Shown here: positions 1 to 64,000 of the stretch, piece after piece | Position numbering within the stretch: the stretch's first letter is position 1 | How the letters are laid out: each line of letters begins with the position of its first letter | NCBI RefSeq assembly: GCF_002067035.1 | Contig: NZ_MVQB01000060.1 | Span: forward strand, 103,499 to 167,498 | Length of the DNA stretch: 64,000 nucleotides | Source: Methanoregula sp. PtaB.Bin085 | Lineage (GTDB): Archaea; Halobacteriota; Methanomicrobia; Methanomicrobiales; Methanospirillaceae | Direction of reading: 5' to 3' | The notes under the pieces: generated by a model | What the model saw: only the letters and a program-made list of their open reading frames with translations | Database searches by the model: none | Told to the model about the DNA's origin: nothing | Position numbers and translations under genes: made by a program

Positions 1-63
1 CACCCGGAGTTCGGAGAACGCTGAGGGAGTCTTTTCAATCCCGTACAGGAAAAAAGTGAGAGA

Positions 64-516
64 TCAGTATTCGTACAGCACGGCCTCGTCAATCCGCGTG
101 TACGTCGAAAGTTCTGCCGGTTTGAAGTGAATCCCGATCTCGCGGGCTGCACTCTCCGGTGAATCGGATCCGTGGATGACATTGCGCCCGATATCGAGGC
201 CGTAGTCCCCGCGGATAGTGCCGGGTGCTGCCTCCTGCGGGTTTGTTGCACCGATAATCCTGCGGGCGACCGTCACCGCATTCCGTCCTTCCCACACCAT
301 GAGGAAGACCGGGCCTCCCATAATATACTGCTTGAGGGAGGGGAAGAAGGGTTTGGAGAGGTGTTCCTTATACTGGTCGGTGACACGGGCCTCCGGCAGT
401 TTTTCAAACCGAGCTGCAACGAGTTTCAGCCCCTTCTTCTCAAACCGTGAAACAATATCCCCGACAAGTCCCCGCTGGACACCGTCGGGTTTGATCATGA
501 CGAAGGTGCGGTCCAT
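64..516 (-). CDS. ndk: nucleoside diphosphate kinase
   Basis: 150-aa product from internal ATG ([19 protein letters not shown]...). NDK motifs include active-site NVIHGSD. The 19 extra N-terminal residues in the ORF track look non-coding. Confidence 0.95.
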
Positions 517-526
517 AAAAAAAAGC

Positions 527-721
527 TCACTCCTTCTTGCCGGAGGCTTTCCTTCCGGCAGAAGTCCATTCAACGCGGCGGGGGACCCGGCCGAGCTTCT
601 GGTTGTTCTCGCACTTGGTGCTGCAGAAGTAAAAGATGGTCCCGTCTTTTTTTATGAGCATCTTACCGGTACCCGGCTCAAGCTGGGCGCCACAGAAGGT
701 GCACACGTTTTGTTCAACCAT
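527..721 (-). CDS. rpl24e: 50S ribosomal protein L24e
   Basis: 64 aa, zinc-ribbon CTFCG...FCSTKC typical of L24e. Sits in the conserved archaeal L7Ae-S28e-L24e-ndk order. Confidence 0.95.
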
Positions 722-724
722 TGT

Positions 725-934
725 TTACCTCCTTGACATCTTCTTTGCTTCGCGCTCGGTCTCAAGGAGCATGACGATATCCCCCTCGCGGATCGGGCCG
801 ACCGTGTTGCGCGTGATAATCCGGCCTTTGTTGGTGCCATCGAGGATGCGGCACTTGACCTGCATTGCTTCACCGTGCATGCCGGTGGAGCCAACGACCT
901 CGATTACTTCTGCCGGCGTTGCATCGTCTGCCAT
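725..934 (-). CDS. rps28e: 30S ribosomal protein S28e
   Basis: 69 aa, [24 protein letters not shown]...[18 protein letters not shown] matches S28e. Confidence 0.95.
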
Positions 935-944
935 GGTAATACCC

Positions 945-1313
945 TCACGCCTTCAGCGCGGCAAGCTGCTTTGCAAGCTCATCGATCGTTTCCTTCGCTT
1001 TGCCAGGCTTGATGATGGCTGCAGCCGCGGAGCCGACATCGAGGCCGCTTGCGGCACCGATATCGTTCTGCTTGTTGATGAAGATATACGGGATCTTCTT
1101 CTCGTCACAAAGGGGAGCAAGGTGCATGACGATCTCTTCGGGCTCGACATCTGCACCGATCACGACGAGGGATGCAATTCCGCGTTCAATGGCTTTTGTT
1201 GCCTCATTGGATCCCTTCTTGATCTTTCCGGTGTCTCTTGCAACCTCAAGGGCTTCAAGCGCCTTGTTCTGGAGCTCCTCGGGAGCCTGTGTTTTAACAT
1301 AACCTTTTGCCAT
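945..1313 (-). CDS. rpl7ae: 50S ribosomal protein L7Ae (k-turn binding protein)
   Basis: 122 aa, ...[39 protein letters not shown]... is the canonical L7Ae/L30e fold sequence. Confidence 0.95.
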
Positions 1314-1320
1314 AACTCAC

Positions 1321-1360
1321 CTCATTCAGGAGTTGATCGCTCCTTCATTACTCATCAGTC
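1321..1360 (-). promoter_or_regulatory. candidate k-turn-like element in rpl7ae 5' leader
   Basis: The mRNA strand reads CUGAUGAGUAAUGAAGGAGCGAUCAACUCCUGAAUGAG. C-box-like UGAUGA and D-box-like CUGA flank a GGAG/CUCC hairpin 8-47 nt upstream of the ATG. A canonical k-turn could not be drawn with certainty. Confidence 0.25.
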
Positions 1361-1462
1361 AGCAATGATGTAGCCATATCAATTCAACAGGAACGGAAAT
1401 AAAGGTTTGTGCACAGGTGATCCGGGGGTGACAACGGCACACCGTTTGTTATCCGCAGGGCA

Positions 1463-3502
1463 TCACACGAGCCGGTAGATATCGGTTCCGCGGGATGAAT
1501 ATATTTTCGTCAGTCCATCAGCGGGTAACGCCACCACATACCGCTCGCGTTCGGGAGTGCCGACATAGAGCAGGGTCGCGTTGTATTTTTTCATCAGCGG
1601 TACGGTCATTTCCGGCTGCTCATAGATTGCCCTGATATCTGCCGGGCGCTCCGAGTACCACCCGTCATCGTTGCCTCTCCACATGAACTCGTGGAACGGC
1701 TGGCCGACGATTGAGGGAATTCCCGTGAATGACGAGACCCGGGAATAATACGAATAATCGCCCTTCTCGGCTTCGACAAGGATCTCCCGGCTGTCAAGGG
1801 ACCTGAGGAACGCTATCGCACCGGCATCAGCAGGGTTCTGGATTTCCAGATACGCGAGGCCGTCGAGAGTTCCCGGAGCATAACTGACCGGTGCTACGAT
1901 CACGAACGGGAGGATGAAAAGGATTGTTATGGTGACAACGGTCAGGATCGCAGTTCCTGTCCTTGAAAACTCAGGCAGTCTCAGGGAAACAGCACACCAG
2001 CGTCCTGCCATGACAAACGAAGCAGTTCCAAGCATCAGCCATGCGGGAAGGTAGCACTTGAAGACCGTATTCATCCGGAAAAACGTTTCGCCCATGTTAT
2101 CCTTCATATACACCAGTTCGCATGCGATGAGAATCGCAAGGCCGAATGCGGCAATGATGCCGGGAATATCCCGGTCGGCTTTTGCAACGAGATACACGAA
2201 CGGAATGACCGCGATCGCTGCCGCAACGTACCCGGGGAGGGCAAACGGCAGGCACACAAGCAGGAGCCATGGCTTTTTCCGGATCTCCGGAACAAGGAGT
2301 GCTAACAGGAGGGCGATGAAGATACCGTTCACCCAGAGGAACTGGAGAGGATCCGAGGGGGTTCGGACGAGTGCAATTGCCCCGGTGTGGGTTTTCAGCT
2401 GGAGGTAGAACGGCAGATAACAGAGGATCGATACGGGGGGAATCACAAGCAGAAATGCCCAGGCAGACCGGTCGCTGGAAGACCGGTGTCTCCAGATAAG
2501 GAGAAATGCCGTGATGACCACAAGGGGAGCGTAGAGAAGCACATCCCATGTGTTGAAGAGCGGCATGGACCCGAGACTTATTGCGACAAGTACCATGGTC
2601 CAGCATTTCCCCGCCCGTTCCAGCGTTTCCCAGCGTTTGTATGCATAGATGAGAAGGAAGAGCAGGAAGACCTGGTTGAAGATGGAAACCACATGGGCAT
2701 GAACGTCCCCCCAGACAAACGAGAAGAGAGGATACTCGTTGATGGTGTTGGTTATCGTACGGGTCCCCAGCCATGACAGGGATGAATCATATGCCGGATT
2801 GACTGCCTTTCCCGTGATAATCTGATAGATCAGTGCCGGATTTGGCATTACAAGGGTGACAAGGGGGAGCCAGCGGAGGCGGTCGAGGAGCAGAGTACCG
2901 ATGGCATAGAGGCTGATCGCAGAAAGGGCAAAGATTGTCGGGAGAGACAGGTTGAATGCAATCGTTGACGGGACGCCGGAGACTATCGCAAGACACCCGA
3001 GCATCCAGTAGCCGAGATAATAGTAGACGTTCAGGAAACCCCCGGAGAACCACGGATCGAGCGGGGGGACAACCGGCTCCCGTATCACGGAAGCGAGGAA
3101 ACCGTGGTCCATGAACTTCTCGGCATAGGAGATAGTCGGATTGGCAAAGCGGATATCCAGCATGAAAAAGAAAGCAATGAGGAAAAGAGCTTCCCAGTGC
3201 CAGACGGATTTCAGTTCTTCAGGGGAATAATCTCTATGGTACAGGTGGTATGCCATAAGAGCAAGGAACGGGAGAAGCGCAAGATGGATTGGCAGCCGGA
3301 CAAGTCCGCAGTACCATGAGAGTATGGTGAAAAGAAGGACCGATGCCGGAAACGCAGCAGGGAAAGCAAATTGTCCGAATGTTTTCTTCAGTGACGGGTA
3401 AAGCGAGAGCTGGAGGAGCGTGAGGACAACGAGCCAGCTGATAACACAGAAGGCCTGCTGTTCAGCTGGCAGGCGGTTCCCCCCCTTCGAGTCTGCTGTC
3501 AA
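1463..3502 (-). CDS. YYY-motif polytopic membrane protein (Chlor_Arch_YYY / DUF2298-like, GT-C-like topology, function unknown)
   Basis: 679-aa highly hydrophobic ORF carrying the diagnostic NVYYYLGYW motif. Its start overlaps the upstream gene by 41 nt. Confidence 0.75.
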   Translation of the reverse strand: MTADSKGGNRLPAEQQAFCVISWLVVLTLLQLSLYPSLKKTFGQFAFPAAFPASVLLFTILSWYCGLVRLPIHLALLPFLALMAYHLYHRDYSPEELKSVWHWEALFLIAFFFMLDIRFANPTISYAEKFMDHGFLASVIREPVVPPLDPWFSGGFLNVYYYLGYWMLGCLAIVSGVPSTIAFNLSLPTIFALSAISLYAIGTLLLDRLRWLPLVTLVMPNPALIYQIITGKAVNPAYDSSLSWLGTRTITNTINEYPLFSFVWGDVHAHVVSIFNQVFLLFLLIYAYKRWETLERAGKCWTMVLVAISLGSMPLFNTWDVLLYAPLVVITAFLLIWRHRSSSDRSAWAFLLVIPPVSILCYLPFYLQLKTHTGAIALVRTPSDPLQFLWVNGIFIALLLALLVPEIRKKPWLLLVCLPFALPGYVAAAIAVIPFVYLVAKADRDIPGIIAAFGLAILIACELVYMKDNMGETFFRMNTVFKCYLPAWLMLGTASFVMAGRWCAVSLRLPEFSRTGTAILTVVTITILFILPFVIVAPVSYAPGTLDGLAYLEIQNPADAGAIAFLRSLDSREILVEAEKGDYSYYSRVSSFTGIPSIVGQPFHEFMWRGNDDGWYSERPADIRAIYEQPEMTVPLMKKYNATLLYVGTPERERYVVALPADGLTKIYSSRGTDIYRLV

Positions 3503-4436
3503 GTGCCGTCTTTATCGTGGGAACCACCCAGTCACCGAGGTAATAGATCGAGACAATACCACCAACAAGAGTAACAAGATTCTTGATGAGATGATCGATA
3601 ATTGCAATCAGGATTGCAGCAGAGGCCGACACCCCTCCTGCGAGCCCGAAGGTAAACCAGAGGGCTGCTTCATAGGTACCCATGCCACCCGGCGTGAGCG
3701 GGACCGCTTTGACCAGGTTTCCGATGACAATCCCAAGGACAATGATGACAAAGGGGATCTGCTCATCAAACATCCTTACAACAGCATAACAGACCAGAAC
3801 GTCAAGGAGCCAGATGATAATCGAAGATATGCTCAGGATAATAATGGACCTGATGTTGAGGGATGCCCGACGGATTTCATGGAGCATATTCAGGATAATC
3901 ATGAGATACCTGTTTTCGGAACTGAACCGGCCGATTAAGAGGAGGAAGAGAAAAAACAGCGCACCTGCTGCAAGGGGAACAATGATCAGGGTTGTAAACC
4001 ACGCCGGAGCATTCAAAATAAAAAGGAGTGAGACTGCTCCGAGCAGGGCGACCGTAATAATATCAAAGACGCGTTCGACAACAAGCGAGGATATCCCTTC
4101 CGAGTATGTGGTGCCGTACTCGTGTTTCAGGATGAAGATCCGGACAAAATCACCGAGACGGGCCGGTAGTATCAGGTTCACGGTCTGGCTGACAAAAATA
4201 CAAGCTGTTGAAACGGTGACGCTGACAGTATAATTGAGGCTTTTCAGGATGGAGTGGTAACGCCAGCCCCGGAGCCACCAGGCACACAGGCAGATGGCAA
4301 CGGCGATCGCAAGGTAGAGGGGGATGATATGCCGGATTGCTACGATGAGATCGTCCCGGATGCTGTAGAGCATATAGCCGAGGATCCCGACAGCAATGAG
4401 CGTCGGAATGGCAATGGCGCTAATTTTCCGATACAT
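3462..4436 (-). CDS. flippase-like membrane protein (LPG-synthase-TM / UPF0104 family)
   Basis: About 324 aa, multi-TM, with the conserved PLTPGGMGTYEAAL motif of this family. Start chosen at MYRKISAIAI (ATG 4436), a 17-nt overlap with the GT2 gene. Earlier in-frame ATGs at 4484 and 4517 are possible. Confidence 0.65.
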   Translation of the reverse strand: MYRKISAIAIPTLIAVGILGYMLYSIRDDLIVAIRHIIPLYLAIAVAICLCAWWLRGWRYHSILKSLNYTVSVTVSTACIFVSQTVNLILPARLGDFVRIFILKHEYGTTYSEGISSLVVERVFDIITVALLGAVSLLFILNAPAWFTTLIIVPLAAGALFFLFLLLIGRFSSENRYLMIILNMLHEIRRASLNIRSIIILSISSIIIWLLDVLVCYAVVRMFDEQIPFVIIVLGIVIGNLVKAVPLTPGGMGTYEAALWFTFGLAGGVSASAAILIAIIDHLIKNLVTLVGGIVSIYYLGDWVVPTIKTALDSRLEGGEPPAS

Positions 4437-5136
4437 GAATCTGCCACCACAAACGCAGGATTGCAGTGCCCATCTCGAACACATCCCTGAACCGTACTGT
4501 TGTGCCTTTCCCTGCACGCCACCGTACCGGTAATTCTGAAATCCGGTATCCTTTGCGCTGGGACCGTACCAGGATCTCGGTATCCCAGAACCAGTGATTT
4601 GACCGGATGGCAGGAAGAACAGGGAGAATCCGATCCCGGTTAAATGCTTTGAACCCGCACTGGTGGTCGTATATGCTGCTCCGCAGGATCAGCCTGACGA
4701 GGAGGTTGTATCCCCGGCTCGCGATCTCCCGGTCACCGGAGCGAACGATATCGCTGTCAGGCAGCAGCCTCGAGCCGGTCGATATATCCGAACCGTCACG
4801 GACTGCGGATATCAGGGCCGGGAGGTGTTTCATGTCTGTTGCGAGATCCACATCGTAATAGCAGACGATTGATCCCCGGGCTTCCCGGATAGCCCGGTTC
4901 AGCGCCCTTCCCCGTCCCTGGCGTTCATCGCTGTGGAGGAGGCGGACACGGGGGTCCCGCTTTTCAAACTCACGGACATATTCCGTGCTTCCATCGGTGC
5001 TGCCATCTTCGGCAACAAGGATCTCGAAATCGGGAGTTATTGCAGAGAGTGTATCAACAGAAGTCTCAAGAGCGATCTCGAGCGAGGGGCGGTCGTTAAA
5101 GACCGGAATGATGGCGGTTATCGCCGTCTCAGCCAT
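4420..5136 (-). CDS. family 2 glycosyltransferase (polyprenyl-phosphate hexose synthase-like)
   Basis: AIIPVFNDRPSL, VAEDGSTDGS and YYDVDLATD (DxD) motifs. Start at MAETAIT (ATG 5136) gives an 8-nt overlap with the upstream gene. Confidence 0.85.
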   Translation of the reverse strand: MAETAITAIIPVFNDRPSLEIALETSVDTLSAITPDFEILVAEDGSTDGSTEYVREFEKRDPRVRLLHSDERQGRGRALNRAIREARGSIVCYYDVDLATDMKHLPALISAVRDGSDISTGSRLLPDSDIVRSGDREIASRGYNLLVRLILRSSIYDHQCGFKAFNRDRILPVLPAIRSNHWFWDTEILVRSQRKGYRISELPVRWRAGKGTTVRFRDVFEMGTAILRLWWQIHVSEN

Positions 5137-6361
5137 GGATATTTCCCCCGCTGATGCATGCAGCTGCTTCTCTTCCTGCCCTGACTGACCCCTCCATGCT
5201 GCGTTCAGGATAATTCGTCCGGGAGAACATACCTGCCATGTAGAGGCCCTGCTGCTCATACGAGGGAATCAGCGATTTATAACCGGTAGTGTAGACCGGG
5301 CCGGCGAAGGGATCGACAGCAACCCTGTGCCACCGGATCTCTGCCGGTGCAACAGAAAACCGGGTGCAGAAATCGTCGATCATGACCCTGTCGGCGTTTG
5401 CCGGGAGGTTGCCGGAGAAATACGAGGCAAGATATATGATGTGTTCGCCATACCGTTCACGGGGGATGAAATTTGTATGACTGACGACAGCACCGTAGGG
5501 CGCCCGGTCCTTCATGTTCAGCCAGTAGATGCCGTGGGTCACATCCCGGTCAATCGCGAGCGTAACACACGCAGCACCCTGATAGGGAATCGGAGGAATA
5601 GCAGGTCCGCCGGCTTTCTGCAGTACCTGGGGAGGTATGGTGGATAATACCGCATCATACGTCGTATGGTTGACCGCCCATTTCTCCCCTGTACGGGTGA
5701 GCGAGGTAACCGGAGTCCCTTTCCCGATGATCCCCCCATTCTTTTCTATGGATTTTTCCAGGGAATCAATAAGGCGCTGGAAGCCCCCGTTGAGATACCC
5801 GAGGCGTTCACCCGATACTCCGCGATCAGACCGGATCGCTATCCTGCTGAAAAGCCATGCAGCAGAGACTTCCTTTCTCCGATCCCCGAACTTGCTTTTC
5901 AGGAGCGGCTCGAAAAACGAAGTGTAGACGTTGTCACCGAGATGATCGATAATATAACGCTCCGCCGGGATATCGTCAAGAGCGGCGAGATCCGTTTTTT
6001 TTGCTGTCAGGGTCAGCAATCCGAGCCGGGCTTTCCCCAGAAGAGAGAGTTCGGGATACCGGATAATCTCCGCAGGCGTATTGAGGGGATAGACTGTACC
6101 GCCGGAGTAATACCCGGTTGTCCCGGTCCTCCATTCAAGACTCTCATGGATTCCCAGTTCCCTCATCAGGGCAAACAGGTGGTTATCTCCGGAGAAACAG
6201 TGATGGTAATACCGCTCGATCCAGTATCCATTGACATTATACGAGGACAGGCAGCCACCAAGGTACGGCATCTTCTCGAACAGATGGATCTCGTGTTCAC
6301 CGGCAAGCATATGTGCAGCTGCAAGGCCGGTCAATCCTCCGCCGATGATACAGATCCGCAT
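5129..6361 (-). CDS. NAD(P)/FAD-dependent oxidoreductase (phytoene desaturase / amine oxidase-like)
   Basis: Starts MRICIIGGGLTGLAAAHML...FEKMPYLGG (dinucleotide-binding fold), 410 aa. The ORF-track 5' extension (6362-6838) has no protein-like features. Confidence 0.8.
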   Translation of the reverse strand: MRICIIGGGLTGLAAAHMLAGEHEIHLFEKMPYLGGCLSSYNVNGYWIERYYHHCFSGDNHLFALMRELGIHESLEWRTGTTGYYSGGTVYPLNTPAEIIRYPELSLLGKARLGLLTLTAKKTDLAALDDIPAERYIIDHLGDNVYTSFFEPLLKSKFGDRRKEVSAAWLFSRIAIRSDRGVSGERLGYLNGGFQRLIDSLEKSIEKNGGIIGKGTPVTSLTRTGEKWAVNHTTYDAVLSTIPPQVLQKAGGPAIPPIPYQGAACVTLAIDRDVTHGIYWLNMKDRAPYGAVVSHTNFIPRERYGEHIIYLASYFSGNLPANADRVMIDDFCTRFSVAPAEIRWHRVAVDPFAGPVYTTGYKSLIPSYEQQGLYMAGMFSRTNYPERSMEGSVRAGREAAACISGGNIHG

Positions 6362-6553
6362 GGTTCCTGATCCATAGTATTTTTCATGGCGAAATGAAAA
6401 AGGCTCCGTAATAGAGCGGAAAAGAGCAGTACATCCCCGTAGATACGATAAGAAAGTTTTTGTACTGTTGAATTCAAGTTCATACGAGTAAAAGGTCTTA
6501 AAAGGAATTAAAAGAAAATAATTATCCGTTAGCCCATTGGATGGTGTAACCAG

Positions 6554-7732
6554 ATGCGCGTATTTTTCATAGGGTTTGGTCAAGCGGGCGGCAAAATTGT
6601 CGATATGTTCATCGAACAGGACAGGAAGCTCGGGACCAACAGTTTCCGGGGGATTGCTGTAAATACTGCGCGAACCGACCTGATGGGACTCAAGAACATC
6701 GAGATGAAAGACCGGATCCTGATAGGGCAGACCATGGTCAAGGGGCATGGTGTCGGCACCGATAACGTGACCGGTGCCCGGGTCACCGCTGACGAGATCG
6801 ACAGCATCATCAGCGCCATAGACATACGCGGAACCCATGATGTGGATGCATTCGTTATTGTTGCCGGTCTCGGCGGGGGAACCGGATCCGGAGGTTCACC
6901 GGTCCTTGCCCGCCACCTCAAGCGGATTTACCGGGAGCCGGTATATGCCCTCGGGATCATCCCGGCACCGGAAGAAGGCCGCCTCTATTCCTACAATGCA
7001 GCCCGGAGTCTCACAACCCTCGTGAATGAATGCGACAATACGTTTATTTTTGACAACAGCGCCTGGAAGAACGAGGGGGAGAGTGTCAAGGGTGCATTCC
7101 AGCGCCTGAACAATGAGGTTGTCCGGCGATTCGGTGTCCTCTTCCGTGCCGGTGAAGTGACCCGGATGGGCGTAGGCGAAATGGTCGTCGACTCCAGTGA
7201 GATCATCAACACCCTTCGCGGGGGAGGCATTACTTCCGTGGGATATGCAATCAGCGAAGTGATGAGCAAGCGCACCAAGGACAAGCGGGGGCTTATCGGG
7301 GGTCTCAAGAATAAACTCGGCGGAAGGAAAGAAGCAAATGAAGAGGTTCTTCTCGGGGAAGATCGGTCGGCAAAGATCGTCGCCCTCGTCCGCAGGGCGA
7401 TGCTGGGGAGGCTGACACTACCCTGCGATTATTCGACCGCGGAACGGGCGCTGGTTATCATTGCCGGCCCTCCTGACGAAATGGACCGGAAAGGTGTTGA
7501 AAAAGCGAAGAGCTGGGTCGAGGAGAATATCGCCGGCGTTGAAGTCCGGGGAGGAGACTACCCGGTGCAGAGCGAGTATGTCGCTGCAGTCGTCATGCTG
7601 GCAACAGTCGGCAATGCACCGAGGATCAAGGAACTCCTTGATATCGCAAAGGAGACAAAAGAAGATGTTATTAAATCAAAAGAGAAAAAGAGCAGTATGT
7701 TTGAGGAGGGTATCGACCCCTTATTTGAGTGA
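6554..7732 (+). CDS. cetZ: tubulin/FtsZ-superfamily GTPase, CetZ-like
   Basis: GFGQAGGKIVD N-terminus and tubulin signature AGLGGGTGSGGSP. The 392-aa architecture resembles CetZ rather than FtsZ1/2. Confidence 0.85.
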   Translation: MRVFFIGFGQAGGKIVDMFIEQDRKLGTNSFRGIAVNTARTDLMGLKNIEMKDRILIGQTMVKGHGVGTDNVTGARVTADEIDSIISAIDIRGTHDVDAFVIVAGLGGGTGSGGSPVLARHLKRIYREPVYALGIIPAPEEGRLYSYNAARSLTTLVNECDNTFIFDNSAWKNEGESVKGAFQRLNNEVVRRFGVLFRAGEVTRMGVGEMVVDSSEIINTLRGGGITSVGYAISEVMSKRTKDKRGLIGGLKNKLGGRKEANEEVLLGEDRSAKIVALVRRAMLGRLTLPCDYSTAERALVIIAGPPDEMDRKGVEKAKSWVEENIAGVEVRGGDYPVQSEYVAAVVMLATVGNAPRIKELLDIAKETKEDVIKSKEKKSSMFEEGIDPLFE

Positions 7733-7740
7733 GGTTTCTG

Positions 7741-8871
7741 ATGAAGGGTATAGCTAAGTGTATTGTTCTTGCATTATCGCTGATGTTTTGTTTCCCGGCA
7801 GTATCTGCATTTGCAATGTCATCGGTCACCATCGATCCTCCCGGGCCGCTGACCGCCGGAACTCCCGTAATTATCACATTCAAGATCGACCTGACCGCAT
7901 CCGGGGACGAGACATTCCCTTCAGGAGATGAACTGCAGATGTCAACGGACCTGGACTCGGCCCAGTGGACCTGGTCCCTTGTCCTTGACGGCGTGGATAC
8001 CGTGCAACCCTCAACATCAGGAAGGGTTCTCTCGGTTTCCGGCTGGATTTTGTCCTATCCTTCCTCCATGGAAGAATCGATGAAGGTTACCCTGCAGGGT
8101 AAGGCACCGGCTTCTACCCAGACGACGAACAAGACCATGCTCAAGGTATGTGAATATGACAGTCATGGCAATCTCCTCTCCAGTTCCTGTGTGGAAAAGA
8201 CTCAGATCATCGTGAACCCGGCAGAGATAACGAAGAAAATAGCGGAGATGGAAGCATCCCTCCAGACATACAGGAGCCATATCGATGAGAAGTCCGCCCT
8301 TGGCATCGACACTGCGTCCGGAGAAGCAAAATATTCAGAGGCCGACCAGAAGATCAAGGCTGCAAAAGGCCTGCCATCGACCCAGTATCTCCAGGCATAC
8401 AGCAACCTGGATGCTGCAAAACGATCCATTGAAGACGGGGAGATTGCCCTCGACCGTGCATGGGCAGAGAGCGAGCTTGCCAATGCCCAGATCCCCATCA
8501 ACAAAGTCGACGAGATTATTGCGTGGTTCAGGTCCAATGCAAGCACCAGGGATGACGCACAGCTCGCCACCATCATGACAAAACGCGAGGTTGCCGTGAG
8601 TTACCTCGTTACTGCCCAGGACGAAATCAACAATGGCAACTACAATCAGGCGAGGGTCAAGGCGCAGGATGCCTTCAATAAGGGTAACGAATCCTACACC
8701 GATGCCCTGAACAGGCAGACTGAAATCGGGAAGGGCTTTTTTGCAAACCTGCCCATACCCAAGTTCGGGAAACTCCCGATCGTCCCCATCATCGCAGTTG
8801 TAGTGGTCGTCCTTGTCATTGTCGGTGTTTTCATCTACCGCAAGCGTTCACACTGGGACGAACTCGGATAG
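7741..8871 (+). CDS. type-I membrane-anchored surface protein (hypothetical)
   Basis: Signal peptide MKGIAKCIVLALSLMFCFPAVSAFA, an N-terminal beta-rich domain, a long helical Ala/Gln/Asp-rich region and a C-terminal TM (IIAVVVVVLVIVGVFIY) with a short basic tail. GAGG lies 6 nt before the ATG, which is 8 nt after the cetZ stop. Confidence 0.6.
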   Translation: MKGIAKCIVLALSLMFCFPAVSAFAMSSVTIDPPGPLTAGTPVIITFKIDLTASGDETFPSGDELQMSTDLDSAQWTWSLVLDGVDTVQPSTSGRVLSVSGWILSYPSSMEESMKVTLQGKAPASTQTTNKTMLKVCEYDSHGNLLSSSCVEKTQIIVNPAEITKKIAEMEASLQTYRSHIDEKSALGIDTASGEAKYSEADQKIKAAKGLPSTQYLQAYSNLDAAKRSIEDGEIALDRAWAESELANAQIPINKVDEIIAWFRSNASTRDDAQLATIMTKREVAVSYLVTAQDEINNGNYNQARVKAQDAFNKGNESYTDALNRQTEIGKGFFANLPIPKFGKLPIVPIIAVVVVVLVIVGVFIYRKRSHWDELG

Positions 8872-8944
8872 ATCCCTTCAGAAATCCACTTTTTTCTGCA
8901 CGGTAACCAGATCAAATCATTCCTCCCGGGAATCTTGGGAGAAT

Positions 8945-9425
8945 CCGGATCAATCAATCTTTGATTTTCACTTTCATCAAACCCTGGATGAAAATTGCGG
9001 GTATTCCTGTACCCGCTTGTTGGACTCAGAGTGTCCAGCATTTTTCAGCAGATTTTGATCGAAAAATTTTCAGCAAGGATCGATTAGTGATTTTCAAACG
9101 CGATTACGATCTCGATTGAAATTCTGATTCGGATCAATCAAGCTTTGATTTTCATTTTTCCATCAAACCCTGATTGAAAAATTTTCAGCAGACTTTGATT
9201 GAAAAATCGCAGGTGAACTTTGATTAAAAACCTGCTGCATGATGAAATGCTCCGACGTATTCCCCGGATTGTTGCTGTGGAGGATCAGCTTAACTTTTTG
9301 CAGGCAAACCCTGATTAAATTTTTTTCAGCAGACTTTGATTGAAAAATTTTCTGCAAGGTTTGACTGGTGTTTTTCAAACACGATCATGATCGCGATTGA
9401 AAACGTAAGCCGGATTAATCGAAAC
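8945..9425. repeat. AT-rich degenerate tandem repeat array (about 140-bp unit, about 3 copies)
   Basis: tttcagcaga[c/t]tttgat[c/t]gaaaaat occurs at 9043, 9183 and 9324 (spacing 140 and 141 bp). An 80-nt block at 9041-9120 is about 80% identical to 9322-9402. ccggatcaatcaa...catcaaaccctg[g]at(t)gaaaa occurs at 8945 and 9129, with a partial copy at 9410. Confidence 0.8.
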
Positions 9426-9623
9426 GTGCTTGAAGACAGTCCGCTCTGTCGCGCTCATGCCAATGAAGGCGTTCCCGTGGATTTAGCCTGAAGAAACCGG
9501 AGAATTCTTCCGGAAAGAATCCCCGCTCATGCAACGATTCCTGCCCCGCCGCTCATAACACCCGGGCATCCGCCAGATCTGCAGATCATACTCCTTTTTG
9601 GCAACGGATGACAATCATTCTCT

Positions 9624-10367
9624 ATGCAGGTGACCTTCCTTGGCACCAACGGATGGTTCGATACCCCCACCGGGAACACAGTCTCAATCCTTGTCCGGAC
9701 ACGGGATTTCGACATCCTTTTCGATGCCGGCAACGGGATATACAAGGCTGACCGGTACATATCGCAGGAAAAGCCGGTGTACCTTTTTCTTTCGCACTTC
9801 CATATCGACCATATCGCCGGCCTCCACATCCTCGTCAAGTTCCGGCTGAAAAAAGGTCTGAAAATCTTCTGCATGCCGGGCGGCGCTGCTCTCCTCCATA
9901 CCTTCGCGGGGGAACCGTTCACGGTACCGCTGGAAAAACTCCCGTACCCGGTGACCGTTACCGAGCTTGAAGAGGGATCCCACACCATCCCGTTCCCTGT
10001 CGAGTGCCGGAGACTCGTCCATCCCGCTCCCTGTTATGGCTATCGCGTAGAGATCGACGGGAAGACTGTAACGTTCTGCACGGATACCGGCGTCTGCGAC
10101 AATGCCGTCACGCTTGCCCGGAATGCCGATCTCCTCATCACCGAATGCGGGCTGAAACCCGGCGAAAGCAGCCCGGACTGGCCCCATCTCAACCCGCAGG
10201 ACGCAATCGGGATAGCAAAAAAAGCCGGCGCAAAACGCCTTGTCCTGCAGCACTTCGGTGCGGAAGTGTACAAAACCCTTGACGAGCGCAGGGCAGTTGA
10301 GGAACAGTACCGGGATCTCTGTCCCGGCCTTGTTGCTGCAACTGACGGCCTTACCCTGGAACTCTGA
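9624..10367 (+). CDS. MBL-fold metallo-hydrolase (RNase Z-like)
   Basis: SHFHIDHIAG (HxHxDH) metal motif, 247 aa, beta-lactamase fold pattern. Confidence 0.85.
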   Translation: MQVTFLGTNGWFDTPTGNTVSILVRTRDFDILFDAGNGIYKADRYISQEKPVYLFLSHFHIDHIAGLHILVKFRLKKGLKIFCMPGGAALLHTFAGEPFTVPLEKLPYPVTVTELEEGSHTIPFPVECRRLVHPAPCYGYRVEIDGKTVTFCTDTGVCDNAVTLARNADLLITECGLKPGESSPDWPHLNPQDAIGIAKKAGAKRLVLQHFGAEVYKTLDERRAVEEQYRDLCPGLVAATDGLTLEL

Positions 10368-10713
10368 TCGGCCCCCGGTACCGGATTCAATGCAGGGAGA
10401 TTTTCCAGTGAAAATCAGGCTCGAAGATAAATGATGGGGGCTGATGCCCCCATACCCCCTGCAGGATAGTTGCCACCGCCCCGCGGGGGCGCTCCCGGGC
10501 GGCCTTCAAGTCCCGTTTTCCGGGAAAGTGCTCTTGCACCGCCGTGCCCCGCGAGGCATCGAATCCCGGAGAGATGAGATGTAGGAAGAGCCATCAGGTT
10601 CTTCGAAGGCCATGAGGCGGGGAGCCATCATAATTAACCACGATTCAGGTGATTTCAAGCCTTGAATGTGGGCCTTATCAGGTTCATGCCCGTTTCCAGA
10701 GAGCCAAAAATTG

Positions 10714-11289
10714 TTACTCACCGATCTTCTTCATCAGCCATGCCATGTTCTTCCCGAGCGTCTGCATGGTCATGATCCCTTCCTCGTCGCTCTTCACATC
10801 GCCCGGTGCGAGCCCCAGGCCGATATTCCAGTAGGATGATCCCGGGACAACCATCTGGCTGATGAAGAAGAAATGATTCATGGTGTCAAACGCATGGATG
10901 GCCCCGCCCCGGCGGACTGCCACGACTGCTGCGCCCACCTTGCGCCGGAACATGTCCTGGTTTGCCTTCGCCACGAACCCGGCCCGGTCGATCAGGGCCT
11001 TCATCTCGGTGGAAACATCCGTGAAGTACGTTGGCGATGCAAGGATGATCCCGTCGGCATCCAGCATCTTTTCTATACATTCATTCAGGATATCGCCCTT
11101 CACCGCACACCGCTTGTCCTGGTTGGTAAAACACTTTCCACAGGCTGTGCAACCCCGGATCTTCTTTCCCGAGAGCTGGACAAGTTCGGTTTTTATCCCT
11201 TCCTTCTTCAGTTCCTTAAAAACGGTATTGACAAGGATGGCGGTATTCCCATCCCTGCGTGCGCTGCCATTGAATGCAACTACCTTCAT
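10714..11289 (-). CDS. isf: iron-sulfur flavoprotein / NADPH-dependent FMN reductase family
   Basis: MKVVAFNGSARRDGNT flavodoxin-like N-terminus plus a compact CTACGKCFTNQDKRC (CxxCxxCx7C) cluster motif characteristic of Isf. Confidence 0.8.
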   Translation of the reverse strand: MKVVAFNGSARRDGNTAILVNTVFKELKKEGIKTELVQLSGKKIRGCTACGKCFTNQDKRCAVKGDILNECIEKMLDADGIILASPTYFTDVSTEMKALIDRAGFVAKANQDMFRRKVGAAVVAVRRGGAIHAFDTMNHFFFISQMVVPGSSYWNIGLGLAPGDVKSDEEGIMTMQTLGKNMAWLMKKIGE

Positions 11290-11410
11290 GGTACACCTGT
11301 ACCCTGAATGTGGGAATCAAAGAATAAAAAACCGGGGGATAGTTCCGTATCTGCTGCACCCTGTCTCAGTGCGCCATCTTATGAGCTCGGACGCCAAATG
11401 GTGGTGCAAT

Positions 11411-13024
11411 ATGAATACAAGGATACAGTTTTCCGACTTCAGCCTGTCAAAAGAAGTCGCGAAAGCCATAGAAGATATGGGCTTTGAAGAGCCCTCGCCT
11501 ATCCAGGCACTCGCCATCCCTCTTATCCAGGCCGGGCGCGATGTAACAGCCCAGGCCCAGACCGGTACCGGCAAGACCGCCGCGTTCGGTATCCCTCTCA
11601 TAGAAAAGATTGACCCGGCAAAAAGGGCTGTGCAGGCAATCGTGCTCTGCCCGACCCGGGAACTTGCCATCCAGATCGCTGAAGAGTTCACCGGCCTTCT
11701 CGCACATATCCCCCGGATCACCGTGCTGCCGGTCTATGGCGGCCAGCCTATCGATCGCCAGCTCCGTGCCCTTCACCAGGGGGTTCATATCGTGATCGGT
11801 ACGCCGGGGCGGGTCATGGACCACCTCGAGCGCCGGACACTCGTCCTGAACGATGTCGCAACGGTCGTGCTCGACGAGGCCGACCAGATGCTCGACATGG
11901 GATTCCGCGACGATATCGAATTCATCGTAAAAAAGGTCCCCCAGGACCGGCAGACCCTCCTGTTCTCGGCAACGATGCCGCAGCCGATCATCGATTTCTC
12001 GAAGCGGTTCCAGAACCGGCCGGAGTTTGTCCGCGTCCAGTATACCGAGCTGACCGTCCCCCAGATCGAACAGTCCTATATCGAGGTCAAGGACCGCGAG
12101 AAACTTGATGTACTCTGCCGGGTGATCGACCTGTGGGATCCCCGGCTTGCCATCATCTTCTGCAACACCAAGCGCCGGGCAGAAGAACTGGCCGGCAAAA
12201 TCAAGGCCCGGGGATACCGTGCCGAGGAGCTGCACGGCGACATGAAACAGTCGCAGCGTGACCGGGTCATGGGAGGATTCCGGAAAGGACTGATCGATAT
12301 CCTGATTGCGACTGATGTCGCTGCCCGGGGGATTGACGTGGAAGCAGTTGACATGGTCATCAACTTCGATGTGCCACAGGATGTCGAGTATTACGTGCAC
12401 CGCATTGGCCGGACAGGGCGTGCGGGAAAGAGCGGCAGGGCGGTTACCTTTGTGGCACCCCGGGACTTCACGAAACTCCGGGAGATTCAGCACTATGCGA
12501 AGGTGAAGATCCCGAGGATCCCGGTACCCTCGCAGGGCGATGTGGCCAGGACGCGGACACTTGCAATGCTCGATAAAATCCGGAAAACCATCAGTGAGGG
12601 GGGACTGGAGACCTATACCCGGATAATCGAGCAGGAGGCGGAAGGCGACCTCACGTCCGTTGAGATTGCCGCAGCACTCCTGAAACTCCAGATGGAGCAG
12701 GGAACTGCCGAGTCTCCTGAAATCCGGGACGCGATCACATTTCCGGATACCGGTGCCGAACCCGGCATGGTCAGATTCTTCCTTGGCGTCGGCAGGGAAC
12801 ACAAGGTCCAGCCAAAGGACATCGTCGGAGCAATTGCCGGTGAAACGGGCATCCCGGGAAAAGCCATCGGGGCAATCCGGATCCTGGATTCGTACTCGTT
12901 TGTCGAGATCCCACAGGAACACGCTGCCGAGGTTTATGAGATCATGAAGGAACGGACCATCAGGAACCAGCCGACAAAGATCGAGCCGGCACAGGGACAG
13001 GGCCGGCGATCGTCCCCGCAGTGA
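11411..13024 (+). CDS. DEAD-box ATP-dependent RNA helicase
   Basis: Q-motif PSPIQ, motif I AQTGTGKT, motif II VLDEADQML, SAT, and motif VI HRIGRTGRAG. Start at MNTRIQFSDF. The upstream part of the ORF-track frame is antisense to isf. Confidence 0.92.
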   Translation: MNTRIQFSDFSLSKEVAKAIEDMGFEEPSPIQALAIPLIQAGRDVTAQAQTGTGKTAAFGIPLIEKIDPAKRAVQAIVLCPTRELAIQIAEEFTGLLAHIPRITVLPVYGGQPIDRQLRALHQGVHIVIGTPGRVMDHLERRTLVLNDVATVVLDEADQMLDMGFRDDIEFIVKKVPQDRQTLLFSATMPQPIIDFSKRFQNRPEFVRVQYTELTVPQIEQSYIEVKDREKLDVLCRVIDLWDPRLAIIFCNTKRRAEELAGKIKARGYRAEELHGDMKQSQRDRVMGGFRKGLIDILIATDVAARGIDVEAVDMVINFDVPQDVEYYVHRIGRTGRAGKSGRAVTFVAPRDFTKLREIQHYAKVKIPRIPVPSQGDVARTRTLAMLDKIRKTISEGGLETYTRIIEQEAEGDLTSVEIAAALLKLQMEQGTAESPEIRDAITFPDTGAEPGMVRFFLGVGREHKVQPKDIVGAIAGETGIPGKAIGAIRILDSYSFVEIPQEHAAEVYEIMKERTIRNQPTKIEPAQGQGRRSSPQ

Positions 13025-13077
13025 TGGCGGAACATATCCCATAAACCTCTTATATGTTCCGCGGACACCTTCTGTGC

Positions 13078-13575
13078 ATGAACGCCCGATACGTTACAGG
13101 GAGTTTCCTGGTGATCCTCTCCCTGCTGTTCATTGCAGGGTGCCTGCAGGCAACCCCCCCGGCAACCCCGGCCCCGACAGAGGTTATGACGACAACTGAA
13201 GTCGCAACGCCAGTTCCCACGACACCGTTATCACTGACTCCCGGCCCTACAGAGAAACTTCCTGATATGTGGAGTCTTGATGTGCAGGTTACAGGCAACG
13301 GAGAGGCAATCGATCCGCAGATCACAACGACCATCCGTGGAGGCAAAGGATTGAATTTCATCACGATGGTTGATGTCAGGATCACCCGGGCCGATGGCAA
13401 GGTTGAAACCGGGTATATCAAAAGAGACAGAACGTACCGGGTCGGAGATTCGATTACCCTGCCGGTCACCTCGCAGATGGGCAATGTGAACAGGGTTGAG
13501 GTTTATGCAACAACCCCGCAGGGAAACAGGGTAAAAATCTTCGACGATTATGTGCCGTTCCGCACCTATCACTGA
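13078..13575 (+). CDS. small secreted/lipoprotein-like protein (paralogue of 18453-18914)
   Basis: Hydrophobic leader ending FIAGC (lipobox-like), a Thr/Pro linker, and a C-terminal domain ...RADGKVETG...RVEVYATTPQGNRVKIFDDYVPF shared with the paralogue. TTATAT lies about 25 nt upstream of ATG 13078. Confidence 0.6.
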   Translation: MNARYVTGSFLVILSLLFIAGCLQATPPATPAPTEVMTTTEVATPVPTTPLSLTPGPTEKLPDMWSLDVQVTGNGEAIDPQITTTIRGGKGLNFITMVDVRITRADGKVETGYIKRDRTYRVGDSITLPVTSQMGNVNRVEVYATTPQGNRVKIFDDYVPFRTYH

Positions 13576-13584
13576 TCTTTTTTT

Positions 13585-13770
13585 TCAGGCCTCGCGCTTT
13601 TCATCAATCTGTGCATAATACTGAACAATCGCCGGGATCACAATACCGACAGCAATGATTCCGTACGCCAGAGGTTCGTCGCCGAACGGGGGGGTAAGGA
13701 TTATCCAGATGCCGTTTACGACGATAAACAATCCCAGAAAAATACTTATGATCCTGATGATGATGTGCAT
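13585..13770 (-). CDS. small two-TM membrane protein (hypothetical)
   Basis: 61 aa with two hydrophobic helices and a charged C-terminus. No family recognised. Confidence 0.4.
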   Translation of the reverse strand: MHIIIRIISIFLGLFIVVNGIWIILTPPFGDEPLAYGIIAVGIVIPAIVQYYAQIDEKREA

Positions 13771-13845
13771 TCCCCGGCTCCGGTCCTTATGGGATAGTGT
13801 TCACTGCAGAAAATGAACCTTTGTATCCGGATCAACAAATCCGTA

Positions 13846-14304
13846 TCATTCACCGGCAATCCGCATTGTCTCCCAGCGGACTGCTTTTTGTTCGACGGCG
13901 TTCCTGATAATCCGCTGGGTGCGTGACAACGCTGCTCCGTCTCCTTTCTTCACATCCATGAAAATAATCTGAATCTCACCCTGTTTCTCATCCGCAACCC
14001 GTGTCAGCCCGTCAAAGATGATATAATCCACCGGTGACCCGATAAACCGTGCATCCGACGGAGTATACTGAAAATCCGGGAGGACCGGCGCCATCTGCTC
14101 AGCTATCTTTCCCTTAAGCGTGGAACGCGACCGGTTCACGGAGTCCTTCCGTATCCCCTCGGCAGCCTCCTTCTTCCAGACCTCAAGCTCTGCCCGGGAT
14201 TGTTCCTCGATGACGGGAATCATGGCCCTGACGTACGAATAGCCCAGGATAAATCCGAGGACGAGAGCCAGGACAACCGGGAGTATCAGCTCTTCAAGAG
14301 ACAT
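13846..14304 (-). CDS. membrane-anchored endonuclease related to archaeal Holliday-junction resolvase (COG4741-like)
   Basis: Start at MSLEELILPVVLALVLGFILGY (TM). The C-terminal core has PD-(D/E)xK-like residues (SPVDYIIFDG...IIFMDVKKG). The ORF-track 5' extension was rejected. Confidence 0.55.
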   Translation of the reverse strand: MSLEELILPVVLALVLGFILGYSYVRAMIPVIEEQSRAELEVWKKEAAEGIRKDSVNRSRSTLKGKIAEQMAPVLPDFQYTPSDARFIGSPVDYIIFDGLTRVADEKQGEIQIIFMDVKKGDGAALSRTQRIIRNAVEQKAVRWETMRIAGE

Positions 14305-14407
14305 CAAGAGGGATACGCGGCGATCCCTTAATTTGTTTGAGGATGCGCCATCGGAACCCGGGTAATATACTTGATACTGCAAATCCCATACTGTAAAGAA
14401 TGACGGG

Positions 14408-15157
14408 GTGGAGAGAATTTCCCTGATTCCCATACAGGAGAGAATCATCGCCGCTGAACGCGAATTATCCGATCTGCTGGCATACCCGCAGGAACGTTTT
14501 GAAGAGATAATCAGGGATGTCGGATTTCGTTGCGATTGCTGCAGCAGGTGCTGCACACGGGTGTTCAACGGCCATGTATTTCTTCTTGACCGGGATACCG
14601 CCAGGGCAAGGGAGATCGATCCACAGTCGGTTGAACCAGCTCCCTTCCCCGAGTTCTGCGACCAGAACGGCACGTTCTATGTATCCGGGTATGCCCTCAA
14701 AGCAAAGAACGATGATCGCGGGTCCTGTTATTTCCTTGAGAACACAAGGTGCAGGATATATGACCGGCGCTTTTCGATCTGCCGTGTCTATCCCTATATG
14801 CTCCACCGTGAACCTGACCAGAACGGGAAAATTGACTGGAGGCAGATAGCAGGGCTCAACGAGCACGGGGAGTACCACACCGAGATACCCGACAACCTCT
14901 GTCGTCAGACAGCCGCCGAAACCCGGGAGTACGAGGCTGCCGTCATCAGGCAGGAGATTGCATTCCTCACCTGCATTCGTGACTACTTTTTACAGAACAG
15001 GCTCAGGCATGTCCAGAAGATTCATGATGATCTCATGCGGGAATACGGACGGGGAGGGGAGATCCGTGTCATGGTATACTTCAACGGCCATCTGGAAGAG
15101 CACCGGATCCGCGGAACGGTTACTCCGAAAACGACAGGAACACCGAAGAAAAAATGA
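14408..15157 (+). CDS. YkgJ-family cysteine-cluster protein (CxxCxxCC, UPF0153)
   Basis: CDCCSRCC motif followed by CYFL...RCRIYDRRFSICRVYP, typical of the family. Confidence 0.7.
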   Translation: MERISLIPIQERIIAAERELSDLLAYPQERFEEIIRDVGFRCDCCSRCCTRVFNGHVFLLDRDTARAREIDPQSVEPAPFPEFCDQNGTFYVSGYALKAKNDDRGSCYFLENTRCRIYDRRFSICRVYPYMLHREPDQNGKIDWRQIAGLNEHGEYHTEIPDNLCRQTAAETREYEAAVIRQEIAFLTCIRDYFLQNRLRHVQKIHDDLMREYGRGGEIRVMVYFNGHLEEHRIRGTVTPKTTGTPKKK

Positions 15158-15187
15158 GGGAAATACCGGCCGAAAAACCGGTATGGT

Positions 15188-16627
15188 TCAGGGAACCGTA
15201 CGGATGTTTTCGTGTTGGTTCGCCGTAGATCCGAACCGGTACGATCCTTTCGGGATGAAGAGTTCGAACCGGGCTCCCTGCAGGTAGACGCCGGTTTCGC
15301 GGAGGCCGATACCGGTGATGGAAAGGATTTCACGGGCAAGGAAGAGGCCGAGGCCGGTATTCTTGCCAAACCCGCGCCGGAAAATTTTCTCCTTGTCCTG
15401 CGGGGGTATGCCCACGCCGTCATCTTCTATCGTTATTATCAGGCCGTCATCGGTTTCATGCGCTCCAAGACTGATGCAGGTTTTTTTGGGTCCCCCGTAT
15501 CTCATCGTGTTGTCGATCTGGTTGTAAAAAACACGTTCCAGAAGGGGGTCTGCAAAGATTTCAACGTCTTCCAGATCCGAGCGTACCTGGACCTGTTGCA
15601 GGTCTGCATGGGAACAGGCCCGGAGGAACACCGTCTGCACATTCTGCCAGGATGGTGGGATTACCCCAAGGTTCTGATATAACCGGGTAAACTCGATATG
15701 CTGCGCGATAATCGTGGTTGTCTCCATCAGCTTTTCGACATACATGGAGGCCTGTGTTTTCGGAGGATACTCTTTCAAAAGCGACAGGTATCCCCCCAGA
15801 ACGGTAAGTTTGTTCCGGATATCGTGGCGGGTGATCTCGGCCATGAGGTTCAGCTTCTTGTTTGCCAGCTGCAGGGCCTGTTCCACCTGCTTGCGTTCCG
15901 TGATGTCCCGCGCTGCAGCATACATAAGTTTTTCACCGTAGGGGAACGATCGCCATTCAATCCAGCGGTAGATGCCATCCTTGCACCGGAACCGGTTGAC
16001 AAAATTCACGATCCCTTTTCCGGCCCGCAGATCCTCCATGGCCCTGGCAGTGGCAGGCAGATCATCGGGATGGACCAGGTCAAGGAATTTTTTTCCTTCC
16101 AGCTCGTCAATACGCCACCCAAGGATCATTTCCCAGGCCGGGTTCAGTCTCCTGAAATACCCGTCGGTGTCGGCAATACAGAGGAGATCCAGGGCAAGGG
16201 TAAAGAACTGGTCAAGTTCCCCGGACTTCTCCTGCGGAGCGACCTCGGTTTTTGTCCGGTGAACGGCGATATCGATCTTGCGGCTGAGCTCGCTGAACCG
16301 GGATGCAGGATCGCTTCCCTTCTGGAGATAAAACGTTACACCGAGATTTATTGCCTCGATGACAACTTCTTCCCGCCCTTTACCGGTGAAGATGATAAAC
16401 GGGATGTCCCCGAATTCTGCCCGGACCTGTTTTAAAAAATCAACCCCGTCGGATTCGGGCATAAGATAATCAGAGATGATAACATCAAAACGGCCTGCCC
16501 GGAGCTTCCTGAGCCCTTCCGCCGCAGATTCGGCAGTTTCAACCGTGTTTCTGCCATCCTTTTCAAGGAAAAGCCTGCACAGGGTGAGCAGTTCAGGCTC
16601 ATCATCGACATAGAGGACAGAAGGCAT
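15188..16627 (-). CDS. hybrid sensor: receiver domain-PAS-histidine kinase
   Basis: N-terminal REC (VLYVDDEPELL...DVIISDYLMPESDG...FTGKG), PAS (LDLLCIADTDGYF...RFRCKDGIYRWIEW), H-box EITRHDIRNKL and a HATPase domain (DDGVGIP...GLGLFLAREI). Alternative ATGs at 16642 and 16654. Confidence 0.85.
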   Translation of the reverse strand: MPSVLYVDDEPELLTLCRLFLEKDGRNTVETAESAAEGLRKLRAGRFDVIISDYLMPESDGVDFLKQVRAEFGDIPFIIFTGKGREEVVIEAINLGVTFYLQKGSDPASRFSELSRKIDIAVHRTKTEVAPQEKSGELDQFFTLALDLLCIADTDGYFRRLNPAWEMILGWRIDELEGKKFLDLVHPDDLPATARAMEDLRAGKGIVNFVNRFRCKDGIYRWIEWRSFPYGEKLMYAAARDITERKQVEQALQLANKKLNLMAEITRHDIRNKLTVLGGYLSLLKEYPPKTQASMYVEKLMETTTIIAQHIEFTRLYQNLGVIPPSWQNVQTVFLRACSHADLQQVQVRSDLEDVEIFADPLLERVFYNQIDNTMRYGGPKKTCISLGAHETDDGLIITIEDDGVGIPPQDKEKIFRRGFGKNTGLGLFLAREILSITGIGLRETGVYLQGARFELFIPKGSYRFGSTANQHENIRTVP

Positions 16628-16809
16628 GTGAATAAATGTCATAAATGCCGGCAAAAAAGGTTTTCCCTGTCCGGCCCATCCCCAAATCCCGGTCCGGGTT
16701 GGCCTTATCTATGCCGTTACGAGAGACATATTGCCCGGGAAAAGATCTTCAACATTATACGGTACCTGCAGGATTTTTAACCATCCGGACGAATCATTCA
16801 TGAGTCATC

Positions 16810-18291
16810 ATGAAACAGCCCCGCATGGTCGACCTGAAAGCCATTGCCGTAACAGCAATGGAAAAATATGGTTTTAATCCACAGTTCCCGGAGACGGTTA
16901 TCCAGGAAGTCATGGCACTGACTGACAAGGTATCCGGATATGATACAGGAACGGCAGGGGACCTCCGCTCCCTTCTCTGGTCGTCCATTGATAATTCCGA
17001 TTCAATGGACCTTGACCAGCTCGAGTACTGCGAACGCGTATCCGGCGGGGGGGTCCGGGTTCTGGTTGCAGTAGCCGATGTCGATATCTATGTCCCCCGG
17101 CGTTGCCACGCTGACCGGTATGCCGCGCATAATGGCACCTCAATCTATACCGGGATCGTTACGTTCCCGATGCTGCCGGACAGGCTTTCAAAAGACATCT
17201 CATCTCTCCTGCCGGACAGGGACCGTCTCGCGATCGTTGTTGAATATACTGTTCTCCCCGACGGGGATCTCCGCCCCGGGGTCGTCTCACGCGCCCTTGT
17301 ACGGAACAAGGCAAAACTCGTATACGAGGAACTCGGTGACTGGCTCGAGGGCACGGGGCCGATACCTGCTCCCGTACGCGATATCCCCGGACTCAGGGAT
17401 CAGATCCAGCTCCAGGCCGAGACAGCCCGCAGGCTCCGGAAAAGGCGGATGGACATGGGGGCCCTTGACCTCCAGACCATCGAAGCACAACCAGTTGTCG
17501 AAGGGGACAGGGTCCAGAAGCTTGTTGTCCTGAAACAGAACATGGCACGGATCGTTATCGAGGAGTTCATGGTGGCAGCCAACCGGACCATGGTCTCATT
17601 TCTCGGGGATGCAGGTGTCCCGATGATCCAGAGGGTGGTTAAAGTGCCGAAATACTGGGACGAGATTATCCTGACGGCAGCAGAGTATGGCGTCAGGCTG
17701 CCCAAAACCCCGGATGTCAGGGCGCTCGCATCGTTTCTCAGGAAACAGAAGGAAGCGGATCCGGAACGGTTTCCGGACCTGTCACTCACCATCATCAAGC
17801 TCCTGGGCCCGGGGGAGTATATGCCCCTGGAGCCCGGTGCTCCGCCGACCGGTCATTTCTCGATGGCAGTAACCGATTATACGCATGGTACTGCTCCGAA
17901 CCGGCGGTACGTCGATGTCATCAACCAGCGGCTGATCAAATCGGTCCTCGACAAAACACCAGGCCCCTACACCCTTGATTCCCTTGTCGACCATGCCATA
18001 TGGCTTACCGACCGTGAGAAAGGGTCCAAAAAAGTGGAGCGTTTCATGCGAAAAGCTGCGGCAGCAGTATTGCTGCAGGACCAGATCGGCTCCATGTTCG
18101 AAGCTCTTGTCACCGGCTCTTCCGAGAAAGGAACCTATGTCCGGCTTATCGAACCCCCCGCCGAGGGTCGGGTAGTGCGGGGCGAACGGGGATTATGGGT
18201 GGGACAGAAGGTGCGGGTCCGGCTCCTGAAGACAGATCCCTACAACGGGTTTATCGATTTTGAACGGATCGGAGGTAAAATACGGAAGTGA
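16810..18291 (+). CDS. RNB-domain exoribonuclease (RNase R / RNase II family)
   Basis: RNB core pattern (SIDNSDSMDLDQL...VAVADVDIYV...AAHNGTSIYTG...FPMLP) plus a C-terminal S1-like segment (GTYVRLIEPPAEGRVV). Confidence 0.85.
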   Translation: MKQPRMVDLKAIAVTAMEKYGFNPQFPETVIQEVMALTDKVSGYDTGTAGDLRSLLWSSIDNSDSMDLDQLEYCERVSGGGVRVLVAVADVDIYVPRRCHADRYAAHNGTSIYTGIVTFPMLPDRLSKDISSLLPDRDRLAIVVEYTVLPDGDLRPGVVSRALVRNKAKLVYEELGDWLEGTGPIPAPVRDIPGLRDQIQLQAETARRLRKRRMDMGALDLQTIEAQPVVEGDRVQKLVVLKQNMARIVIEEFMVAANRTMVSFLGDAGVPMIQRVVKVPKYWDEIILTAAEYGVRLPKTPDVRALASFLRKQKEADPERFPDLSLTIIKLLGPGEYMPLEPGAPPTGHFSMAVTDYTHGTAPNRRYVDVINQRLIKSVLDKTPGPYTLDSLVDHAIWLTDREKGSKKVERFMRKAAAAVLLQDQIGSMFEALVTGSSEKGTYVRLIEPPAEGRVVRGERGLWVGQKVRVRLLKTDPYNGFIDFERIGGKIRK

Positions 18292-18452
18292 CGGTGAAGA
18301 ATTACTCTCCTTCTTCCGATCGTTTTCATCGGTTAATCGTCTTATAGCGATTCAATCCAATGTGGAGAGAAAAACACCATGGGATCTGGTCAATTGAAAT
18401 CCTGAACAGATCATTCCATAATGCTGATATGTCCAATCCCCGATGATCAGAT

Positions 18453-18914
18453 ATGCAACAAAAAACCATTCTTTCCGGAATCGTGCTGGTCTGTATCCTT
18501 GTTGTCGTTGCCGGATGCACCGGTACACAGAAACCGGCCGATACTCCCGCTGTAACCTCCGCGGCTGCAATCCCCCCCGCAACCGTTACTGCCGGTGCTG
18601 ATCTCGTCCCGTCTCCGACAGACAGCATCCTCGCGGCAAACAACGTCAACATCAATGTTGAGAAGGATCATCTCGGGAATGTCATCGTAACATTTCAGGG
18701 AGGAAGCGGGCTCCAGCAGGTCAACAGGATCGATGTTACCCTGAACCGGGCCGATGGACAGGTTAAAACCGGGGAAGTCGGGATCCGGGCAGATGATCAG
18801 CTGACGCTGGAAGGAACAAAGAGTACAGATCGTGTCATGGTATATGTTTCCATGAAAGACGGGAAGAGATACAAGCTCGTCGATACCCTGGTGCCATTCA
18901 AAGCGCGGTTGTAA
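18453..18914 (+). CDS. small secreted/lipoprotein-like protein (paralogue of 13078-13575)
   Basis: Leader ending VVAGC, an Ala/Pro/Thr linker, and a C-terminal domain ...RADGQVKTG...RVMVYVSMKDGKRYKLVDTLVPF. Confidence 0.6.
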   Translation: MQQKTILSGIVLVCILVVVAGCTGTQKPADTPAVTSAAAIPPATVTAGADLVPSPTDSILAANNVNINVEKDHLGNVIVTFQGGSGLQQVNRIDVTLNRADGQVKTGEVGIRADDQLTLEGTKSTDRVMVYVSMKDGKRYKLVDTLVPFKARL

Positions 18915-19015
18915 CAGAGATCATTTTTTCTTCCCCGGTTTTTCTGACTTTTCAACGAGACCACGTTCGGGATACCACGAAGTTATTATAAAAGCACGGC
19001 GTGACATTGGATTTG

Positions 19016-20116
19016 ATGATCCGTATCCGGAGATTTCTCAATCTGGCCATAGTCTGCTGTTCCCTTATCATCGTTGTCCATGGCGTTACCGCCTTCAGCG
19101 TGGGGGCGGTCTCAGTCAGCCCTTCCGGTAACCTGTATCCCGGTGACACCGTCAATGTGTCGTATACGGTGTACGCTGCAAGCGGCGCAGCATTTCCATC
19201 GTACGATGACCTGCAGTTCGTTACGGAACTCGACGATCCCAGCTGGCTGTATTCGATTTCCGTGAACGGGGTGAAGAATACCCGGCCGGTCACGGATGGC
19301 AAGACCCTGACGATCAGCGGTTTTGAACTGGCGTACAAACCCCAGTTCGAAGTTGATGTTCAGGTTACACTCCGGGGTACAATCCCTGCGGGAACCGTCC
19401 GGGGGACCAATAAAACCCTCGTAAGGATTCAGGAACTGGATGCGCGGGGATATTCCATCGGGTACTCGGCAGTGAACATCGACCACCTGATCGGGGAACC
19501 CACTCCCCCGCCAACACCGGCGTATGGCAGTATCACCATCACCTCATCACCCTCTGGTGCCGACATCTATGTTGACAATGTATACAAGGGACTCTCTCCG
19601 GGAGTGTTCAGCGCTATCCAGAACGGGGACCACCGGGTGCTGATGAAAATGGATGGATACCTGGATTATGCAAGAACCGTGAAAGTCACCGGTGACAACC
19701 AGTCGCTGCACGCGGTGCTCAATCCAAAGGTATCCACTCCTGCAACCACTCCTGTGCCCGGCCAGACCTCTGCAGCCGGAACGGGATCCCCGTCACCGAC
19801 AACGCCGGCACAAACCCCCGGGTATGGTTCACTCTCGATCACGACCACACCCCCGGGTGCTCTCATCTACGTGGACGGTGCGATGAAGGGAGTGTCCCCG
19901 GCAACAATTCCCATGCTTCCGGAAGGTCCGCATGAAGTGACGCTGATCATGGACGGGTACCAGGATCTTAAAACAACTATTGTCATCAGCGAGGGATCAA
20001 CATCGGAATATATCACCGGGCTTGCGAAAACGACACCGAAGACCCCGGGCTTCCCTGCCGCAACAGCCGTACTGACGCTGGGGCTATTCGCTCTTCTCCG
20101 GAAAACGAGAGATTAA
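19016..20116 (+). CDS. PEGA-domain surface protein with PGF-CTERM-like sorting signal
   Basis: Signal peptide; an N-terminal domain paralogous to that of 7741-8871; two PEGA repeats (YGSITITSSPSGADIYVDN..., YGSLSITTTPPGALIYVDG...); C-terminus TPKTPGFPAATAVLTLGLFALLRKTRD. Confidence 0.75.
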   Translation: MIRIRRFLNLAIVCCSLIIVVHGVTAFSVGAVSVSPSGNLYPGDTVNVSYTVYAASGAAFPSYDDLQFVTELDDPSWLYSISVNGVKNTRPVTDGKTLTISGFELAYKPQFEVDVQVTLRGTIPAGTVRGTNKTLVRIQELDARGYSIGYSAVNIDHLIGEPTPPPTPAYGSITITSSPSGADIYVDNVYKGLSPGVFSAIQNGDHRVLMKMDGYLDYARTVKVTGDNQSLHAVLNPKVSTPATTPVPGQTSAAGTGSPSPTTPAQTPGYGSLSITTTPPGALIYVDGAMKGVSPATIPMLPEGPHEVTLIMDGYQDLKTTIVISEGSTSEYITGLAKTTPKTPGFPAATAVLTLGLFALLRKTRD

Positions 20117-20155
20117 AAAATTCCGGTTCCTCTGACATCCATCACTTCCGGGGAT

Positions 20156-20656
20156 TTATCCCCGTTTGTAGCCAAGTTTCCTGAGCAGGCCGGTCCGCCA
20201 CCGGACACCCTCGGGACCTTCAACTCCCCTTGGCTTTTGCCCGTCAATCACACCCAGGATTCCCCGGCCCTGGTGCGATTCAGCTATGACGATTTCCGCC
20301 GGGTTTGCCGTTGCGCAGTACACGGTGCAGACTTCCTGGAGATTTTTGATTGCGTTCAGGACGTTAACGGGATAACAGTCCCGCAAAAAAAGGATGAACG
20401 AATGCCCTGCCCCGATGACCTTCGCATTGTCACGCGCCAGGGCAATAAGATCCTCATCATTACCATCGATCCGGATGAGACAGTCTCCCGAAGCTTCCGA
20501 GAACGCCAGTCCGAACTTTGCACCGGGAACTGCCCCTACGACCACTTCCGCGATATCCTCGACGGTCTTGATAAAATGAGATTGGCCGAGAATGAAATTC
20601 ACATCTTCCGGTTTGTGAATTTTCACAACCCTGATCTCCACACCTTCACCAGCCAT
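20156..20656 (-). CDS. adenosine-specific kinase family protein (PF04008/COG1839-like)
   Basis: 166 aa. GQSHFIKTVEDI...AGHSFILFLRDCYPVNVLNAIK...CATANPAEIVIAE...GRGILGVIDG matches my memory of this conserved archaeal family. Confidence 0.6.
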   Translation of the reverse strand: MAGEGVEIRVVKIHKPEDVNFILGQSHFIKTVEDIAEVVVGAVPGAKFGLAFSEASGDCLIRIDGNDEDLIALARDNAKVIGAGHSFILFLRDCYPVNVLNAIKNLQEVCTVYCATANPAEIVIAESHQGRGILGVIDGQKPRGVEGPEGVRWRTGLLRKLGYKRG

Positions 20657-20899
20657 GGATACACCGGATGTGAATTGGGTGTTCCGGATAATAAATTGGT
20701 TTTGATGAAAAGACCGGCAGATGGTATATTTTTCCAGGTCCGGTGATCCCCGGGTATGCCCGTACAGTCCCCCGGAAAAAACTGTACGGTACCTTCCGCC
20801 GGATGGCAGACTGCCCCTCCGGAATAACGATACTGCATCCTTTTATCTGTACAGATGAAATCTCAATCCGGTAGAAGTTGTTCGCAACGGGAGTCACTG

Positions 20900-21679
20900 A
20901 TGATGGGGGCCCGGTACACGATCCTGGTAATGATGCTTATCGCCGGTATTTTGTTTTCAATACCACCGGTTTCTGCAGTAAAATCATATGAACAGTCGGT
21001 GGGAGATTCTCTGACACGGGGAGGCAGGTTCACCGTTACCATCACGGCTCTCCCGAATTCATCGTATTACGTATGGATCCCGCACACATCCTCCATGACC
21101 GGCGAACCCCGGGATCAGCCGCCGGTTATTGCCGATAACCAGGCAAATGTTGCCCAGGATCCGGAGAACGGACCGTATACCATCGGATCTTACCGGTATT
21201 CCAACGGGGGCGGGCAGACAATACGGGATGATATCGCTCCGTCCACGGCAGATTTGTCAAATACACGCTACTACGCGCTGGTGACTACGGATCATGCCGG
21301 GCAGGCGACCGTCGAATTCCTCACGTCCGTGAATACCGGTCTCAGGTCATATTCGGTCAGGGTCGAAAATCCCCGGTCGGTCGACAGTGACAACCTGTTT
21401 GTGGAACTCCGTGTCTTTTCAAGGAGAGCCCCCTCACCCGTAGAGATATTCACGGTCCCGGAAACGGAGAGGACAACCGTACAGCAGACAACCGCAGTGG
21501 TGAGCCTGCCTCCGGAAACGACCTCATTCCAGACAACGATACCGGAACCCGTTCAGACAACAGTCCCGCCAACGGTGCCGACAACAAAAAAAGCGCCGAT
21601 AGGGATTGGAACGTGCATCGCAGCCGCAGGAGTGTGCCTCCTCCTGAAGAAAGAATACCGACAATCCTGCGGCAGGTGA
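20900..21679 (+). CDS. secreted protein with Thr/Pro-rich stalk and C-terminal TM anchor (hypothetical)
   Basis: Signal peptide MMGARYTILVMMLIAGILFSIPPVSA, a globular domain, a T/P/V-rich linker, and a hydrophobic C-terminus IGIGTCIAAAGVCLLL followed by KK. Confidence 0.5.
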   Translation: MMGARYTILVMMLIAGILFSIPPVSAVKSYEQSVGDSLTRGGRFTVTITALPNSSYYVWIPHTSSMTGEPRDQPPVIADNQANVAQDPENGPYTIGSYRYSNGGGQTIRDDIAPSTADLSNTRYYALVTTDHAGQATVEFLTSVNTGLRSYSVRVENPRSVDSDNLFVELRVFSRRAPSPVEIFTVPETERTTVQQTTAVVSLPPETTSFQTTIPEPVQTTVPPTVPTTKKAPIGIGTCIAAAGVCLLLKKEYRQSCGR

Positions 21680-21781
21680 ATACACACTCGGGAATAGTGG
21701 GGAGATAGCCGCGAGAGGACAGCATCCCCCCGGGACCATCCCTTACAGACTCCTGGTTCAATTCCGCTCCATTACACAACC

Positions 21782-22285
21782 ATGTCCCGCAACGATGGAA
21801 ACACAGTGACCTGTTCCCATGAACAGGAATCGGATATCCTCCAGCAGTTCTTTTCCCGCCCGCTCTTTCTCAGCATCACGATCGGTATCCCGTTCTGCAT
21901 CTTCAAACTCCTGTTCGGTATCACGCTGATCCGGACTTTATCGGATCTGCCATCCCCGTTTTCATCCGCCGGGTGGATTGTTACGGCATGGGCCCTGACG
22001 GATCTGATCATGAACCTCGGCCGGGAATTCTTCGATATCCTTGGCCGCCCGGCACCCTTCGAATATTGTACAATAGCACAGGCAGGCCGCCTTTTCCACA
22101 TGCCGATGGTGTTTCTTGCGATCGATACCCTGCTCACCTTTATGATCATCTGTGCAATGCTCTGGTCCGGATGGATTGCATCCCTGACCACGTTCGAGAG
22201 TTACCTGTGGTACGGTGCAACGACCCTGAACCTGATCAGCCTTTCCCTTGTCGCACTCTATAACGAGATCCGGTCCCTGCACTGA
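21782..22285 (+). CDS. hypothetical integral membrane protein
   Basis: 167 aa with 4 predicted TM helices. No family recognised. Confidence 0.45.
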   Translation: MSRNDGNTVTCSHEQESDILQQFFSRPLFLSITIGIPFCIFKLLFGITLIRTLSDLPSPFSSAGWIVTAWALTDLIMNLGREFFDILGRPAPFEYCTIAQAGRLFHMPMVFLAIDTLLTFMIICAMLWSGWIASLTTFESYLWYGATTLNLISLSLVALYNEIRSLH

Positions 22286-22336
22286 CAGCCGTGTAAAACA
22301 GACGATTTTTGGAATGCTGCTCCGGGATCTTATCCG

Positions 22337-22822
22337 TTACTTTGCGTCCTCGCCGAGCGCTTCCCTGCTCCGCATCTGGTACAGGACCATCGGATCCATC
22401 TCTTTGTAGGAGTCTTTGCCGGTCCGCATGATGACATTCGATATCCCGCTGTTGACAATCATCTTGGAACAGAGGAAACAGGGCCATATCTGGGTAGTCT
22501 CATCGGTTTCCACGTCGAAACCTGCGAGGTACAGGATGCATCCCCGGGCATGCTTTCCGGCCTGCAGGAGTGCGTTCATCTCGGCATGAACGCTCCGGCA
22601 GCGCTCGTAGTTGGAGCCTGAGGGGATATTATGCTCCTTGCGCCAGCAGCGGTTGAGCTCGGTGCAGTCCATCTGTTTCCGGGGAGCCCCGGTATACCCG
22701 GTTGACACGATGGTATTGAATTCATCGACGATAATTGCACCAAAGTTCCGCCGGAGACAGGTCCCCTGGTGGGCGCACCGCGTTGCCAGGTCGAGAAAGT
22801 ACTGATGCCTGTTGGTCCGCAT
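22337..22822 (-). CDS. dCMP (deoxycytidylate) deaminase
   Basis: Zn motifs HAEMNA and PCFLCSKM. Start chosen at MRTNRHQYFLDLA (161 aa), which leaves 111 bp to the divergent gene. Confidence 0.85.
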   Translation of the reverse strand: MRTNRHQYFLDLATRCAHQGTCLRRNFGAIIVDEFNTIVSTGYTGAPRKQMDCTELNRCWRKEHNIPSGSNYERCRSVHAEMNALLQAGKHARGCILYLAGFDVETDETTQIWPCFLCSKMIVNSGISNVIMRTGKDSYKEMDPMVLYQMRSREALGEDAK

Positions 22823-22933
22823 GTGAGAAAATATGGAAGAGTCCGGTATTAAAGCGGTAGGTTTTGTGAACACAGCACTTTCACGCTGTCCAATCAAAAT
22901 ACCATTCATTACCTCCATTAAAAACCTGAATGT

Positions 22934-23405
22934 ATGACAGAAATCAGCATCATTGAAGTCCCTGCCATGAACGTGCTGGGAACACGAAAGACGGGGTCGT
23001 ATACCCTGATCCCTGAACTCCTCCTGAAGGTTTTTTCCTACGCCCGGAAGAAGAAGCTCAATGTCACCGGTCCACCCTTTTTCATCTGCCACGAGATCTC
23101 ACCGGAGGCAGTCCGGGAGGCGAACGAAAAAGGGACTGCGGTTATTGAAGTCGCTTGGCCGGTTGCCGGTCCTGTCAAAGGAACAAGAGAGATACCGGTA
23201 TATGTCCTCCCGGGAGGGCGTATGGCACACGCGAACCCACAAAGGGCCGTACGAAACCTGTGAATCTACCTATCTCGAACTCTTTGCATCGATAGAGAAA
23301 CAATCCCTGACAATCTGCGGCCCGATCCGTGAGGCGTATCCCAACGATCCCCGTACCGTGCCTCCGGAAGAGATCATCACGGAGATCTTTGTTCCCGTGA
23401 AATAA
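22934..23405 (+). pseudogene. GyrI-like small-molecule-binding protein, interrupted by a +1 frameshift near 23234
   Basis: The N-terminal two-thirds (MTEISIIEVPAMNVLG...VYVLPGGRMAHA) are in one frame. The C-terminal third (THKGPYETCESTYLELF...EAYPNDPRTVPPEEIITEIFVPVK) is in the +1 frame. Skipping one base (a at 23234) restores a full-length GyrI-like protein. Confidence 0.7.
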
Positions 23406-23440
23406 CATCCTGCTTTTTTCGTACAAGCAATTCGGAAATA

Positions 23441-23722
23441 CTACACAGAAGCCCCCGGCCACAACCAGAAGAACAGGAACAGGTGCAGGATACACAGGAA
23501 GGGCACAAGGAGAAATTTCACGTGGCGGTTCTTATGCCGGAATAGAATCATTGCAGCCAGGGCACCCCAGGGTCCGATGGCTGCAGCACCGAGAAGAGAA
23601 TTTTCCGTACTGCGGTACGCCTTCATTTTTGCGCTGAACTTATCGAGAGCAAACGCAAGAAACGCAAGGATATTCAGGCCGGTGTACAGGAGCGGAAAGA
23701 TGCCGGAAAGTGAAACAACCAT
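23441..23722 (-). CDS. DUF1294-family membrane protein
   Basis: 93 aa. ...SENSLLGAAAIGPWGALAAMILFRHKNRH... matches the DUF1294 core. Confidence 0.7.
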   Translation of the reverse strand: MVVSLSGIFPLLYTGLNILAFLAFALDKFSAKMKAYRSTENSLLGAAAIGPWGALAAMILFRHKNRHVKFLLVPFLCILHLFLFFWLWPGASV

Positions 23723-23746
23723 AGTGCAGGATGATACGATGCTGTG

Positions 23747-24298
23747 TTATTCGCAAAGCCGGAAGTGCCACCGGCAGAACATATTTTCCGGGTGCGGATC
23801 CGGCGGTGCAAATTCGCATTCTACCCGGATCCGGGGATCGATCTCACGTGCGAACCCGGTAAATTCTGCCCGGTGCATCTCGCGGCAGACGTACTCCCCC
23901 TGGCCCCGTTTCAGCCGTGCCAGCTGTGTCGGGCAGGCCGGAACCTCGATGATCACTTCATCATCCTTCTCGATGATGGTATACCCGACAATCATTGCCC
24001 AGGGAAAATGCCGCAGGGCACGGACGAATCCCGGAAGGCCCTTCTCAGAGATCCTGAAGCGCCGGATAATGTCCTTTGCCGCCATGCCGGCAACCTTCCC
24101 CCAGACCTGTTCGTTGATCTGTTCAGCAACAGGCTGCCCGAACCGGTCATTGATATTAATGAACCAGAACGCATCGACAACCCGGTAGTGCCAGAGGAGG
24201 AATTCAAGGTACTGGTGCTTGTCGGCGTCATCCATCCGGTCGAACAGCTCAAGGTTCATATCGCTCATGCAGGAGTCACCGGAACAATAGTACACCAT
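23747..24298 (-). CDS. conserved hypothetical Cys-containing cytoplasmic protein (DUF6125-like, unverified)
   Basis: 183 aa. [25 protein letters not shown]...[14 protein letters not shown]...VCREMH...[20 protein letters not shown]. The real start may be ATG 24268 or 24259. Confidence 0.5.
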
Positions 24299-24379
24299 TT
24301 CCCGCGGGGGTTATATCTGCGTTTGGTACGGGAGAACCACCACAATGTTTGCATCATATCCCGGCAAAGATATCGATGG

Positions 24380-24751
24380 ATGAAGAACCTGACCGTTGAG
24401 CAGGTGGAGGCAGTTCACAGGCGACTCATAGAGGAAGCACACGGTGACACCCGTGTTGTGTCGGAGGCCAACCTCTTACAGATGGTGTTCCGGGCAAACA
24501 TGACAGAAAATGGTGTACTGCGGGCATCGCTTGTCTTCTGGTCCCTGTGTGCATTTCCGGCGTTCCGCGAGGGAAATGAAAGGATCGCACTCGCCATGGC
24601 TGAACAGGTTCTTGCGGACAATGGATACTGTATCACTGGCGACAGATCCGCTCTCCTTGTTCTTGCCCGGCGGATCCGGGAGTATTCTGCAGAACCGGAA
24701 GATATCGATCAATGGATGATCGATAACACCCGAATCGTTTTTGAACGATAA
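24380..24751 (+). CDS. Doc/Fic-like protein with degenerate active-site motif
   Basis: 123 aa. The N-terminus LTVEQVEAVHRRLIEE...TRVVSEANLLQMV is Doc-like. The motif region reads FPAFREGNERIALA instead of HxFx(D/N)(A/G)NKR. Only the 3' third of the 335-aa ORF-track frame is judged coding. Confidence 0.6.
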   Translation: MKNLTVEQVEAVHRRLIEEAHGDTRVVSEANLLQMVFRANMTENGVLRASLVFWSLCAFPAFREGNERIALAMAEQVLADNGYCITGDRSALLVLARRIREYSAEPEDIDQWMIDNTRIVFER

Positions 24752-24937
24752 GATACAGACCGATACCCGCCTGCATTCACCAAGATTTAAGGAGCGGTTC
24801 AGCAGAACAACCCGCGCTCCGGGGGATGCTGACCTCATAAAGATACCCGGCAGGGCAATGATCTGATGATATCGGAAAGAAAAAAGGAGATTCGGGAGAT
24901 CCATTTTAGAAGATATCGACACATTTACCGTTCGGGG

Positions 24938-25063
24938 TCAGCCTGAACGTCGAGCCGCAACCCCCTGGTGTTCGTGACAGGAATTGAACATCCCTTCATC
25001 GCCAAGGTCGTCATCGCAGATCAGGGCGTCTTTTTTACCGCAAATGGGACAACTGTGTGTCAT
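24938..25063 (-). CDS. 41-aa zinc-ribbon-like small protein (below ORF-track cutoff)
   Basis: MTHSCPICGKKDALICDDDLGDEGMFNSCHEHQGVAARRSG: CPxC plus a downstream C/CH pair, with genome-typical codons. ATATAT (25093-25098) is centred about 32 nt upstream of the ATG, consistent with a leaderless transcript. Confidence 0.4.
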   Translation of the reverse strand: MTHSCPICGKKDALICDDDLGDEGMFNSCHEHQGVAARRSG

Positions 25064-25328
25064 GTCCCCAGGGAGACTACACTGTCGGTTCCATATATGC
25101 CGGGTTTTCACAGAGTCCGATCGGTCGGAATGCCTGTTATTCCGCCGAACGATGCATCCCGGGAAAGAAACCGGTATTCAGCCTGCCTGACTGTCGTGCA
25201 GGGGGGTCACTCCTCCGGAAAAACCTGGCGGGAGGAGATACCCCTACCCCCTGAATCCCGTACGCTGGGAAACGGATACACCAGTCCCGATGGCAACTGA
25301 TCACAGGTATCGAAACACAGATTCCGCG

Positions 25329-26492
25329 TTACGCGAAGTCACGAAGCGTGCACTGCCGCATCCGGATCGTATCCCGGAGCAGTTCGCCTGATTCAATAAA
25401 CCGGGTTACCGGAAGAGTAAATTTTTGTGAGATGTGTGTGAGCGCTGACTTAATATCCTCGAATTCCTTTGCAGGCTGCTGCATGGCATTCCGCACATTC
25501 TCCCGGACATTGAAGACACCCATGGGCACATACCCGTGGAGCGCCTCCCGCAGGATGATTGCACCGGCCTGTTTCTGCTCCCGCGCGAGTGCTTCGAGGA
25601 CTGCCATCTTGCAGGTATAATAGCATCCCCCGAGTGGAGAATATTCTGTCTTTTTCTTTGATCCTTCATGATCCGAGAAGACCAGTTCCTCGTTATTGAG
25701 GACATGGAGGAAGGCTTCCGACCATTCATACTGCCATCCTGTCGGCATCAGGATAACCGCATAGTTGTTGTGGAGGCTTGAAAATTCATGGACCCGCCAG
25801 GTATCAATAACGGGGAATTTCTTCACCCGAGATAGGAGATGATCCCCGATAGTGGTATCGCAGGCAGTGATAGACCAGCGTGTCGGAACAAGACGGCGTT
25901 TGTTTCCGGACCCCATGGTTCCGGTGGAGAACGCCTTCTGGATACTTGAGAACAGGAGACCATTTCGATGAAGGTTTGTGACAGCCTCCGAAGCTTTCAG
26001 GTCGGTATCGTAAAACACTTTCTCCAGATCCCGGTTCCACCTCCCTGTCTCGATCTCAAACTGTTCAAGAGGGGCACTCGGGCCAAAGGGGATATGTTCT
26101 TCTGAGAACATTGATCCTGTCGGGGTACTGGAAAACACCACATCACTTTCCACGGAAGACTCCGATAGCGAGATGTCCTGGAGCTTCTCGATGAACCGGC
26201 CTTTCAGCTCGCATGCATGAACCCGCTGCTTGCCCCGTATCAGGCTGAGCCGGTATCCCAGTATCTCCTCCTGTGTCTTGTTTTCGGGAATCCAGGATTC
26301 CGGGCTGTCCATAATAGACGTATTCCCGTGTTCGGGTGTGACCAGCGGGCCGGCATACACATCCGGGTAATTCCAGCTGCCGATAAAGACAGATGGCGGA
26401 GAACTGCCGGCAATCTCTTTTGTAAATGGTGCAGATCGCATCAGGACTGTCGATTCCGTCAGTTGCCTGAGGTATGTGCTTTTACTGATCAT
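25329..26492 (-). CDS. Nre-family DNA repair protein (DUF650/DUF651-type)
   Basis: 387 aa. The N-terminal SPPSVFIGSWNYPDVYAGPL and central RLVPTRWSITACD patterns match the archaeal Nre family as I recall it. A C-terminal PIP-like QCTLRDFA is present. Confidence 0.7.
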   Translation of the reverse strand: MISKSTYLRQLTESTVLMRSAPFTKEIAGSSPPSVFIGSWNYPDVYAGPLVTPEHGNTSIMDSPESWIPENKTQEEILGYRLSLIRGKQRVHACELKGRFIEKLQDISLSESSVESDVVFSSTPTGSMFSEEHIPFGPSAPLEQFEIETGRWNRDLEKVFYDTDLKASEAVTNLHRNGLLFSSIQKAFSTGTMGSGNKRRLVPTRWSITACDTTIGDHLLSRVKKFPVIDTWRVHEFSSLHNNYAVILMPTGWQYEWSEAFLHVLNNEELVFSDHEGSKKKTEYSPLGGCYYTCKMAVLEALAREQKQAGAIILREALHGYVPMGVFNVRENVRNAMQQPAKEFEDIKSALTHISQKFTLPVTRFIESGELLRDTIRMRQCTLRDFA

Positions 26493-26599
26493 GACCTGAG
26501 AAAACAGATGAACAGGTGGATATTAATCAGGTTGGTATGCAGGGAGAAAATGAATTGACCTTTTTCAGGTCATGAGAGAAAAGAATTGGTTTTTTGGTA

Positions 26600-26890
26600 T
26601 CAGGAGAACTGGGGGCGTGAGACCTGCGTCACGTCCAGGACCGCTTCACGGATCAGGCGGCCATCCCAGAAAAGGTCGTCATTTTTGAAAAACGTTCGTG
26701 ATGTGGATGCATGGACAACCTGGAGTACCGGGGGTTCAAGGGCAAAGCACCCGTTGTTCCGGAGTTCCCTGATCGCTTCGGGATTGCGGATATCGACTTC
26801 GTGATAGCGTGCCCCGGCTTCGTTCAGGGCATCCTTGAGTTCTTCGCACTGCATGTGTTTGTCTGTGGAATAAACGATCAATTCAGTCAT
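26600..26890 (-). CDS. glutaredoxin-like thioredoxin-fold protein lacking CxxC (hypothetical)
   Basis: Start at MTELIVYSTDKHMQCEELKDALNEAGARYHEVDI. Grx-like beta-alpha-beta spacing but a single Cys. Confidence 0.4.
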   Translation of the reverse strand: MTELIVYSTDKHMQCEELKDALNEAGARYHEVDIRNPEAIRELRNNGCFALEPPVLQVVHASTSRTFFKNDDLFWDGRLIREAVLDVTQVSRPQFS

Positions 26891-27169
26891 ACCTAACCTT
26901 CCTGTGTAATCCATTCCCGATACCGGATCACAAGGGAGTCAGATGTCACCATTCCATCGGTGACGGGATCTGGTCTCGTTCATGTCCGATAGGTTAAGAA
27001 AAAAAGGGAGAGTTTTTGATATATATTGGCCAGATTCCGGCAGTTCAATGGTGCTATACCGGGGGTTCAACAAATTTATATAGCATTACCGGGAGGCTGC
27101 AACCGATGTCACCTGTACGCAAATCCCTTGCAGGGATGATTCCATGCGGATTGGGCAGGTGAATCCGGT

Positions 27170-28231
27170 TCACCGGATACTCTGCCAGATTGCGAGGCCG
27201 AATTCGAGCGCAATGAGGACGATGATGACCCACTCGAGGAAATTGGAATGCTGGATTCGGACCTCGTCCGAGAGCATGGAATAATTCCCCCGGATGACAT
27301 CGATCTTCCGGCTGACGCTCTCGCTCCACAAACCGCTCCGGAGAACCTTCAGGGCAACGGCATAGACCCGTGCGTAATAGACATCCTCCGTGACCTTGAT
27401 GAGGTTATTGACTTTTTCAATGATCTCGGAGATCTCTGCCGAGGTTTCCATCTGTTTTGCCATGATGGCATGGTACTGGCGGCTGCGGCGGAACTGTGAC
27501 AGGCGGTCAGCATGCTCGATGTCATCATACATCTTCTCCATCTCCCGGGTCAGCTCGCGATCATAATACCTGAGCTCGAGTACCTGGACATTGGCAAATT
27601 CAATCAGGTCGATAATATCCGTCGGGCTCTCCGGACTGCAGAGAAGGGCAGAATCCCATGACAGGACGACGATATCGTCAGCTGAATAACTCAGGGAATT
27701 CTTCAGGACATCCTCGCGAATCTGCGGGGAAATTCGGGCCCTTTCACCCAGAAGAAGCGGGACGGGATCGATAGTATCGTCACGGTGATCGGTGACATAC
27801 ACGGTATAATCCTCATAGAAATCCGGGTCAATCGCAAAATTCCTGATGTGAGGTCTGATGATCTCGCCAAGGGTTTTGAGATACTGGACATAAAAATCCC
27901 CCAGCCCTTCCTGCCCGGCGAACAGGAACCCGATCTCCTCGAGGTCTGCATATTGTCCATCCGTCTTTTCCATGAAAAAACAGATACTGATTGCCCCGAT
28001 GCCGTACACGCGGGCGACAACCGAGAATTCGAACGGCTTCCCGTCACGTTCGAGGCGGATAGGGTTCATCTGGATCATGAGCGGGGGCTCCTCGATCATG
28101 ATCGATTTCTGCTTCACCCGTACGAAACTGGTCCTCGCCGTAAAGTAATTCTGGGCAAGGGCCTTTTCGAGCCAGTCAAGGTCGATCTCCCTGCCGATAT
28201 CGTAAATCCGGTAAAAACGAAGCGATATCAT
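27170..28231 (-). CDS. RMD1/DUF155-family protein with C-terminal TM helix
   Basis: Start MISLRFYRIYDIGREIDLDWL. DUF155-like core and terminal helix FLEWVIIVLIALEFGLAIW. The ORF-track 47-aa extension was rejected. Confidence 0.7.
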   Translation of the reverse strand: MISLRFYRIYDIGREIDLDWLEKALAQNYFTARTSFVRVKQKSIMIEEPPLMIQMNPIRLERDGKPFEFSVVARVYGIGAISICFFMEKTDGQYADLEEIGFLFAGQEGLGDFYVQYLKTLGEIIRPHIRNFAIDPDFYEDYTVYVTDHRDDTIDPVPLLLGERARISPQIREDVLKNSLSYSADDIVVLSWDSALLCSPESPTDIIDLIEFANVQVLELRYYDRELTREMEKMYDDIEHADRLSQFRRSRQYHAIMAKQMETSAEISEIIEKVNNLIKVTEDVYYARVYAVALKVLRSGLWSESVSRKIDVIRGNYSMLSDEVRIQHSNFLEWVIIVLIALEFGLAIWQSIR

Positions 28232-28435
28232 GGTTCCCTTCCTCCTTCCGGGCGTTGAAAATTCCTGCAATAATGAATAACCACAGAGATGATAAACCAT
28301 TGCAGGATCCCTGTCCGCAATAAGGAAATCCCGCATCCTTCGGCCGGCCGCATGTATCGGAAAATGGTTCATCGGGTAAATAGTTCATCAAAAGAACTAT
28401 TTGATCATTGAACCAATTCCCCTCCGTGAAGGTTC

Positions 28436-28873
28436 ATGGATGATTCCCTGATGGATAAGGCAGCGGACGGCCTTCTCGCGCTGATGCCCCTCTACCACCG
28501 GCACATATTCCGGATCAACCGGCACATTTCCGGTATGGAGACCGCCGAGTACCGTGTGCTGGGGGTTCTGATGAAATCAGGACCGCAGCCCATCTCGGAG
28601 ATTGGCCGGGCGCTGTATATTTCAAAACCCTACATGACGGTGCTTATCGACAGCCTCATGGAAAAGGGATGGATCGAGAAGAGACATGATCCGGACGACC
28701 GCCGGGTGATCCTTGTCTCTATCACTCCCGACGGGAAGAAACACCTGCACAGGGCGTTTGAAGTCTGCAGGGAAGATGTAAAAACCCTGTTGTCCGGTCT
28801 CGGGAAGAAGGACATCAGCCAGCTCTGTTCTTCTGTGGAACTCCTGAAAAAAATACTTGAAAAACTCCCGTGA
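28436..28873 (+). CDS. MarR-family transcriptional regulator
   Basis: 145 aa with a winged-helix core (YRVLGVLMKSGPQPISEIGRALYISKPYMTVLIDSLMEKGWIEKRHDPDDRRV). Confidence 0.85.
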   Translation: MDDSLMDKAADGLLALMPLYHRHIFRINRHISGMETAEYRVLGVLMKSGPQPISEIGRALYISKPYMTVLIDSLMEKGWIEKRHDPDDRRVILVSITPDGKKHLHRAFEVCREDVKTLLSGLGKKDISQLCSSVELLKKILEKLP

Positions 28874-28882
28874 GGTTCTGGT

Positions 28883-29953
28883 ATGGAGAGCAGCATGATA
28901 CAATTCCGGACCGGTACAACCCTTGCGGATCATACCGCACCGGAGATAACGGGACCGGCCGGACCGATCATTCATATCGAACACATCACGAAGATATTCG
29001 GCGACAGGGTTAAAACCGTAACTGCGGTAGACGACATCTCGTTTGATGTCAATAGGGGAGAGATCTTCGGTCTTCTCGGGCCCAACGGTGCGGGAAAAAG
29101 CACCCTGATCCGTATCCTTACAACGCTTCTGCGACCCACGAACGGGAAGGCATATGTCGACCGGTATGAGGTTACTGCATCACCGGAAAAGATCCGCAGT
29201 ATCATCGGTGTATGCCCGCAGAACAGCACACTCGATGTCGAACTGACCGCGTACGACAACCTCGCTTTTTACGGGAAACTGGTTGATGTTCCCGACGAAC
29301 GGCTCGATACACGGATCTGGGAACTTCTTGAAATGACCGGTCTTGCCGAAAGGGCACACACGCGGGTTGCAACATTCTCCGGGGGAATGCGGCGTAAACT
29401 GGAGATCGTCCGGGCCTTCATCCATCATCCGCTCATCCTTTTCCTTGACGAACCGACAATAGGGCTGGATCCGGAGGCGCGGAGGGAAGTCTGGCAGCAG
29501 ATTGCCACCCTGAACCGTGAAAAGACAACCATCATCCTGACAACGCATTACATGGACGAGGCAGAAAAACTCTGCGACCGGATCGCCTTTGTCGATAAGG
29601 GCAGGCTTATCTCGCTTGATACTACGGATAACCTCCGCAAACAGATTCCTGCCGGCGACCTCATCGAGATCGGGACCGATACCATGAACGACGCAGTACT
29701 GGAGGAGATCAGGGGGACAGGCATGATCATCTCTGTCAGTTTCAGGGGCGGCATCCTGCACATATCGGCAAAGAACGGCAGTACTGTACTGCCGATCATC
29801 GTTTCGGTGCTCGAACGGCACTCGATTGTCATGAAGTCGATAGCTATCCGTCGTCCCTCGCTTGAGGATGTCTTCATCTACCTGACCGGTAAGAATCTCG
29901 ATGACGGGAATACTACCGCAACGGTTTCCGGGCAACGGGGGAACAGGAAATGA
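28883..29953 (+). CDS. ABC transporter ATP-binding protein (ABC-2/DrrA-like)
   Basis: Walker A GPNGAGKST, signature FSGGMRRKL and Walker B ILFLDEPT. GAGG lies 6-7 nt upstream of the ATG. Confidence 0.9.
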   Translation: MESSMIQFRTGTTLADHTAPEITGPAGPIIHIEHITKIFGDRVKTVTAVDDISFDVNRGEIFGLLGPNGAGKSTLIRILTTLLRPTNGKAYVDRYEVTASPEKIRSIIGVCPQNSTLDVELTAYDNLAFYGKLVDVPDERLDTRIWELLEMTGLAERAHTRVATFSGGMRRKLEIVRAFIHHPLILFLDEPTIGLDPEARREVWQQIATLNREKTTIILTTHYMDEAEKLCDRIAFVDKGRLISLDTTDNLRKQIPAGDLIEIGTDTMNDAVLEEIRGTGMIISVSFRGGILHISAKNGSTVLPIIVSVLERHSIVMKSIAIRRPSLEDVFIYLTGKNLDDGNTTATVSGQRGNRK

Positions 29954-31038
29954 TCAAAGGCGCTTTTGCCATCTTCATGAGGGATTTCAAGAAGTTCCTC
30001 AGCAACCCGTTTGTCATCATCATAACCATGTTCATGCCCATCATGTATCTGATTATTTTCGGGAACGCGATGGGCGGCACTATCACCCATATTCCCATTG
30101 CAGTCGTACAGGAGGAGCCGTCGGTAAGCGACACTCCCTTATTCACATCGGCTGTCGGGATTCTCAGGACCCAGGCCCAGCGGGATTACCCCCGGACGTT
30201 TGATCTCACGGTCTATACTGACGAACTCAAGGCCAAGCGCGATCTGAAGGCCGGCATAATCAAAGGCGTTGTTATATTTCCTTCAACAGTTTCAGGAAAC
30301 CGTCCCGTGCGGTTGTACGTAGACAGTTCGGATTACATGACCCCAACCATTATCCAGGCCGGTGTGCAGTCAGCCATGCTCGCAGGAGGTGCGCATAACC
30401 CTGTGATGGTGAACAAGATCTACGGGGATATCAGGTATATCCAGTTTTTCGGGGTCGGTGTCATCGTGATGGCTATCTTCATGTCAACGATGATGGGTGG
30501 GGGCATCGCGCTGATCAAGGATCGCGAGATGGGCATTATCGAGGGGTATCTTGTCACCCCGGTCAAACGGTCCAGTATCATCCTTGGTATGATTGGGAGC
30601 GGCACCATCCGGGCATTCTTTGCCGGATTTATCCTGTTTATCGTGGATATCCTTGTCACCGGCATCGTTATCCAGAGTACCGAAGATTTCCTGCTCATTC
30701 TCTTCGTCCTGTTCATTGCGAGCCTTGGCGTTACAAGCCTCATGGTCTCGGTGGCATCGCGGTTCTCCAACCAGCAGGAATACGCTTCCGTCACCGCATT
30801 CTTCAGCCTCATTCTGTTCATGACAAGCGGGGCATTTTACCCAACGGCAGGGATGCCCGACTGGCTTCGCTGGATAACCGTCATCAATCCGGAATACTAT
30901 ACGGTTGATGCACTCAGGAGTATCATCCTCCGTGGGCAGGGGCTTGATGTGATCGGGATGGATCTCGTGGCACTGCTGCTCTTTTCAACAATAACGATCC
31001 TTATCGGGATCTCCACGTACCGCAGGACACTGGACTAA
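29950..31038 (+). CDS. ABC-2 type transporter permease
   Basis: 362 aa, N-terminal TM, a large loop and then five TM helices. ATGA overlap with the ATPase gene. Confidence 0.85.
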   Translation: MIKGAFAIFMRDFKKFLSNPFVIIITMFMPIMYLIIFGNAMGGTITHIPIAVVQEEPSVSDTPLFTSAVGILRTQAQRDYPRTFDLTVYTDELKAKRDLKAGIIKGVVIFPSTVSGNRPVRLYVDSSDYMTPTIIQAGVQSAMLAGGAHNPVMVNKIYGDIRYIQFFGVGVIVMAIFMSTMMGGGIALIKDREMGIIEGYLVTPVKRSSIILGMIGSGTIRAFFAGFILFIVDILVTGIVIQSTEDFLLILFVLFIASLGVTSLMVSVASRFSNQQEYASVTAFFSLILFMTSGAFYPTAGMPDWLRWITVINPEYYTVDALRSIILRGQGLDVIGMDLVALLLFSTITILIGISTYRRTLD

Positions 31039-31085
31039 CCCTTTTTTCCCAGTGCAAACATGGCAGAGCGCAACCCGAAAAAAAT

Positions 31086-31685
31086 TTACCGGCTGACAGT
31101 TGTCAGAAATTCGGTCTTTGCAATCGTGTGGCCGGATAGTGCCGTATCGATTGCTGTCCGGTCTGCAGTCGGCAGTATAAGAACTTCATCCAGAGCATAG
31201 AGCCGGAAGATATAGCGGTGGGTTGAACCGGGCGGAGGACAGGGATAATAATATCCCCGGGATCCCGGGGTGCTCTCTCCCTGCTGCGCACCGTTCGCGA
31301 TAACCTTGGCGTAGGACTGGCCCTTATCGATTCCGGTGGATTGGGGCGGGATGTTGAAAACCAGCCAGTGAGTGAAAATGCCGGCGGGAGCATCGGGATC
31401 ATCAAGGATAAGGACCAGGCTTTTTGTCCCGTCAGGAACACCGCTCCATGATACCGGTGGGGATTCACCCGCACCCTTACAGGTGTAAGCATCGGGAAGG
31501 ACCGATCCCGGGCCCAGCGATCCGACACGAAGCGCTAGGTTACCTGATGATACGGGGGATTGGACTGGCTGACCTGCCTGTTCCGGCAGCGGCGATGACG
31601 GGGAGGATGGTATTGAAGTGCAACCTCCGAAAGCCAGAAGAACGGACAGGATAAGAGCGGGAAGCACATACCTGCAGGAATACAT
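31086..31685 (-). CDS. YbhB/YbcL (PEBP / Raf-kinase-inhibitor-like) family protein, lipoprotein-type leader
   Basis: Leader ...LLAFGGC; PEBP motifs LDDPDAP...FTHW and GSTHRYIFRLYALD. Confidence 0.85.
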   Translation of the reverse strand: MYSCRYVLPALILSVLLAFGGCTSIPSSPSSPLPEQAGQPVQSPVSSGNLALRVGSLGPGSVLPDAYTCKGAGESPPVSWSGVPDGTKSLVLILDDPDAPAGIFTHWLVFNIPPQSTGIDKGQSYAKVIANGAQQGESTPGSRGYYYPCPPPGSTHRYIFRLYALDEVLILPTADRTAIDTALSGHTIAKTEFLTTVSR

Positions 31686-31826
31686 AACCGGAGAGGAGCA
31701 TGCAGGGTATTAAGCATTCCTGAAATGGAGCCGGACCGTGTCCATCGTTTCCGAAGCCTATCTTTATACACTCCCCGCATCAATAGCTCCTTCACGAGTA
31801 ACCGGCACAACCGGCATATATGAGGA

Positions 31827-32909
31827 ATGGTCATGAAAATGCAGAGTACTCCACAGCCATCCAAAGTGAACGGGCCGGTACCCCTCAGTTTCTGCATCCT
31901 TCTGTATTCCGACGGGAAGATCGAACGGCTGATCGACAGGCCGCTCGACGAATATCTCGCTGTGATCCCGAATGTCAGCCTCGCATGGATCGATTACAGT
32001 ACCAAAGATGACGAGAAGGAGATCGAACAGATCGCCCAGGCTGCCAGGTTTACCAAGATCCCGATTCCGAAACTGACCACGGGTTTTTATTCTGCATACG
32101 AGGATTACGATACCGAACTGGGAATCATGCTGCCTTCAGTGACCGTTAAGGGAGAAAAGACTACCGTTCACCCTCTCTTCATCCTTATTCGGGACAATTA
32201 TATTATCACCGTTCACAGCGATGAAATCAACCGGCTCCTGCGGCTGTCCCGGTACGCACCCCAGTTCTTCAAGCGGATCTCGACCGAATGCACGCCGGAT
32301 AAAATGACCCTGATGCTTGAGCGGATCATTGACGAGAACAATGACCGGAACTTCGAATACCTCCGCGAGATCGAAATGCATGGCGATACCATCAGCAGGT
32401 CCCTGATCGAAGAGAACGTAGCCAAGCGGCAGATTGCCCACGATATTTACCGCATGAAACATGTCCTGATCGATTACCTCAACGTCCTCTGGGCAACCAA
32501 GGATGTGGTTGATTCCCTGCGGTACGGTGATGCCGACATCATCACGAATGATGAAAAACTTCTCGGAAGGATCGGGATACTGTCCGACAACATCGATCGT
32601 CACATCGAGCTTTCCGAGCAGATGTCCAATGTTCTCTCATCAGGCCTCGAGGTGATGCAGAGCATCTACAACAACCAGCTGCAGAACATGAACAACCGTT
32701 TTGCCCTCGTCACCGCATACCTGACTGTTCTTGGCACGGCATTCCTCGTTCCCAATACCATCGCAACCATTGCCGGCAGCGGAATTATGGGGGGGACTAT
32801 GGCACAACAGTGGTGGTACGTACCGCTGCTTGTCATCTCAACGGTTGTCGCAACCCTGTTCTCCTTCCTCTGGGTTCTCCATGTCTGGAGAAAGAAGGAG
32901 GAGTTTTAA
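31827..32909 (+). CDS. CorA-like divalent cation transporter (atypical, no GMN motif)
   Basis: Cytoplasmic alpha/beta domain plus two C-terminal TM helices. The position of the canonical YGMN reads GSGIMGG. Alternative ATGs at 31833 and 31839. Confidence 0.65.
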   Translation: MVMKMQSTPQPSKVNGPVPLSFCILLYSDGKIERLIDRPLDEYLAVIPNVSLAWIDYSTKDDEKEIEQIAQAARFTKIPIPKLTTGFYSAYEDYDTELGIMLPSVTVKGEKTTVHPLFILIRDNYIITVHSDEINRLLRLSRYAPQFFKRISTECTPDKMTLMLERIIDENNDRNFEYLREIEMHGDTISRSLIEENVAKRQIAHDIYRMKHVLIDYLNVLWATKDVVDSLRYGDADIITNDEKLLGRIGILSDNIDRHIELSEQMSNVLSSGLEVMQSIYNNQLQNMNNRFALVTAYLTVLGTAFLVPNTIATIAGSGIMGGTMAQQWWYVPLLVISTVVATLFSFLWVLHVWRKKEEF

Positions 32910-33025
32910 TCACCAGATCTTGACCTTTGTCAGGAAAAACCGTTGGGATAAATATTACTCACCCCGGGAATGATCCGCCAATCAGCAGTCAGGATCAGGA
33001 TAACTGTCGGGAAGGGTACTCTGGA

Positions 33026-33505
33026 ATGACCTTTGAATGCCAGCAATGCGGCGACTGCTGCAGTACGATGGGAGAGATTATCAGGATCCGTGACCGGATC
33101 GGACAATGGGAATTCCGGATAGGATTCACAAACGGGGAGGAGAGGATCGTCTCCATCGATCCGGATAAGCGGGATCTCTTCCGGATTCGGGAAGAGACAG
33201 ATAAAAAAACCATCGCATGCCCGTTTCTCCGGAAGCAACCCCCTGAAAAGCGGATCTGTACAGTCCATTCAAGCCGGCCGGAACTCTGCCGGGCCTACAT
33301 CTGTTCGAGAATCCTCGTACTGAACACGAACGGGAAAAAAGCAGGGCGGGTTCCGGATGGAACCCGCATCTTCGTCACAGAAGACCGGTTCCTTCTCGAT
33401 CTCTGGAATACAACCCTGAGGAATGTCCAGACCCGGGACGAGGAAGAGTGGGAAAGGATAATTGAGGATGTTTTCAAAAAGGAAGGGTACACGGTGATTC
33501 GGTGA
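33026..33505 (+). CDS. YkgJ-family cysteine-cluster protein (CxxCxxCC)
   Basis: Starts MTFECQQCGDCCS, later ACPFL...ICTVHSSRPELCRAYIC. Second member of this family in the window. Confidence 0.65.
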   Translation: MTFECQQCGDCCSTMGEIIRIRDRIGQWEFRIGFTNGEERIVSIDPDKRDLFRIREETDKKTIACPFLRKQPPEKRICTVHSSRPELCRAYICSRILVLNTNGKKAGRVPDGTRIFVTEDRFLLDLWNTTLRNVQTRDEEEWERIIEDVFKKEGYTVIR

Positions 33506-33528
33506 AAAAAACGAATACCGGCAGGTCT

Positions 33529-34497
33529 TCATATCTTCTGCCTGAGTTCCTGTATCAGAGCATCGCCGAATTCACGGGTCCCGGTGGTTCCTCCCAGATC
33601 CCTGGTACGAATTCCCCGGTTCAGTACCTGCAGTACGGATTCCTCAATACACCCGGCACCGTTCGGGTCGCCAAGATGATCGAGGAGCATGGCTGCGCTC
33701 CGGATAGCTGCAACAGGGTTTGCAATATTCCTGCCTGCGATATCGGGAGCGCTCCCGTGGACCGGTTCGAAGAGAGCATAGCGATCCCCGATGTTCGCGC
33801 TTGGCACAACGCCAAGGCCTCCCACGAGGTATGCCGCGACGTCGGAGAGGATATCGCCGAACATGTTCGTTGTGACAACCACATCGTAGCTCTTCGGGTG
33901 CTGGAGCAGGTCAAGGGAGAGCGCGTCAATGAACCTGTCGTTGCAAGCGATATTGGCAGCCTTTGCTTCGGAAAGACAGATATCCCGGAAAAAAACGTCT
34001 GATTTGATGACGTTCGCCTTGTGCCCGATGGTCAGGATACCCTTTCTCTGCCGGGCAAGATCAATTGCTTTTCTGATAATCCGTTCTGTACCCTTCCTGC
34101 TGACAACCCGCAGCGTTGTAGCGCGATCGGGGGTCGTCTCTTCAATGCCCGAGTAAAGCCCTTCCGTGTTCTCACGGACGATCATGATATCGATGCCATC
34201 TCCCCTCACAGGCCGGAGATTGGCATACAGATCGAGCGCTTTACGGATCCGCAGGACAACGCTCTGGTAATCCTTCATCGGGGGTGTGGTTATTGCACCG
34301 AACAGGATAGCATCCGAGTTTTTCAGTTGCGCGATATCCGGGTCCGTGCAGGGACATCCTGTCCTCTCCCACCTGCCGTAGCCAACCTCGACATTGAAAA
34401 AGTCATACTCGGGATGCAGCAGTTCGAGCACGCTGCGGGCAACCGGAATAACTTCATGACCGATCCCGTCACCCTCCACGACTGCTATCCGGGTCAT
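33529..34497 (-). CDS. aksF: homoisocitrate / isopropylmalate dehydrogenase family (probable AksF)
   Basis: [16 protein letters not shown]...LFGAITTP...[14 protein letters not shown]...IVRENTEG...NMFGDILSD. Last gene of the aks operon. The aksF versus leuB assignment rests on context. Confidence 0.8.
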
Positions 34498-35294
34498 CCC
34501 CGCCTCCCGCGCGCTGCCAGGGCCCGGACTGCCTCAAGGATCTTTACCGGTTCTGATCCCCAGTGGACGATAGCGCCGCTTTTCCCGTTCCACGATGACA
34601 CTGCTTCCCGTTCGCTCCGGCAGCAGCGGGCTATGAAAGGTTCTTCCCTGACACATTCAAGCGGGCAGATATTGGTGATGGTAAAATCCGAACCGTAACA
34701 TTCGTTCAGGAACTGGGTGGCAGTCAGACAGCCGGCAACCTGCTCCCCGCCATGCATGGCATCGGCATCGAGGGTCCGGGCAAACCCTCCGGCCCGGCAG
34801 GGGTATACATCCGCGCGAACCTCGGTGATATCCCGGATATGGTGCACGAACTGCACATTAAGGTTGCCAAAAAGCCCGGCATTCTCAAGTTCACGGATAC
34901 CGGACGAAAGGCTTGGCCGTGGCGGGCTCACGTCATAGACATGTATCTTCAGGAAACCTGACAGATCGGGATCGAGAACAAAGGTCATGTGTTCGTCGTG
35001 GCCGGAAAAGATCGTGCAGCGGTATCCCGTGTCGAGAGCCAGTTCAACGAGGCGTGTGCGGTTGTGGAGGTTTACCTTTTCCGGATAGTGATAGACCTCG
35101 TTCTCACGGGCGAGGACCCGACTCGAGACAACCTGCCTCATCATGCCTTTGTGGGTCTGGTCCAGGGTAACTTCGAGCAGCTCGTGTCCACCGGAAGTGT
35201 CCCGCAGCAGCCACCGGCTTAAAAAATAAACCCTTTCGTCGCAGGGTTTTGCCGATGCATGACCGACATGCTTGCAGTGCTCCGGAAAGATCAC
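34494..35294 (-). CDS. uncharacterised Cys-rich protein embedded in the aks operon
   Basis: 266 aa if started at GTG 35294 (GTGA overlap with the aksE stop). The 3' end makes an ATGA overlap with the aksF start. Contains CPLEC...CC and several His. No family recognised. An alternative ATG (MMRQVV) would leave a 145-nt gap. Confidence 0.55.
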   Translation of the reverse strand: MIFPEHCKHVGHASAKPCDERVYFLSRWLLRDTSGGHELLEVTLDQTHKGMMRQVVSSRVLARENEVYHYPEKVNLHNRTRLVELALDTGYRCTIFSGHDEHMTFVLDPDLSGFLKIHVYDVSPPRPSLSSGIRELENAGLFGNLNVQFVHHIRDITEVRADVYPCRAGGFARTLDADAMHGGEQVAGCLTATQFLNECYGSDFTITNICPLECVREEPFIARCCRSEREAVSSWNGKSGAIVHWGSEPVKILEAVRALAARGRRG

Positions 35295-35761
35295 GGACGC
35301 CCCCTCCAGTACCTGATCAGGCCTCCCGCTGCGAGAATGTCCCGCATCCTCGGGGAAAGGGGCCGGATAGAATAGGTATTCCCGCCGGTTTCCACGCATC
35401 CTGCCGCGAGATCGAATTTCACATTCTGCCCTTCCACGCACGGAAGGCTGCATTCTATGGCCGGAAGACCGACATTTATGGCATTCCGGAAAAAGATCCG
35501 GGCAAATGACGGTGCAATTACTGCTGTAACACCAGCTTCCTTCAGCGCCAGCGCTGCCTGTTCACGCGAGGACCCGCAGCCGAAATTCTTTCCGGCTACA
35601 ATGACCGCCCCGTTCATCCGGGCTGCAAGCGAGGGATCGAGATCCTCGAACACATGGGAAACCCATATTCCGTGATCCTTTGTTCTCAGGTAACGCCCGG
35701 CTATGATCAGATCCGTGTCGATGTCCGGACCGAGACAGACCGCATGACCTCCCCCCTGCAT
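35291..35761 (-). CDS. aksE: homoaconitase small subunit (AksE/HacB)
   Basis: LeuD-like swivel domain (DTDLIIAGRYL..., GKNFGCGSSREQAA). The specificity loop reads YLRT with Arg26-Thr27, the homoaconitase-type residues of M. jannaschii HacB. Confidence 0.85.
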   Translation of the reverse strand: MQGGGHAVCLGPDIDTDLIIAGRYLRTKDHGIWVSHVFEDLDPSLAARMNGAVIVAGKNFGCGSSREQAALALKEAGVTAVIAPSFARIFFRNAINVGLPAIECSLPCVEGQNVKFDLAAGCVETGGNTYSIRPLSPRMRDILAAGGLIRYWRGRP

Positions 35762-36970
35762 TCATCCCACCTCCGGTTCGGTGATCTCACCAGTGAGGGC
35801 GCTCGCACCAGCGGTTGCAACGGATGAGAGATATATTTCTCCGCCAACTCCCATCCGGTTCCTGAAATTCCGGTTTGCTGTGGAGAGGCAGACTTCGCCT
35901 TCACCAAGAACCCCCATGTGCGCCCCGAGACACGGCCCGCAGCCGGGCGTACCGATCGTGCATCCCGCCGCCACGAGATCCGCGATAACCCCCGTGCGGA
36001 TCGCTTCTGAAAGGACTGCCCGCGATGCCGGGACAACAATGGTCCGTACTGCAACGTTCTTTCCTTTCAGGATCCCTGCAAGGCGGGCAAGATCGCTGAA
36101 ACGCCCGTTTGTGCAGGCACCGACAAAGACCTGGTCGATAGGGATACCGGCCAGGTCACTGACGGGTTTTACCGTGTCCACCCGTGGCGGCACCGCAATG
36201 AGCGGGACGATATCGCTCAGATCAAATTCCAGTTCCCGGCTGTACATGCAGGAGTCCGGGACCTGGGGCTGAACTTTCTGTCCCTTGCCTGCAAGGTACT
36301 GCAAGGTAATGTGGTCAGCATAGAACATGCCGGTCTTGGCACCGGTCTCCACCGAGAGATTGCAGAGCGTCAGCCGGTCATCCATTCCAAGGTTCTTTAC
36401 CCCGTCTCCAATAAATTCGAGGGCACAGTATGTCCCTCCGTCCATCCCAAGCCTGCTGACATACAGGAGGGCGAGGTCTTTTGCCTCCGCACTACCCTGC
36501 AGCGACCCGGTGAGGCTGATGCCGATGGAGTCCGGGACCCGGAACCAGGTCTCTCCGGTCAGCCATATCGCTGCCATGTCCGTTGCACCGACACCGGTCG
36601 CGAACGCACCGAACGCGCCGGGTGTACAGCTGTGCGAGTCGGCCCCGACAACCACCTCGCCTGGCAACACGACACCTTCACTCATCAGCTGATGGCAGAT
36701 CCCGCCTCCGATATCGGAGAAGTGCATGAACGACCCGCAGGCAAAATCACGGAGTTCGTGCTGGAGGGTGGCCGTGGTGGAGTTGTTCGCCGGGACGATG
36801 TGGTCGAAAAGAACATACAGGTCCGGATCGTCGCTCAACCGGTTGCCCATCTGCTTCCAGGTTTCGAGTGTCAGCACACCGGTCCCGTCGTGGACATAGG
36901 CCCGGTCCACTTTCCTGTCCACATACTCCCCTGCATCTGCTCCGAGGATTCGTTCCGAGAGCGTGCTCAT
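35762..36970 (-). CDS. aksD: homoaconitase large subunit (AksD/HacA)
   Basis: Aconitase-family large subunit (VGADSHSCT, ...GACTNGR..., PGCGPCLG cluster ligands). Start at MSTLSERILG (ATG 36970) forms an ATGA overlap with the aksA stop. Confidence 0.85.
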   Translation of the reverse strand: MSTLSERILGADAGEYVDRKVDRAYVHDGTGVLTLETWKQMGNRLSDDPDLYVLFDHIVPANNSTTATLQHELRDFACGSFMHFSDIGGGICHQLMSEGVVLPGEVVVGADSHSCTPGAFGAFATGVGATDMAAIWLTGETWFRVPDSIGISLTGSLQGSAEAKDLALLYVSRLGMDGGTYCALEFIGDGVKNLGMDDRLTLCNLSVETGAKTGMFYADHITLQYLAGKGQKVQPQVPDSCMYSRELEFDLSDIVPLIAVPPRVDTVKPVSDLAGIPIDQVFVGACTNGRFSDLARLAGILKGKNVAVRTIVVPASRAVLSEAIRTGVIADLVAAGCTIGTPGCGPCLGAHMGVLGEGEVCLSTANRNFRNRMGVGGEIYLSSVATAGASALTGEITEPEVG

Positions 36971-38094
36971 GCAGGAGACTCCTTTACTTTCCGGATCAGC
37001 TTCCTCAGCACCTCCGGCGTTATGTTGCACTTGTGCTCGGAATGGTCCTTGACAAGGTCGAGCACCCTGCAGACCTGCTTCTCCGAAAGCTCACAGCCCA
37101 TTGAGGAGACGACATGTTCGAGTGCCTTCTTCCCGGTGTGTTTCCCGAGGATGAAATGCCGCTCGCTGCCCACGAGATCCGGAGGGAAGTACTCGTACGT
37201 GGCGGGATCGTCGAGAATGGCGGCAATGTGGATTCCGCTCTCGTGCGAGAACGCAAGCTCCCCGGTGACGGGCTTGTTCCGCGGGAGGGAGACACCGGAA
37301 TACTTTTCCACCATGTGCGAGAGTTCCGTAAGGTGCGAGAGGTCGTAGCGGTCGATCCCCTTCTTCATCCGGAGGGCGACGAGAAGCTCCTCGAGCGATG
37401 CGTTCCCCGCCCGCTCCCCGATTCCGTTGACCGTGGTATGGAGCTGGAAGGCACCTGCCTCAGCAGCCGTGATTGTATTAGCCACCGCGCAACCCATGTC
37501 GTTGTGGCAGTGGGCACAGAATGGCCGGTCTACGGATGCGACAAGCTCGGTCATAATCCGCTGCATGTCGGAGGGTATGAGGCAGCCCACGGTATCTGCG
37601 AACGAGAGCAGGACTGCACCGTGCTCTGCAGCCCGCCGGTATACCTCCTTGAGGAAACCGAGATCCGTCCGGGATGCGTCTTCGGCAGCAAACCGTACCT
37701 GGACACCATGGTCACGGGCATAATCGATCATTCTCAGGGAGTCCTCAAGTACCTGATGCCGGGGTTTTTTGAATTTTACACGGACATGGAGTTCCGAGGT
37801 CGGGATGAAGATACTGACCATGTCGACACCACAGTCGATTGCGGTCTGGATATCGGCTTCCTTTGCCCGCGAGAAACCACAGATACGGGCATCGAGCCCG
37901 AGATGTGCTATGGTTTTCACACACTCTTTCTCATTTGCCGACACCGCCGGGAACCCGGCCTCGATGACTTCGATCCCGATCTCGTCGAGTCTGGTTGCGA
38001 TAGCAACCTTCTCCTGGCAGGAGAACGAGACTCCAGGCGTCTGTTCCCCGTCCCGCAGGGTCACATCACAGATCTCAATATGCAACGGTTTCAT
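36967..38094 (-). CDS. aksA: homocitrate synthase-type 2-oxoacid:acetyl-CoA condensing enzyme (probable AksA)
   Basis: DRE-TIM core (ICDVTLRDGEQTPGV...HCHNDMGCAVAN...GIGERAGN). Only 375 aa, so it lacks the LeuA/CimA C-terminal regulatory domain, as AksA does. Confidence 0.8.
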   Translation of the reverse strand: MKPLHIEICDVTLRDGEQTPGVSFSCQEKVAIATRLDEIGIEVIEAGFPAVSANEKECVKTIAHLGLDARICGFSRAKEADIQTAIDCGVDMVSIFIPTSELHVRVKFKKPRHQVLEDSLRMIDYARDHGVQVRFAAEDASRTDLGFLKEVYRRAAEHGAVLLSFADTVGCLIPSDMQRIMTELVASVDRPFCAHCHNDMGCAVANTITAAEAGAFQLHTTVNGIGERAGNASLEELLVALRMKKGIDRYDLSHLTELSHMVEKYSGVSLPRNKPVTGELAFSHESGIHIAAILDDPATYEYFPPDLVGSERHFILGKHTGKKALEHVVSSMGCELSEKQVCRVLDLVKDHSEHKCNITPEVLRKLIRKVKESPA

Positions 38095-39346
38095 GACTGC
38101 ATCCCTCCGGACAAACTCCTTCCACAACAAGTGTTCGCGGCGTGTCCGTCACCACGAGTTCACGTTCAAGCGTCCGGATCTCCCCCGCCCCGCAGACCAC
38201 GGGTGTTGCCCATGACAGGTAAGGGAGGGGATCCGGCACCGGCTGCCCGCCGGTCATGGCCGCACGGGTATTCTTCATAACGATACAGAGCATCGGAAGC
38301 TGTCCGGTATATACATCAATGAGTGCATTCAGGCCGGAATGGAGCAGCGCATAATCACCAATAAGGGCAACCTTTGTGCTCCGTGCAGCGACTGCTATAC
38401 TTGCTCCCATGCCATAACTTGCCATCCCAAGTTCGTACGGGCGGTTCATCGCCAGGATCGAACAGCCGGCATCGCAGATCACCTGCATACCCCGCTCCTT
38501 CAGGATCTTCAGCATCTGGTGATAGGGGCAGTTCCGGCAGAACGTCCGGGAGAAGCCCCTGCCTTCCATTGTTGCAGGTGGCCCCCGGGGTTCCGGAGGC
38601 AGAACTCCCCGATGGTACCGGATGAAGGCACGACCGCACTCATGAACCTCATGGATCCCTGCTGCCTGTGCCGGTACCGGGTTCACGGTCACGATCCGGG
38701 TCGTTCCGGGAGCCGGGCCGGCCCCGGCAGGTCCGCCATGCCAGTGGTTCAGCGGCGAATCGGTTGACCAGTCGGACATCCGGCGGTACAACTCGCCTGC
38801 CGCAGTTGCCCGACCATTCATCGTCCATGCCCGGTTCGCGAGCCGGCCCCGCCGGTCAGCGCGTTGCACGGGGAGATCCTTCGCCTCCGCATCCAGGACG
38901 CCGGGAGTCAGCCGGAGCAGGGTCACCCGTGAGAACTCTTCCGATGCCTGAAACGCAGCTTCGACCGCCGCGTGGAAGCAGGACGGATCCGGTTCGATGA
39001 CCGGTATTTCGGCAAGCTCTCCGTAATACCGCGAATCCTGGGCAGTCTGCGATCCCTTTGCCTCCGGGTCATCGCCGGCCACGAGCACGACTCCGGCGAC
39101 CAGGCCCTGGTTCACGGCCTGGACGAGAGGATCGGCACACGCGTTCACCCCGACATTCTTGACGATGACTGCAGCCCGCCTGCCTGCGATAGAATCGCCA
39201 AGAGCATATTCCAGGGCAGTCTTCTCGTTGATAACGAGCCTGGCTCCGGCAAGGATCGCAAGATCTGTGATCGGGTAGCCCGGAACGGTGTACAGCCGAT
39301 CGGTCGATCGGATAAGTGCATCCGCCACAACCGCTGAACCGTTCAT
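38075..39346 (-). CDS. thiamine-diphosphate enzyme, IorA-like but lacking ferredoxin domain and beta subunit
   Basis: The N-terminal Pyr domain (VPGYPITDL...NEKTALEYALGDSIAGRRAAVIVKNVGVNACADPL) and C-terminal PP domain (FCRNCPYHQ...DAGCS...GMGASIAVA...IGDYALLHSG...NTRAAMTGGQP) resemble indolepyruvate:ferredoxin oxidoreductase alpha. There is no CxxCxxCxxxC module. ATGA overlap with the radical SAM stop. Confidence 0.75.
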   Translation of the reverse strand: MNGSAVVADALIRSTDRLYTVPGYPITDLAILAGARLVINEKTALEYALGDSIAGRRAAVIVKNVGVNACADPLVQAVNQGLVAGVVLVAGDDPEAKGSQTAQDSRYYGELAEIPVIEPDPSCFHAAVEAAFQASEEFSRVTLLRLTPGVLDAEAKDLPVQRADRRGRLANRAWTMNGRATAAGELYRRMSDWSTDSPLNHWHGGPAGAGPAPGTTRIVTVNPVPAQAAGIHEVHECGRAFIRYHRGVLPPEPRGPPATMEGRGFSRTFCRNCPYHQMLKILKERGMQVICDAGCSILAMNRPYELGMASYGMGASIAVAARSTKVALIGDYALLHSGLNALIDVYTGQLPMLCIVMKNTRAAMTGGQPVPDPLPYLSWATPVVCGAGEIRTLERELVVTDTPRTLVVEGVCPEGCSHETVAY

Positions 39347-40311
39347 CCGTCCCTCCCCGGAACGAGATCGCATCCGCAGCAGTTCGTGCACATCGTGACA
39401 GCCTGCCAGGGATCGAGACCTGCTTGTTCAAGTGCGTCTTTGTGGATGGCAAAGATCTTCCTGAGCCGTTCCGCGGTCGGCCGGGGCGTCCCGGCCATCC
39501 CGGCAACCGGGTTGAGGGGTCGAAGGACCGGGATGACCCCATGGGATGTCAGCTGCCGGATGCATGCCTCCATCTCATCATCTGTTTCCCCAAGGCCGAT
39601 GATGACATTGGAAAAGACGCGGTTCTTTCCGAAGAGTTCCACGGATCGATCGAGAACCTGCCAGAGCAGACCGTAATCGAGGCCCGGGCACATCTGTGCA
39701 AAAAGATCAGGGGTCGCTGCCTCGAGATTGAACTTCACTTCCGCAACTCCGAGTGCCTTCAGCCGATCGGGAGTCTGCCCCGTGGGATAGATCGAGACAC
39801 CGATGGGGAGGTTAAAGAATGTGAGGTGTTTTACGACATTCAGCACGTATGCCTCCTCCTCTCCGATGGTCTCAAGGACTCCGCTGGTGACGGAGATCGC
39901 ATGGATTCGGTGCACTGCCGGTTCAACCATCCCCATGATCTCCCCGATGGTCTTACGCCTTCCCCCGAGGGTCGGGACCGGGCAGTACCGGCACCTGAAT
40001 ATACAACTACCGGTGACCGTGATGAACGCCTGGTCGGGGCAGTGGTACCCGGGTTCCAGAAGCCGTCCTGTGGCCTGGTTCCCGTCATAGAAGAGATCCG
40101 CAATCCCGTTCCCGCGGTGGGCGATCTCGATATCTCCCAGAGGGTCCAGCGCGAGCCTGACGCGGTGGCTCCCCATGGCAAAGAAGACTGATCCCTTCCC
40201 ACCGGCTCCCGGGCCGGCAGCTGAACGGGCAATGAACTGGTCCGCCGGCTCACCGCTCAGCCGGGCCGTCCCTGCTTCGAGCAGCCTTGCCTTCAGGTCT
40301 TTCCACTGCAT
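39343..40311 (-). CDS. radical SAM enzyme (BioB/LipA-like core) with C-terminal CxxCCxC motif
   Basis: CIFRCRYC (CxxxCxxC) after an approximately 100-aa N-terminal domain; IIGLGETDDE motif; C-terminus MCTNCCGCDL. Confidence 0.85.
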   Translation of the reverse strand: MQWKDLKARLLEAGTARLSGEPADQFIARSAAGPGAGGKGSVFFAMGSHRVRLALDPLGDIEIAHRGNGIADLFYDGNQATGRLLEPGYHCPDQAFITVTGSCIFRCRYCPVPTLGGRRKTIGEIMGMVEPAVHRIHAISVTSGVLETIGEEEAYVLNVVKHLTFFNLPIGVSIYPTGQTPDRLKALGVAEVKFNLEAATPDLFAQMCPGLDYGLLWQVLDRSVELFGKNRVFSNVIIGLGETDDEMEACIRQLTSHGVIPVLRPLNPVAGMAGTPRPTAERLRKIFAIHKDALEQAGLDPWQAVTMCTNCCGCDLVPGRDG

Positions 40312-41189
40312 AATTCCAGCGCCTCCTCATACCGGGTAAAGAAGGGGATTGCCGCCACAGCCCCCGTAATGCCCCGCCCGTGGATGATAATACGGAGACA
40401 AGGGTCCCGGATCGATGAAATGAGTCCGGAATCGACCTCTCCCCGTTTGACCTTCCTTCCGTATTCAAGCAGATTGTCTGATACGGAAAAACCGGAATAC
40501 ACCGCCATGCCGGTCTTCGTTGAGAGGGTGTATTTCTCCAGCAGCGTACGGAACCTGCTGATGAGGCTTTCCGGATCAGTTGTCGCGAACTCAGCAGCCA
40601 GAGCAACACAGTTCTTGGTGCGGTACGCAACCGGGAAGAGCTGCACAATCGTATGCGACAGGTACACAGTATGTTCATCCTCAACTGAACGGGAGATATT
40701 GTGGACGAGTGTCCATGTCGCTCCCTCATCAGGAGTATCCGTATCATCTACGCCGATCACGATCCGCTGCATCCGTTGCAGCCAGAGGGTGGCCCCGGCA
40801 ACTTTCCCGCCACCGGCAGGATCGCTCCTGCTCCGCAGTACGCCTGTGGCATCGGACCGGCAGGCCGCAGCTCCCACACCTCCGCCACCCATACCGATAT
40901 ACGTCACTGCGATCTCGTCGCCGTCAACAATGCAGGACGAGATTCCGGCAGGAAACCGCGAACCCTCAAGAGCCAGATCGACACTCCCGGCCTTCAGGAG
41001 ATACCGCATGGTGGAACCTACACAGCGGACATCTTCAACAATCGGACTCTGCGCATAGTGCTTTTTCGACCACATTGCCCCGCCGGTACAGTCAAAGAAC
41101 TCGATGAGCTCGACCCGCTTTCCTGCCGAATCGGCCACCGCCGCGATCCGCGGGTAGTGGATCACGTACGGATCAGAGATGCTCTCCAT
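40293..41189 (-). CDS. TiaS-kinase-domain-like protein, paralogue 2
   Basis: 298 aa. The C-terminal half has IVIGVDDTDTPDEGATW...VQLFPVAYRTKNC...IHGRGITGAVAA, resembling the N-terminal kinase module of tRNA agmatidine synthetase TiaS (from memory). N-terminal Gly-rich loop GMGGGGVGAAAC. Paralogous to 41173-42129. Confidence 0.7.
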   Translation of the reverse strand: MESISDPYVIHYPRIAAVADSAGKRVELIEFFDCTGGAMWSKKHYAQSPIVEDVRCVGSTMRYLLKAGSVDLALEGSRFPAGISSCIVDGDEIAVTYIGMGGGGVGAAACRSDATGVLRSRSDPAGGGKVAGATLWLQRMQRIVIGVDDTDTPDEGATWTLVHNISRSVEDEHTVYLSHTIVQLFPVAYRTKNCVALAAEFATTDPESLISRFRTLLEKYTLSTKTGMAVYSGFSVSDNLLEYGRKVKRGEVDSGLISSIRDPCLRIIIHGRGITGAVAAIPFFTRYEEALELCSGKT

Positions 41190-42129
41190 ACAGGCCTGCC
41201 GCCTCGGTTCCCCTATTGCCCCATACTACGGCCCCGAGAGCCCCGATCCGTCCCTTTCCGCCGGTCCGGTCGAGATACTCGATTCCCAGCGTTTCTGCTT
41301 CACGCTCTGCCTCATCCATAGAAAGGATTTCGGTCTTGATCCACTTCGCAACGGGTGCATCGGAAAAATCCCTGATCCCGTGGTAACAGGCTATGCCGGT
41401 CTCCCTGGAGAACGTGTTCTTTTCCACGAATGCCCGGACCGATTCCAGCAGGACCGGGATCCGGGCCGGCTTCACCGCGAAGTTCAGGGAGGTACTGACG
41501 CAGTTCGTGGTTTTGTGCGGGACCGCGGGATTGAGCTGGACGAGCCGCATATTCAAAAACTCGACTCCTTCCATCCTGCAGGCTTCGGCACACTTCAGTG
41601 CCATTACCCACGTCGCCCCGTCTGTCTTCGTGTCCGTGTCATCGATACCGATACAGATTTTCTCGTACCGCGGCGAGACGATACGGACATGGTTGGTCCG
41701 GGCACCGCCAACTTTTAAATCCTCATCAGAAGGATATTCCGTTCTGATGACGCCGGGGGCCTGCGGGAGGCAGGCTGCAACGCCAATACCGGCACCCGCA
41801 ATCCCTGCCCAGCTGGTGATCACCTCGTCTCCCGCGACTTCGACGCCTTCCAGCGCCTGCCCTCCGATATCCCCGGCTGCCGATCCGAAGTTCACCGGGA
41901 ATTTCCCGAGCTTTGCGTGAATGGTCATGGAGGACCCTTCAATCTCGCACCGGACAACTGCACCACCGGCCCTGCGACGGTTCATAGCATCCCATTCAAT
42001 TGTGCCCCGGACCCGGCACTGCTCATGGATCTCGGCAACGCCCGCCCGTTCATCCACCAGTACCAGGAATTTTTGTGCAAAGAGCGGCCCGAACCGCTTT
42101 TTCACGTCGTCAGGAATCAGGGTGATCAT
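41173..42129 (-). CDS. TiaS-kinase-domain-like protein, paralogue 1
   Basis: 318 aa. ICIGIDDTDTKTDGATW...RLVQLNPAVPHKTTNC...GGKGRIGALGAV plus N-terminal GIAGAGIGVAAC. First gene of the operon, with TTTAAATA (42174-42181) upstream. Confidence 0.7.
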   Translation of the reverse strand: MITLIPDDVKKRFGPLFAQKFLVLVDERAGVAEIHEQCRVRGTIEWDAMNRRRAGGAVVRCEIEGSSMTIHAKLGKFPVNFGSAAGDIGGQALEGVEVAGDEVITSWAGIAGAGIGVAACLPQAPGVIRTEYPSDEDLKVGGARTNHVRIVSPRYEKICIGIDDTDTKTDGATWVMALKCAEACRMEGVEFLNMRLVQLNPAVPHKTTNCVSTSLNFAVKPARIPVLLESVRAFVEKNTFSRETGIACYHGIRDFSDAPVAKWIKTEILSMDEAEREAETLGIEYLDRTGGKGRIGALGAVVWGNRGTEAAGLYGEHL

Positions 42130-42173
42130 GTTATCGCCGAAATTTTCGTTAACAAGATAATCGGCAATAACCG

Positions 42174-42181
42174 TATTTAAA
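42174..42181 (-). promoter_or_regulatory. TATA-box-like element upstream of the nine-gene operon
   Basis: The minus strand reads TTTAAATA about 45-52 nt upstream of ATG 42129, within the 87-bp gap after ftr. Confidence 0.35.
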
Positions 42182-42216
42182 AAGATCGATGTGAACCGGA
42201 AAATGAAAAAAAAAGG

Positions 42217-43101
42217 TCAGAGGACTTTGTGCAGATCGATTTTATAGGGACCGAGCGTACCGCCAAAGTTCCCGGCCGAGATAAACCTGACACCGGGTAC
42301 CATGACTGCAGCCCTGATACCAGCGGACATTGCCTCGGCAACCGACTTTTCATCAACCCCATCGATCACAATCTCGTACACTGCCTTAATTCCGGCAGGG
42401 ATCTTGCTGTCGGGGACTTTCTCGCGGAGGGTCGGGCAGTATTTTTCATTGGTGGAAGCAACCATGAATTTGTACTTGTTGCTGCCTACCTTTGAACCGC
42501 TTGCTACAATACCTCCGGGGAAGCTCGTGATGACACCCTTTACCCTGGCAATCGCATCGGATGCAGCCTGTGCACCCATGAGGGCTGCCATCTGGTTCTC
42601 ACCCATAACAAAGAAGTTGCCGCCGGCAACACCCTTGACGATGCCGAACTCTTCCTCACCGACATACTCCCCGTTCATGATCGGGATGACCCAGCACTTG
42701 CGGCCGCCGACTTCTTTCTGGTACTCGTATCCGTCGCCAAAGAAGTGGAGTTTCACCGGTATCTTTTCTTCGGCATTGGTAATGCCGTTGAAGACCGCGG
42801 TGGTTGGTGCCGTAAGAACGCACTCGGCGAGGCGCTCGACAACCTGCTCCTTCAGTTTCTTCTTACCGGCACAGATCAGGATGGCAACACCAGGGCGCCC
42901 GTCAGGAGTTTCTCCAGCCGGAACATCTCCCTCGATTCCTGCCTCGCACGGGCAGCCGATTGCCGATGTGGCAAAGCCGGTTGCCTCAGTTGCTGCTTTC
43001 CTCGCCCATTCAGTAGTGACCGCAGTTATGATAATCCGGCAAACCCATGTCGGGAATGCCTCTGCATACGTATTGTCAATTGTAACGCCATTGATTTCCA
43101 T
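42217..43101 (-). CDS. ftr: formylmethanofuran:tetrahydromethanopterin N-formyltransferase
   Basis: MEINGVTIDNTYAEAFPTW...FFGDGYEYQKE...GGNFFVMGENQ..., 294 aa, full-length Ftr. GGAGGT lies before ATG 43101. Confidence 0.95.
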   Translation of the reverse strand: MEINGVTIDNTYAEAFPTWVCRIIITAVTTEWARKAATEATGFATSAIGCPCEAGIEGDVPAGETPDGRPGVAILICAGKKKLKEQVVERLAECVLTAPTTAVFNGITNAEEKIPVKLHFFGDGYEYQKEVGGRKCWVIPIMNGEYVGEEEFGIVKGVAGGNFFVMGENQMAALMGAQAASDAIARVKGVITSFPGGIVASGSKVGSNKYKFMVASTNEKYCPTLREKVPDSKIPAGIKAVYEIVIDGVDEKSVAEAMSAGIRAAVMVPGVRFISAGNFGGTLGPYKIDLHKVL

Positions 43102-43420
43102 ACAATAACCTCCGGTACTACAAAGGTACCATGATGGTGACTGAATAAATTTTCTAATTTGATTTGGCTGTTTCTGACCGGAACGATAAGAATACAAGAG
43201 CGCAGAAAAAAACGGGAAGAAATGGATGGAAAAGTACACAAGATATCATTAACATAGCGATTTTAACGATTTACTTTTCCGGGAAGTATTTAAACAAGAG
43301 GAAAAGAAAATCGGATAAAAGCTCAGAAATTCTCGTTCAATTTCAGAACATTTATCTACATTCTTTTACCACGTTTTGTTAGTCGATTTTCAGAATCGAT
43401 CTATAGCTGGTGCGTGAAAA

Positions 43421-43519
43421 ATGGCATTTGCAGTGCAAATTATCAAGGAACATTGTACTGGCTGTAATAATTGTGTGGTTGCATGTCCTTATATGAACCG
43501 TGTTGTTTACCCGGTGTAA
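43421..43519 (+). pseudogene. 32-codon ferredoxin-motif mini-ORF (likely polyferredoxin N-terminal remnant)
   Basis: MAFAVQIIKEHCTGCNNCVVACPYMNRVVYPV* carries one perfect CxxCxxCxxxCP motif but is about 37% GC with atypical codons. It lies 57 nt upstream of the polyferredoxin gene on the same strand. Confidence 0.35.
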
Positions 43520-43575
43520 ATCCGTGTTCAAGGAAAGGGCAGGAGTGCAATAAGAAACAACGTGAGGGTTAATTC

Positions 43576-44751
43576 ATGGCATTGTTTCCCAAGTTTTCAA
43601 AAAAGAAAGACGGTGTTAACGTTGTGATGGAGCAGAGACTCCTCCAGAACGTCAACAACCTTATACTCAATGCAGAGACCTGCACGGGATGCGGCATCTG
43701 TGTCGACGCTTGTCCCGAGGAGGCAATCGTCCTCGGGCTTGTCGGTGCATCGCGGAGGGGTGCAATCAACTATGCAGCCCCCATCGATGTCGACGAGACC
43801 AAGTGTTCATACTGTGGTGTCTGTGTCATCATGTGCCCGTTCAATGCACTGACCCTGAAGGTTGACGGACAGGAGCGGCTCCCGATCATCGAGAAGGAAG
43901 GGTTCCCGCAGTACGATATGAAGGCGGAGATCGATGATGAGAAATGCGTGAAGTGCACGATCTGCGAAGAGGTCTGCCCGCGTGATGCCATCGACCGCAA
44001 TGTCCCGGCGTACGAAGGTACGTACAAGGGACCGGTTGCCGGCGCCAAGCCAAAAGCAGCCGCGATGAAGAAGAAGACGACTTTTACCGTAGACAAGGAG
44101 AAGTGTTCCCTGTGCGGCCTGTGTGGTGCGCTCTGCCCGGCCATTACCGTGAAGCACAAGAAATTCACGGCGGAGACCGGTAAAGTTGAGGGTGACGTCA
44201 TCTGGGACGAGACCAAGTGCGATGCCTGCAAGGTGTGTGTTGAGGCATGTCCCGAGGAATGCATCACCGTCGAGCGCGAGATCATCTCCGACAAGGTTGA
44301 CGGCAAGGTCAGCATCATCCAGGACAACTGCTGCACCTGCCGGTGGTGTGCGGTCAACTGCCCGACCGAGGCGATCACTGTCGATAAGATCTTCGAGGGC
44401 GACATCGAGTTCCACGCCGAGAAATGCCCCGGCGGCTGCTCGACCTGCGCGGACATCTGCCCGGCCAACGCGATCTACCTGCCGACTCCCAAAGCCGCAG
44501 CGGAGATGAAGCGTGATGGCAGAGAGCCGACCATCGCGGTCAACAAGGACTACTGTGTCCTGTGCGGCGCCTGTGTCAACGCCTGCCCCGGCGAGGACAT
44601 CATCGTCATGCAGCGTACCGGTGTCCGGATGAAAGGAACCGAGACTGACCTGTTCAAGAAGATCAAGGCCAAGCTCTTCACCAAGAGAACCTCAAAGGTC
44701 AAGGAAGAAGTGCCCGGCCAGGTCAGCATCAAAGTCATGGGGAAGGCATGA
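43576..44751 (+). CDS. polyferredoxin, eight [4Fe-4S] motifs (FwdF/FmdF-like)
   Basis: Eight CxxCxxCxxxCP-type motifs (CTGCGICVDACP, CSYCGVCVIMCP, CVKCTICEEVCP, CSLCGLCGALCP, CDACKVCVEACP, CCTCRWCAVNCP, CPGGCSTCADICP, CVLCGACVNACP). ATGA overlap with hdrC. Confidence 0.9.
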   Translation: MALFPKFSKKKDGVNVVMEQRLLQNVNNLILNAETCTGCGICVDACPEEAIVLGLVGASRRGAINYAAPIDVDETKCSYCGVCVIMCPFNALTLKVDGQERLPIIEKEGFPQYDMKAEIDDEKCVKCTICEEVCPRDAIDRNVPAYEGTYKGPVAGAKPKAAAMKKKTTFTVDKEKCSLCGLCGALCPAITVKHKKFTAETGKVEGDVIWDETKCDACKVCVEACPEECITVEREIISDKVDGKVSIIQDNCCTCRWCAVNCPTEAITVDKIFEGDIEFHAEKCPGGCSTCADICPANAIYLPTPKAAAEMKRDGREPTIAVNKDYCVLCGACVNACPGEDIIVMQRTGVRMKGTETDLFKKIKAKLFTKRTSKVKEEVPGQVSIKVMGKA

Positions 44752-45338
44752 TCATCATGGCACGAACGAAAGGTTACCCGGAAGCGCTGGAGAAGAAACT
44801 CCGCGACCAGCGATATTACCGTGAAGACTCCAATCCGGACTTCACCAAGAACGTCAAGGCAATCTCCCGCACCATCCCCCACATGTGCTACCAGTGCGGT
44901 ACCTGCACCGGCTCCTGCCCCTCGGCACCCCGCAGCTCCTACCGTATCCGCCACTTCATGCGGCGGGCGGTCCTTGGCCTCGAGAACGAGGCGCTCACCG
45001 ACCCCGACCTGTGGCTGTGCACCACCTGTTACAGCTGCTCGGACCGCTGCCCGCGGGACATCATCCCCACGGATGTCATCATGGCAATGAGGAACCTCGC
45101 TTTCAAGAGGGATATCGTCCCGGTCAACTTCCTCAAGACCGTGCAGGCAATCTACTCCTCCGGCCACGGCGTTCCCAACAACGACGTCAACAGGGCGGCC
45201 CGCGAGAAGCTCGGCCTGACCCGCGACCCGCCGACCACCCACATGTACCCCGAATACATCAAGGGTATCCAGAAGATCCTCGACCACTACAAGCTCAAGG
45301 CCAACGCGGACAGGATCGTCAAGGAGAGGGAGGGATAA
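44748..45338 (+). CDS. hdrC: CoB-CoM heterodisulfide reductase subunit C
   Basis: CYQCGTCTGSCP and CTTCYSCSDRCP motifs, 196 aa. Position directly upstream of hdrB. Confidence 0.95.
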   Translation: MIIMARTKGYPEALEKKLRDQRYYREDSNPDFTKNVKAISRTIPHMCYQCGTCTGSCPSAPRSSYRIRHFMRRAVLGLENEALTDPDLWLCTTCYSCSDRCPRDIIPTDVIMAMRNLAFKRDIVPVNFLKTVQAIYSSGHGVPNNDVNRAAREKLGLTRDPPTTHMYPEYIKGIQKILDHYKLKANADRIVKEREG

Positions 45339-45341
45339 GCC

Positions 45342-46265
45342 ATGTCAGAAGCAGGCGCAAACCACAAATTCGCATTCTACCTCGGATGCATCGCCCCCAA
45401 CCGGTACCCCGGTGTCGAATCGGCCTCCATCAAGGCCATGAAGAAACTGGGCGTGGAGCTCGTCCCCCTCAAGGGTGCCAGCTGCTGCCCCGCACCCGGT
45501 GCATTCGGCTCGATCGACCTCAAGGTCTTCTACGCCATGGCCGCACGGAACCTCGTGCTCGCCGAGCAGATGAAGATGGACATCGCCCTTGTCTGCAATG
45601 GCTGCTACAAGTCGATCTGGGAGGTCAACCACAAGCTCAAGCACAACAAGGACCTCCGCGATGACGTGAACGAAGTCCTCAAGGAGATCGACATGGAGTA
45701 CAAGGGGACCATCAACGTGTACCACACCGCGGAACTCCTGTACAACGACAAGTTCATCGGCGTTGAGAAAGTCCGCGACAGCGTGACGAATCCCCTGACC
45801 GGTGCCCGCATCGCCGTCCACTACGGCTGCCACCTGGTCAAGCCCCACAAGGACCGCGAGTTCGAGAAGGAAGTCATGCTCAACACCGAATGCCCGACCT
45901 GGATGGAAGAGCTTGTCGCCGCCCTCGGCGCAACCCCGGTCGAGTACCGCAACAAGATGCAGTGCTGCGGTGCCGGCGGCGGTGTCCGCGGGTACGATAT
46001 CGTCCACGCGCTGGACATCACCAACGAGAAGCTGTACAACCTTGAGGAAGTCAAGGTGGACGCCCTCACCGATATCTGTCCGTTCTGCCAGCTCCAGTTC
46101 GACCGCGGCCAGATCGAGATCCAGGAGAAACTCGGCGCCAGGCACAGCATACCGGTACTTCACTTCGCCGAACTCCTCGGCCTTGCACAGGGAATGAGCC
46201 CGCAGGAACTCGGGCTGGACCTCCACGGTATCAGCTGCGAACCATTCCTGCAGAAGGTGCTGTGA
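45342..46265 (+). CDS. hdrB: CoB-CoM heterodisulfide reductase subunit B
   Basis: Two CCG domains (...ASCCPAPG..., ...MQCCGAGGG...; CPFCQLQ), 307 aa. Confidence 0.95.
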   Translation: MSEAGANHKFAFYLGCIAPNRYPGVESASIKAMKKLGVELVPLKGASCCPAPGAFGSIDLKVFYAMAARNLVLAEQMKMDIALVCNGCYKSIWEVNHKLKHNKDLRDDVNEVLKEIDMEYKGTINVYHTAELLYNDKFIGVEKVRDSVTNPLTGARIAVHYGCHLVKPHKDREFEKEVMLNTECPTWMEELVAALGATPVEYRNKMQCCGAGGGVRGYDIVHALDITNEKLYNLEEVKVDALTDICPFCQLQFDRGQIEIQEKLGARHSIPVLHFAELLGLAQGMSPQELGLDLHGISCEPFLQKVL

Positions 46266-46275
46266 GGTGGTAAAA

Positions 46276-48462
46276 ATGGCAGAAAAGAAGAAAGCAACCA
46301 CCAAGAAAACCGAGTCCAAGAAAGAGGACACCAAGAAGGTAGCTCCCGTGAAACAGGAAGTCAAGAAGCAGGCAGCAGCACCTGCCGCAAAGCCCAAGGC
46401 AGCAGCCGCAAGCGCAGCTGCCCCGGCGAAGGCAACCGTCGGCAGCACTACCAAGCAGGGTGACGCACGCATCGGCGTGTTCATCTGCCACTGCGGTACC
46501 AACATCGCCGGTTCGATGGACATCGAAGCTGTCCAGGCATATGCAAAGACGCTCCCGAACGTTGCCTATGTTGATAACTACAAGTACATGTGCTCGATGC
46601 CCGGGCAGAGTGTCATCAACAAGGCAGTCAAGGAGAACAAGCTGACCGGTGTCGTTGTTGCTGCATGCTCGCCCCGTCTCCACGAGCCGACGTTCAGGAC
46701 CGCAACCAAGGAGTCCGGCCTGAACCCGTTCCGGTTCGAGATGGCCAACATCCGCGAGCAGAACTCGTGGGTGCACATGCACGACCGCGAAGGCTCGACC
46801 GACAAGGCAAAGGACGCAGTAAGGATTGCCGTTGCCAAAGCAGCGCTCCTCCAGGACCTCTTCCCCAAGAGCGTGCCGGTCGAGAAGGCAGCCATGGTCG
46901 TCGGTGCCGGTGTCGCCGGCATGCAGGCAGCCCTTGACCTTGCGGCAGCAGGGATCAAGACCTACCTCATCGAGTCCGACATGAGTATCGGCGGGCGCAT
47001 GTCCCAGCTCGACAAGACCTTCCCGACGCTCGACTGCTCGCAGTGTATCCTGACCCCGAAGATGGTGGATGTCGGCCGGAGCGACAAGATCGAGCTCATG
47101 ACCTGGTCCGAGGTCCACGAAGTCGAAGGGTACATCGGAAACTTCGACGTCACCATCCGGAAGAAGGCCCGCGGTGTCATGACGCCCAAGGAAGCGGAAG
47201 CGAAGGGCATCGTCGGCGGCGGCTGCAACGGCTGCGGTGACTGCGAGGCAGTCTGCCCGGTCGTCAAGCCCAACGAGTTCGAGATCGGCATGAAACCGCG
47301 GAAGGCCATCTACATCAACCACCCGCAGGTCGTGCCCCTGATCTACACCATCGACTTCAACTCCTGCGTCAAGTGCGGCCTCTGCGTGACCGCCTGCGGT
47401 CCCGAGAAGCGGGCAATCGACCTCGAGATGAAGGACGAGTTCGTCAAGGTCAAGGTCGGGACGGCTATCCTCGCGACCGGCTACGACATCTTCCCCATCG
47501 AGAAGAAAGAGGAGTGGGGATACAAGCGGTTCGAGAACGTTATCACGAGCCTCGAGTTCGAGCGGCTTATCTGCGCATCCGGCCCGACCGGCGGCCACCT
47601 GGTCCGCCCGAGCGATGGCCAGACCCCGAAGAGGGTCGCATTCGTGCTCTGTGCAGGCTCCCGTGACAACACCGGCACCGGCAAGCCCTACTGCAGCCGG
47701 TTCTGCTGCATGTACTCGCTCAAGCACGCCCACCAGATCATTGAAAAGATCCCGGGATGCGTTCCCTACATCTTCTATATGGATATCCGTTCCTTCGGCA
47801 AGATGTACGAGGAGTTCTATTACCGCATCCAGGACGAGGGTGCGAAATTCATCCGCGGCCGCGTGGCCAATATCCTCGAGGATCCCAAGACCAAGAACCT
47901 CCATGTCATGACCGACGATACACTCCTGAACCGCCCTGTTGACATGGAAGTCGACATGGTTGTTCTCGCGGCAGCAATCCAGCCCAAAGAAGACACGAAC
48001 CGGACCCGCAAGCTCTTCGGTGTCTCCTGTTCCATGGACGGCTGGCTGCTCGAAGCCCACCCGAAGCTGAACCCGTGCGGAACCACCACGGCCGGTGTCT
48101 TCCTTGCCGGTGTCTGCCAGGGGCCCAAGGATATCCCCGACACGGTAGCATCCGCAGAAGGTGCGGCATCCGCGGCATCCATCCCGATCCACATGGGAGA
48201 AGTCGAGCTCGAGCCCTACTTTGCCTCCTGTATCGAGGAGAAGTGTGCAGGCTGCGGCATGTGTGTCAACCTCTGCCCCTACAGCGCTCTGTCGCTCGTA
48301 GAGAAAGATGGCCGGACCGTGATGCAGGTCACCGAGGCCAAGTGCAAGGGCTGCGGTACCTGCGGCGGATTCTGCCCCGGTGGCGCAATCTGGATGAATC
48401 ACTTTGCAACGCCCCAGATCGTTGCTCAGATCGATGCCTTCCTGCTCGGAGGTGAGCAGTAA
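46276..48462 (+). CDS. hdrA: CoB-CoM heterodisulfide reductase subunit A, with Lys/Ala/Pro-rich N-terminal extension
   Basis: HdrA core from ARIGVFICHCGTNIAG onwards, with an FAD fold (VVGAGVAGMQAAL) and several CxxCxxCxxxCP motifs. ATG 46276 is preceded by GAGGTGG. The ORF track starts at GTG 46267. Confidence 0.95.
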   Translation: MAEKKKATTKKTESKKEDTKKVAPVKQEVKKQAAAPAAKPKAAAASAAAPAKATVGSTTKQGDARIGVFICHCGTNIAGSMDIEAVQAYAKTLPNVAYVDNYKYMCSMPGQSVINKAVKENKLTGVVVAACSPRLHEPTFRTATKESGLNPFRFEMANIREQNSWVHMHDREGSTDKAKDAVRIAVAKAALLQDLFPKSVPVEKAAMVVGAGVAGMQAALDLAAAGIKTYLIESDMSIGGRMSQLDKTFPTLDCSQCILTPKMVDVGRSDKIELMTWSEVHEVEGYIGNFDVTIRKKARGVMTPKEAEAKGIVGGGCNGCGDCEAVCPVVKPNEFEIGMKPRKAIYINHPQVVPLIYTIDFNSCVKCGLCVTACGPEKRAIDLEMKDEFVKVKVGTAILATGYDIFPIEKKEEWGYKRFENVITSLEFERLICASGPTGGHLVRPSDGQTPKRVAFVLCAGSRDNTGTGKPYCSRFCCMYSLKHAHQIIEKIPGCVPYIFYMDIRSFGKMYEEFYYRIQDEGAKFIRGRVANILEDPKTKNLHVMTDDTLLNRPVDMEVDMVVLAAAIQPKEDTNRTRKLFGVSCSMDGWLLEAHPKLNPCGTTTAGVFLAGVCQGPKDIPDTVASAEGAASAASIPIHMGEVELEPYFASCIEEKCAGCGMCVNLCPYSALSLVEKDGRTVMQVTEAKCKGCGTCGGFCPGGAIWMNHFATPQIVAQIDAFLLGGEQ

Positions 48463-48921
48463 ATGTCTGCACCCGGAAACTTCCCGATCCCCGAAAGAGG
48501 CCCCGGCATCTGGCAGCCCAAGATCCAGGGCATCGTCTGCAACTGGTGTTCCTATGCCGGTGCCGACCTTGCCGGTGGTGGCCGTATCCAGTACCCCCCG
48601 GACATCCGGATCGTGCGCGTCATGTGCACGGGCCGTATCGACTCGCTCTTCGTCCTGAAGGCGTTTGCCGACGGGGCGGATGGCGTGCTCGTCTCCGGTT
48701 GTCACTTCGGTGACTGCCACTACCTTGAAGGCAACTACAAGGCAGCCAAGAGGATGTTCATGGTCAAGCGCCTGATGAAGAGCATCGGCCTTGACGACCG
48801 CCGCTTCCGGATGACCTTTGTCTCGGCATCCGAAGGCGCAAAGTGGGGCGCTGTTGTTACGGACGTTGTCAAGACGATCCGCGAACTCGGGCCCAGCCCC
48901 ATCACCGAACTCAAGAAATAA
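48463..48921 (+). CDS. mvhD: MvhD-type iron-sulfur subunit (F420-non-reducing hydrogenase delta / Hdr-associated)
   Basis: VCNWCSYAGADLAG...VMCTGRID...GADGVLVSGCHFGDCHY. The ATG directly abuts the hdrA stop. Confidence 0.95.
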   Translation: MSAPGNFPIPERGPGIWQPKIQGIVCNWCSYAGADLAGGGRIQYPPDIRIVRVMCTGRIDSLFVLKAFADGADGVLVSGCHFGDCHYLEGNYKAAKRMFMVKRLMKSIGLDDRRFRMTFVSASEGAKWGAVVTDVVKTIRELGPSPITELKK

Positions 48922-49119
48922 CCAGGCTGTGGCGGGGGAGATAACTCTCCCGTCGCATAATGTAAAAACCGGACACGCCTATCGCACCAGACGATGCACT
49001 GCAAACCGGTTCCGGGGGTGCCGTATGCCCGGATTGTTCCTGATTCCGGGAATGCACAGCAACCCCTCCCTTTTTATACAGAGCGCACCGGAAAATCGAA
49101 GGATTCATACCATGGAATT

Positions 49120-49413
49120 CGATTTCGTAATAATAATTTTAGTTTTCGTAATACTGCGTAAAACAATGAAACGTGACAAATATGTAGTATTTGAACATTC
49201 CTTCTTTTTTTTGAATTATCGCCTGTGATTAATAAAATGATTTTCCGGGATAAAATCGGAATACTTATATGGCGAAATCTGGAATTATTCAATGTCCCTT
49301 CCTAGGGGACGTGCAATAGCGACTTTCATTCATTACCAGTATCCCCGCTAGGGTATACTCTCGCTCACTGACAGTACTGTATAGCGGTTAAACGACAATT
49401 TGGAGGAATTCAA
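49120..49413 (+). promoter_or_regulatory. AT-rich mcr promoter/leader region with hairpins
   Basis: AT-rich tract with TATA-like ACTTATAT (49263-49270), hairpins at 49294-49310 and 49338-49359, palindrome ACAGTACTGT (49371-49380), and GGAGGA 7 nt before the mcrB ATG. The transcription start is not determinable from sequence. Confidence 0.35.
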
Positions 49414-50727
49414 ATGGCAAAATACAAAGATGCAGTAGACCTTTACGACGATGAGGGTAAGCTCTTAAAGAGCAATGTTACCATCGACAAGGTCAGCCCG
49501 CTGGTCAACAAGGGAACCGCAGGCATCATCGACCTCACCAAGAGGACCGTTGCAGTCAACCTCGCCGGTATCGAGGACGCACTCAAGACCGGTAAGATGG
49601 GTGGCAAGAACAACCAGATCCTCGGCCGCAGCATGAGCTGCAGCTGTGTCAAGGATGCAGATGCACTCGCAGCCAGGATCAAGGACATGGTCCAGGTCAC
49701 CGATGGCGACAACACCAAGATCACCAAGGTCGGCGGCGGCAAGCTGCTCCTTGTTGAGGTCCCGAGCGCCCGTCTCGACGCCGCGGCAACCTACGATGCG
49801 GCGTCCACCGCGGTTGCAGCAGCAACCACCTACGCGGTCATCGACCAGTACAAGGTTGGAATGTTCGACGGTGCATACGTCAAGTCCGCTATCTGGGGTT
49901 CCTACCCGGTAACCATGGACATGGCAGGCGGCAACATCGTCTCCATTATGTCCATCCCCCAGAACAACGAAGGCCTCGGCTACGCACTCCGCAACATCCC
50001 GGCAAACCACGCGGTCATGATGACCCACCGGAATGCAATCCAGGCAGCAGCCCTGATGTCGACCTTTGAACAGGCCGGCGAATTCGAGATGGGCATGGCA
50101 ATCGGCCCGTTCGAGCGCGCCCAGCTCCTGCTCTACGCATACCAGGGACTGAACGCAAACAACATGGTCTACGACCTCGTCAAGAAGAACGGCAAGACCG
50201 GTACCATCGGTACTGTTGTCCAGAGCCTTGTCGAGCGTGCCATTGAGGACAAGGTCATCAAGGCAGGCAAGAAGGGCAAGAGCGGCTACATCTTCTACGA
50301 GACCAAGGACCCCATGCTCTGGAACGCCTACGCATCCGCAGGCACCCTCGCTGCAACCATGGTCAACTGTGGTGCAGGACGGTTCGCCCAGGCAGTCTCC
50401 GCAACCCTGCTCTACTTCAACGACCTGCTCGAGCACGAAACGGGCCTCCCCGGCTCTGACTTCGGCCGTGCAATGGGTGTTGCAGTCGGGTTCTCGTTCT
50501 TCAGCCACTCGATCTACGGTGGCGGCGGCCCCGGTGGATTCAACGGTAACCACGTCGTTACCCGCCACGCAGCCGGTGTCGGTATGCCCTGTATCGCAGC
50601 CGCATGCGCTCTCGATGCAGGCACCCAGATGTTCGGCCCCGAGGCAACCTCGAAGGTCTACCAGGACACCTTCGGCCAGATTGACGCGTTCAAGAGGCCG
50701 ATGCAGACGATCGCAAAGGCTGTATAA
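49414..50727 (+). CDS. mcrB: methyl-coenzyme M reductase beta subunit
   Basis: 437 aa, MAKYKDAVDLYDDEGKLL..., full-length McrB. First gene of mcrBDCGA. Confidence 0.97.
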   Translation: MAKYKDAVDLYDDEGKLLKSNVTIDKVSPLVNKGTAGIIDLTKRTVAVNLAGIEDALKTGKMGGKNNQILGRSMSCSCVKDADALAARIKDMVQVTDGDNTKITKVGGGKLLLVEVPSARLDAAATYDAASTAVAAATTYAVIDQYKVGMFDGAYVKSAIWGSYPVTMDMAGGNIVSIMSIPQNNEGLGYALRNIPANHAVMMTHRNAIQAAALMSTFEQAGEFEMGMAIGPFERAQLLLYAYQGLNANNMVYDLVKKNGKTGTIGTVVQSLVERAIEDKVIKAGKKGKSGYIFYETKDPMLWNAYASAGTLAATMVNCGAGRFAQAVSATLLYFNDLLEHETGLPGSDFGRAMGVAVGFSFFSHSIYGGGGPGGFNGNHVVTRHAAGVGMPCIAAACALDAGTQMFGPEATSKVYQDTFGQIDAFKRPMQTIAKAV

Positions 50728-50741
50728 GCCCCTTTGATAAA

Positions 50742-51212
50742 ATGACAGAAGCCACGTTCCCCCAGTGCAGGATCGATTCCGAGCGGTTCATGAACCCCGA
50801 GACAACCGAGCGCCTGCTGAACCAGATCATATCAGTTCCCGGTGTACGGCGGATGGTCCTCAACGGACCCCGCCTTCCCGCGACTGTTCCCTTCGGTCCC
50901 GCCAAAGGATCTGCCAACCCTCACCCGATGAGGAAGACGATCAAGGTCGGCGACCAGGAGATGGAACTCCAGGTTCATGTAGGCACGGTCCTGCTCGAGC
51001 TCGAGAACTGTGACGTCATCCCTGCACTCAGGGCCGCAATCGAACCGGTGTTCAAGGATTTCTCCTTCCGGATCAAGGAAGGAAGGTTCATGAAGACCGA
51101 ACCGTCACTTGTGGATTACTGCAAATACGGCCCGAACGCGGACAAGGATATGATAGGCCTTGCTGATCCCAACAGCAAGTCCAGACCCGTAATCATTCAG
51201 GGAACCAAATAA
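50742..51212 (+). CDS. mcrD: methyl-coenzyme M reductase operon protein D
   Basis: 156 aa with an McrD-like sequence, located between mcrB and mcrC. Confidence 0.93.
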   Translation: MTEATFPQCRIDSERFMNPETTERLLNQIISVPGVRRMVLNGPRLPATVPFGPAKGSANPHPMRKTIKVGDQEMELQVHVGTVLLELENCDVIPALRAAIEPVFKDFSFRIKEGRFMKTEPSLVDYCKYGPNADKDMIGLADPNSKSRPVIIQGTK

Positions 51213-51847
51213 TGCCGATTGGTCGAGTAACCCAGGTTGTTGACTGCCGCGAGGCGATGGGCATGGGAAAAGGAGGCGGGATTGCCCAGCGGGGCACCAT
51301 CTCCGAATGCCGGTACCCGGACGTCATCGTGGTCGGGATGTCTCCCGGCCGCCGACACGTGACGAAACCGGTATGCGATATCACCTCAGGGCTGCGACAG
51401 CAGGGCGTCGAGTACAGCATCAGCACGCTGGTGCTGTATGCGGGGAGCGGCGTGCCCCCGGATGCACCGAAATTGGCCGGTGGCGTCCTTGGCGCTGCAA
51501 TGGGTATCACCGACAAAGAGATCGCACAGATAGAGAAACACAAGGTTGCCATCCTTCACCACGGGAACGTACGTTCCCATGTTGTTCAGAAGGTCAGGTT
51601 TATTCTCCAGGCCTGCGACGTGAAGGCGATCGTTGTTTCCCAGTGCCCGATCGATTACGAGGACCTCGCAAAGGAAGGCGTCAGGACGCCCTTCGTTATG
51701 CCGCCCGCGGACAGGATCCGTACGAAAGGTACGGTTATGGCCATTGTCAGCGGCGTGACAAGGGGTCAGACCCCCACGCGAGAGAAGATGGCTGAAGTCA
51801 TTTCATCGGTAATGAGAATCGTGAAAAAGAAGGAATCATTGGAGTGA
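51212..51847 (+). CDS. mcrC: methyl-coenzyme M reductase operon protein C
   Basis: 211 aa, MPIGRVTQVVDCREAMGMGKGGGIAQRGT.... TAATG 1-nt overlap with mcrD. Confidence 0.93.
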   Translation: MPIGRVTQVVDCREAMGMGKGGGIAQRGTISECRYPDVIVVGMSPGRRHVTKPVCDITSGLRQQGVEYSISTLVLYAGSGVPPDAPKLAGGVLGAAMGITDKEIAQIEKHKVAILHHGNVRSHVVQKVRFILQACDVKAIVVSQCPIDYEDLAKEGVRTPFVMPPADRIRTKGTVMAIVSGVTRGQTPTREKMAEVISSVMRIVKKKESLE

Positions 51848-51854
51848 TAAAATA

Positions 51855-52622
51855 ATGGCATACAAACCCCAGTATGGTCCCGGACAGACCTCTGTCGCCG
51901 AGAATCGGCGCAAGCAGATGAACCCGGACCACAAGCTTGCGAAGCTTCGGGATGTCTCCGACAAGGACCTCGTCCTCTGTATGGGACACCGTGCACCCGG
52001 CTCGGCATACCCAAGCTGCCACCCGCCGCTCTCCGAGCAGCAGGAGCCCGCATGCCCGATCCGCAAGCTCGTGACCCCGACCGATGGCGCAAAGGCCGGC
52101 GACCGCGTCCGCTACATCCAGTTCTCCGACTCGATGTACAATGCACCCTGCCAGCCCTACCAGAGGTCCTACCTCGAGGCATACCGCTTCCGCGGCATTG
52201 ACCCGGGTACCCTGTCCGGCCGTCAGATCGTCGAGTGCCGTGAGCGCGACCTCGAGAAATATGCAAAGGAACTCGTCGGAACCGAGCTCTTCGATGCAGC
52301 ACTCACCGGCATCCGCGGATGCACTGTCCACGGACACTCCCTCCGTCTCGATGAGAACGGAATGATGTTCGACATGCTCCAGCGCGCTGTCCTCGACAAG
52401 AAGTCAGGCGTTGTCAAGATCGTCAAGGACCAGGTCGGTGTCCCGCTGGACTCCGAGGTCAAGATCGGCAAGCCCATGGATGCAAAGTGGCTCAAGGCAA
52501 ACACCACCATGTACCACTCTGTCTCCGGTATCGGCTTCCGGGACGACCCCGAGTACGTTGAGTACATCCAGCGCATCCACTCGCTCCGTGTCAAGTACGG
52601 CTTCATGCCCAAGGAGGCGTAA
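51855..52622 (+). CDS. mcrG: methyl-coenzyme M reductase gamma subunit
   Basis: 255 aa, [24 protein letters not shown]...[16 protein letters not shown].... Confidence 0.97.
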
Positions 52623-52624
52623 TC

Positions 52625-54313
52625 ATGGCAAAAGCAGCAAAGATCGAGAGGACCCAGAAGCTCTTCCTGAAGGCAATGAAGGAGAAGTTTGCCGAGGACC
52701 CCCAGGCACAGTCAACCGTATTCAAGCGCGAAGGCCTTTCCCAGTCCCCGCGCAAGATGGAGTTCGTCAAGGCCGGTAAGAAGGCCGAGATGGACCGCGG
52801 CATCGCGATGTACGACCCGGCACGCTGCCACTGCGGCGGTATCCCGCTCGGCCAGCGCCAGCTGATGACCTACGAGATCAGCACCACCGGCGTCTTCGTC
52901 GAGGGTGATGACTGCCACTTCGTCAACAACGCTGCCATGCAGCAGATGTGGGACGATATCCGCAGGACCATCATCGTCGGCCTCGACCTCGCCCACGGCA
53001 CCCTCCAGAAGAGGCTGGGCAAGGAAGTCACCCCCGAGACCATCAACGAGTACCTCCACGTGCTGAACCACGCAATGCCCGGTGCAGCCGTCGTGCAGGA
53101 ACACATGGTCGAGACCCACCCGTCACTCGTGGACGACTGTTACGTCAAGGTCTTCACGGGCGACGAGGAAATGACTGACGACCTCGAGCCCCAGTTCGTC
53201 CTGAACGTCGACAAGCTCTTCCCGGCCAAGCAGGCAGCCCAGCTGAAGGCAGCCGTCGGCAAGTCGATGTGGCAGGCAGTGCACATCCCCACCACAGTAT
53301 CCAGGACCTGCGACGGAGGTACGACCTCCCGGTGGTCCGCAATGCAGATCGGTATGTCCTTCATCGGTGCGTACAAGATGTGCGCCGGTGAGGCAGCAGT
53401 CGCCGACCTCGCATTCGCCGCAAAGCACGCCGGCGTTATCCAGATGGGTGAGATTCTCCCCGCACGCCGTGCACGCGGCCCGAACGAGCCCGGTGGCATC
53501 AAGTTCGGTCTGTTCTCCGATATGATCCAGTCCGACCGCAAGTACCCCAACGACCCCGTCAGGGCATCCCTTGAAGTGGTCGCGGGCGGCTGCATGCTGT
53601 TCGACCAGATCTGGCTCGGCAGCTACATGTCCGGCGGTGTCGGGTTCACCCAGTATGCAACCGCTGCATACACCGACAACATCCTTGACGACTTCACCAC
53701 CTACGGTGTCGACTACGTCAAGAAGAAATACGGCGGCCTTGCAAAGACCAAGCCCACCCAGGAGATTGTCAACGACATCGCCTCGGAGGTCACCCTCTAC
53801 GGTATGGAGCAGTACGAGGAGTTCCCGACCACGCTCGAGTCCCACTTCGGCGGCTCCCAGCGTGCAACCGTCCTTGCAGCAGCGTCCGGTGTCACCACCT
53901 CGCTCGCTACCGCGAACTCCAACGCCGGTCTCAACGCATGGTACATGTCCATGCTGATGCACAAGGAAGGCTGGTCACGTCTCGGATTCTTCGGCTACGA
54001 CCTGCAGGACCAGTGCGGTTCCGCAAACTGTATGTCCATCCGGCCCGACGAGGGTTGTGTTGGCGAACTCCGTGGCCCGAACTACCCGAACTATGCAATG
54101 AACGTCGGTCACCAGGGCGGCTACGCAGGTATCGCAGCCTCGGCACACATTGCCCGCGGCGACGCGTGGACCCTCAACCCGCTCATCAAGATCACGTTCG
54201 CAGACCCCTCGCTCAAGTTCGACTTCTCCGAAGTCCGCCGCGAGTTTGCGAAGGGTGCAATCCGCGAGTTCATGCCCGCCGGCGAGCGCTCGCTGATCAT
54301 CCCCGCAAAGTAA
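52625..54313 (+). CDS. mcrA: methyl-coenzyme M reductase alpha subunit
   Basis: 562 aa. Active-site and modification regions are present ([60 protein letters not shown]). Confidence 0.97.
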
Positions 54314-54327
54314 ATCCAATCTTCATC

Positions 54328-54334
54328 TTTTTTT
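54328..54334 (+). terminator. oligo-T tract after mcrA
   Basis: T7 run 15 nt after the mcrA stop codon. Archaeal terminators are typically oligo-T. Confidence 0.45.
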
Positions 54335-54354
54335 CCGAAGGTTATCAGACCCCG

Positions 54355-54729
54355 ATGCTGGAGAAGACCGCGGGAGCGTTCTTTGACATGCGCGAGGGCT
54401 CGAAGATCAGCAAGTCTCCCGCTTGCAAGATCCATACCTGGCCACAATTTGACCAGATATCGCGGGTCGGATCCTACAAAAATAAATTCGACCCCCCACA
54501 GGTATCGCACCCTGCCGATATGCTCCTGTACATCTCTCTTACGTCGGAAAAACACGCCTTAATGTATGAACAGCAACACCCCAAAGGAAAGTGTTCATGG
54601 GGGGGTCGAATTTATTTTTCACACCATTTCCGGAAAATTACCGGTCAGCTGCAGGGACAGGGCCTGCCGGAACGTCGGAACATACCGGCAGGTTCCGGGC
54701 TTTGGGTTTTGACAGCAGAAAAAAAATAA
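54355..54729 (+). other. 124-codon ORF downstream of mcrA with decaying codon bias, interrupted by 20-bp repeats (possible gene remnant)
   Basis: MLEKTAGAFFDMREGSKISKSPACKIHTW... uses genome-typical GC3-rich codons for the first approximately 40 codons, then the bias deteriorates. Repeat copies lie inside the ORF and at its stop. No family recognised. Confidence 0.3.
54478..54619. repeat. inverted pair of a 20-bp repeat (AAAAATAAATTCGACCCCCC)
   Basis: 54478-54497 on the plus strand, with its exact reverse complement at 54600-54619, bracketing 102 bp. Confidence 0.85.
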
Positions 54730-54741
54730 ATCCGACCCCCC
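54722..54741 (+). repeat. third copy of the 20-bp repeat (one mismatch)
   Basis: AAAAATAAATCCGACCCCCC, 19/20 identical to 54478-54497 in direct orientation. Confidence 0.8.
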
Positions 54742-54910
54742 ATTGCCGTCGTCAAACCGACCACCAGGTTTTTCTTGTCAGCACCCGTTGTTGCTAATCA
54801 TAGGAGCCGGACTATTCCCGCCACCATACCAGTACAGGAATGGAATGGACAAACATTAAGAGCGCTGGCTGCTCCGGGAAAACGGTTCCTGACAGAACAC
54901 GAGACATACC

Positions 54911-55483
54911 ATGGCACGTTTCATCGAGAAACCCGGTAAAAAGAGTGCATTCCGGTACCTGAAACATCCATTTTCGGACATCGGGAAATTCGAAGAAATA
55001 GTCCGGGAGATCGTTCTGAAGAATCCCTTTGACTGCACCTCATACATGAAAAAGGGCAGGAACCATCCCCCGGTGGAGAAGGTGCGTGAGAAGTATACTG
55101 CAAAATTCGTGTACGAAGATGCAGATGGAAAACAGGTCGGCAACGGGCTGGACATGTATACATCAGCTGAAGGGTACCAGTACGGTATCGCCGCCGTCAT
55201 CTCCAATATGGCAAATGTCGCCGCCCACGGGGGCAAAGTACGCCATGATCCCGCATCCGACCTTTTTTCCGTCACCCTGCAATGCAACGACCCGGCACCG
55301 GTCTGTTCTTCCTGGACCTATCCCGCGGGAAACTTACGATCTCCTCATACAGGAACGATGCAGTCCTGCACCGTATCCAGGACTGGGCAGATCGTATCCC
55401 TGCACTGGAAGGATCAAGAGCGCCTCCTCACGGTACACGGAAGAGAGGGAGGCCACCTGGCAGGAAATCGTGAAGAAAAAAAA
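54911..55483 (+). pseudogene. hypothetical gene apparently disrupted by two -1 frame changes
   Basis: Good codon bias follows frame 1 (54911 to about 55300; MARFIEKPGKK...SVTLQCNDPAP). It then follows frame +2 (about 55300-55410; GLFFLDLSRGKLTISSYRNDAVLHRIQDWADRIPALE), then frame +1 (about 55413-55480; IKSASSRYTEEREATWQEIVKKKNYF). The long frame-1 continuation is antisense to the next gene. Confidence 0.45.
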
Positions 55484-55969
55484 CTATTTCCTCGTCACTT
55501 CAACCGGGTCGATATTCGCATCGATCAGGCAGTCGAAAGAGATGGTTCCAAGCCATCCGGCCTTCTCGAACATATGCATGAAACAGACACCGATGACCGC
55601 CGCACCGGGATACTTCCCGATAAGAGCCTTCACCTGCTCTGCTTTGACAGGAGCATCCGGCATTGAGAGCCCCCCCATGATAACAACTGCTTTGGGTTTC
55701 AGGGATATGGGGGACACGCGGGCCTGCATGCCGACATCATCGATATAACCGATCTTTTTTGCCCGGGTCTCGTCAAGGTACGGAACAAAAATCTGCTCAG
55801 GCTCAAGCGTCCGGAGCGCAAATGCAAGCAGCTCGACAAACGGGGCGCATGTGCCCGGCATACCGTAATACACTACCTGATCTCCCTTCCTGATATTCTT
55901 TGATGCAATGAATTCCTTGAACGGACGCAGGATACCCGGTACACCGTGGAATACTTCTTTTGTGGCCAT
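55484..55969 (-). CDS. conserved hypothetical cytoplasmic protein (possibly methanogen-restricted DUF2124-type; unverified)
   Basis: 161 aa with good codon bias. MATKEVFHGVPGILRPFKEFIA...VVIMGGLSMPD.... No catalytic motif recognised. Confidence 0.65.
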   Translation of the reverse strand: MATKEVFHGVPGILRPFKEFIASKNIRKGDQVVYYGMPGTCAPFVELLAFALRTLEPEQIFVPYLDETRAKKIGYIDDVGMQARVSPISLKPKAVVIMGGLSMPDAPVKAEQVKALIGKYPGAAVIGVCFMHMFEKAGWLGTISFDCLIDANIDPVEVTRK

Positions 55970-56238
55970 GATAGATAAACAGTCTTGCCCGGATATATTA
56001 ATGGTTACCCGGTCTGCCGGAACGATCGGGCAGGAAGGTTTCTGTCCATCCGGACACGGGTGATTCCGTAAAAATAATAATAGTATTTAAACATACGTAT
56101 GGTTTGGAACGGCCTGATTGACCTCGAAATCGCTTTTTAGTCAATTAAATGATGAGAATTAAATAGGAGTATCACAGATTACCCATCTTACGGGACATAC
56201 ACTCATCTGTATGTGAACTCTGACGGGCTGAAGAAGTT

Positions 56239-56796
56239 ATGACTACAGCAAATCTGAATTACGAACTGCCAACACCGGAAGATATCACGTGGAAAATGTC
56301 GTTCGGAAAACTTGAGATCGTCGTGATTGCGGTGATCTTCCTCCAGTCGCTCCTGGTTGCGTGGTTCCTCTTTTTGATCGCAGGAGGGCTTGATCAGTCG
56401 ATGCCCCTCTTCCGGGTCATAATGGGTGCTGCCATCGTATTTGCCATCCTGATACCGGTCTTCATCCTGATCGAGGGATTCCGCTACAGCTCGATCCTGG
56501 CCGGGTTCTTCACCCCCCTGCTCCTCTATTCCCTGATGTACCCCCTGTTCAACTCGCTCCTGTACCATATCAACCTGTTCCTGAACCCGGCGACCATCGT
56601 TCCCGCCATTGTCGGGGGATTGGGATTCGGGCTGATCGGACTTGGCGCCTATCACATGCGGAGCGGGATTGCGAGGTCGTTTGCCCTGGTGACCACCGGC
56701 CTTACCATCATTTTCCTGAGCTCTCCCATGGTCCTTGCGGTATTCCTGTTTGTGGTTACGGGCGAGCTCATCTCAATCCCCGGCTTTATCTCCTGA
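56239..56796 (+). CDS. hypothetical integral membrane protein
   Basis: 185 aa with 5-6 predicted TM helices. No family recognised. Confidence 0.55.
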   Translation: MTTANLNYELPTPEDITWKMSFGKLEIVVIAVIFLQSLLVAWFLFLIAGGLDQSMPLFRVIMGAAIVFAILIPVFILIEGFRYSSILAGFFTPLLLYSLMYPLFNSLLYHINLFLNPATIVPAIVGGLGFGLIGLGAYHMRSGIARSFALVTTGLTIIFLSSPMVLAVFLFVVTGELISIPGFIS

Positions 56797-56858
56797 ATCC
56801 GACCCTCCTTTTTTCCGGAAGCCTGGCCACGTTCACCGGGTGTACCTTCCGGTTGCCT

Positions 56859-58151
56859 TCACCAGCCTTTGGCTTGTACATGTTCGAGATCCCGGATCAG
56901 ATCGTCAACCGAGGAGTACCGGTCCTCCGGTCGTTTTTCCAGGCACCGGAGAATGATCGATCGCAGATCGTCGTCATGCCGGCCGCCCCACCGGGGGACG
57001 ACCGGTTCATCCTCGGTAATCGCTATCGTGAGATCCAGCATCCCTTCCCGCCAAAACGCCGTTGTGCCGGTCAGGAGCTCGCACATGAGCATGCCGAGCT
57101 GGTAGATGTCGGTGGCAGGCCCGGGACGGCCGAAGCGGTGGGGGGCCAGCTGCTCGGGCGCTGCATACGAAGGCGAGAACCCGATCATGCTGGACTGGCG
57201 GGGATCGTCAAGGGCTTTTGCAAGGCCCCAGTCCGTGATCTTGGGAGTGCCGTCTTCCGAGAGGAGAATGTTCTCCGGCTTGATGTCGCGGTGGACGATC
57301 CCCCGGTCATGGGCATATGCGATCCCCCGGGCAATCCCGAGCACGAGCCCGACAGCCCGTTCTTCGGGCACCGGCATGGCGAGGGACGAGAGGGACGAGG
57401 GGGCGTATTCCATCTCGATGTACGGCACGGGCAGGATATTCGCAGACCAGATGCGGATGATGTTTTTGTGCTCAAGCCCCTGCCAGTTGACGATGTCCCG
57501 GGTGAAGTGGGTGCCGGTCGCCTCATCGTACCGGACCGGTACCTTGACGGCGACCGTCATGCCGGTCTTCGTGTTCGTTGCCCGGAAGACCCGGGCAAGT
57601 CCCCCTTCGCCAACGAACTCGGCATGCGCAAAGCGTTTTGCGAGCGATGGCGGGAACAGGACTGCCGGCCCGGTCGGCAGCAGGGACCCCTCCGGAACCG
57701 GGGGCGACGTGTCCCCGACCAGGGTCGGGTTGCCCGGCAAGGTCGCCGGCTGCTGGTTTTTCCCGGCCGGAATCCCTTTCCACCGGCGGAAAAGGAAATA
57801 CAGGATTGCAAGGAGCCCAATCCCCGCAACTGCGAGAATGAGAAGGAACAGGGCAGACGGGAGGGTCACTTTCGGACGGTCGATCGCCCGGAGCTGCTGG
57901 GCGAGCGATGTACGGTTTCCACGGGCGGGCTCAGCTGTCGGGGGCTGGGTGACTGCGGGTGAGGGAACCAGTGTCGGAGTGCGTATTGAGGCCGGATCAG
58001 GCTGTTTCCGGGGATCAGCCGACGGCCCGGCGAAGACAGCGGGAATGAGAAGCAGGACGGAGAACAGCAGCAGGAGGAAGACCGCGGTTATCCGGCAGGA
58101 CCCGGGGTATACCCTGCCGGAAGATGTCCGTACGTGCGTTCTGCTTCCCAT
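56859..58151 (-). CDS. membrane-bound Hanks-type Ser/Thr protein kinase
   Basis: Two TM helices bracket a Pro/Thr-rich loop. The kinase core has GEGGLARVF, TVAVKVP, HRDIKPENILL, DWG (in place of DFG) and AAPEQ. ATG 58151 is 6 nt after the upstream stop, and the alternative GTG 58160 forms a GTGA overlap. Confidence 0.88.
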   Translation of the reverse strand: MGSRTHVRTSSGRVYPGSCRITAVFLLLLFSVLLLIPAVFAGPSADPRKQPDPASIRTPTLVPSPAVTQPPTAEPARGNRTSLAQQLRAIDRPKVTLPSALFLLILAVAGIGLLAILYFLFRRWKGIPAGKNQQPATLPGNPTLVGDTSPPVPEGSLLPTGPAVLFPPSLAKRFAHAEFVGEGGLARVFRATNTKTGMTVAVKVPVRYDEATGTHFTRDIVNWQGLEHKNIIRIWSANILPVPYIEMEYAPSSLSSLAMPVPEERAVGLVLGIARGIAYAHDRGIVHRDIKPENILLSEDGTPKITDWGLAKALDDPRQSSMIGFSPSYAAPEQLAPHRFGRPGPATDIYQLGMLMCELLTGTTAFWREGMLDLTIAITEDEPVVPRWGGRHDDDLRSIILRCLEKRPEDRYSSVDDLIRDLEHVQAKGW

Positions 58152-58156
58152 ACCTG

Positions 58157-58933
58157 TCACTCGTCCGCGATGAAGAGGAGCCGGGCGCTGTTCGCCCCGA
58201 GCGAGAGATCGATGACATCCCCGCTGTGCACGGGGATGCCCTTCATGGGGTCGAGCCGCCGGGAGTTCAGGAAGGTGCCCCCGGTGCTTGCATTGTCCTC
58301 GATCTGCCAGCCACCGGCCGTCTCAACCAGGAAAGCGTGTGGCCGGGTCACCCGCGTCACGGCACGATAACTGTCCGGCAGGACGACCATCCCGCGGGAG
58401 CCGGCTGGCGGGTGGTCCGGGTCCTCCCTGCCGAGCGCAACCCGATCAGCGTCCAGGATAAAGGTCCGGCCATCTGCAGGGCCACCTATCAGGAAGAGGA
58501 CGGGGCCCGCCTGTCCCTCCGTTGCCGGTAGTTCCGCCCGGACGGCACGGATGCGGTCGCGGATATCGTTGTACCCCATCGGCGATGCGATGCTTGAGAA
58601 GACGCCGAGGGTGGCAGCAAGGTTCTCGAGCGCACCCGGTGCAAGCGTGTACTTCCAGACCGGGGCAACGCCCCGCTCCGTCTCCCGCCCGAACCCGGCT
58701 CCCCGCGTGACGAGCCCGGTGCTGACCAGCCGGTCAAGGTGCTTCTTCGCGTTCTGGTAGGTCATGCCGGTGAACTCTGCGATTGCCGCGGTCTCCCGGG
58801 GCTCCCGCTCGATGAACTTGAGGATCCGGAGCCGCTGGGGGTTGGACAACACCTCGAGATACTCGGACAACTCCTCGAGGAAGACGGGATCCGTTGCAAT
58901 AGCGATGGTCTTCTGTTCTTCCATGCTGATCAC
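58157..58933 (-). CDS. ArsR-like winged-helix DNA-binding protein fused to a C-terminal FHA domain
   Basis: N-terminal HTH (LSNPQRLRILKFIEREPRETAAIAEFTGMTYQNAKKHLDRLVSTGLV). C-terminal FHA pattern (GRTFILDADRVALGRED...RPHAFLVETAGGWQIEDNASTGGTFLNSRRL...GDVIDLS). Confidence 0.85.
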   Translation of the reverse strand: MISMEEQKTIAIATDPVFLEELSEYLEVLSNPQRLRILKFIEREPRETAAIAEFTGMTYQNAKKHLDRLVSTGLVTRGAGFGRETERGVAPVWKYTLAPGALENLAATLGVFSSIASPMGYNDIRDRIRAVRAELPATEGQAGPVLFLIGGPADGRTFILDADRVALGREDPDHPPAGSRGMVVLPDSYRAVTRVTRPHAFLVETAGGWQIEDNASTGGTFLNSRRLDPMKGIPVHSGDVIDLSLGANSARLLFIADE

Positions 58934-59165
58934 TCGGGCCTGCCCTGCAGCGCACAGGGTATCTCAGGGAAGTTTTGTCCTGCCGGGTATAAAAACGACC
59001 GGGGATTCCGGGGGCTGCCCTTCCGGGAAGCATAACCTGCAGGTTCAACGCTGAGCCGGGGGCGTTTACACGCGGGAATGCCCGCATTTTACGAATACAT
59101 AACCCACCGGAGAAAACGATGGATCAGGATGCGGAACAACGCATCAGGAACCAGGTGACCACACC

Positions 59166-59639
59166 ATGCAAAAGAACCTCGTTGCAGGCGCCCTCGTGGC
59201 GCTCTGCGTTATCGGTATGCTGGCGCTGCCGGCATCCGCGGCACCGCTCACGACCACGGGATCACCCGCAAAGATCAGCACCGTGGACCCGGGGCTCAAA
59301 GACGATCTCCGGGCCAGCCATATGCAGTTCCGTCTCGCCCGCTACGACATGAATGTACAGCAGGCGAACGCGGTCATGACGATCCTGCAGAAGTACACCA
59401 TCGACACGACGGCATGCCAGGCAACGCTGACAACCATCGAAGGGAAGCGTGCAGACCTCCAGTCGGCGCTCGGGTCAGAGGACCGGGAGAAGCTTAAGAC
59501 TGTCAACGAGGAACTCAAGACCCTCTGGAAACAGTTCCGCAAGAACCTCCGGGATGCGGTGAAGTCGCACTACGGCAGGGGAAGTGCGGACACTACGGCA
59601 TCGGATGCTCTCGACAGCCCCGGCCTGGGATCGGACTGA
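59166..59639 (+). CDS. secreted helical protein (hypothetical)
   Basis: Signal peptide MQKNLVAGALVALCVIGMLALPASA followed by an approximately 130-aa helical, charged sequence. Confidence 0.55.
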   Translation: MQKNLVAGALVALCVIGMLALPASAAPLTTTGSPAKISTVDPGLKDDLRASHMQFRLARYDMNVQQANAVMTILQKYTIDTTACQATLTTIEGKRADLQSALGSEDREKLKTVNEELKTLWKQFRKNLRDAVKSHYGRGSADTTASDALDSPGLGSD

Positions 59640-59805
59640 GCCTGGAAACACCATACACCCTTTTCTTTGGAAAATTTCCTTACGGGATAATTTCCCTGCT
59701 ACGGACGGAGCCCTGGAATCGACTGGTTCCGCTGGATTTACTGAGTTCGTCAGGCTGAGTGTTTTTGGTAAGCCTCATACCCTCGCACGCGCAACATCAC
59801 ATGCA

Positions 59806-60963
59806 ATGAAAAATCCCTTCCACATCATGATCATCCCGACGCTGGGATGTCCCGGGCGCTGCAGGTACTGCTGGAGCTCGGAGGAAGGGTCGCCGATCAT
59901 GACGATCGACACGGTGAACGACATTGTTGCATGGCTCAGGGATTTCCGGTCCGACCGCGTCACGTTCACGTTCCACGGGGGCGAACCGCTGCTTGCCGGG
60001 GCTGACTTCTACCGGCAGGCGCTGCCGCTGCTTGCCGGGGAACTGAAGGAGCTCACCCCCGATTTTGCCATGCAGACAAATCTCTGGAGGATGACGCCGG
60101 AGATCGCCGCAGTGCTGGCCCAATATCATGTTCCCCTGGGTTCCTCGATCGATGGGCCGGAGGAGATCACCGATTCCCAGCGGGGCGAAGGGTACTATGA
60201 GAAGTGCATGAAGGGATACGAGATCGCGACCGCTGCCGGCCTGCAGGTCCGGTTCATCTGCACCTTCACCAACAAATCCGTGAAACACCGCGACGAGATC
60301 TTTAATTTTTTCAAGGAGAAGGGTTTTGTCCTGAAACTCCATCCGGCCCTGCCCTCGCTCCGTTCGGAGAACCCGAAGGAGTGGGCGCTGGAACCTTCTG
60401 AATATGGCGATCTGCTGGTGTACCTTCTCGACAAGGCGCTCGACAACCTCGGGAAGGTGGAAGTCATGAACATCAACGACCTGTGCCGGTGTGTCTTCAC
60501 CCGCCGGGGGAGCGTCTGCACCTTCGTCAACTGCATGGGCAGCACCTTCGCGATCGGGCCCGACGGCAGCATCTACCCCTGCTACCGTTTCGTCGGCATG
60601 CCGGAATGGGTGATGGCAAACGTCAGGGACAAGCCGACGATGGAGCAGCTGATGCAGTCTGATCCGGGGAGGCGCATGACCGCATTCTCGGAGTATGTGG
60701 ATCTTCACTGCAAAGACTGCTCCCACATCCGGTACTGCCGGGGCGGATGCCCGTACAACGCTATCGCCCCCTCCGGCGGATCTCTCGAGGGCACAGACCC
60801 CCACTGCACCGCCTATAAGCGCATTTTCGATGAGCTCAATGACCGGCTGAACAGCGAAATGTACGATGAGCCGTCATCCGGAACGGGCTCCGGCAGGCCT
60901 GCGGCCGGCAGAAAGAAAAGGCCCGGCGTGATGGCGCTGATGCGGTCGATTGTGACACGGTAA
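59806..60963 (+). CDS. radical SAM / SPASM-domain protein (anaerobic sulfatase-maturase-like)
   Basis: Start MKNPFHIMIIPTLGCPGRCRYC (CxxxCxxC). C-terminal SPASM-type cysteines (CRCVFTRRGSVCTF..., CKDCSHIRYCRGGCPYN). The ORF-track 5' extension overlaps the previous gene and was rejected. Confidence 0.85.
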   Translation: MKNPFHIMIIPTLGCPGRCRYCWSSEEGSPIMTIDTVNDIVAWLRDFRSDRVTFTFHGGEPLLAGADFYRQALPLLAGELKELTPDFAMQTNLWRMTPEIAAVLAQYHVPLGSSIDGPEEITDSQRGEGYYEKCMKGYEIATAAGLQVRFICTFTNKSVKHRDEIFNFFKEKGFVLKLHPALPSLRSENPKEWALEPSEYGDLLVYLLDKALDNLGKVEVMNINDLCRCVFTRRGSVCTFVNCMGSTFAIGPDGSIYPCYRFVGMPEWVMANVRDKPTMEQLMQSDPGRRMTAFSEYVDLHCKDCSHIRYCRGGCPYNAIAPSGGSLEGTDPHCTAYKRIFDELNDRLNSEMYDEPSSGTGSGRPAAGRKKRPGVMALMRSIVTR

Positions 60964-61064
60964 GTACCAGTGCAGGGAGCGGCGGTACCTTTCAGCGTAC
61001 GCATCACCATAATCCTCATTACCCGCGAGCGGGATTTCTCTGTATCAACGGATGTGTCCCTGAC

Positions 61065-62153
61065 ATGACTGCAAAAAAAACCGCATCCTACCGCCCGGTC
61101 AGCCTGAACCGGGAGTTCCTTGCCGGGAACATACTGGAAACCCTCGCCCGCAGGGAAAGAAAAGCATGGGAACTCCTCAGCATGGAGCGGCGCGTTGAAG
61201 TCCGGGAGGTATCCCTGTCCGCCATCACGGCGCTTGAGGAGTCGCTTGCCATCCGGTCCCCCGTATTCCTTGAAGAGGCCGCCCGCTGGACACAGGTACG
61301 CTTCGCGGCGCTGCATTACCCCCAGGGTTTTGCTGCTGCCTTCATATCGTGTCTTGCGGAGGTTATTTCGCGGGACCTTCCCGGGGACTACCGGAAGGAG
61401 GCCGCTGCCTATGCGAAAAGCGCGGCGGCAGCCCTCAGGTCCGCTGCCCGGAACGCTGGCCTGGGAAAAAAACAGGAATCCCTCTCACCGGCTGCCCGGG
61501 CATTCATCAGGGCAGGCCTCTCGGGAGACCTTCCCGGATGCAGGGCGGTCATAAAAAAAGCGCTCGCGGCAAAAAAACCGGTGGCAGAGATCTACACGCG
61601 CATCTTTATACCGGTGCTGTACGAGACCGGCCGGCTCTGGCAGGCGGGGGATGCCACGATCGCACAGGAACATTTCATTTCAGCCATTGTCCGCCAGAGC
61701 ATGGACCGGCTCCATGAACACGTTGCTGACGCGTCCCGGCGGACCAGGCAAAACAAGAGCGTTGTTGCTGCATGCGTCGGGGAGGAACTTCACGACATCG
61801 GGATCCGCATGGTCGGGGACTTTTTCGAGATGGACGGCTGGGATGTCTATTTCCTTGGCGCCAATACACCGCCAAAAAGCATCCTCGCTGCTGTAAGGGA
61901 GCAGGAGCCGGACGTACTCGCACTCTCGGTCACCATGCCGTCCCGGCTCCGCGATGCAGAGTACCTGATCCGGTCGCTCAGGGCGTCCCCGGACACTGCG
62001 AAGGTAAAGATCATTGTCGGGGGCAGCCCGTTCAGGATCCTGCCGGATCTCGGGAAGCGTATTGGAGCCGACGCGGTCACAGGATCTGCTGAGGACGCCG
62101 TCCCTGTTGCACGGAAATTGCTACGGATGAAGGCCGTAGGAAAAAAAGAATAA
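61065..62153 (+). CDS. cobalamin (B12)-binding domain protein with helical N-terminal extension
   Basis: The C-terminal Rossmann-like B12 domain has an ELHDIG (DxHxxG-type) motif and IIVGG. A preceding helical cap resembles B12-binding_2 (IYTRIFIPVLYETGRLWQAGDATIAQEHF). An extra approximately 150-aa N-terminal region is present. Confidence 0.75.
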   Translation: MTAKKTASYRPVSLNREFLAGNILETLARRERKAWELLSMERRVEVREVSLSAITALEESLAIRSPVFLEEAARWTQVRFAALHYPQGFAAAFISCLAEVISRDLPGDYRKEAAAYAKSAAAALRSAARNAGLGKKQESLSPAARAFIRAGLSGDLPGCRAVIKKALAAKKPVAEIYTRIFIPVLYETGRLWQAGDATIAQEHFISAIVRQSMDRLHEHVADASRRTRQNKSVVAACVGEELHDIGIRMVGDFFEMDGWDVYFLGANTPPKSILAAVREQEPDVLALSVTMPSRLRDAEYLIRSLRASPDTAKVKIIVGGSPFRILPDLGKRIGADAVTGSAEDAVPVARKLLRMKAVGKKE

Positions 62154-62217
62154 TCTCCAACTTTTTCATGTAATGCATACACACCAGGGCAACCTGGAAA
62201 ACCTTAACAATCCTTTA

Positions 62218-62493
62218 TCACCAGCTGACCCGGAACCCGTGGAACTCTCCGGTTGCCTGACCTTTTTCCACGGTTATTTCGTCCACGCGGATGACGGGAT
62301 CGTTGCGGGCATGGGCAAGGCGGATGAAGTCGTCGAGGGCCGCAGGGGAGCTTTCGGCTACGATCCGGACCGTACCGTCGGGTTCGTTCTTCACCCAGCC
62401 ATGGATTCCGGTTGCATGCGCGCACTCCGATACATAATACCGGTACCCGACGCCCTGTACCCGGCCCCGCGCAACAGCGGTGACACGTTCCAT
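62218..62493 (-). CDS. acyP: acylphosphatase
   Basis: 91 aa with the signature ARGRVQGVGYRYY and GWVKNEPDGTV. Confidence 0.9.
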   Translation of the reverse strand: MERVTAVARGRVQGVGYRYYVSECAHATGIHGWVKNEPDGTVRIVAESSPAALDDFIRLAHARNDPVIRVDEITVEKGQATGEFHGFRVSW

Positions 62494-62620
62494 GGAATAT
62501 CATCTGACAGCAGGGCGATAAAGGTTCGGAAATGATACCGGAGGATGCCGGATACCTGTACCTGCCTGACCGGAACGAAACGTGAAAATCCCACGGGCGA
62601 CAACACTCCTGGAGATTACT

Positions 62621-63223
62621 ATGGCCACCTTCCAGTATGGAAGCCGCGAGATCGAGTATCTCCGCAGACGAGACGGGCGTCTCGGGCGGGCCATCGACGA
62701 GATCGGGATGATCGAGCGCAAGGTAACACCGGATCTCTTTACCGCACTCGTTGCCAGCGTGGCAGGCCAGCAGGTTTCTGCAAAAGCCGCTGAAACGGTC
62801 TGGCGCCGGCTGGAAAACCTGCTCGGATCCGTTACGCCACAGACCACCTCTGCCGTTTCCCGGGAGGAGATACAACAATGCGGGATGTCGATGAGAAAGG
62901 CCGGGTATATTAAAAGTATTGGAGATGCTGTATTGAACGGCGAGATAGACCTGGACGGGCTTTGGGATCTTTCCGATGACGAAGTAATCGCACGTCTAAC
63001 GGCGCTGGACGGGGTGGGTGTCTGGACGGCAGAGATGCTGCTCATCTTCTCGATGCAAAGGCAGGATGTCGTGAGCTGGGGTGACTTTGCTATCCGGCGG
63101 GGTATGATGCAGCTGTACGGGATCGATACCCTCGACCGGGCACGGTTCGAACGCTACCGGAGACGCTACTCACCATATGGTTCCGTGGCATCCCTGTACC
63201 TCTGGGAGATCTCGCACCGGTAA
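62621..63223 (+). CDS. DNA-3-methyladenine glycosylase II-like (HhH-GPD superfamily)
   Basis: HhH-GPD motif LTALDGVGVWTAEMLLIF plus the catalytic Asp context WGDFAIRRG. Start at MATFQYGS. Confidence 0.85.
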   Translation: MATFQYGSREIEYLRRRDGRLGRAIDEIGMIERKVTPDLFTALVASVAGQQVSAKAAETVWRRLENLLGSVTPQTTSAVSREEIQQCGMSMRKAGYIKSIGDAVLNGEIDLDGLWDLSDDEVIARLTALDGVGVWTAEMLLIFSMQRQDVVSWGDFAIRRGMMQLYGIDTLDRARFERYRRRYSPYGSVASLYLWEISHR

Positions 63224-63354
63224 CGAGGGTGGGGATCATGTGCGGGATACAGAGATCCCCTGACGTTGAGGGTGCCGGTAAAACGCGTCAGAAACGGATA
63301 TCCTGTTCGTATTCGATCCGATACATGACACGGGTATCGGATTATTTCCCGAAG

Positions 63355-64000
63355 TCATGACGGGCCGTTAGCAAGAATCCCGCGGTACCTTCCGGTTACA
63401 GCCATGAAGACGCACCAGATCGCGGTTATGGCGAGCGGGTAGAGGACGGCCCAGCCGACAAAGAGGAATATCGCACCGGTCAGGAGAAGGGAGACGATGC
63501 TGACGGGAACGCCCCACCGGCTGCCTTTCAAGAGGACGATACCGGCTGCACAGCCGCCGACATAGGTGAGAATGAAGGTTCCGCTCGGGACCTGGATGAG
63601 AACCGAAAGCGGGACCGCCCCCGCGTACGAGACGAGAAGGATGACCGCATACGAAGCCGCGAGGAACAGGAGGCCCCCGGCAGGAGAATGGTACGTTGCC
63701 GATCGCCATGCCAGCAGCCGGGGGGCAAACCCGTTCCGTGCAAGCGAGCAGGTGAGACGGGATGCCGCGCCCGTGTACGCGATCGCCGGCGCTATGCAGA
63801 TGAAGAGCGCTGCAATGCCTGCAACAACCGCACCGGCCGGGCCAAACGCAGCCCGGATGATATGGACAAGGGATGTATCCGAGAGCGCAGCGCCATAGCT
63901 CATGGTCCCGATAACAACAATCGCAGAGAGTATGTAAAGGATCGAGACGATGGCAGCAGCGACCAGTGTGCCGCGGACCGTGTCCTTTTGTGGATCGGCA
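63355..64000 (-). CDS. APC-family amino acid permease (C-terminal part; gene runs off the window)
   Basis: A polytopic hydrophobic frame stays open upstream of the ORF-track Met (…KDTVRGTLVAAAIVSILYILSAIVVIGTMSYGA…) to the window edge. Confidence 0.75.
   Translation of the reverse strand, partial: ADPQKDTVRGTLVAAAIVSILYILSAIVVIGTMSYGAALSDTSLVHIIRAAFGPAGAVVAGIAALFICIAPAIAYTGAASRLTCSLARNGFAPRLLAWRSATYHSPAGGLLFLAASYAVILLVSYAGAVPLSVLIQVPSGTFILTYVGGCAAGIVLLKGSRWGVPVSIVSLLLTGAIFLFVGWAVLYPLAITAIWCVFMAVTGRYRGILANGPS

Follow-up and report, generated by a model that had tools for sequence, protein, structure and literature searches.

A nine-gene aks operon of Methanoregula encodes candidates for the late steps of coenzyme B biosynthesis

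The chemistry by which AksA, AksD/AksE and AksF carry 2-oxoglutarate to 2-oxosuberate is established; in Methanocaldococcus jannaschii the genes are presumably dispersed. The tracer route of White is said to continue from 2-oxosuberate through 7-oxoheptanoate to 7-mercaptoheptanoate, and tracer and extract work by White and by Solow and White reportedly has the preformed thiol acid ligated to threonine. In TiaS-type chemistry a carbonyl oxygen is phosphorylated and an amine displaces it, while a threonine hydroxyl is phosphorylated as well. The DDTD...T motif of TiaS holds ATP/Mg and the autophosphorylated Thr18, and Terasaka and Osawa are said to have described this chemistry in 2011 as activation of C=O for substitution. 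Two thiol-forming systems complete the comparison. XcbA of Xanthobacter autotrophicus Py2, whose function has been demonstrated, is a [2Fe-2S] sulfoethanethioaldehyde reductase that makes the CoM thiol in the last step of bacterial CoM synthesis (PMC9457059). LipS2 begins its thiolation at the terminal C8 and has an auxiliary cluster that is sacrificed (PMC9585515).

The window, the whole 64,000-nt stretch of Methanoregula sp. PtaB.Bin085 DNA that was analysed, contains an operon that joins four aks genes to five others (Table 1). Its nine genes had been described in an earlier note as running along the minus strand without an intergenic base, and the open reading frames and all eight junctions are reproduced exactly when computed on the window: in order 17, 19, 4 (ATGA), 20, 4 (ATGA), 0 (TGA abutting ATG), 4 (GTGA) and 4 (ATGA) nt. 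These lengths rest on the start codons chosen in that note and adopted for the measurement (G4 ATG 39346, G5 ATG 38094, G6 ATG 36970, G8 GTG 35294). The choice is independently supported, since the gene-finder products of an orthologous locus have the same lengths (318/298/322/423/375/402-403/156/266/322 aa), more than 100 DUF7714 homologues share the 266 aa that G8 has from its GTG, and a GGAGG-like Shine-Dalgarno motif precedes seven of the eight internal starts. Profile matches place ftr, a polyferredoxin gene, hdrCBA-mvhD and mcrB..A on the flanks, so that the ftr, hdr and mcr neighbours named earlier are all found. We consider it rather probable that this operon serves coenzyme B biosynthesis, with aks elongation followed by late steps assigned to G2, G3, G4 and G8.

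Table 1. Features of the operon and its upstream region
Feature	Coordinates	Strand	Basis
Nine-gene operon G1-G9	42129-33529	minus	ORFs present
ftr (formylmethanofuran:H4MPT formyltransferase)	42217..43101	minus	TIGR03119 404 bits
TATA box TTTAAATA of operon promoter	42174..42181	minus	read directly; conserved position
11-bp inverted repeat GTTATTGCCGA-N21-TCGGCGATAAC, conserved	42130..42172	minus	between TATA box and ATG
G1, methanogenesis marker 11 paralogue (TiaS-TCKD-like), 318 aa	41173..42129	minus	HMM, PDB match
G2, methanogenesis marker protein 11 (Mmp11), 298 aa	40293..41189	minus	TIGR03280 323.7 bits, above cut-off
G3, radical SAM, BioB/LipS2-like 'variant' family, 322 aa	39343..40311	minus	HMM, PDB match, cysteines
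G4, ThDP enzyme related to indolepyruvate:ferredoxin oxidoreductase alpha, 423 aa	38075..39346	minus	HMM, cysteines
G5, AksA-like homocitrate/2-oxoacid-elongating synthase, 375 aa	36967..38094	minus	HMM matches
G6, AksD/HacA-like homoaconitase large subunit, 402-403 aa	35762..36970	minus	HMM matches
G7, AksE/HacB-like homoaconitase small subunit, 156 aa	35291..35761	minus	HMM, YLRT loop
G8, DUF7714 protein, 266 aa, GTG start	34494..35294	minus	PF24830 293.9 bits
G9, AksF-like homoisocitrate dehydrogenase, 322 aa	33529..34497	minus	HMM matches

The TATA-like sequence noted before the first gene is confirmed by direct reading, 44 nt 5' of the first ATG. About 45 orthologous loci, M. mobile included, have TATAAATA, TATATATA or TTTAAATA at −52..−45, and every related locus inspected keeps its TATA box at the operon's position. 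The inverted repeat that follows occurs once in the window, folds as RNA at −16 kcal/mol (z −5.3) and has no Rfam match. Its pairing is kept in 90% of cells across 53 distinct sequences; sliding the pairing scheme lowers this to 29-54%. It may be either an operator or a Shine-Dalgarno-sequestering hairpin, and this palindrome at the start site, together with the conserved TATA box, suggests dedicated regulation. The ftr gene ends with a T-run 87 nt upstream of the operon and precedes the cluster in all related loci, in M. mobile and in the MAG L084; because the T-run and the TATA box both lie between ftr and G1, ftr is predicted to be a conserved neighbour in its own transcription unit.

The same gene order and overlaps are found in 63 Methanoregulaceae loci (43 with all nine genes, 20 with eight) and in L084, where identity is only 49-74%, so the arrangement is not due to chance. 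Marker 11, the radical SAM gene and DUF7714 recur as a close-set group in three lineages that are far apart, and in two of these the group is fused to aks genes. A Hydrothermarchaeota-like contig reads Mmp11 - G3-like radical SAM - DUF7714 - aksA-D-E-F - ALS-like TPP enzyme, the Methanomassiliicoccales-like genome L093 has the three genes as a tight operon without aks, another lineage has aksE-DUF7714-aksF, and M. mobile has a G1-DUF7714 pair. The predicted conservation of a neighbourhood with aks genes is thus borne out by co-occurrence in distant lineages. The predicted confinement to MCR-encoding archaea is not strictly supported. Mmp11 is methanogen-centred and near-universal in methanogens, but it is an 'imperfect' marker that also occurs in Geoglobus ahangari, Ferroglobus and Hydrothermarchaeota, to our knowledge without MCR. 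In addition, the probable Thermoplasmatota locus L089 has a radical SAM-DUF7714 pair (radical SAM 35% identical to G3, E 4e-44) that adjoins catalytic and C-terminal genes of the lipoate ligase LplA and lies 3 kb from a true LipS1; LipS2 was not found in this locus.

The aks genes are as claimed at the level of family. G5 matches HMGL-like (282 bits), HCS_D2 (83), LEU1_arch (447) and nifV homocitrate synthase (387); G6 matches Aconitase (300), hacA_fam (452, above cut-off) and HacA_Meth (421); G7 matches LEUD_arch (165) and HacB2_Meth (157); and G9 matches Iso_dh (309), AksF2_Meth (327.6) and LEU3_arch (379.9). G7 and its clustered orthologues carry a YLRT loop, which we take to be the homoaconitase type, where a Methanobacterium LeuD-type protein has YLVM; family matches and loop together point to a homoaconitase-type set. 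These are the same four families as in M. jannaschii, and the best NCBIfam matches include HacA_Meth, HacB2_Meth and AksF2_Meth, at scores under the Methanococcales-trained equivalog cut-offs. Here, in contrast, they sit in one operon, fused to five further genes.

G4 is a TPP enzyme, as the proposal of a decarboxylase required, but not a plain decarboxylase, since it is IorA-like and has conserved Fe-S cysteines. It scores 31 bits for TPP_enzyme_C and 139.8 for IOR_alpha, far under the 650.9 cut-off, and its 423 aa compare with 595 model positions. With IorA and the 2-oxoacid:ferredoxin oxidoreductases it shares the Pyr and PP domains, a TPP-binding motif (GDY...N, readable in the alignment) and a proximal-cluster-like CxxC...C, within the conserved set C270xxC273-x17-C291, C295, C354 and C412. 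The protein has no ferredoxin domain and the operon no IorB/CoA-binding partner. An oxidative enzyme of this kind would give a pimeloyl unit, which favours a product other than coenzyme B (pimelate for biotin, a lipoate-like dithiol or another thiol on a 2-oxoacid-elongation product), or five genes merely syntenic with aks. The BioB-like G3, the lipoate genes of L089 and Mmp11 in organisms not known for MCR agree with this. We nevertheless find it very improbable: profile searches of the operon and its flanks detect neither bioF/A/D nor genes for a lipoyl carrier, Mmp11 is centred on methanogens, and among the methanogen cofactors we know of only coenzyme B calls for aks-type elongation together with a thiol and an amide link to threonine. 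Mere synteny is unlikely because the aks fusion arose in two very distant lineages with differing gene orders.

Coenzyme B also requires ATP-dependent steps, and the TiaS-kinase-like assignment of G1 and G2 holds in both fold and motif. G2 consists of an N-terminal domain of unassigned fold and a TiaS-type kinase domain. The only significant PDB fold match of its AF2 model (pLDDT 88.5) is TiaS (3AMT, E 9.5e-8, 151 columns, rmsd 2.7 Å), and D148 D149 T150 D151 ... T158 are invariant in 35 sequences. G1, 32% identical to G2, matches TiaS_TCKD at 58 bits, 3AMT at E 2e-5 and TIGR03280 at 185 bits, below the 255.8 cut-off. Both proteins share the TCKD kinase fold and DDTD...T motif of TiaS (PDB 3AMT/3AU7) but lack its OB fold and its zinc ribbon for tRNA, carry a ~140-aa N-terminal domain without a solved relative in the fold search, and reach 42 bits against the 600-bit cut-off of the TiaS NCBIfam. 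Their substrate is presumably a small molecule, unlike the tRNA of TiaS. The idea that two paralogues provide two ATP-dependent steps is not supported as proposed: only G2 is a true marker 11, Methanobacterium has a single copy, and in 20 of the 63 related loci an internal deletion leaves G1 as a stub. G1 thus appears to be a dispensable, lineage-specific paralogue of G2.

G3 had been called a BioB/LipA-like radical SAM enzyme, and its nearest named families are indeed the sulfur-inserting LipS2, LipA and BioB, although every score for these families is far under cut-off: variant_rSAM 63.5 bits, LipS2 62.5 (cut-off 270), with lipA and bioB weak. The general Radical_SAM profile matches at 50.6 bits, and BioB 1R30 at E 0.0025. 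The alignment shows invariant C103/C107/C110, C208 and C308xxC311xxC314; as in LipS2, LipS1, BioB and LipA, a CX3CX2C is joined by a second conserved set, here an extra CxxCxxC plus one cysteine that probably holds an auxiliary Fe-S cluster. The C-terminal CxxCxxC with C208 differs from the motifs reported for LipA and LipS1. A further difference from those enzymes is that the G3 family depends on a DUF7714 partner or is at least found with one. In other methanogens, most neighbourhoods of G3-like enzymes are without DUF7714, and such genes lie near cysteine desulfurase, SAT/Fe-S-assembly and PP-loop genes.

The likeness to LipS2 raises a different order of events, in which Mmp11 first links the C7 acyl group to threonine and G3 with G8 then thiolates the terminal carbon of the acyl amide by radical C-H chemistry, as LipS2 does at C8 of octanoyl-lysine, so that sulfur does not enter through an aldehyde. 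The terminal-first thiolation and sacrificial cluster of LipS2, the additional four-cysteine set of G3, the composition of the L089 locus and the presence of an ATP-dependent amide ligase beside radical SAM-DUF7714 in both contexts are in its favour. However, aks elongation ends in a 2-oxoacid that is dicarboxylic, which would make C7 a carbonyl or carboxyl carbon and not a methyl, the tracer and extract work reportedly has 7-oxoheptanoate going to 7-mercaptoheptanoate before ligation, and the resemblance to LipS2 is weak. This order is improbable.

G8, singled out earlier as a Cys-rich candidate for thiol formation, proves to be a homologue of XcbA. The match is full-length (58 bits, E 8e-16, under the 150-bit family cut-off; 23% identity), intermediate members reach 119 bits, and C189, C210, C224 and C225 are invariant, Xanthobacter XcbA included; a PC motif is also common to both. 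The AF2 model (pLDDT 92.9) has no match among PDB folds. Both proteins lie in thiol-cofactor biosynthesis operons, the product assignment for G8 being a candidate one. In contrast to XcbA, G8 is archaeal, is partnered by a radical SAM enzyme rather than the PLP enzyme XcbE, and would act on a C7 carboxylate rather than a sulfonate. DUF7714 is tiny (93 representatives among 1.84 billion proteins) and patchy among methanogens, and this rarity means it is not universal in them; the bacterial relatives found are only on plasmids of CoM-using alkene oxidisers.

The recurring trio might instead be one thiol-installing machine, alternative to MMP16/L-ASST. Mmp11 would phosphorylate the oxygen of a carbonyl or thiocarbonyl group, following the example of TiaS with cytidine; sulfur would be supplied or transferred by the radical SAM enzyme, and DUF7714 would reduce C=S. 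The operon would then make 7-mercaptoheptanoate only, with threonine ligase and kinase encoded elsewhere. The L093 operon fits this, as does the activation of C=O in TiaS chemistry. Furthermore, Geoglobus Mmp11-radical SAM adjoins genes resembling those for cysteate synthase and sulfopyruvate decarboxylase, a CoM-like context that would yield sulfoacetaldehyde, the aldehyde from which the CoM thiol is made, and the TPP enzymes beside the pair belong to three unrelated families (IorA-like, ALS-like and ComDE-like), all with carbonyl products. We hold this unlikely. The role of primary CoM synthase already belongs to MMP16, which is also a CoB candidate, and DUF7714 does not share the near-universal presence of Mmp11 among methanogens, so the members do not always act together. 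The L089 pair has no Mmp11 and stands beside the amide-forming LplA, a parallel that argues for Mmp11 as a ligase.

In the favoured reading, coenzyme B biosynthesis, AksA, AksD/E and AksF would lengthen 2-oxoglutarate to 2-oxosuberate, as their families suggest, and G4, an IorA-like TPP/[4Fe-4S] protein, may take C1 off to leave a C7 unit, either 7-oxoheptanoate or an activated pimeloyl equivalent. Homology and conserved adjacency suggest that G3, a two-cluster radical SAM enzyme of BioB/LipS2 type, together with G8, a putative XcbA-like Fe-S protein, would install and finish the thiol, G8 probably reducing a C=S (thioaldehyde-type) intermediate as XcbA does for CoM. Finally, G2 may join the C7 acid to threonine by TiaS-type chemistry and possibly also phosphorylates the product.

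Several points count against this reading, and a complete coenzyme B pathway, as the earlier note put it, is not supported as stated. The classical tracer route needs no radical SAM enzyme, and the oxidoreductase-type Fe-S cysteines of G4 would be superfluous in a simple non-oxidative decarboxylase. The stubs of G1 and the single Mmp11 of Methanobacterium, Mmp11 outside methanogens and in the CoM-like context of Geoglobus, and the rarity of DUF7714, its absence near most G3-like enzymes and its pairing beside lipoate ligase and LipS1 also weigh against it. M. acetivorans genetics implicates MMP16/L-ASST in forming the CoB thiol. The aldehyde-to-thiol enzymes MMP16 (ComF)/L-ASST (COG1900) and the pair G3/G8 are candidates for the same step, 7-oxoheptanoate to 7-mercaptoheptanoate, from unrelated families; for CoM, MMP16 is backed by genetics and biochemistry, whereas G3/G8 are candidates from sequence. 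Neither MMP16 nor L-ASST is encoded in the window. The claim that the late steps have no assigned genes therefore needs this qualification, although the literature of 2025 still describes the late pathway as 'still unknown'. Among the papers searched, we found none giving genes for the late intermediates or assigning the five extra genes, and none mentioning marker 11 or DUF7714.

The coenzyme B reading is well supported, though not in all its details, by the trio in three lineages, its fusion to aks in two and the three families of TPP enzyme. The five extra genes belong to families that are found together again in archaea only remotely related, and this makes them the best candidates at hand for the last steps in making coenzyme B, a cofactor required for all biological methane formation.

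Nine open reading frames, G1 to G9 with G1 first, occupy the minus strand of the window within 33529-42129. The earlier note described this run as gapless, and the junctions, computed with the start codons that it implied, agree exactly: overlaps of 17 and 19 nt, 4 nt (ATGA), 20 nt and 4 nt (ATGA), a TGA abutting an ATG (0 nt), and overlaps of 4 nt (GTGA) and 4 nt (ATGA). These starts are not arbitrary. On an orthologous 3-Mb Methanoregula contig, a gene finder returns products of 318, 298, 322, 423, 375, 403, 156, 266, and 322 aa with identical overlaps; more than 100 DUF7714 homologues are 266 aa long, in agreement with the G8 start; and all but one of the eight internal starts have a GGAGG-like ribosome-binding motif in front of them. 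The TATA-like element upstream of G1 was also found as described, and the genes around the operon are ftr, polyferredoxin, hdrC, hdrB, hdrA, mvhD, and mcrB to mcrA. By its nearest homologues the window belongs to Methanoregula (Methanomicrobiales). Neither Rfam nor tRNA scans of the window gave a match. A Cys-rich ORF of 192 aa is convergent to aksF, 23 nt from its stop codon; it is CxxCxxCC-like in the orthologous locus L001 and has no NCBIfam match. About 5 kb downstream of mcrA lies a gene for a methanogen-associated type of 'peptide-modifying radical SAM enzyme' (TIGR04083), and a corrinoid-protein-like gene comes next.

Between the TATA box and the first ATG stands an 11-bp inverted repeat. 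It is strongly conserved in every inspected Methanoregulaceae locus, in Methanomicrobium mobile, and in the distant MAG L084, also where G1 is lost, and it matches no Rfam family. Pairing is retained in 90% of cells over 53 distinct sequences with a few double changes, the predicted RNA fold has an energy of -16 kcal/mol (z -5.3), and a GGYGA ribosome-binding site lies inside the 3' arm. The repeat is a palindromic operator or else a hairpin that sequesters the SD; judged by the usual TATA-to-start distance, it may work as DNA, in the manner of an operator, and not as an RNA hairpin.

Features of the operon, its surroundings in the window, and comparison loci
Feature	Location	Assignment or gene order	Scores and remarks
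G1	41173-42129	G2 paralogue, 32% identity	TIGR03280 185.3 bits, under the cut-off of 255.8 (not a member)
G2	40293-41189	methanogenesis marker protein 11 (Mmp11)	TIGR03280 323.7 bits (cut-off 255.8), positions 1-291 of 292
G3	39343-40311	radical SAM enzyme (rSAM); closest named families are sulfur inserters	variant_rSAM 63 bits; LipS2 62.5 (cut-off 270); lipA 24.6 (310); bioB 22.5 (225)
G4	38075-39346	IorA-related thiamine diphosphate (TPP) enzyme	139.8 bits in two stretches (cut-off 650.9)
G5	36967-38094	homocitrate synthase family (AksA-like)	HMM match
G6	35762-36970	homoaconitase family, large subunit (AksD-like)	HMM match
G7	35291-35761	homoaconitase family, small subunit (AksE-like)	HMM match
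G8	34494-35294	DUF7714	Pfam 294 bits; XcbA family 58 bits, E 8e-16, full length
G9	33529-34497	homoisocitrate dehydrogenase family (AksF-like)	HMM match
TATA-like element	42181-42174	TTTAAATA	44 nt ahead of the first ATG, after a T-run behind ftr
Inverted repeat	42130-42172 (-)	GTTATTGCCGA-N21-TCGGCGATAAC	
Cys-rich ORF	32927-33505 (+)		
TIGR04083 gene	59584-60963 (+)		687 bits
Corrinoid-protein-like gene	61065-62153		
G1 remnant, L021	3890-4117	short ORF	
G1 remnant, L044	3037-3285	short ORF	
G1 remnant, L067	3715-3942	short ORF	
L084, distant MAG	11866-14261	aldehyde dehydrogenase and endonuclease IV genes behind cluster	
L085, Methanomicrobium mobile		ftr - G1 - DUF7714	
L085	10833-13179	aldehyde dehydrogenase and endonuclease IV genes behind cluster	
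L086, archaeon		aksE - DUF7714 - aksF	
L089, probable Thermoplasmatota	6959-9919 and 11520-12323	G3-like rSAM - DUF7714, then split lipoate-protein ligase genes	true LipS1 3 kb away
L090, Mmp11 85% identical to a Hydrothermarchaeota protein		Mmp11 - G3-like rSAM - DUF7714/XcbA-like - aksA - aksD - aksE (YLRT) - aksF - ALS-like TPP - DUF362/ferredoxin	true Mmp11 372 bits; rSAM 37% identity, E 1e-54; DUF7714/XcbA-like 119 bits
L091, Geoglobus ahangari-like	8962-15818	thioredoxin reductase, Mmp11 overlapping MSMEG_0568-like variant rSAM, cysteate-synthase-like, fused sulfopyruvate-decarboxylase-like, SsuA-like	
L093, Methanomassiliicoccales-like		tight operon Mmp11 - G3-like rSAM - DUF7714	rSAM 36%, E 4e-51
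L093	12760-14726	aldehyde:ferredoxin-oxidoreductase-like and DsrE-like genes, convergent to the operon	

The four Aks families occur together, and the small subunit carries YLRT in its loop, as do its clustered orthologues; the four genes fall short of equivalog cut-offs trained on Methanococcales. Jeyakanthan et al. in 2010 reportedly described the YLRT loop as a homoaconitase determinant. The LeuD-type protein of Methanobacterium has YLVM, and the aconitase and Iso_dh genes beside Mmp11 there, considered as aks genes, were dropped as evidence since this small subunit makes them leuCD-type. G4 has no Fer4 domain and no IorB-like gene accompanies it in the operon, so it is not a member of IorA proper; its sequence found nothing useful in the PDB. 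The earlier note proposed that a TPP enzyme could perform the decarboxylation. The TPP family stands, but a conserved CxxC-x17-C with further cysteines, resembling the site that binds the proximal [4Fe-4S] cluster in 2-oxoacid:ferredoxin oxidoreductases, gives G4 the appearance of an oxidoreductase-type TPP/Fe-S protein and not of a simple decarboxylase.

G1 and G2 both contain the kinase (TCKD) domain of TiaS. The G1 sequence matches the TiaS structure 3AMT (E 2e-5). The G2 sequence found nothing useful in the PDB, and the predicted G2 structure (pLDDT 88.5) matches TiaS alone among PDB folds (E 9.5e-8, 151 columns, rmsd 2.7 Å). A DDTD...GATW motif, aligned to D8, D9, D11, and Thr18 of TiaS, is invariant in 35 diverse sequences. 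Unlike TiaS, neither protein has tRNA-binding domains: the sequences stop past the TCKD/FLD region, with 298 aa in G2 and 318 aa in G1 compared to 417-440 residues for TiaS chains in the PDB, some 150 residues being alignable, and the TiaS equivalog score is 42 bits where 600 are required. The N-terminal 140 residues of G2 have no relative of solved structure in the PDB fold search; an ACT-like assignment for this domain was discarded, as the matches were weak (E ~0.01, TM ~0.2).

Comparison across genomes separates the two paralogues. Among 63 Methanoregulaceae loci in which ftr is present as well, 43 contain all nine genes in identical order and 20 contain eight; the nine genes are likewise complete in L084, at 49-74% identity. 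In every eight-gene locus whose conserved promoter could be matched, a short ORF comes after it in place of G1, and in several cases this ORF encodes 70-82 aa made of about 60 N-terminal and about 20-47 C-terminal G1 residues. These remnants, listed in part in the table, are internal deletions of the kinase core, and their differences hint at more than one deletion event. G1 is dispensable, and Methanobacterium has one Mmp11, equally similar to G1 and G2. The proposal that two paralogues provide the two ATP-dependent steps therefore cannot be general. TiaS is a protein-Thr kinase and also a carbonyl-O kinase, and Mmp11, if it performs both ATP steps, would act in the same manner.

G3 scores 50.6 bits against the Radical_SAM Pfam and lies under the cut-offs of all named families; it matches BioB (1R30) at E 0.0025. 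The CX3CX2C cluster motif (C103, C107, C110) is invariant in its family, and a second conserved set of four cysteines, C208 and a C-terminal CxxCxxC (C308, C311, C314), is enough for a second, putative cluster. G3-like enzymes are also widespread in other methanogens with neither Mmp11 nor DUF7714 beside them (Methanomicrobium antiquum, Methanoplanus limicola, Methanotrichaceae). Such separate genes likewise appear on the metagenome contigs L094-L173, from relatives of Methanomicrobium, Methanoplanus, and Methanothrix; unannotated neighbours there were checked as divergent Mmp11 or DUF7714 and are neither. The frequent neighbours of lone G3-like enzymes, namely cysteine desulfurase, a serine acetyltransferase-FeS_assembly_P fusion, and AIR-synthase-like, PP-loop ATPase-like, and NadA proteins, fit a sulfur-related role.

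G8 and its relatives are homologous to XcbA yet form a separate subfamily, all scoring below the XcbA family (NF052538) cut-off of 150 bits (58 for G8, 119 for the L090 and L093 members). In Xanthobacter, XcbA is the [2Fe-2S] enzyme by which sulfoethanethioaldehyde is reduced to give coenzyme M (PMC9457059). Its gene, Xaut_5070, adjoins phosphosulfolactate synthase on pXAUT01, and an alignment including Xaut_5070 shows C189, C210, C224, and C225 as invariant and C166 as nearly so, making them candidate [2Fe-2S] ligands. The predicted structure of G8 (pLDDT 92.9) matches no PDB fold and so offers no mechanistic analogy; its sequence found nothing useful in the PDB. The family is very small: a search of 1.84 billion proteins yields 93 representatives at E<=0.001. 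In the plasmid collection, bacterial relatives occur only on plasmids of CoM-using alkene oxidisers; in a profile scan of species genomes, the best 80 of 281 matches are all from Methanoregulaceae; and one more distant member lies between an AhbD-like rSAM and NadA.

Protein searches were dominated by Methanoregula sequences, and the diversity of DUF7714 and Mmp11 was sampled by representative-sequence search and look-ups of single contigs, and distant loci were reached from these representatives. They establish Mmp11, rSAM, and DUF7714 as a recurrent module. The conservation of neighbourhood with aks genes that the earlier note asked to have checked is borne out, the module being joined to aks in two unrelated lineages with different gene orders. 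L093, Methanomassiliicoccales-like by an MtmB neighbour in the genome, holds the module as a tight operon; aldehyde:ferredoxin-oxidoreductase-like and DsrE-like genes lie convergent to it. The aldehyde dehydrogenase and endonuclease IV genes behind the clusters of L084 and M. mobile are absent from the window and could stem from ancient synteny or from a connection with an aldehyde intermediate. Three unrelated families of TPP enzyme (IorA-like, ALS-like, and ComDE-like) stand beside Mmp11 and the rSAM, which points to a linked 2-oxoacid decarboxylation step.

The marker set was originally defined as confined to methanogens, but named Mmp11 homologues include those of Geoglobus ahangari, Ferroglobus sp., Hydrothermarchaeota, and Bathyarchaeia, and JGI labels the protein an 'imperfect marker'. 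Together with an rSAM-DUF7714 pair that accompanies lipoate genes, this leaves the predicted profile, presence in MCR- or ACR-encoding archaea only, imperfect. The Geoglobus ahangari-like cluster (L091) resembles one for a thiol/sulfonate cofactor, and its host is not known to have MCR. At the lipoate locus, L089, no LipS2 is in view, and the rSAM-DUF7714 pair may replace it in lipoyl synthesis.

The best-supported reading of the nine genes is a coenzyme B (CoB) operon. The Aks enzymes would form 2-oxosuberate, a step backed by their family assignment and by established biochemistry. The following steps are proposed from homology and conserved gene linkage: G4 would remove C1; G3 and G8 would form the thiol, with G8 acting in XcbA-like fashion on a C=S intermediate; and Mmp11 would form the amide to threonine through acyl-phosphate chemistry, and perhaps phosphorylate the product as well. 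Because LplA, an amide ligase, accompanies the same pair at L089, the lipoate locus supports by analogy a ligase role for Mmp11 and terminal-thiol installation by the pair. A rival division of labour has Mmp11, rSAM, and DUF7714 all serving thiol formation. LipS2 thiolates the terminal carbon of octanoyl-lysine (PMC9585515). The enzyme absent from L089 being LipS2, the lipoate parallel also raises a rival order of events, in which thiolation follows ligation to threonine by radical C-H chemistry. The dicarboxylate nature of the aks product speaks against that order, and older tracer work contradicts it.

That Mmp11, the G3-type rSAM, and DUF7714 together are the late CoB enzymes is possible but somewhat doubtful. 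Were it so, Mmp11 would be the first TiaS-type kinase/ligase with a small-molecule substrate, since it would link the C7 acid to threonine and phosphorylate it, and rSAM-DUF7714 would be a new two-protein system for installing terminal thiols on acyl chains. A sister pair would substitute for LipS2 in lipoate synthesis of some Thermoplasmatota, and the module would have been retained in Archaeoglobales and Hydrothermarchaeota that lost MCR.

The earlier note held that the late CoB steps have no assigned genes. In M. acetivorans, CoM is made primarily by the synthase MMP16, and the authors of that work proposed that MMP16/L-ASST possibly serves CoB too while terming the CoB pathway still unknown in 2025 (PMC12068725); the general statement is upheld, but the thiol step does have candidates. 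Full-text literature searches, including those for TiaS with methanogens, turned up no paper that assigns genes to the late CoB intermediates, and none that mentions methanogenesis marker 11 or DUF7714 in the sense used here. Given this literature and the 2025 statement, the finding is a new proposal, open to testing, that matches genes to steps of a known cofactor pathway and draws on protein families of unknown function. Experiments with extracts established the late steps, decarboxylation, thiol formation, threonine ligation, and phosphorylation, over 25 years ago. Methyl-coenzyme M reductase, the enzyme behind almost all biological formation of methane and anaerobic oxidation of methane and alkanes, has two substrates, of which CoB is one. 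With a defined and conserved group of candidate genes, the problem comes down to a few direct experiments. If confirmed, the proposal would supply genes required in heterologous MCR systems, new methanogen-specific inhibitor targets, and better genome-based calls of CoB makers. A 'methanogenesis marker', a DUF, and a radical SAM subfamily would also gain functions, and the known substrates of TiaS-type and XcbA-type chemistry would be joined by new ones.

Follow-up and report, generated by a model that had tools for sequence, protein, structure and literature searches.

Our analysis of the window, by which we mean the whole 64,000-nucleotide stretch of Methanoregula sp. PtaB.Bin085 DNA studied here, points to a short IorA-like ThDP protein, encoded within an aks operon, as the best candidate yet for the missing decarboxylase of coenzyme B (CoB) synthesis. 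We hold, with slightly more confidence than doubt, that this minimal descendant of IorA, the alpha subunit of indolepyruvate:ferredoxin oxidoreductase, is the dedicated 2-oxosuberate-decarboxylating enzyme of that pathway.

No methyl-coenzyme M reductase works without coenzyme B, so that essentially all biological methane formation depends on it, as does the anaerobic oxidation of methane and alkanes. Methanomicrobium mobile must be supplied with CoB ('mobile factor') from outside. Its formation from 2-oxosuberate was outlined by labelling decades ago as a decarboxylation, the formation of a thiol, ligation to threonine and phosphorylation, steps for which, to our knowledge, no genes have been assigned. 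CoB synthesis has 2-oxosuberate and a C7 semialdehyde among its intermediates (PMC3087415), and the pathway was still called unknown in a 2025 paper (PMC12068725). In our search of the literature available outside subscription-only papers, no named 2-oxosuberate decarboxylase was found, nor any functional assignment for late CoB genes, marker 11 or DUF7714.

The IorA-like gene and its operon

The gene was delimited from its ORF, its start codon, the lengths of its homologues, and its Pfam and NCBIfam matches. The longest ORF starts with a GTG at 39391 (438 aa), and the ATG at 39346, with GGAGGG upstream, is the start giving a protein of 423 aa, which is also the length of nearly all of 120 homologues among the matches listed. 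A single search yielded 879 homologues at E ≤ 1e-5, and the gene was found at 382 genome loci. It is a real gene, far beyond chance; a pseudogene or a truncated IorA fragment was rejected in view of the conserved length, the conserved residues and the hundreds of orthologs.

The gene (X) belongs to a nine-gene operon with the order mmp11b-mmp11a-rSAM-X-aksA-aksD-aksE-DUF7714-aksF, in which seven of the junctions show overlapping start and stop codons (ATGA, GTGA, or 17–20 nt). Its members are as follows:

41173..42129, minus strand: second, divergent marker-11 paralog (TIGR03280 185 bits, below cutoff; Pfam TiaS_TCKD)
40293..41189, minus strand: methanogenesis marker protein 11, with a TiaS kinase-like domain (TIGR03280 323.7 bits, cutoff 255.8; Pfam TiaS_TCKD and TiaS_FLD)
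39343..40311, minus strand: radical SAM (rSAM) gene, 322 aa (Pfam Radical_SAM; CxxxCxxC and a C-terminal CxxCxGC)
38075..39346, minus strand: IorA-like ThDP gene, 423 aa plus stop
36967..38094, minus strand: aksA-type homocitrate synthase, whose first 20 nt (ATG at 38094) overlap the IorA-like gene
35762..36970, minus strand: homoaconitase large subunit, aksD/hacA type (ATGA overlap with aksA)
35291..35761, minus strand: homoaconitase small subunit, aksE/hacB type (Pfam and NCBIfam)
34494..35294, minus strand: DUF7714 protein, 266 aa, GTG start (Pfam DUF7714, E 1.2e-86; GTGA overlap with aksE)
33529..34497, minus strand: homoisocitrate dehydrogenase, aksF type, last gene of the operon (Pfam and NCBIfam)

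The operon thus contains three Aks enzymes for building 2-oxosuberate, and it is adjoined by ftr, hdrCB and mcrBDCGA. Its radical SAM protein, its DUF7714 protein and the two marker-11 proteins are suited to the late steps of CoB synthesis. The radical SAM protein gave weak NCBIfam matches to LipS2, LipA and BioB (the last with 22.5 bits, cutoff 225), and its nearest solved sequences were those of biotin synthase 1r30 (E 0.0025) and lipoyl synthase 5exi; its identification as a true BioB or LipA was rejected, the scores being far under both NCBIfam cutoffs. The DUF7714 protein is a distant homologue of the NCBIfam XcbA family (E 1.5e-15; 57 bits, with the cutoff of 150 not reached). A terminator-like hairpin with a T-run was noted after aksF (33367–33346, minus strand) in a scan that uses a bacterial model, the host being archaeal; for such a host, the bacterial promoter and terminator scan was otherwise uninformative.

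The preliminary description of this DNA had given the protein about 423 aa, coupled it through ATGA to the radical SAM gene and reported a 20-nt overlap with aksA. All three are borne out by the start codon and homologue lengths, by the overlap of the radical SAM stop with the IorA-like start, and by the position of the aksA ATG. It had also stated that no iorB-like gene follows, and indeed the next gene is aksA and no POR/IorB-type Pfam domain is present in about 50 ORFs at positions 64–58160 of the window. In addition, iorB was adjacent to the gene in none of 11 contexts examined, no beta subunit of a 2-oxoacid:ferredoxin oxidoreductase (OFOR) was found in the window and 90 retrieved loci, and neither the protein nor the operon contains the CoA-binding domain III. 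The claimed lack of a CoA-binding IorB partner holds in cis.

Domain anatomy of the protein

The following parts could be recognised in the protein:

38867..39346, minus strand: Pyr (OFOR domain I-like) ThDP domain, residues 1–160, with GYPIT (Y24–T27), the catalytic Glu41 (NEK) and Arg106 (QDSR)
38585..38866, minus strand: variable linker in place of OFOR/IorA domain II, residues ~161–254, of low model confidence
38078..38584, minus strand: PP (OFOR domain VI-like) ThDP domain, residues 255–423 (Pfam TPP_enzyme_C, Foldseek)
38270..38359, minus strand: ThDP/Mg2+ binding motif G330-D331-Y ... N359, with D331 and N359 invariant

Both ThDP domains had been named in the preliminary description, and the strings quoted there were found in the 423-aa translation. 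Pfam TPP_enzyme_C matches residues 324–386 of the 438-aa ORF (31.3 bits, cutoff 21.9), and it is the only one of its kind to do so, TPP_enzyme_N and TPP_enzyme_M being undetected in the protein, which does not show the Pyr-TH3-PP fold of the pyruvate-decarboxylase/AHAS type with its central TH3. Against NCBIfam, the protein matched IOR_alpha (TIGR03336; E 8e-41) with 140 bits, about one fifth of the equivalog cutoff of 650.9, which makes it IorA-like but no bona fide IorA; models of ComD and ComE, the sulfopyruvate decarboxylase, were absent from its NCBIfam matches at E ≤ 0.01.

An alignment with 15 relatives located what has been lost, namely domain II and the C-terminal ferredoxin domain. 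The columns of domain II (~250–395) are nearly empty in the 423-aa protein and filled in the intermediate-length and canonical forms, and the protein stops about 11 residues past the point where the ferredoxin domain of canonical IorA starts. A search of the translation likewise failed to find the CxxCxxCxxxC motif. The earlier statement that a ferredoxin insert is missing was thus right as to the motif but not as to the insert, the ferredoxin domain of IorA being C-terminal. Invariant in the same alignment are N40-E41-K42, C270, C273, D292, G294, C295, G330-D331, N359 and C412, and all of these are 100% conserved among 197 sequences of 58–91% identity. T27, E41 and R106 are also invariant in these 197 close relatives; among 120 representatives of the family E41 is invariant and R106 nearly so, with position 27 usually T and often S. 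Judged by these residues and domains, the 423-aa protein is an IorA derivative retaining both ThDP domains and the catalytic residues, with GYPIT, Glu41, Arg106 and GDY...N as its OFOR-type residues for substrate and cofactor.

The AF2 model is a confident one (pLDDT 83.9, pTM 0.88), with pLDDT >90 in the Pyr domain and <50 for linker residues 204–248. The Pyr region of canonical IorA aligns with the OFOR alpha chain 1yd7_A. Full-length Foldseek searches returned mostly Pyr-TH3-PP enzymes (TMq 0.5–0.6, rmsd 13–17 Å, chains about 130 residues longer) and were non-discriminating, so the PP domain was searched again alone. This retrieved the OFOR beta chains 6n2n_B of Magnetococcus OGOR (rank 1), 5b48_B (2), 5b46_B (11), 8ys5_C (16) and 9bt4_C (17), with TMq of 0.60–0.64 for OFOR beta and similar scores for DXP synthase and other ThDP enzymes. 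A search of all PDB chains with the family profile gave no match to OFOR beta and marginal ones to oxalyl-CoA decarboxylase and HACL (E ≥ 0.003), so the PP domain cannot be placed by sequence alone.

A conserved four-cysteine site

Four cysteines of the PP domain region define a putative [4Fe-4S] site:

38528..38539, minus strand: C270-x-x-C273-P, first two putative ligands, invariant, at the position of the OFOR CXGC motif
38462..38473, minus strand: D292-x-G-C295, third putative ligand, invariant
38111..38113, minus strand: C412, fourth putative ligand, invariant, 11 residues from the C-terminus

These four residues are conserved across the short, intermediate-length and canonical IorA classes, and in the alignment the ferredoxin domain of canonical IorA starts directly after the cysteine equivalent to C412. 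Two of the four are missing from two Methanosarcinales-type relatives, and a bacterial IorA-like clade with sugar- or polysaccharide-cluster contexts has lost all of them, showing D-x-G-S for D-x-G-C. The CXGC motif, conserved in OFORs, ligates the proximal cluster (PMC5020499). By position, and at the level of sequence only, the four cysteines match this OFOR proximal [4Fe-4S] motif, forming a putative cluster site that is presumably occupied.

The preliminary description had presented the enzyme as stripped of its redox parts, arguing that, without Fe-S clusters, it would release the aldehyde non-oxidatively. The ferredoxin domain is indeed lost, but the proximal site has been retained, and the complete conservation of its four cysteines in the 197 relatives contradicts the premise; reasoning from an absence of clusters to non-oxidative chemistry thus fails as logic. 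Furthermore, their strict retention argues against a plain non-redox decarboxylase. Non-oxidative aldehyde release could still take place, given the precedent of StOFOR1 and the two Methanosarcinales-type relatives that lack half of the putative ligands. For StOFOR1, a non-oxidative decarboxylation that is cluster- and CoA-independent is reported (cited in PMC5020499).

Conservation of the linkage and distribution of relatives

Essentially all 80 Methanoregulaceae and Methanolinea loci preserve the order mmp11(b)-mmp11a-rSAM-X-aksA-aksD-aksE-DUF7714-aksF, the divergent marker-11 paralog being present in only some Methanoregulaceae loci, and Methanofollis has this operon order too. Ferredoxin-less relatives of intermediate length lie directly after mmp11 in Methanosalsum zhilinae, with no radical SAM gene adjacent, and in a Methanotrichaceae-type MAG. 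In another Halobacteriota MAG (L086), a further ferredoxin-less relative of intermediate length directly follows an orthologous radical SAM gene, whose product is 38% identical to that of the window, and an aksA-like gene lies beside them. The intermediate-length form occurs widely across Methanosarcinaceae genera. Several such relatives stand alone, with uninformative neighbours, which speaks against our reading. A crude neighbour-joining tree of 120 representatives, computed without bootstrap support and carrying no rooting or ancestry claim, showed the short family as monophyletic and the methanogen intermediate forms as a separate clade. Members of the family were seen in Methanomicrobiales, Methanosarcinales and related Halobacteriota only. 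Were this the CoB decarboxylase, the remaining methanogen orders would have to rely on another enzyme, which counts against our reading.

Proposed function and alternative explanations

The conserved embedding of the gene in the aks operon makes 2-oxosuberate the most likely substrate, as had been suggested earlier, an assignment made from the gene neighbourhood only. The enzyme would bind 2-oxosuberate, ThDP would attack C2 and CO2 would leave, after which the C7 hydroxyalkyl-ThDP intermediate would be resolved, we infer, to 7-oxoheptanoate; alternatively, the coupled radical SAM and DUF7714 proteins could receive the C7 unit straight from the enzyme and convert it to 7-mercaptoheptanoate. 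Marker 11 would then join 7-mercaptoheptanoate to threonine and phosphorylate the product. The retained cluster would be either structural or an electron port to partner proteins. A downstream role for the DUF7714 protein is plausible in view of XcbA, which forms the CoM thiol by reducing a thioaldehyde (PMC9457059).

We consider it distinctly doubtful that this mini-OFOR, the radical SAM protein and the DUF7714 protein constitute one machine with a catalytic cluster, converting 2-oxosuberate to 7-mercaptoheptanoate without free aldehyde. Thiolation and reduction would there take place on the ThDP-bound C7 intermediate, with the Fe-S centres as the route for electrons and sulfur. If true, this would amount to a novel mode of C–S bond formation on a ThDP intermediate, and a single operon would hold all the missing CoB genes, marker 11 being the CoB amide synthetase and kinase.

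Among the rival explanations, the one that survives best, though we judge it unlikely, is that the protein works with the radical SAM protein as a redox-active unit, decarboxylating 2-oxosuberate oxidatively. Its [4Fe-4S] cluster would be the exit for electrons, which would pass to the translationally coupled BioB/LipA-like radical SAM protein and/or the XcbA-like protein, and a sulfur species would capture the ThDP-bound C7 acyl or hydroxyalkyl intermediate, so that free 7-oxoheptanoate would not be the product. The invariance of the cluster cysteines in this family, set beside their loss in the bacterial clade, speaks for it, as do the conserved ATGA coupling to the radical SAM gene, the recurrence of that linkage in the distant Halobacteriota lineage, and the nearest solved relatives of the radical SAM protein, both of them sulfur-inserting enzymes. 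StOFOR, a single-cluster enzyme without a ferredoxin domain, is also catalytically competent and delivers its electrons to an external partner. However, an acceptor domain for the acyl group is missing (domain III/IorB absent), and oxidation to the acyl level leads away from the oxidation state required for the thiol. The classical labelling work of R. H. White reportedly supports a non-oxidative route via 7-oxoheptanoate. Moreover, the two Methanosarcinales-type relatives lack half of the putative ligands, and the Methanosalsum gene pairs with mmp11 and not with the radical SAM gene.

The 2-oxosuberate formed in methanogens has been proposed as precursor of both CoB and biotin, so that an OFOR-type oxidation to pimeloyl-CoA or pimelate, with the BioB-like radical SAM protein also serving biotin synthesis, had to be weighed. 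The retained cluster cysteines and the biotin synthase found as best solved-structure match of the radical SAM protein would fit such a role, but we regard it as very improbable, since that protein scores only a tenth of the BioB cutoff, bioF, bioA and bioD are absent from the operon, the enzyme has no CoA-binding domain, and the conserved partners are marker 11 and an XcbA-like thiol-forming protein in an operon adjoining the methanogenesis genes named above.

Finally, we give very little credence to an ordinary arylpyruvate/2-oxoacid oxidoreductase alpha paralog, supplied with IorB and ferredoxin in trans and lying among the aks genes incidentally: IorA is its best family match, the catalytic and cluster residues are common to IorA, and the iorB search covered the 64-kb window only, but its bit score reaches one fifth of the IorA cutoff, it lacks domain II and the ferredoxin domain, iorB is adjacent in none of the 11 contexts, the operon position is fixed with overlapping codons across Methanomicrobiales families, and linkage to mmp11, rSAM and aksA occurs independently in other orders.

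Returning to a dedicated 2-oxosuberate decarboxylase, the IorA-like gene and its fixed neighbours provide a concrete, testable candidate set for the late steps of CoB synthesis. Such an enzyme would be the chain-length gatekeeper setting the C7 arm of the coenzyme, and a methanogen-specific target for methane-mitigation inhibitors.

Comparison with known systems

With IorA (TIGR03336), the protein shares both ThDP domains, Pyr and PP, ordered alike on a single chain, as well as GYP(I/V)T, the Glu of NEK, the Arg of QDSR, the GD..N ThDP motif and the four cysteines (CxxCP ... DxGC ... C). It differs in the absence of domain II (~140 residues), of the C-terminal 2x[4Fe-4S] ferredoxin domain (two CxxCxxCxxxCP) and of an adjacent iorB, and in its CoB/aks operon, in contrast to an amino-acid catabolic context.

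The functional analogue of the proposed role is ComDE, the sulfopyruvate decarboxylase of the coenzyme M pathway, which belongs to a separate branch of the ThDP superfamily and which, as far as we know, has no cluster motif. ComDE is a ThDP-dependent non-oxidative decarboxylase that converts a 2-oxoacid to an aldehyde on the way to a methanogen thiol coenzyme (PMC12713407).

The cluster-less bacterial IorA-like proteins (P0170, P0194, P0244 and others) are also IorA-derived, ferredoxin-domain-less ThDP proteins that keep the T/E/R residues and the ThDP motif. In contrast to the family of the window, which keeps every cysteine, all four are replaced in them; they retain the length of domain II, measuring ~500–530 aa as whole proteins, and lie among nucleotidyl- and glycosyltransferase genes.

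The two-subunit archaeal enzymes StOFOR1/2 of Sulfolobus tokodaii (PDB 5B46–5B48) resemble our protein in having no intramolecular ferredoxin domain and a single proximal cluster site (putative here), with its CxxC where the PP domain (domain VI) begins, and 5b48_B and 5b46_B are among the top structural matches of that domain. However, StOFOR includes domain II and a CoA-binding domain III, both absent here, and is split into a and b subunits, whereas Pyr and PP are fused here on one short chain. Going by its sequence, the 423-aa protein is the most reduced OFOR-type protein in this analysis, consisting of two ThDP domains and one putative cluster site, and it therefore offers a natural experiment on the purpose of the proximal cluster.

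Gene Model and Operon Organization

The longest open reading frame at the locus of the IorA-like gene, 38075–39391 (−), starts at a GTG and would encode 438 aa. Homologues are 423 aa long in nearly all of the 120 matches listed, and an ATG at 39346, with GGAGGG upstream, forms an ATGA overlap with the stop codon of the radical SAM gene; together, these features identify 38075–39346 (−) as the real gene. This agrees with the length of about 423 aa given in the preliminary description, whose coupling to the radical SAM gene and 20-nt overlap with aksA were both found as described, the aksA ATG lying at 38094. The gene belongs to an operon of nine minus-strand genes running from 42129 to 33529, in the following order:

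41173–42129 (−), divergent marker-11 paralog
40293–41189 (−), methanogenesis marker 11, with a TiaS kinase domain (Pfam)
39343–40311 (−), radical SAM gene
38075–39346 (−), IorA-like gene
from 38094 (−), aksA
(−), aksD
(−), aksE
34494–35294 (−), DUF7714
to 33529 (−), aksF

Seven of the eight junctions overlap (three by ATGA, one by GTGA, and three by 17–20 nt), and aksD and aksE abut with zero overlap. A hairpin followed by a T-run is found at 33367–33346, around 160 nt past aksF. The operon is preceded by ftr, a divergently oriented polyferredoxin-hdrC-hdrB unit, and mcrBDCGA (49414–54313); the interval between hdrB and mcrB contains two ORFs with no Pfam match, 46231–48720 (−, 829 aa) and 48818–49228 (+, 136 aa). 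Just past the operon end, 32927–33505 (+) encodes a putative zinc/iron-chelating domain protein of the CxxCxxCC type, a homologue of which is found near the operon in many, not all, Methanoregulaceae loci.

Relationship to IorA

Both ThDP domains claimed for the protein are recognisable; it shows similarity to the NCBIfam model IOR_alpha (E 8e-41, 140 bits, vs a curated cutoff of 650.9) and matches TPP_enzyme_C, its only Pfam hit. No CxxCxxCxxxC motif was found by motif inspection and alignment, and aksA, rather than an iorB-like gene, follows, with no POR/IorB-type domain among some 50 ORFs between 64 and 58160 of the window. Membership in IorA was rejected, as the score falls below the cutoff and the protein lacks domain II, the ferredoxin domain, and an adjacent iorB. 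The domain-level HMM comparison proposed earlier thus upheld the IorA-like character at a sub-cutoff score, and a ComDE-like identity was discarded, as no ComDE model in NCBIfam matched. In addition, a decarboxylase of Pyr-TH3-PP architecture was ruled out by Pfam, PDB sequence search, and Foldseek.

Active Site and Conserved Cysteines

The sequence GYPIT (residues 23–27) matches the OFOR YPITP motif, and Glu41 (NEK) aligns, via canonical IorA, with the Glu of the EDE motif in the OFOR alpha chain 1yd7_A. Arg106 (QDSR) and the ThDP/Mg motif G330-D331 ... N359 are also common to the protein and IorA/OFOR alpha subunits. The full-length AF2 model (pLDDT 83.9, pTM 0.88) is confident except for a linker at residues 204–248, which stands in place of domain II.

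The protein was aligned with ten divergent short relatives (41–55% identity) and, separately, with intermediate-length and canonical IorA proteins. Four cysteines were invariant in both alignments:

C270 and C273, in CxxCP, where the PP domain begins
C295, DxGC motif
C412, 11 residues short of the C-terminus

These are the only cysteines of the 480-aa relative P0147, and all four are 100% conserved in 197 Methanoregulaceae sequences (58–91% identity), where, of the other cysteine positions, 70 and 291 show no variation, 354 and 385 hardly any, and 123, 237, and 416 a great deal. The fourth of these cysteines is, in canonical IorA, immediately followed by the 2x[4Fe-4S] ferredoxin domain, and the set of four therefore comes on top of the eight cysteines of ferredoxin type. 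OFORs bind the proximal cluster through a conserved CXGC motif located where domain VI begins (PMC5020499), and, judging from the alignments, the four cysteines would correspond to that position, forming a putative cluster site. The top structural matches of a PP-domain-only model include five OFOR beta chains (6n2n_B, rank 1; 5b48_B, 2; 5b46_B, 11; 8ys5_C, 16; 9bt4_C, 17; TMq 0.60–0.64), and DXP synthase scores similarly.

Comparison of 120 representatives of the wider family revealed one clade, comprising about 15 IorA-like proteins with lengths of roughly 500–530 aa, in which all four cysteines are replaced (DxGS for DxGC) and the ferredoxin domain is lost, the ThDP and catalytic residues being retained (P0170, P0173, P0186, P0189, P0194, P0195, P0204, P0214, P0216, P0242, P0244, P0245, P0253, and P0265). 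The two members that were located (L093, 6001–7545; L094, 6001–7563) lie in sugar or polysaccharide-type clusters, beside nucleotidyltransferase, glycosyltransferase, and GHMP kinase genes, and the clade possibly represents an uncharacterised branch of IorA without redox function. The IorA-like scaffold can therefore lose the cluster, whereas the family in the window has not done so, and its putative cluster site is under selection. Accordingly, the description of the enzyme as "stripped of its redox parts" was no more than half correct: the enzyme has lost domain II and the ferredoxin domain but retains the putative proximal-cluster site. Pointing in the opposite direction, two relatives in a Methanosarcinales-type clade, P0163 of Methanolapillus millepedarum (L091, 6001–7743) and P0154/P0325 (L088, 8001–9692), are without the C273 and C412 equivalents and keep the ThDP residues, which hints that the cluster may be dispensable in some lineages.

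Conservation of the Linkage

One search returned 879 homologues at E ≤ 1e-5, the gene was present in 382 species-level genome loci, and an exhaustive scan gave 56 cluster representatives at E ≤ 1e-30. The operon order is kept in virtually all of the 80 loci from Methanoregula, Methanoregulaceae, and Methanolinea (L001–L080) and in Methanofollis sp. W23, and Methanorbis (Methanocorpusculaceae) likewise has short-form proteins. Across these 80 loci, the operon's least conserved gene is the IorA-like one (in L001, 73% identity, whereas aksA shows 93% and aksD and aksF 85% each), much of which we suspect is explained by the variable linker replacing domain II.

Ferredoxin-less relatives of 480–580 aa with domain II were found in Methanosalsum, Methanolobus, Methanococcoides, Methanohalophilus, and Methanomethylovorans, as well as in Methanotrichaceae, Methermicoccaceae, and Halobacteriota MAGs. 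A single marker-11 gene immediately precedes and overlaps the IorA-like gene in Methanosalsum zhilinae and in a Methanotrichaceae-type MAG (L083, 9093–10001; L085, 3049–3939). In another, distant Halobacteriota MAG, the IorA-like gene directly follows and overlaps an ortholog of the radical SAM gene (L086, 7022–8008; 38% identity), and an aksA-like gene is located alongside. Some relatives stand alone, and none of the 11 contexts examined contained an iorB neighbour. Marker-11, radical SAM, and aks neighbours in several orders indicate that the linkage recurs independently across them.

Proposed Function in Coenzyme B Synthesis

In the coenzyme B (CoB) route, 2-oxoglutarate is converted by three Aks rounds to 2-oxosuberate and then to a C7 semialdehyde (PMC3087415); a paper from 2025 still describes the pathway as unknown (PMC12068725), and our literature search found no named 2-oxosuberate decarboxylase. 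As the only ThDP enzyme in an operon making 2-oxosuberate, the IorA-like protein is the obvious candidate, and we lean towards assigning it this step, which, if true, fills a long-standing gap in methanogen cofactor biosynthesis. OFORs can release aldehyde non-oxidatively, and StOFOR1 is reported to do so independently of its cluster and of CoA (PMC5020499). Aldehyde release would be the simplest outcome here, given that domain III and the ferredoxin domain are both absent, and agrees with the classical pathway. A redox-coupled version, in which electrons are exchanged with partners and the C7 unit is thiolated inside a complex, appears rather unlikely, although the strict retention of the putative cluster site and the codon coupling with the radical SAM gene leave room for it. 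Two cysteine motifs, CxxxCxxC and a conserved CxxCxGC at the C-terminus, mark the radical SAM protein, and its closest solved relatives are biotin synthase and lipoyl synthase, far below both families' cutoffs; a biotin/pimeloyl role for the IorA-like protein and its being an ordinary IorA paralog paired with a distant IorB are both very improbable.

Homology and linkage suggest that the operon neighbours would fit the remaining CoB steps. The two marker-11 paralogs head the operon, the second being missing from many Methanoregulaceae loci. In TiaS, this kinase domain phosphorylates a carbonyl, activating it towards attack by an amine, and phosphorylates a threonine as well, the two chemistries needed for a threonine-phosphate amide; marker 11 could thus plausibly act in CoB synthesis as an ATP-dependent amide synthetase or as a threonine kinase. 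DUF7714 lies between aksE and aksF in every Methanomicrobiales locus examined, and its distant homology to XcbA extends over nearly the full length (NCBIfam, E 1.5e-15, below cutoff). In bacteria, the [2Fe-2S] protein XcbA forms the CoM thiol by reducing a thioaldehyde (PMC9457059), which makes DUF7714 a candidate for the aldehyde/thioaldehyde-to-thiol step of CoB. As for the IorA-like protein itself, in its working it would be most like a single-cluster OFOR cut to the ThDP core.

Follow-up and report, generated by a model that had tools for sequence, protein, structure and literature searches.

No methyl- or alkyl-coenzyme M reductase works without coenzyme B, 7-mercaptoheptanoyl-threonine phosphate. 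AksA, AksD, AksE and AksF make 2-oxosuberate, and C2 of this dicarboxylic 2-oxoacid ends up as C7 of the coenzyme B chain. To our knowledge, no genes have been assigned to the steps that follow 2-oxosuberate (decarboxylation, thiol formation, threonine ligation and phosphorylation). A paper from 2025 still describes the coenzyme B pathway as unknown (PMC12068725), and our literature search found no paper that assigns the radical SAM family described here, methanogenesis marker 11 (Mmp11) or DUF7714 to coenzyme B.

Among the related radical SAM enzymes, LipA is a two-cluster, sulfur-donating enzyme. HydE acts on substrates that contain sulfur (thiazolidine or cysteine-bound), and the auxiliary-cluster cysteines of BioB lie on barrel strands (C97/C128/C188 in E. 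coli, C52/C138/C198 in type II). Type II BioB carries an auxiliary 4Fe-5S cluster (PMC10813225). LipS2, from the two-component lipoyl synthase of Thermococcus kodakarensis, holds an auxiliary [4Fe-4S] cluster on a C-terminal CxxC plus one upstream Cys (ligands C85, C276 and C279) and attacks the terminal carbon of octanoyl-lysine, which yields 8-mercaptooctanoyl-lysine (PMC9585515). In bacterial coenzyme M synthesis, a PLP enzyme forms a thioaldehyde from a cysteine adduct, and XcbA catalyzes the last step, from sulfoethanethioaldehyde to coenzyme M (PMC9457059). The COG1900 aldehyde sulfurtransferases (L-ASST, Mmp16/ComF) also take a carbonyl-level carbon to a thiol, for homocysteine and coenzyme M (PMC12068725). 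Neither the XcbA nor the COG1900 system contains a radical SAM enzyme, unlike the operon described below, which encodes an XcbA homologue (DUF7714) as well.

The window analyzed is a stretch of 64,000 nucleotides from Methanoregula sp. PtaB.Bin085. Translation of its minus strand at 39343-40311 gave an unbroken ORF of 322 amino acids (P0001), and the plus-strand frame across the same interval is interrupted. The initial annotation had reported a BioB/LipA-like radical SAM gene here, inside an aks operon. The gene is real and all of its motifs were found, on the minus strand, and its place in the operon is clear from an overlap with the Mmp11 gene upstream, an overlap with the gene for a thiamine-diphosphate (TPP) enzyme downstream, and the AksA, AksD, AksE and AksF genes that come after on the same strand. 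The genes are as follows.

41173..42129, minus strand: Mmp11b, a second, divergent marker-11 paralogue (TIGR03280 185 bits, below cut-off; TiaS_TCKD match)
40293..41189, minus strand: methanogenesis marker 11 (Mmp11), a TiaS-kinase-domain protein (TIGR03280 323.7 bits, cut-off 255.8; TiaS_TCKD match)
39343..40311, minus strand: radical SAM gene P0001, 322 aa (ORF and translation; Pfam Radical_SAM; AF2 model)
38075..39346, minus strand: IorA-like TPP enzyme without ferredoxin domain, presumed 2-oxosuberate decarboxylase (partial IOR_alpha matches, TPP_enzyme_C)
36967..38130, minus strand: AksA-type homocitrate synthase, start between 38094 and 38130 (profile matches)
35762..37030, minus strand: homoaconitase large subunit, AksD/HacA type (profile matches)
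35291..35761, minus strand: homoaconitase small subunit, AksE/HacB type (ORF; syntenic Aconitase_C genes in loci L108 and L213; tblastn match in L022)
34494..35294, minus strand: DUF7714 protein, XcbA-family homologue (PF24830 290.8 bits)
33529..34497, minus strand: AksF-type homoisocitrate dehydrogenase (profile matches)

The Mmp11 gene overlaps the start of the radical SAM gene by 19 nt, and the TPP enzyme gene probably starts at an ATGA, where it overlaps the stop codon of the radical SAM gene. The DUF7714 protein aligned with nearly the full profile of NF052538 CoM_XcbA_fam (E 1.5e-15, 57 bits against a cut-off of 150). Genes for ftr, hdr and mcr lie near the operon. Taken together, the operon would supply one candidate for each missing step of coenzyme B synthesis, with P0001 the candidate for the chemically hardest, thiol formation.

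P0001 matched Pfam Radical_SAM (PF04055) at 50.6 bits (gathering threshold 29.5), and its AF2 model (pLDDT 95.5) matched HydE, BioB and LipA at E values of 1e-9 to 1e-7. Judged by these matches, P0001 is a radical SAM enzyme with a BioB/LipA/LipS2/HydE-type core, as the initial annotation had proposed; profiles and fold matches both put it in that structural group, and it does not group with any radical SAM family whose known function is unrelated. The best sequence relatives are sulfur-inserting or two-cluster enzymes, namely LipS2, type II BioB and LipA. Profile scores place P0001 outside all curated families tested, LipS2 included, far under the cut-offs. Against the LipS2 model NF053743 it scored only 62.5 bits (60.9 in the genome search; cut-off 270), with residues 92-290 aligned. 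P0001 shares the BioB-group core with LipS2 but has about 60 extra N-terminal residues, which form a separate beta domain, and a different gene context (aks, TPP, XcbA-like, Mmp11). In the PDB, type II BioB (8vcw, 8vdw; PMC10813225) came closest in sequence (profile E 2.7e-13) and ranked among the top fold matches; it shares with P0001 the TIM-barrel radical SAM core and a GxGE strand, which aligns with the GLGET motif of P0001. However, the TM score was only about 0.5, and both the N-terminal beta domain and the C-terminal Cys triad of P0001 are missing from type II BioB. In our residue mapping, G171 (invariant) and S234 (55/61) of P0001 take the places of the BioB auxiliary ligands C138 and C198, and K193 that of its catalytic H161. 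LipA/LIAS structures (PDB 5exi-5exk, 4u0o, 8tsk) gave TM scores of 0.5-0.6, but P0001 lacks the N-terminal CX4CX5C and the RSSY of LipA and reached 24.6 bits against a TIGR00510 cut-off of 310. HydE (PDB 3ciw, 5fep, 7o1p) provided the top Foldseek matches (E 1.5e-9), although these covered the core only at 19-20% identity and P0001 has no hydrogenase-maturation context. Finally, partial matches to the Nit1C-cluster family known as MSMEG_0568 or 'variant radical SAM' extend to the C-terminal region, and bacterial clusters of this kind share the predicted fold over its whole length, N-terminal domain included. Scores of 57.7 bits against 303.7 (TIGR04043) and 63.5 against 125 (NF045502) mark these two families as distant relatives to which P0001 does not belong. 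We know of no function for the MSMEG_0568/variant radical SAM family.

These comparisons also bear on the simplest reading, that P0001 is just the lipoyl synthase (LipS2) or biotin synthase of its host. Source annotations read 'biotin synthase-related' and there are weak matches to LipS2, LipA and BioB, but the LipS2 and LipA scores given above and a BioB score of 22.5 bits against 225 (TIGR00433) speak against such an identity, as does the replacement of Cys at the BioB auxiliary ligand positions. A genome search for a lipoyl-protein system found no convincing GcvH; the only GCV_H match was marginal (23.6 bits over 46 profile positions) and lay inside a 593-aa frame. The sole BPL/LplA-family match in the genome, about 4.5 kb from that frame, is presumably a biotin ligase. 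The scores, ligand positions and genome content make this reading very improbable, and lipoyl or biotin synthase identity was rejected.

Conservation was assessed with an alignment (A1) of 61 homologues with 23-79% identity, from which all residue counts were taken. The features within the gene are listed below.

40021..40311, minus strand: N-terminal beta-rich domain, residues 1-97 (alignments A1 and A5; domain model pLDDT 88)
39982..40005, minus strand: CX3CX2C radical SAM cluster motif, C103, C107 and C110 (invariant, 61/61)
39685..39690, minus strand: Cys208-Pro209 (CP motif), candidate fourth ligand or neighbour of an auxiliary cluster (C208 60/61, P209 57/61)
39583..39597, minus strand: GLGET motif, residues 239-243 (G239 60/61, G241 59/61, E242 59/61)
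39367..39396, minus strand: C-terminal TMCxxCxxCD motif, T306-D315, putative auxiliary Fe-S site (C308 60/61, C311 61/61, C314 59/61, D315 53/61)

The CIFRCRYC cluster motif occupies residues 103-110, behind some 100 N-terminal residues, and the GLGET motif lies within IIGLGETDDE at residues 237-246; both had been correctly annotated. With such conservation over 61 homologues, the motifs in P0001 are not chance occurrences. An AGPxAG loop (G33, P34) is conserved in the N-terminal domain, which extends to just past the invariant H90-x-P92 (H90 61/61); C91, the only Cys ahead of residue 103, is present in 21/61. Searched alone against the PDB with Foldseek, this domain matched no convincing solved fold (best E 0.31), and the search termed VIA-wide likewise assigned none (best Z 3.5, with lipoprotein-like beta sheets as top matches). 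In predicted structures, the whole-length fold of P0001 is common to bacterial MSMEG_0568-like and ATP-grasp-fused radical SAM proteins.

The C-terminal sequence MCTNCCGCDL (residues 307-316) contains Cys308, Cys311, Cys312 and Cys314, all within the last 15 residues, and these four had been suggested as ligands of an auxiliary cluster. All are present, and C308, C311 and C314 are conserved throughout the family (at least 59/61), but C312 is not: the commonest residues in its column are Gly, Thr, Arg and Ala, and 26/61 homologues have a Cys in the adjacent column 313. Because C312 is variable, the conserved motif is CxxCxxC and not CxxCCxC. The suggestion therefore survives for three of the four cysteines, together with the conserved Cys208. 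This arrangement would parallel the C-terminal CxxC plus upstream Cys of LipS2 (C85/C276/C279), although the upstream Cys is located elsewhere and the profile alignment with LipS2 stops at residue 290, ahead of the C-terminal cysteines. P0001 probably carries two Fe-S clusters, a SAM-cleaving [4Fe-4S] cluster on C103/C107/C110 and an auxiliary cluster that would be held by C308/C311/C314 with C208 and/or H90 nearby.

The gene order Mmp11b-Mmp11-rSAM-TPP enzyme-AksA-AksD-AksE-DUF7714-AksF was kept in the Methanomicrobiales loci examined, and the same Mmp11b-to-AksF operon was found in a lineage with only 47% identity. An Mmp11-rSAM-DUF7714 triad persists in a lineage with 36% identity, in families f10 and f14 the rSAM, TPP enzyme and DUF7714 genes lie within about 9 kb, and parts of the operon recur in other methanogen families. 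Mmp11 adjoins the radical SAM gene in loci L002-L012, L016, L022, L108, L110 and L213. The predicted complex of the radical SAM protein (A1) with Mmp11 (alignment A4) had a score of 0.00, which counts neither way. In one lineage the same operon encodes natural rSAM-TPP fusions (P0282 and P0283, two distinct proteins of 719-720 aa). With the coenzyme B gene cluster defined operationally by co-transcription with aksA/D/E/F, linkage of the radical SAM gene to the aks genes is conserved over lineages. The proposed link to coenzyme B precursor genes hence extends to several methanogen families, the TPP fusion included, and in Halobacteriota methanogens the coenzyme B gene cluster includes the radical SAM gene as a constant component.

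The searches for related loci differed in reach: that with alignment A2 returned Methanomicrobiales only, those with P0146 and P0272 one locus each, and that with alignment A3 extended to Thermoplasmatota and Methanomassiliicoccales; the genome of locus L119 belongs to the same GTDB phylum as the window. In the sample of this phylum, strong homologues were confined to McrA-containing families. They occur in most such families of the Halobacteriota, and the McrA-positive members of f8, f16 and f20 have weak relatives only. Methanocaldococcus jannaschii makes coenzyme B, and its genome gave no match to TIGR04043 and NF045502, the two nearest family models, or to DUF7714. Since the family went undetected in this coenzyme B producer, a test that is indirect, it cannot be a universal solution for coenzyme B; the presence of the gene does not extend to all producers (f8, f16, f20 and, indirectly, M. 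jannaschii).

Outside the cluster, many genomes have a second paralogue, whose neighbours vary (NadA, ThiM, JAB protease, ThiS/ThiF). It is doubtful, although conceivable, that P0001 serves something else, for example a different thiol cofactor, a modification of the MCR or Hdr proteins or sulfur trafficking in general, and that its place in the operon reflects co-regulation only. The nearby ftr, hdr and mcr genes, the varied surroundings of the second paralogue, the matches of the family models in Sulfolobus and Synechococcus, and the Thermoplasmatota homologues, for which Mmp11 adjacency was not seen, would all agree with such a role. It is harder to reconcile with translational coupling inside the aks genes in several families and with covalent fusion to the TPP enzyme of the operon. 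At locus L025, a paralogue clade adjoins sulfur-relay genes (ThiS, TtuA-like, IscS, NifU, ThiF), a context that recurs in part at one further locus, L017; we regard this neighbourhood as a weak hint and rejected it as a general rule.

On distant homology and gene context, P0001 is a candidate for a role in sulfur chemistry. We give slightly less than an even chance to the proposal that it introduces the sulfur at C7 of coenzyme B, acting on the product of the decarboxylase, after which the XcbA-like protein reduces the intermediate. Following formation of 2-oxosuberate by the Aks enzymes, the adjacent TPP enzyme would decarboxylate it to the C7 aldehyde level. P0001 would then add sulfur at C7, probably from auxiliary-cluster sulfide, giving a thio-carbonyl intermediate, which the DUF7714 protein, by its homology to XcbA, may reduce to the thiol. 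The two TiaS-like Mmp11 proteins might account for ATP-dependent carbonyl or carboxylate activation, threonine ligation and phosphorylation. The conservation of four extra cysteines (C208, C308, C311 and C314) in at least 59/61 homologues favors the sulfur role, as do the kinship with LipS2, type II BioB and LipA, the conserved operon with its rSAM-TPP fusions, the XcbA homology of DUF7714, the confinement of strong homologues to McrA-containing families in the phylum sample and the sulfur-relay neighbours of the paralogue clade. Against it, decarboxylation already leaves C7 as an aldehyde, with no evident need to abstract a hydrogen; COG1900 enzymes carry out chemically analogous aldehyde-to-thiol steps in methanogens, and one COG1900 gene is present in the genome; the family went undetected in M. 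jannaschii; the BioB auxiliary positions are Gly171 and Ser234; and, besides the second paralogue, the genes are dispersed in Methanosarcinaceae.

The sulfur role as first proposed was C-S bond formation at C7 in place of the aldehyde route; in LipS2-like form this would be thiolation of the unactivated terminal methyl of a heptanoyl substrate, free or threonine-linked. The product of the operon, however, is a dicarboxylic 2-oxoacid. Its C2 turns into C7, and so there is no methyl group to be thiolated. LipS2 is among the two best NCBIfam matches, and its product 8-mercaptooctanoyl-lysine (PMC9585515) closely resembles 7-mercaptoheptanoyl-threonine, but the score far below the LipS2 cut-off, the adjacent or fused decarboxylase-type TPP enzyme and the thioaldehyde-reductase homologue in the operon leave methyl thiolation improbable. 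Because the operon retains these last two proteins, sulfur addition at the aldehyde or thio-carbonyl level fits better; P0001 would act within the aldehyde route and not, as initially suggested, as an alternative to it.

Alternatively, P0001 could belong to the coenzyme B pathway without being the sulfur donor. It might assist the TPP enzyme in radical or redox chemistry, perhaps as an acceptor of electrons from the hydroxyalkyl-TPP intermediate or by altering the chain. The aldehyde would then be turned into the thiol by a COG1900 protein of the L-ASST or Mmp16 kind, with or without the help of DUF7714. We consider this unlikely. It would suit the fusion or adjacency to a TPP enzyme of IorA-like type whose own Fe-S domain is gone, and the failure to detect the family in M. 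jannaschii, and COG1900 proteins, which perform the analogous homocysteine and coenzyme M steps, were suggested for coenzyme B in 2025 (PMC12068725). However, the single COG1900 gene in the genome is not accompanied by any Mmp16 match above cut-off, the closest characterized relatives of P0001 are all sulfur-inserting, its conserved auxiliary Cys set is like that of LipS2, and the paralogue adjoins sulfur-carrier genes.

Returning to sulfur insertion by P0001, a broader and more tentative proposal is that P0001, the TPP decarboxylase and the XcbA-like reductase constitute a new route from 2-oxoacid to thiol, in which P0001 uses sulfide of its auxiliary cluster to make the C-S bond to a carbon at the aldehyde level or bound to TPP. 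P0001 would then be the as yet missing thiol synthase for coenzyme B in class II/III methanogens and their methane- and alkane-oxidizing relatives. If so, class I methanogens would use a different, non-homologous solution, as for coenzyme M, and auxiliary-cluster radical SAM enzymes would gain a new reaction type. The pathway for MCR expression in other hosts would be completed, and a specific target for methane mitigation would become available. The natural rSAM-TPP fusions are ready constructs for coupled assays, and the TMCxxCxxCD motif is kept in these fusion proteins.

The radical SAM gene lies in a closely packed operon whose genes, from Ftr to AksF, are all encoded on the minus strand:

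42217-43239, minus strand: Ftr
41173-42129, minus strand: divergent paralogue of methanogenesis marker 11 (Mmp11b)
40293-41189, minus strand: methanogenesis marker 11 (Mmp11)
39343-40311, minus strand: radical SAM gene, between marker 11 and the TPP enzyme
38075-39346, minus strand: IorA-like thiamine diphosphate (TPP) enzyme without a ferredoxin domain
after the TPP enzyme, minus strand: AksA, AksD and AksE
34494-35294, minus strand: DUF7714 protein, after AksE
after the DUF7714 gene, minus strand: AksF

The hdr and mcr operons come next, still inside the window. The DUF7714 protein matched nearly the full profile of the NCBIfam XcbA family (E 1.5e-15), albeit under the cut-off; XcbA of Xanthobacter is a [2Fe-2S] protein that converts sulfoethanethioaldehyde to coenzyme M (PMC9457059). 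Mmp11b is a tandem duplicate, about 30-35% identical to Mmp11, that most of the examined Methanomicrobiales operons contain, as does locus L213, and that is absent from loci L108, L110 and L016.

Translation gave an open reading frame at 39343-40311 that is uninterrupted on the minus strand only and encodes a 322-residue protein, P0001. All three motifs read from the DNA in the initial annotation were recovered:

P0001 residues 103-110, minus strand: CIFRCRYC
P0001 residues 237-246, minus strand: IIGLGETDDE
P0001 residues 307-316, minus strand: MCTNCCGCDL

P0001 was aligned with 58 sequences representing 50%-identity clusters, the paralogue from its own genome and two close relatives (n = 61; 23-79% identity to P0001). 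The radical SAM cysteines were invariant, as were His90, Thr142, Gly171, Glu191 and Asn195, and Lys193 was present in 58 of 61 sequences. The terminal cysteines, proposed earlier as a set of four, were conserved at Cys308 (60/61), Cys311 (61/61) and Cys314 (59/61) but not at Cys312, the second Cys of the CC pair, for which 26 of 61 sequences have a Cys one column further on. Cys208, within a Cys-Pro motif, was found in 60 of 61 and brings the conserved cysteines outside the SAM cluster to four. Judged from this pattern of conservation, the family signature is TMCxxCxxCD plus Cys208.

A Pfam search of P0001 returned only Radical_SAM. The best NCBIfam matches were a variant radical SAM family (63.5 bits, cut-off 125), LipS2 (62.5 bits, cut-off 270) and the MSMEG_0568 family (57.7 bits, cut-off 304); membership in these was ruled out because all scores are far under the cut-offs. 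The LipA and BioB models matched more weakly than LipS2 and MSMEG_0568. In a PDB profile search the type II biotin synthases 8vdw and 8vcw ranked first, followed by lipoyl synthases, PylB, ThiH and HydE, and the core of the AF2 model (pLDDT 95.5) superimposed on HydE, type II BioB, LipA, MqnE and HydG with TM scores of about 0.5-0.57. The BioB/LipA-like character first assigned to the core thus held. Residues 1-97 (40021-40311, minus strand) were predicted to form a separate domain of one helix and six strands with a conserved AGPxAG loop, for which structure searches found no solved relative. The whole-length fold, including this domain, recurs in bacterial MSMEG_0568-like radical SAM clusters, one of them fused to an ATP-grasp domain.

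Auxiliary-cluster ligands of type II BioB include Cys138 and Cys198 (PMC10813225). These align with Gly171 and Ser234 of the P0001 family in the PDB profile alignment, and a BioB-type auxiliary site was therefore rejected. In LipS2, mutagenesis identified Cys85 and the C-terminal Cys276/Cys279 pair as ligands of the auxiliary [4Fe-4S] cluster (PMC9585515). The conserved cysteines of P0001 are a C-terminal triad and Cys208, which lies at a different place from the upstream Cys of LipS2; in arrangement, the putative auxiliary site recalls that of LipS2 and not that of BioB.

The closest homologues of P0001 are from Methanoregula. In L002-L012, 11 further loci from Methanomicrobiales, Mmp11 flanks the radical SAM gene at one end and the TPP enzyme and AksA flank it at the other; L022 has the full cluster as far as AksF. 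A metagenomic lineage 47% identical to P0001 retains the same nine-gene order, beside ftr and hdr. A lineage with 36% identity (L110) has an overlapping Mmp11-radical SAM-DUF7714 triad; just downstream, on the other strand, are genes for a tungsten-type aldehyde:ferredoxin oxidoreductase (L110:8932-10551, minus strand) and an aminotransferase. One radical SAM copy of family f14 adjoins Mmp11 (L016). Families f10 and f14 carry the radical SAM gene together with DUF7714 and a longer TPP homologue inside about 9 kb (e.g. genomes G125, G031, G052 and G179), and in Methanosarcinaceae (f7) the three are dispersed. Outside Methanomicrobiales, the longer homologue has frames of about 500-560 residues, lies about 5-7 kb from DUF7714 in the phylum sample and matches in two blocks only (residues ~20-200 and 256-420). 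Examples are:

G125:C6:535243-536520: longer TPP homologue
G031:C1:1966404-1967831: longer TPP homologue
G009:C1:1486193-1487566: longer TPP homologue

A search for longer homologues of P0001 yielded two distinct fusion proteins of 719 and 720 residues, each with every radical SAM motif intact, a short linker and the TPP enzyme:

L213:8001-10160: P0283, single radical SAM-TPP polypeptide
L214:2200-4359: P0282, single radical SAM-TPP polypeptide

Both are encoded in the same operon, which is otherwise identical (Ftr-Mmp11b-Mmp11 through to AksF). No other single observation argues as strongly as this natural fusion within the operon that the radical SAM and TPP enzymes form one complex or handle successive intermediates. 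Between the two ThDP domains of the TPP enzyme there is also a conserved Cys pair of the FCRNCPY type, which the fused forms keep.

Among 201 genomes of the phylum sample, strong radical SAM matches (E below 1e-40) were found in every Methanomicrobiales family, f7, f10, f14, f24 and part of f12 and f15, all families that carry McrA. Matches were absent or weak in families without McrA, and McrA-positive members of f8, f16 and f20 had weak relatives only. DUF7714 has nearly the same distribution, except that it is missing from f12 and f15. Methanomassiliicoccales and other Thermoplasmata encode homologues of about 30% identity; none of the Thermoplasmata loci examined, Methanomassiliicoccales included, had Mmp11 alongside, and 18 of 80 had an AksA-like gene about 5 kb away. 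Among 14 named control genomes, DUF7714 matched only in Methanosarcina acetivorans, and the marker 11 and McrA models matched both control methanogens, M. acetivorans and Methanocaldococcus jannaschii. The two nearest radical SAM family models, under whose cut-offs P0001 itself falls, matched M. acetivorans, Sulfolobus and Synechococcus and gave no match in M. jannaschii, which suggests, indirectly, that class I methanogens make coenzyme B without the radical SAM enzyme.

Labelling work by R. H. White reportedly outlined the coenzyme B route beyond 2-oxosuberate. The remaining needs are a decarboxylase, sulfur incorporation accompanied by a two-electron reduction, a ligase that forms the amide at the expense of ATP, and a kinase, and it is plausible that the operon holds one candidate protein for each. 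The TPP enzyme would decarboxylate 2-oxosuberate, the XcbA-like DUF7714 protein would reduce a thio-carbonyl, and the two TiaS-kinase-like proteins, Mmp11 and Mmp11b, would carry out ATP-dependent steps; by elimination and homology, sulfur attachment would fall to the radical SAM enzyme. This scheme retains the aldehyde-level route. The alternative to that route envisaged initially was not borne out by an operon with a candidate TPP decarboxylase and an XcbA-like thio-carbonyl reductase, and direct methyl thiolation was judged unlikely because its heptanoyl substrate would not be a product of this pathway. Three radical options were considered: the aldehydic hydrogen could be abstracted and the acyl radical captured by cluster sulfide, the chemistry could occur on a cysteine or thiazolidine adduct by analogy with HydE, or the TPP-bound intermediate could react.

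The main rival to sulfur attachment by the radical SAM enzyme holds that the coenzyme B thiol is made by a COG1900 sulfurtransferase, as has been proposed (PMC12068725), and that the radical SAM protein has another role alongside the TPP enzyme. The genome (98% complete) has a single COG1900/HcyBio gene (C13:139823-140836). No marker 16 (ComF) match above the cut-off was found in it (best 156.9 bits vs 364); the organism may be auxotrophic for coenzyme M, or its coenzyme M thiol may arise by a different route. No publication on this radical SAM family was found in the literature searched.

The same genome encodes a second radical SAM copy outside the window (C9:168-1133; locus L013:144-1139), 48% identical and adjoining a NadA (quinolinate synthase) gene. 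The operon copies group as a single clade with strong support (100/98) in a maximum-likelihood tree, and the second copies cluster with P0128 and a copy from the Methanosarcina family. The P0128 gene (L025) is followed, in a sulfur-relay context that recurs elsewhere only in part, by genes for ThiS, a TtuA-like PP-loop ATPase, cysteine desulfurase (IscS), NifU, ThiF and a second ThiS.
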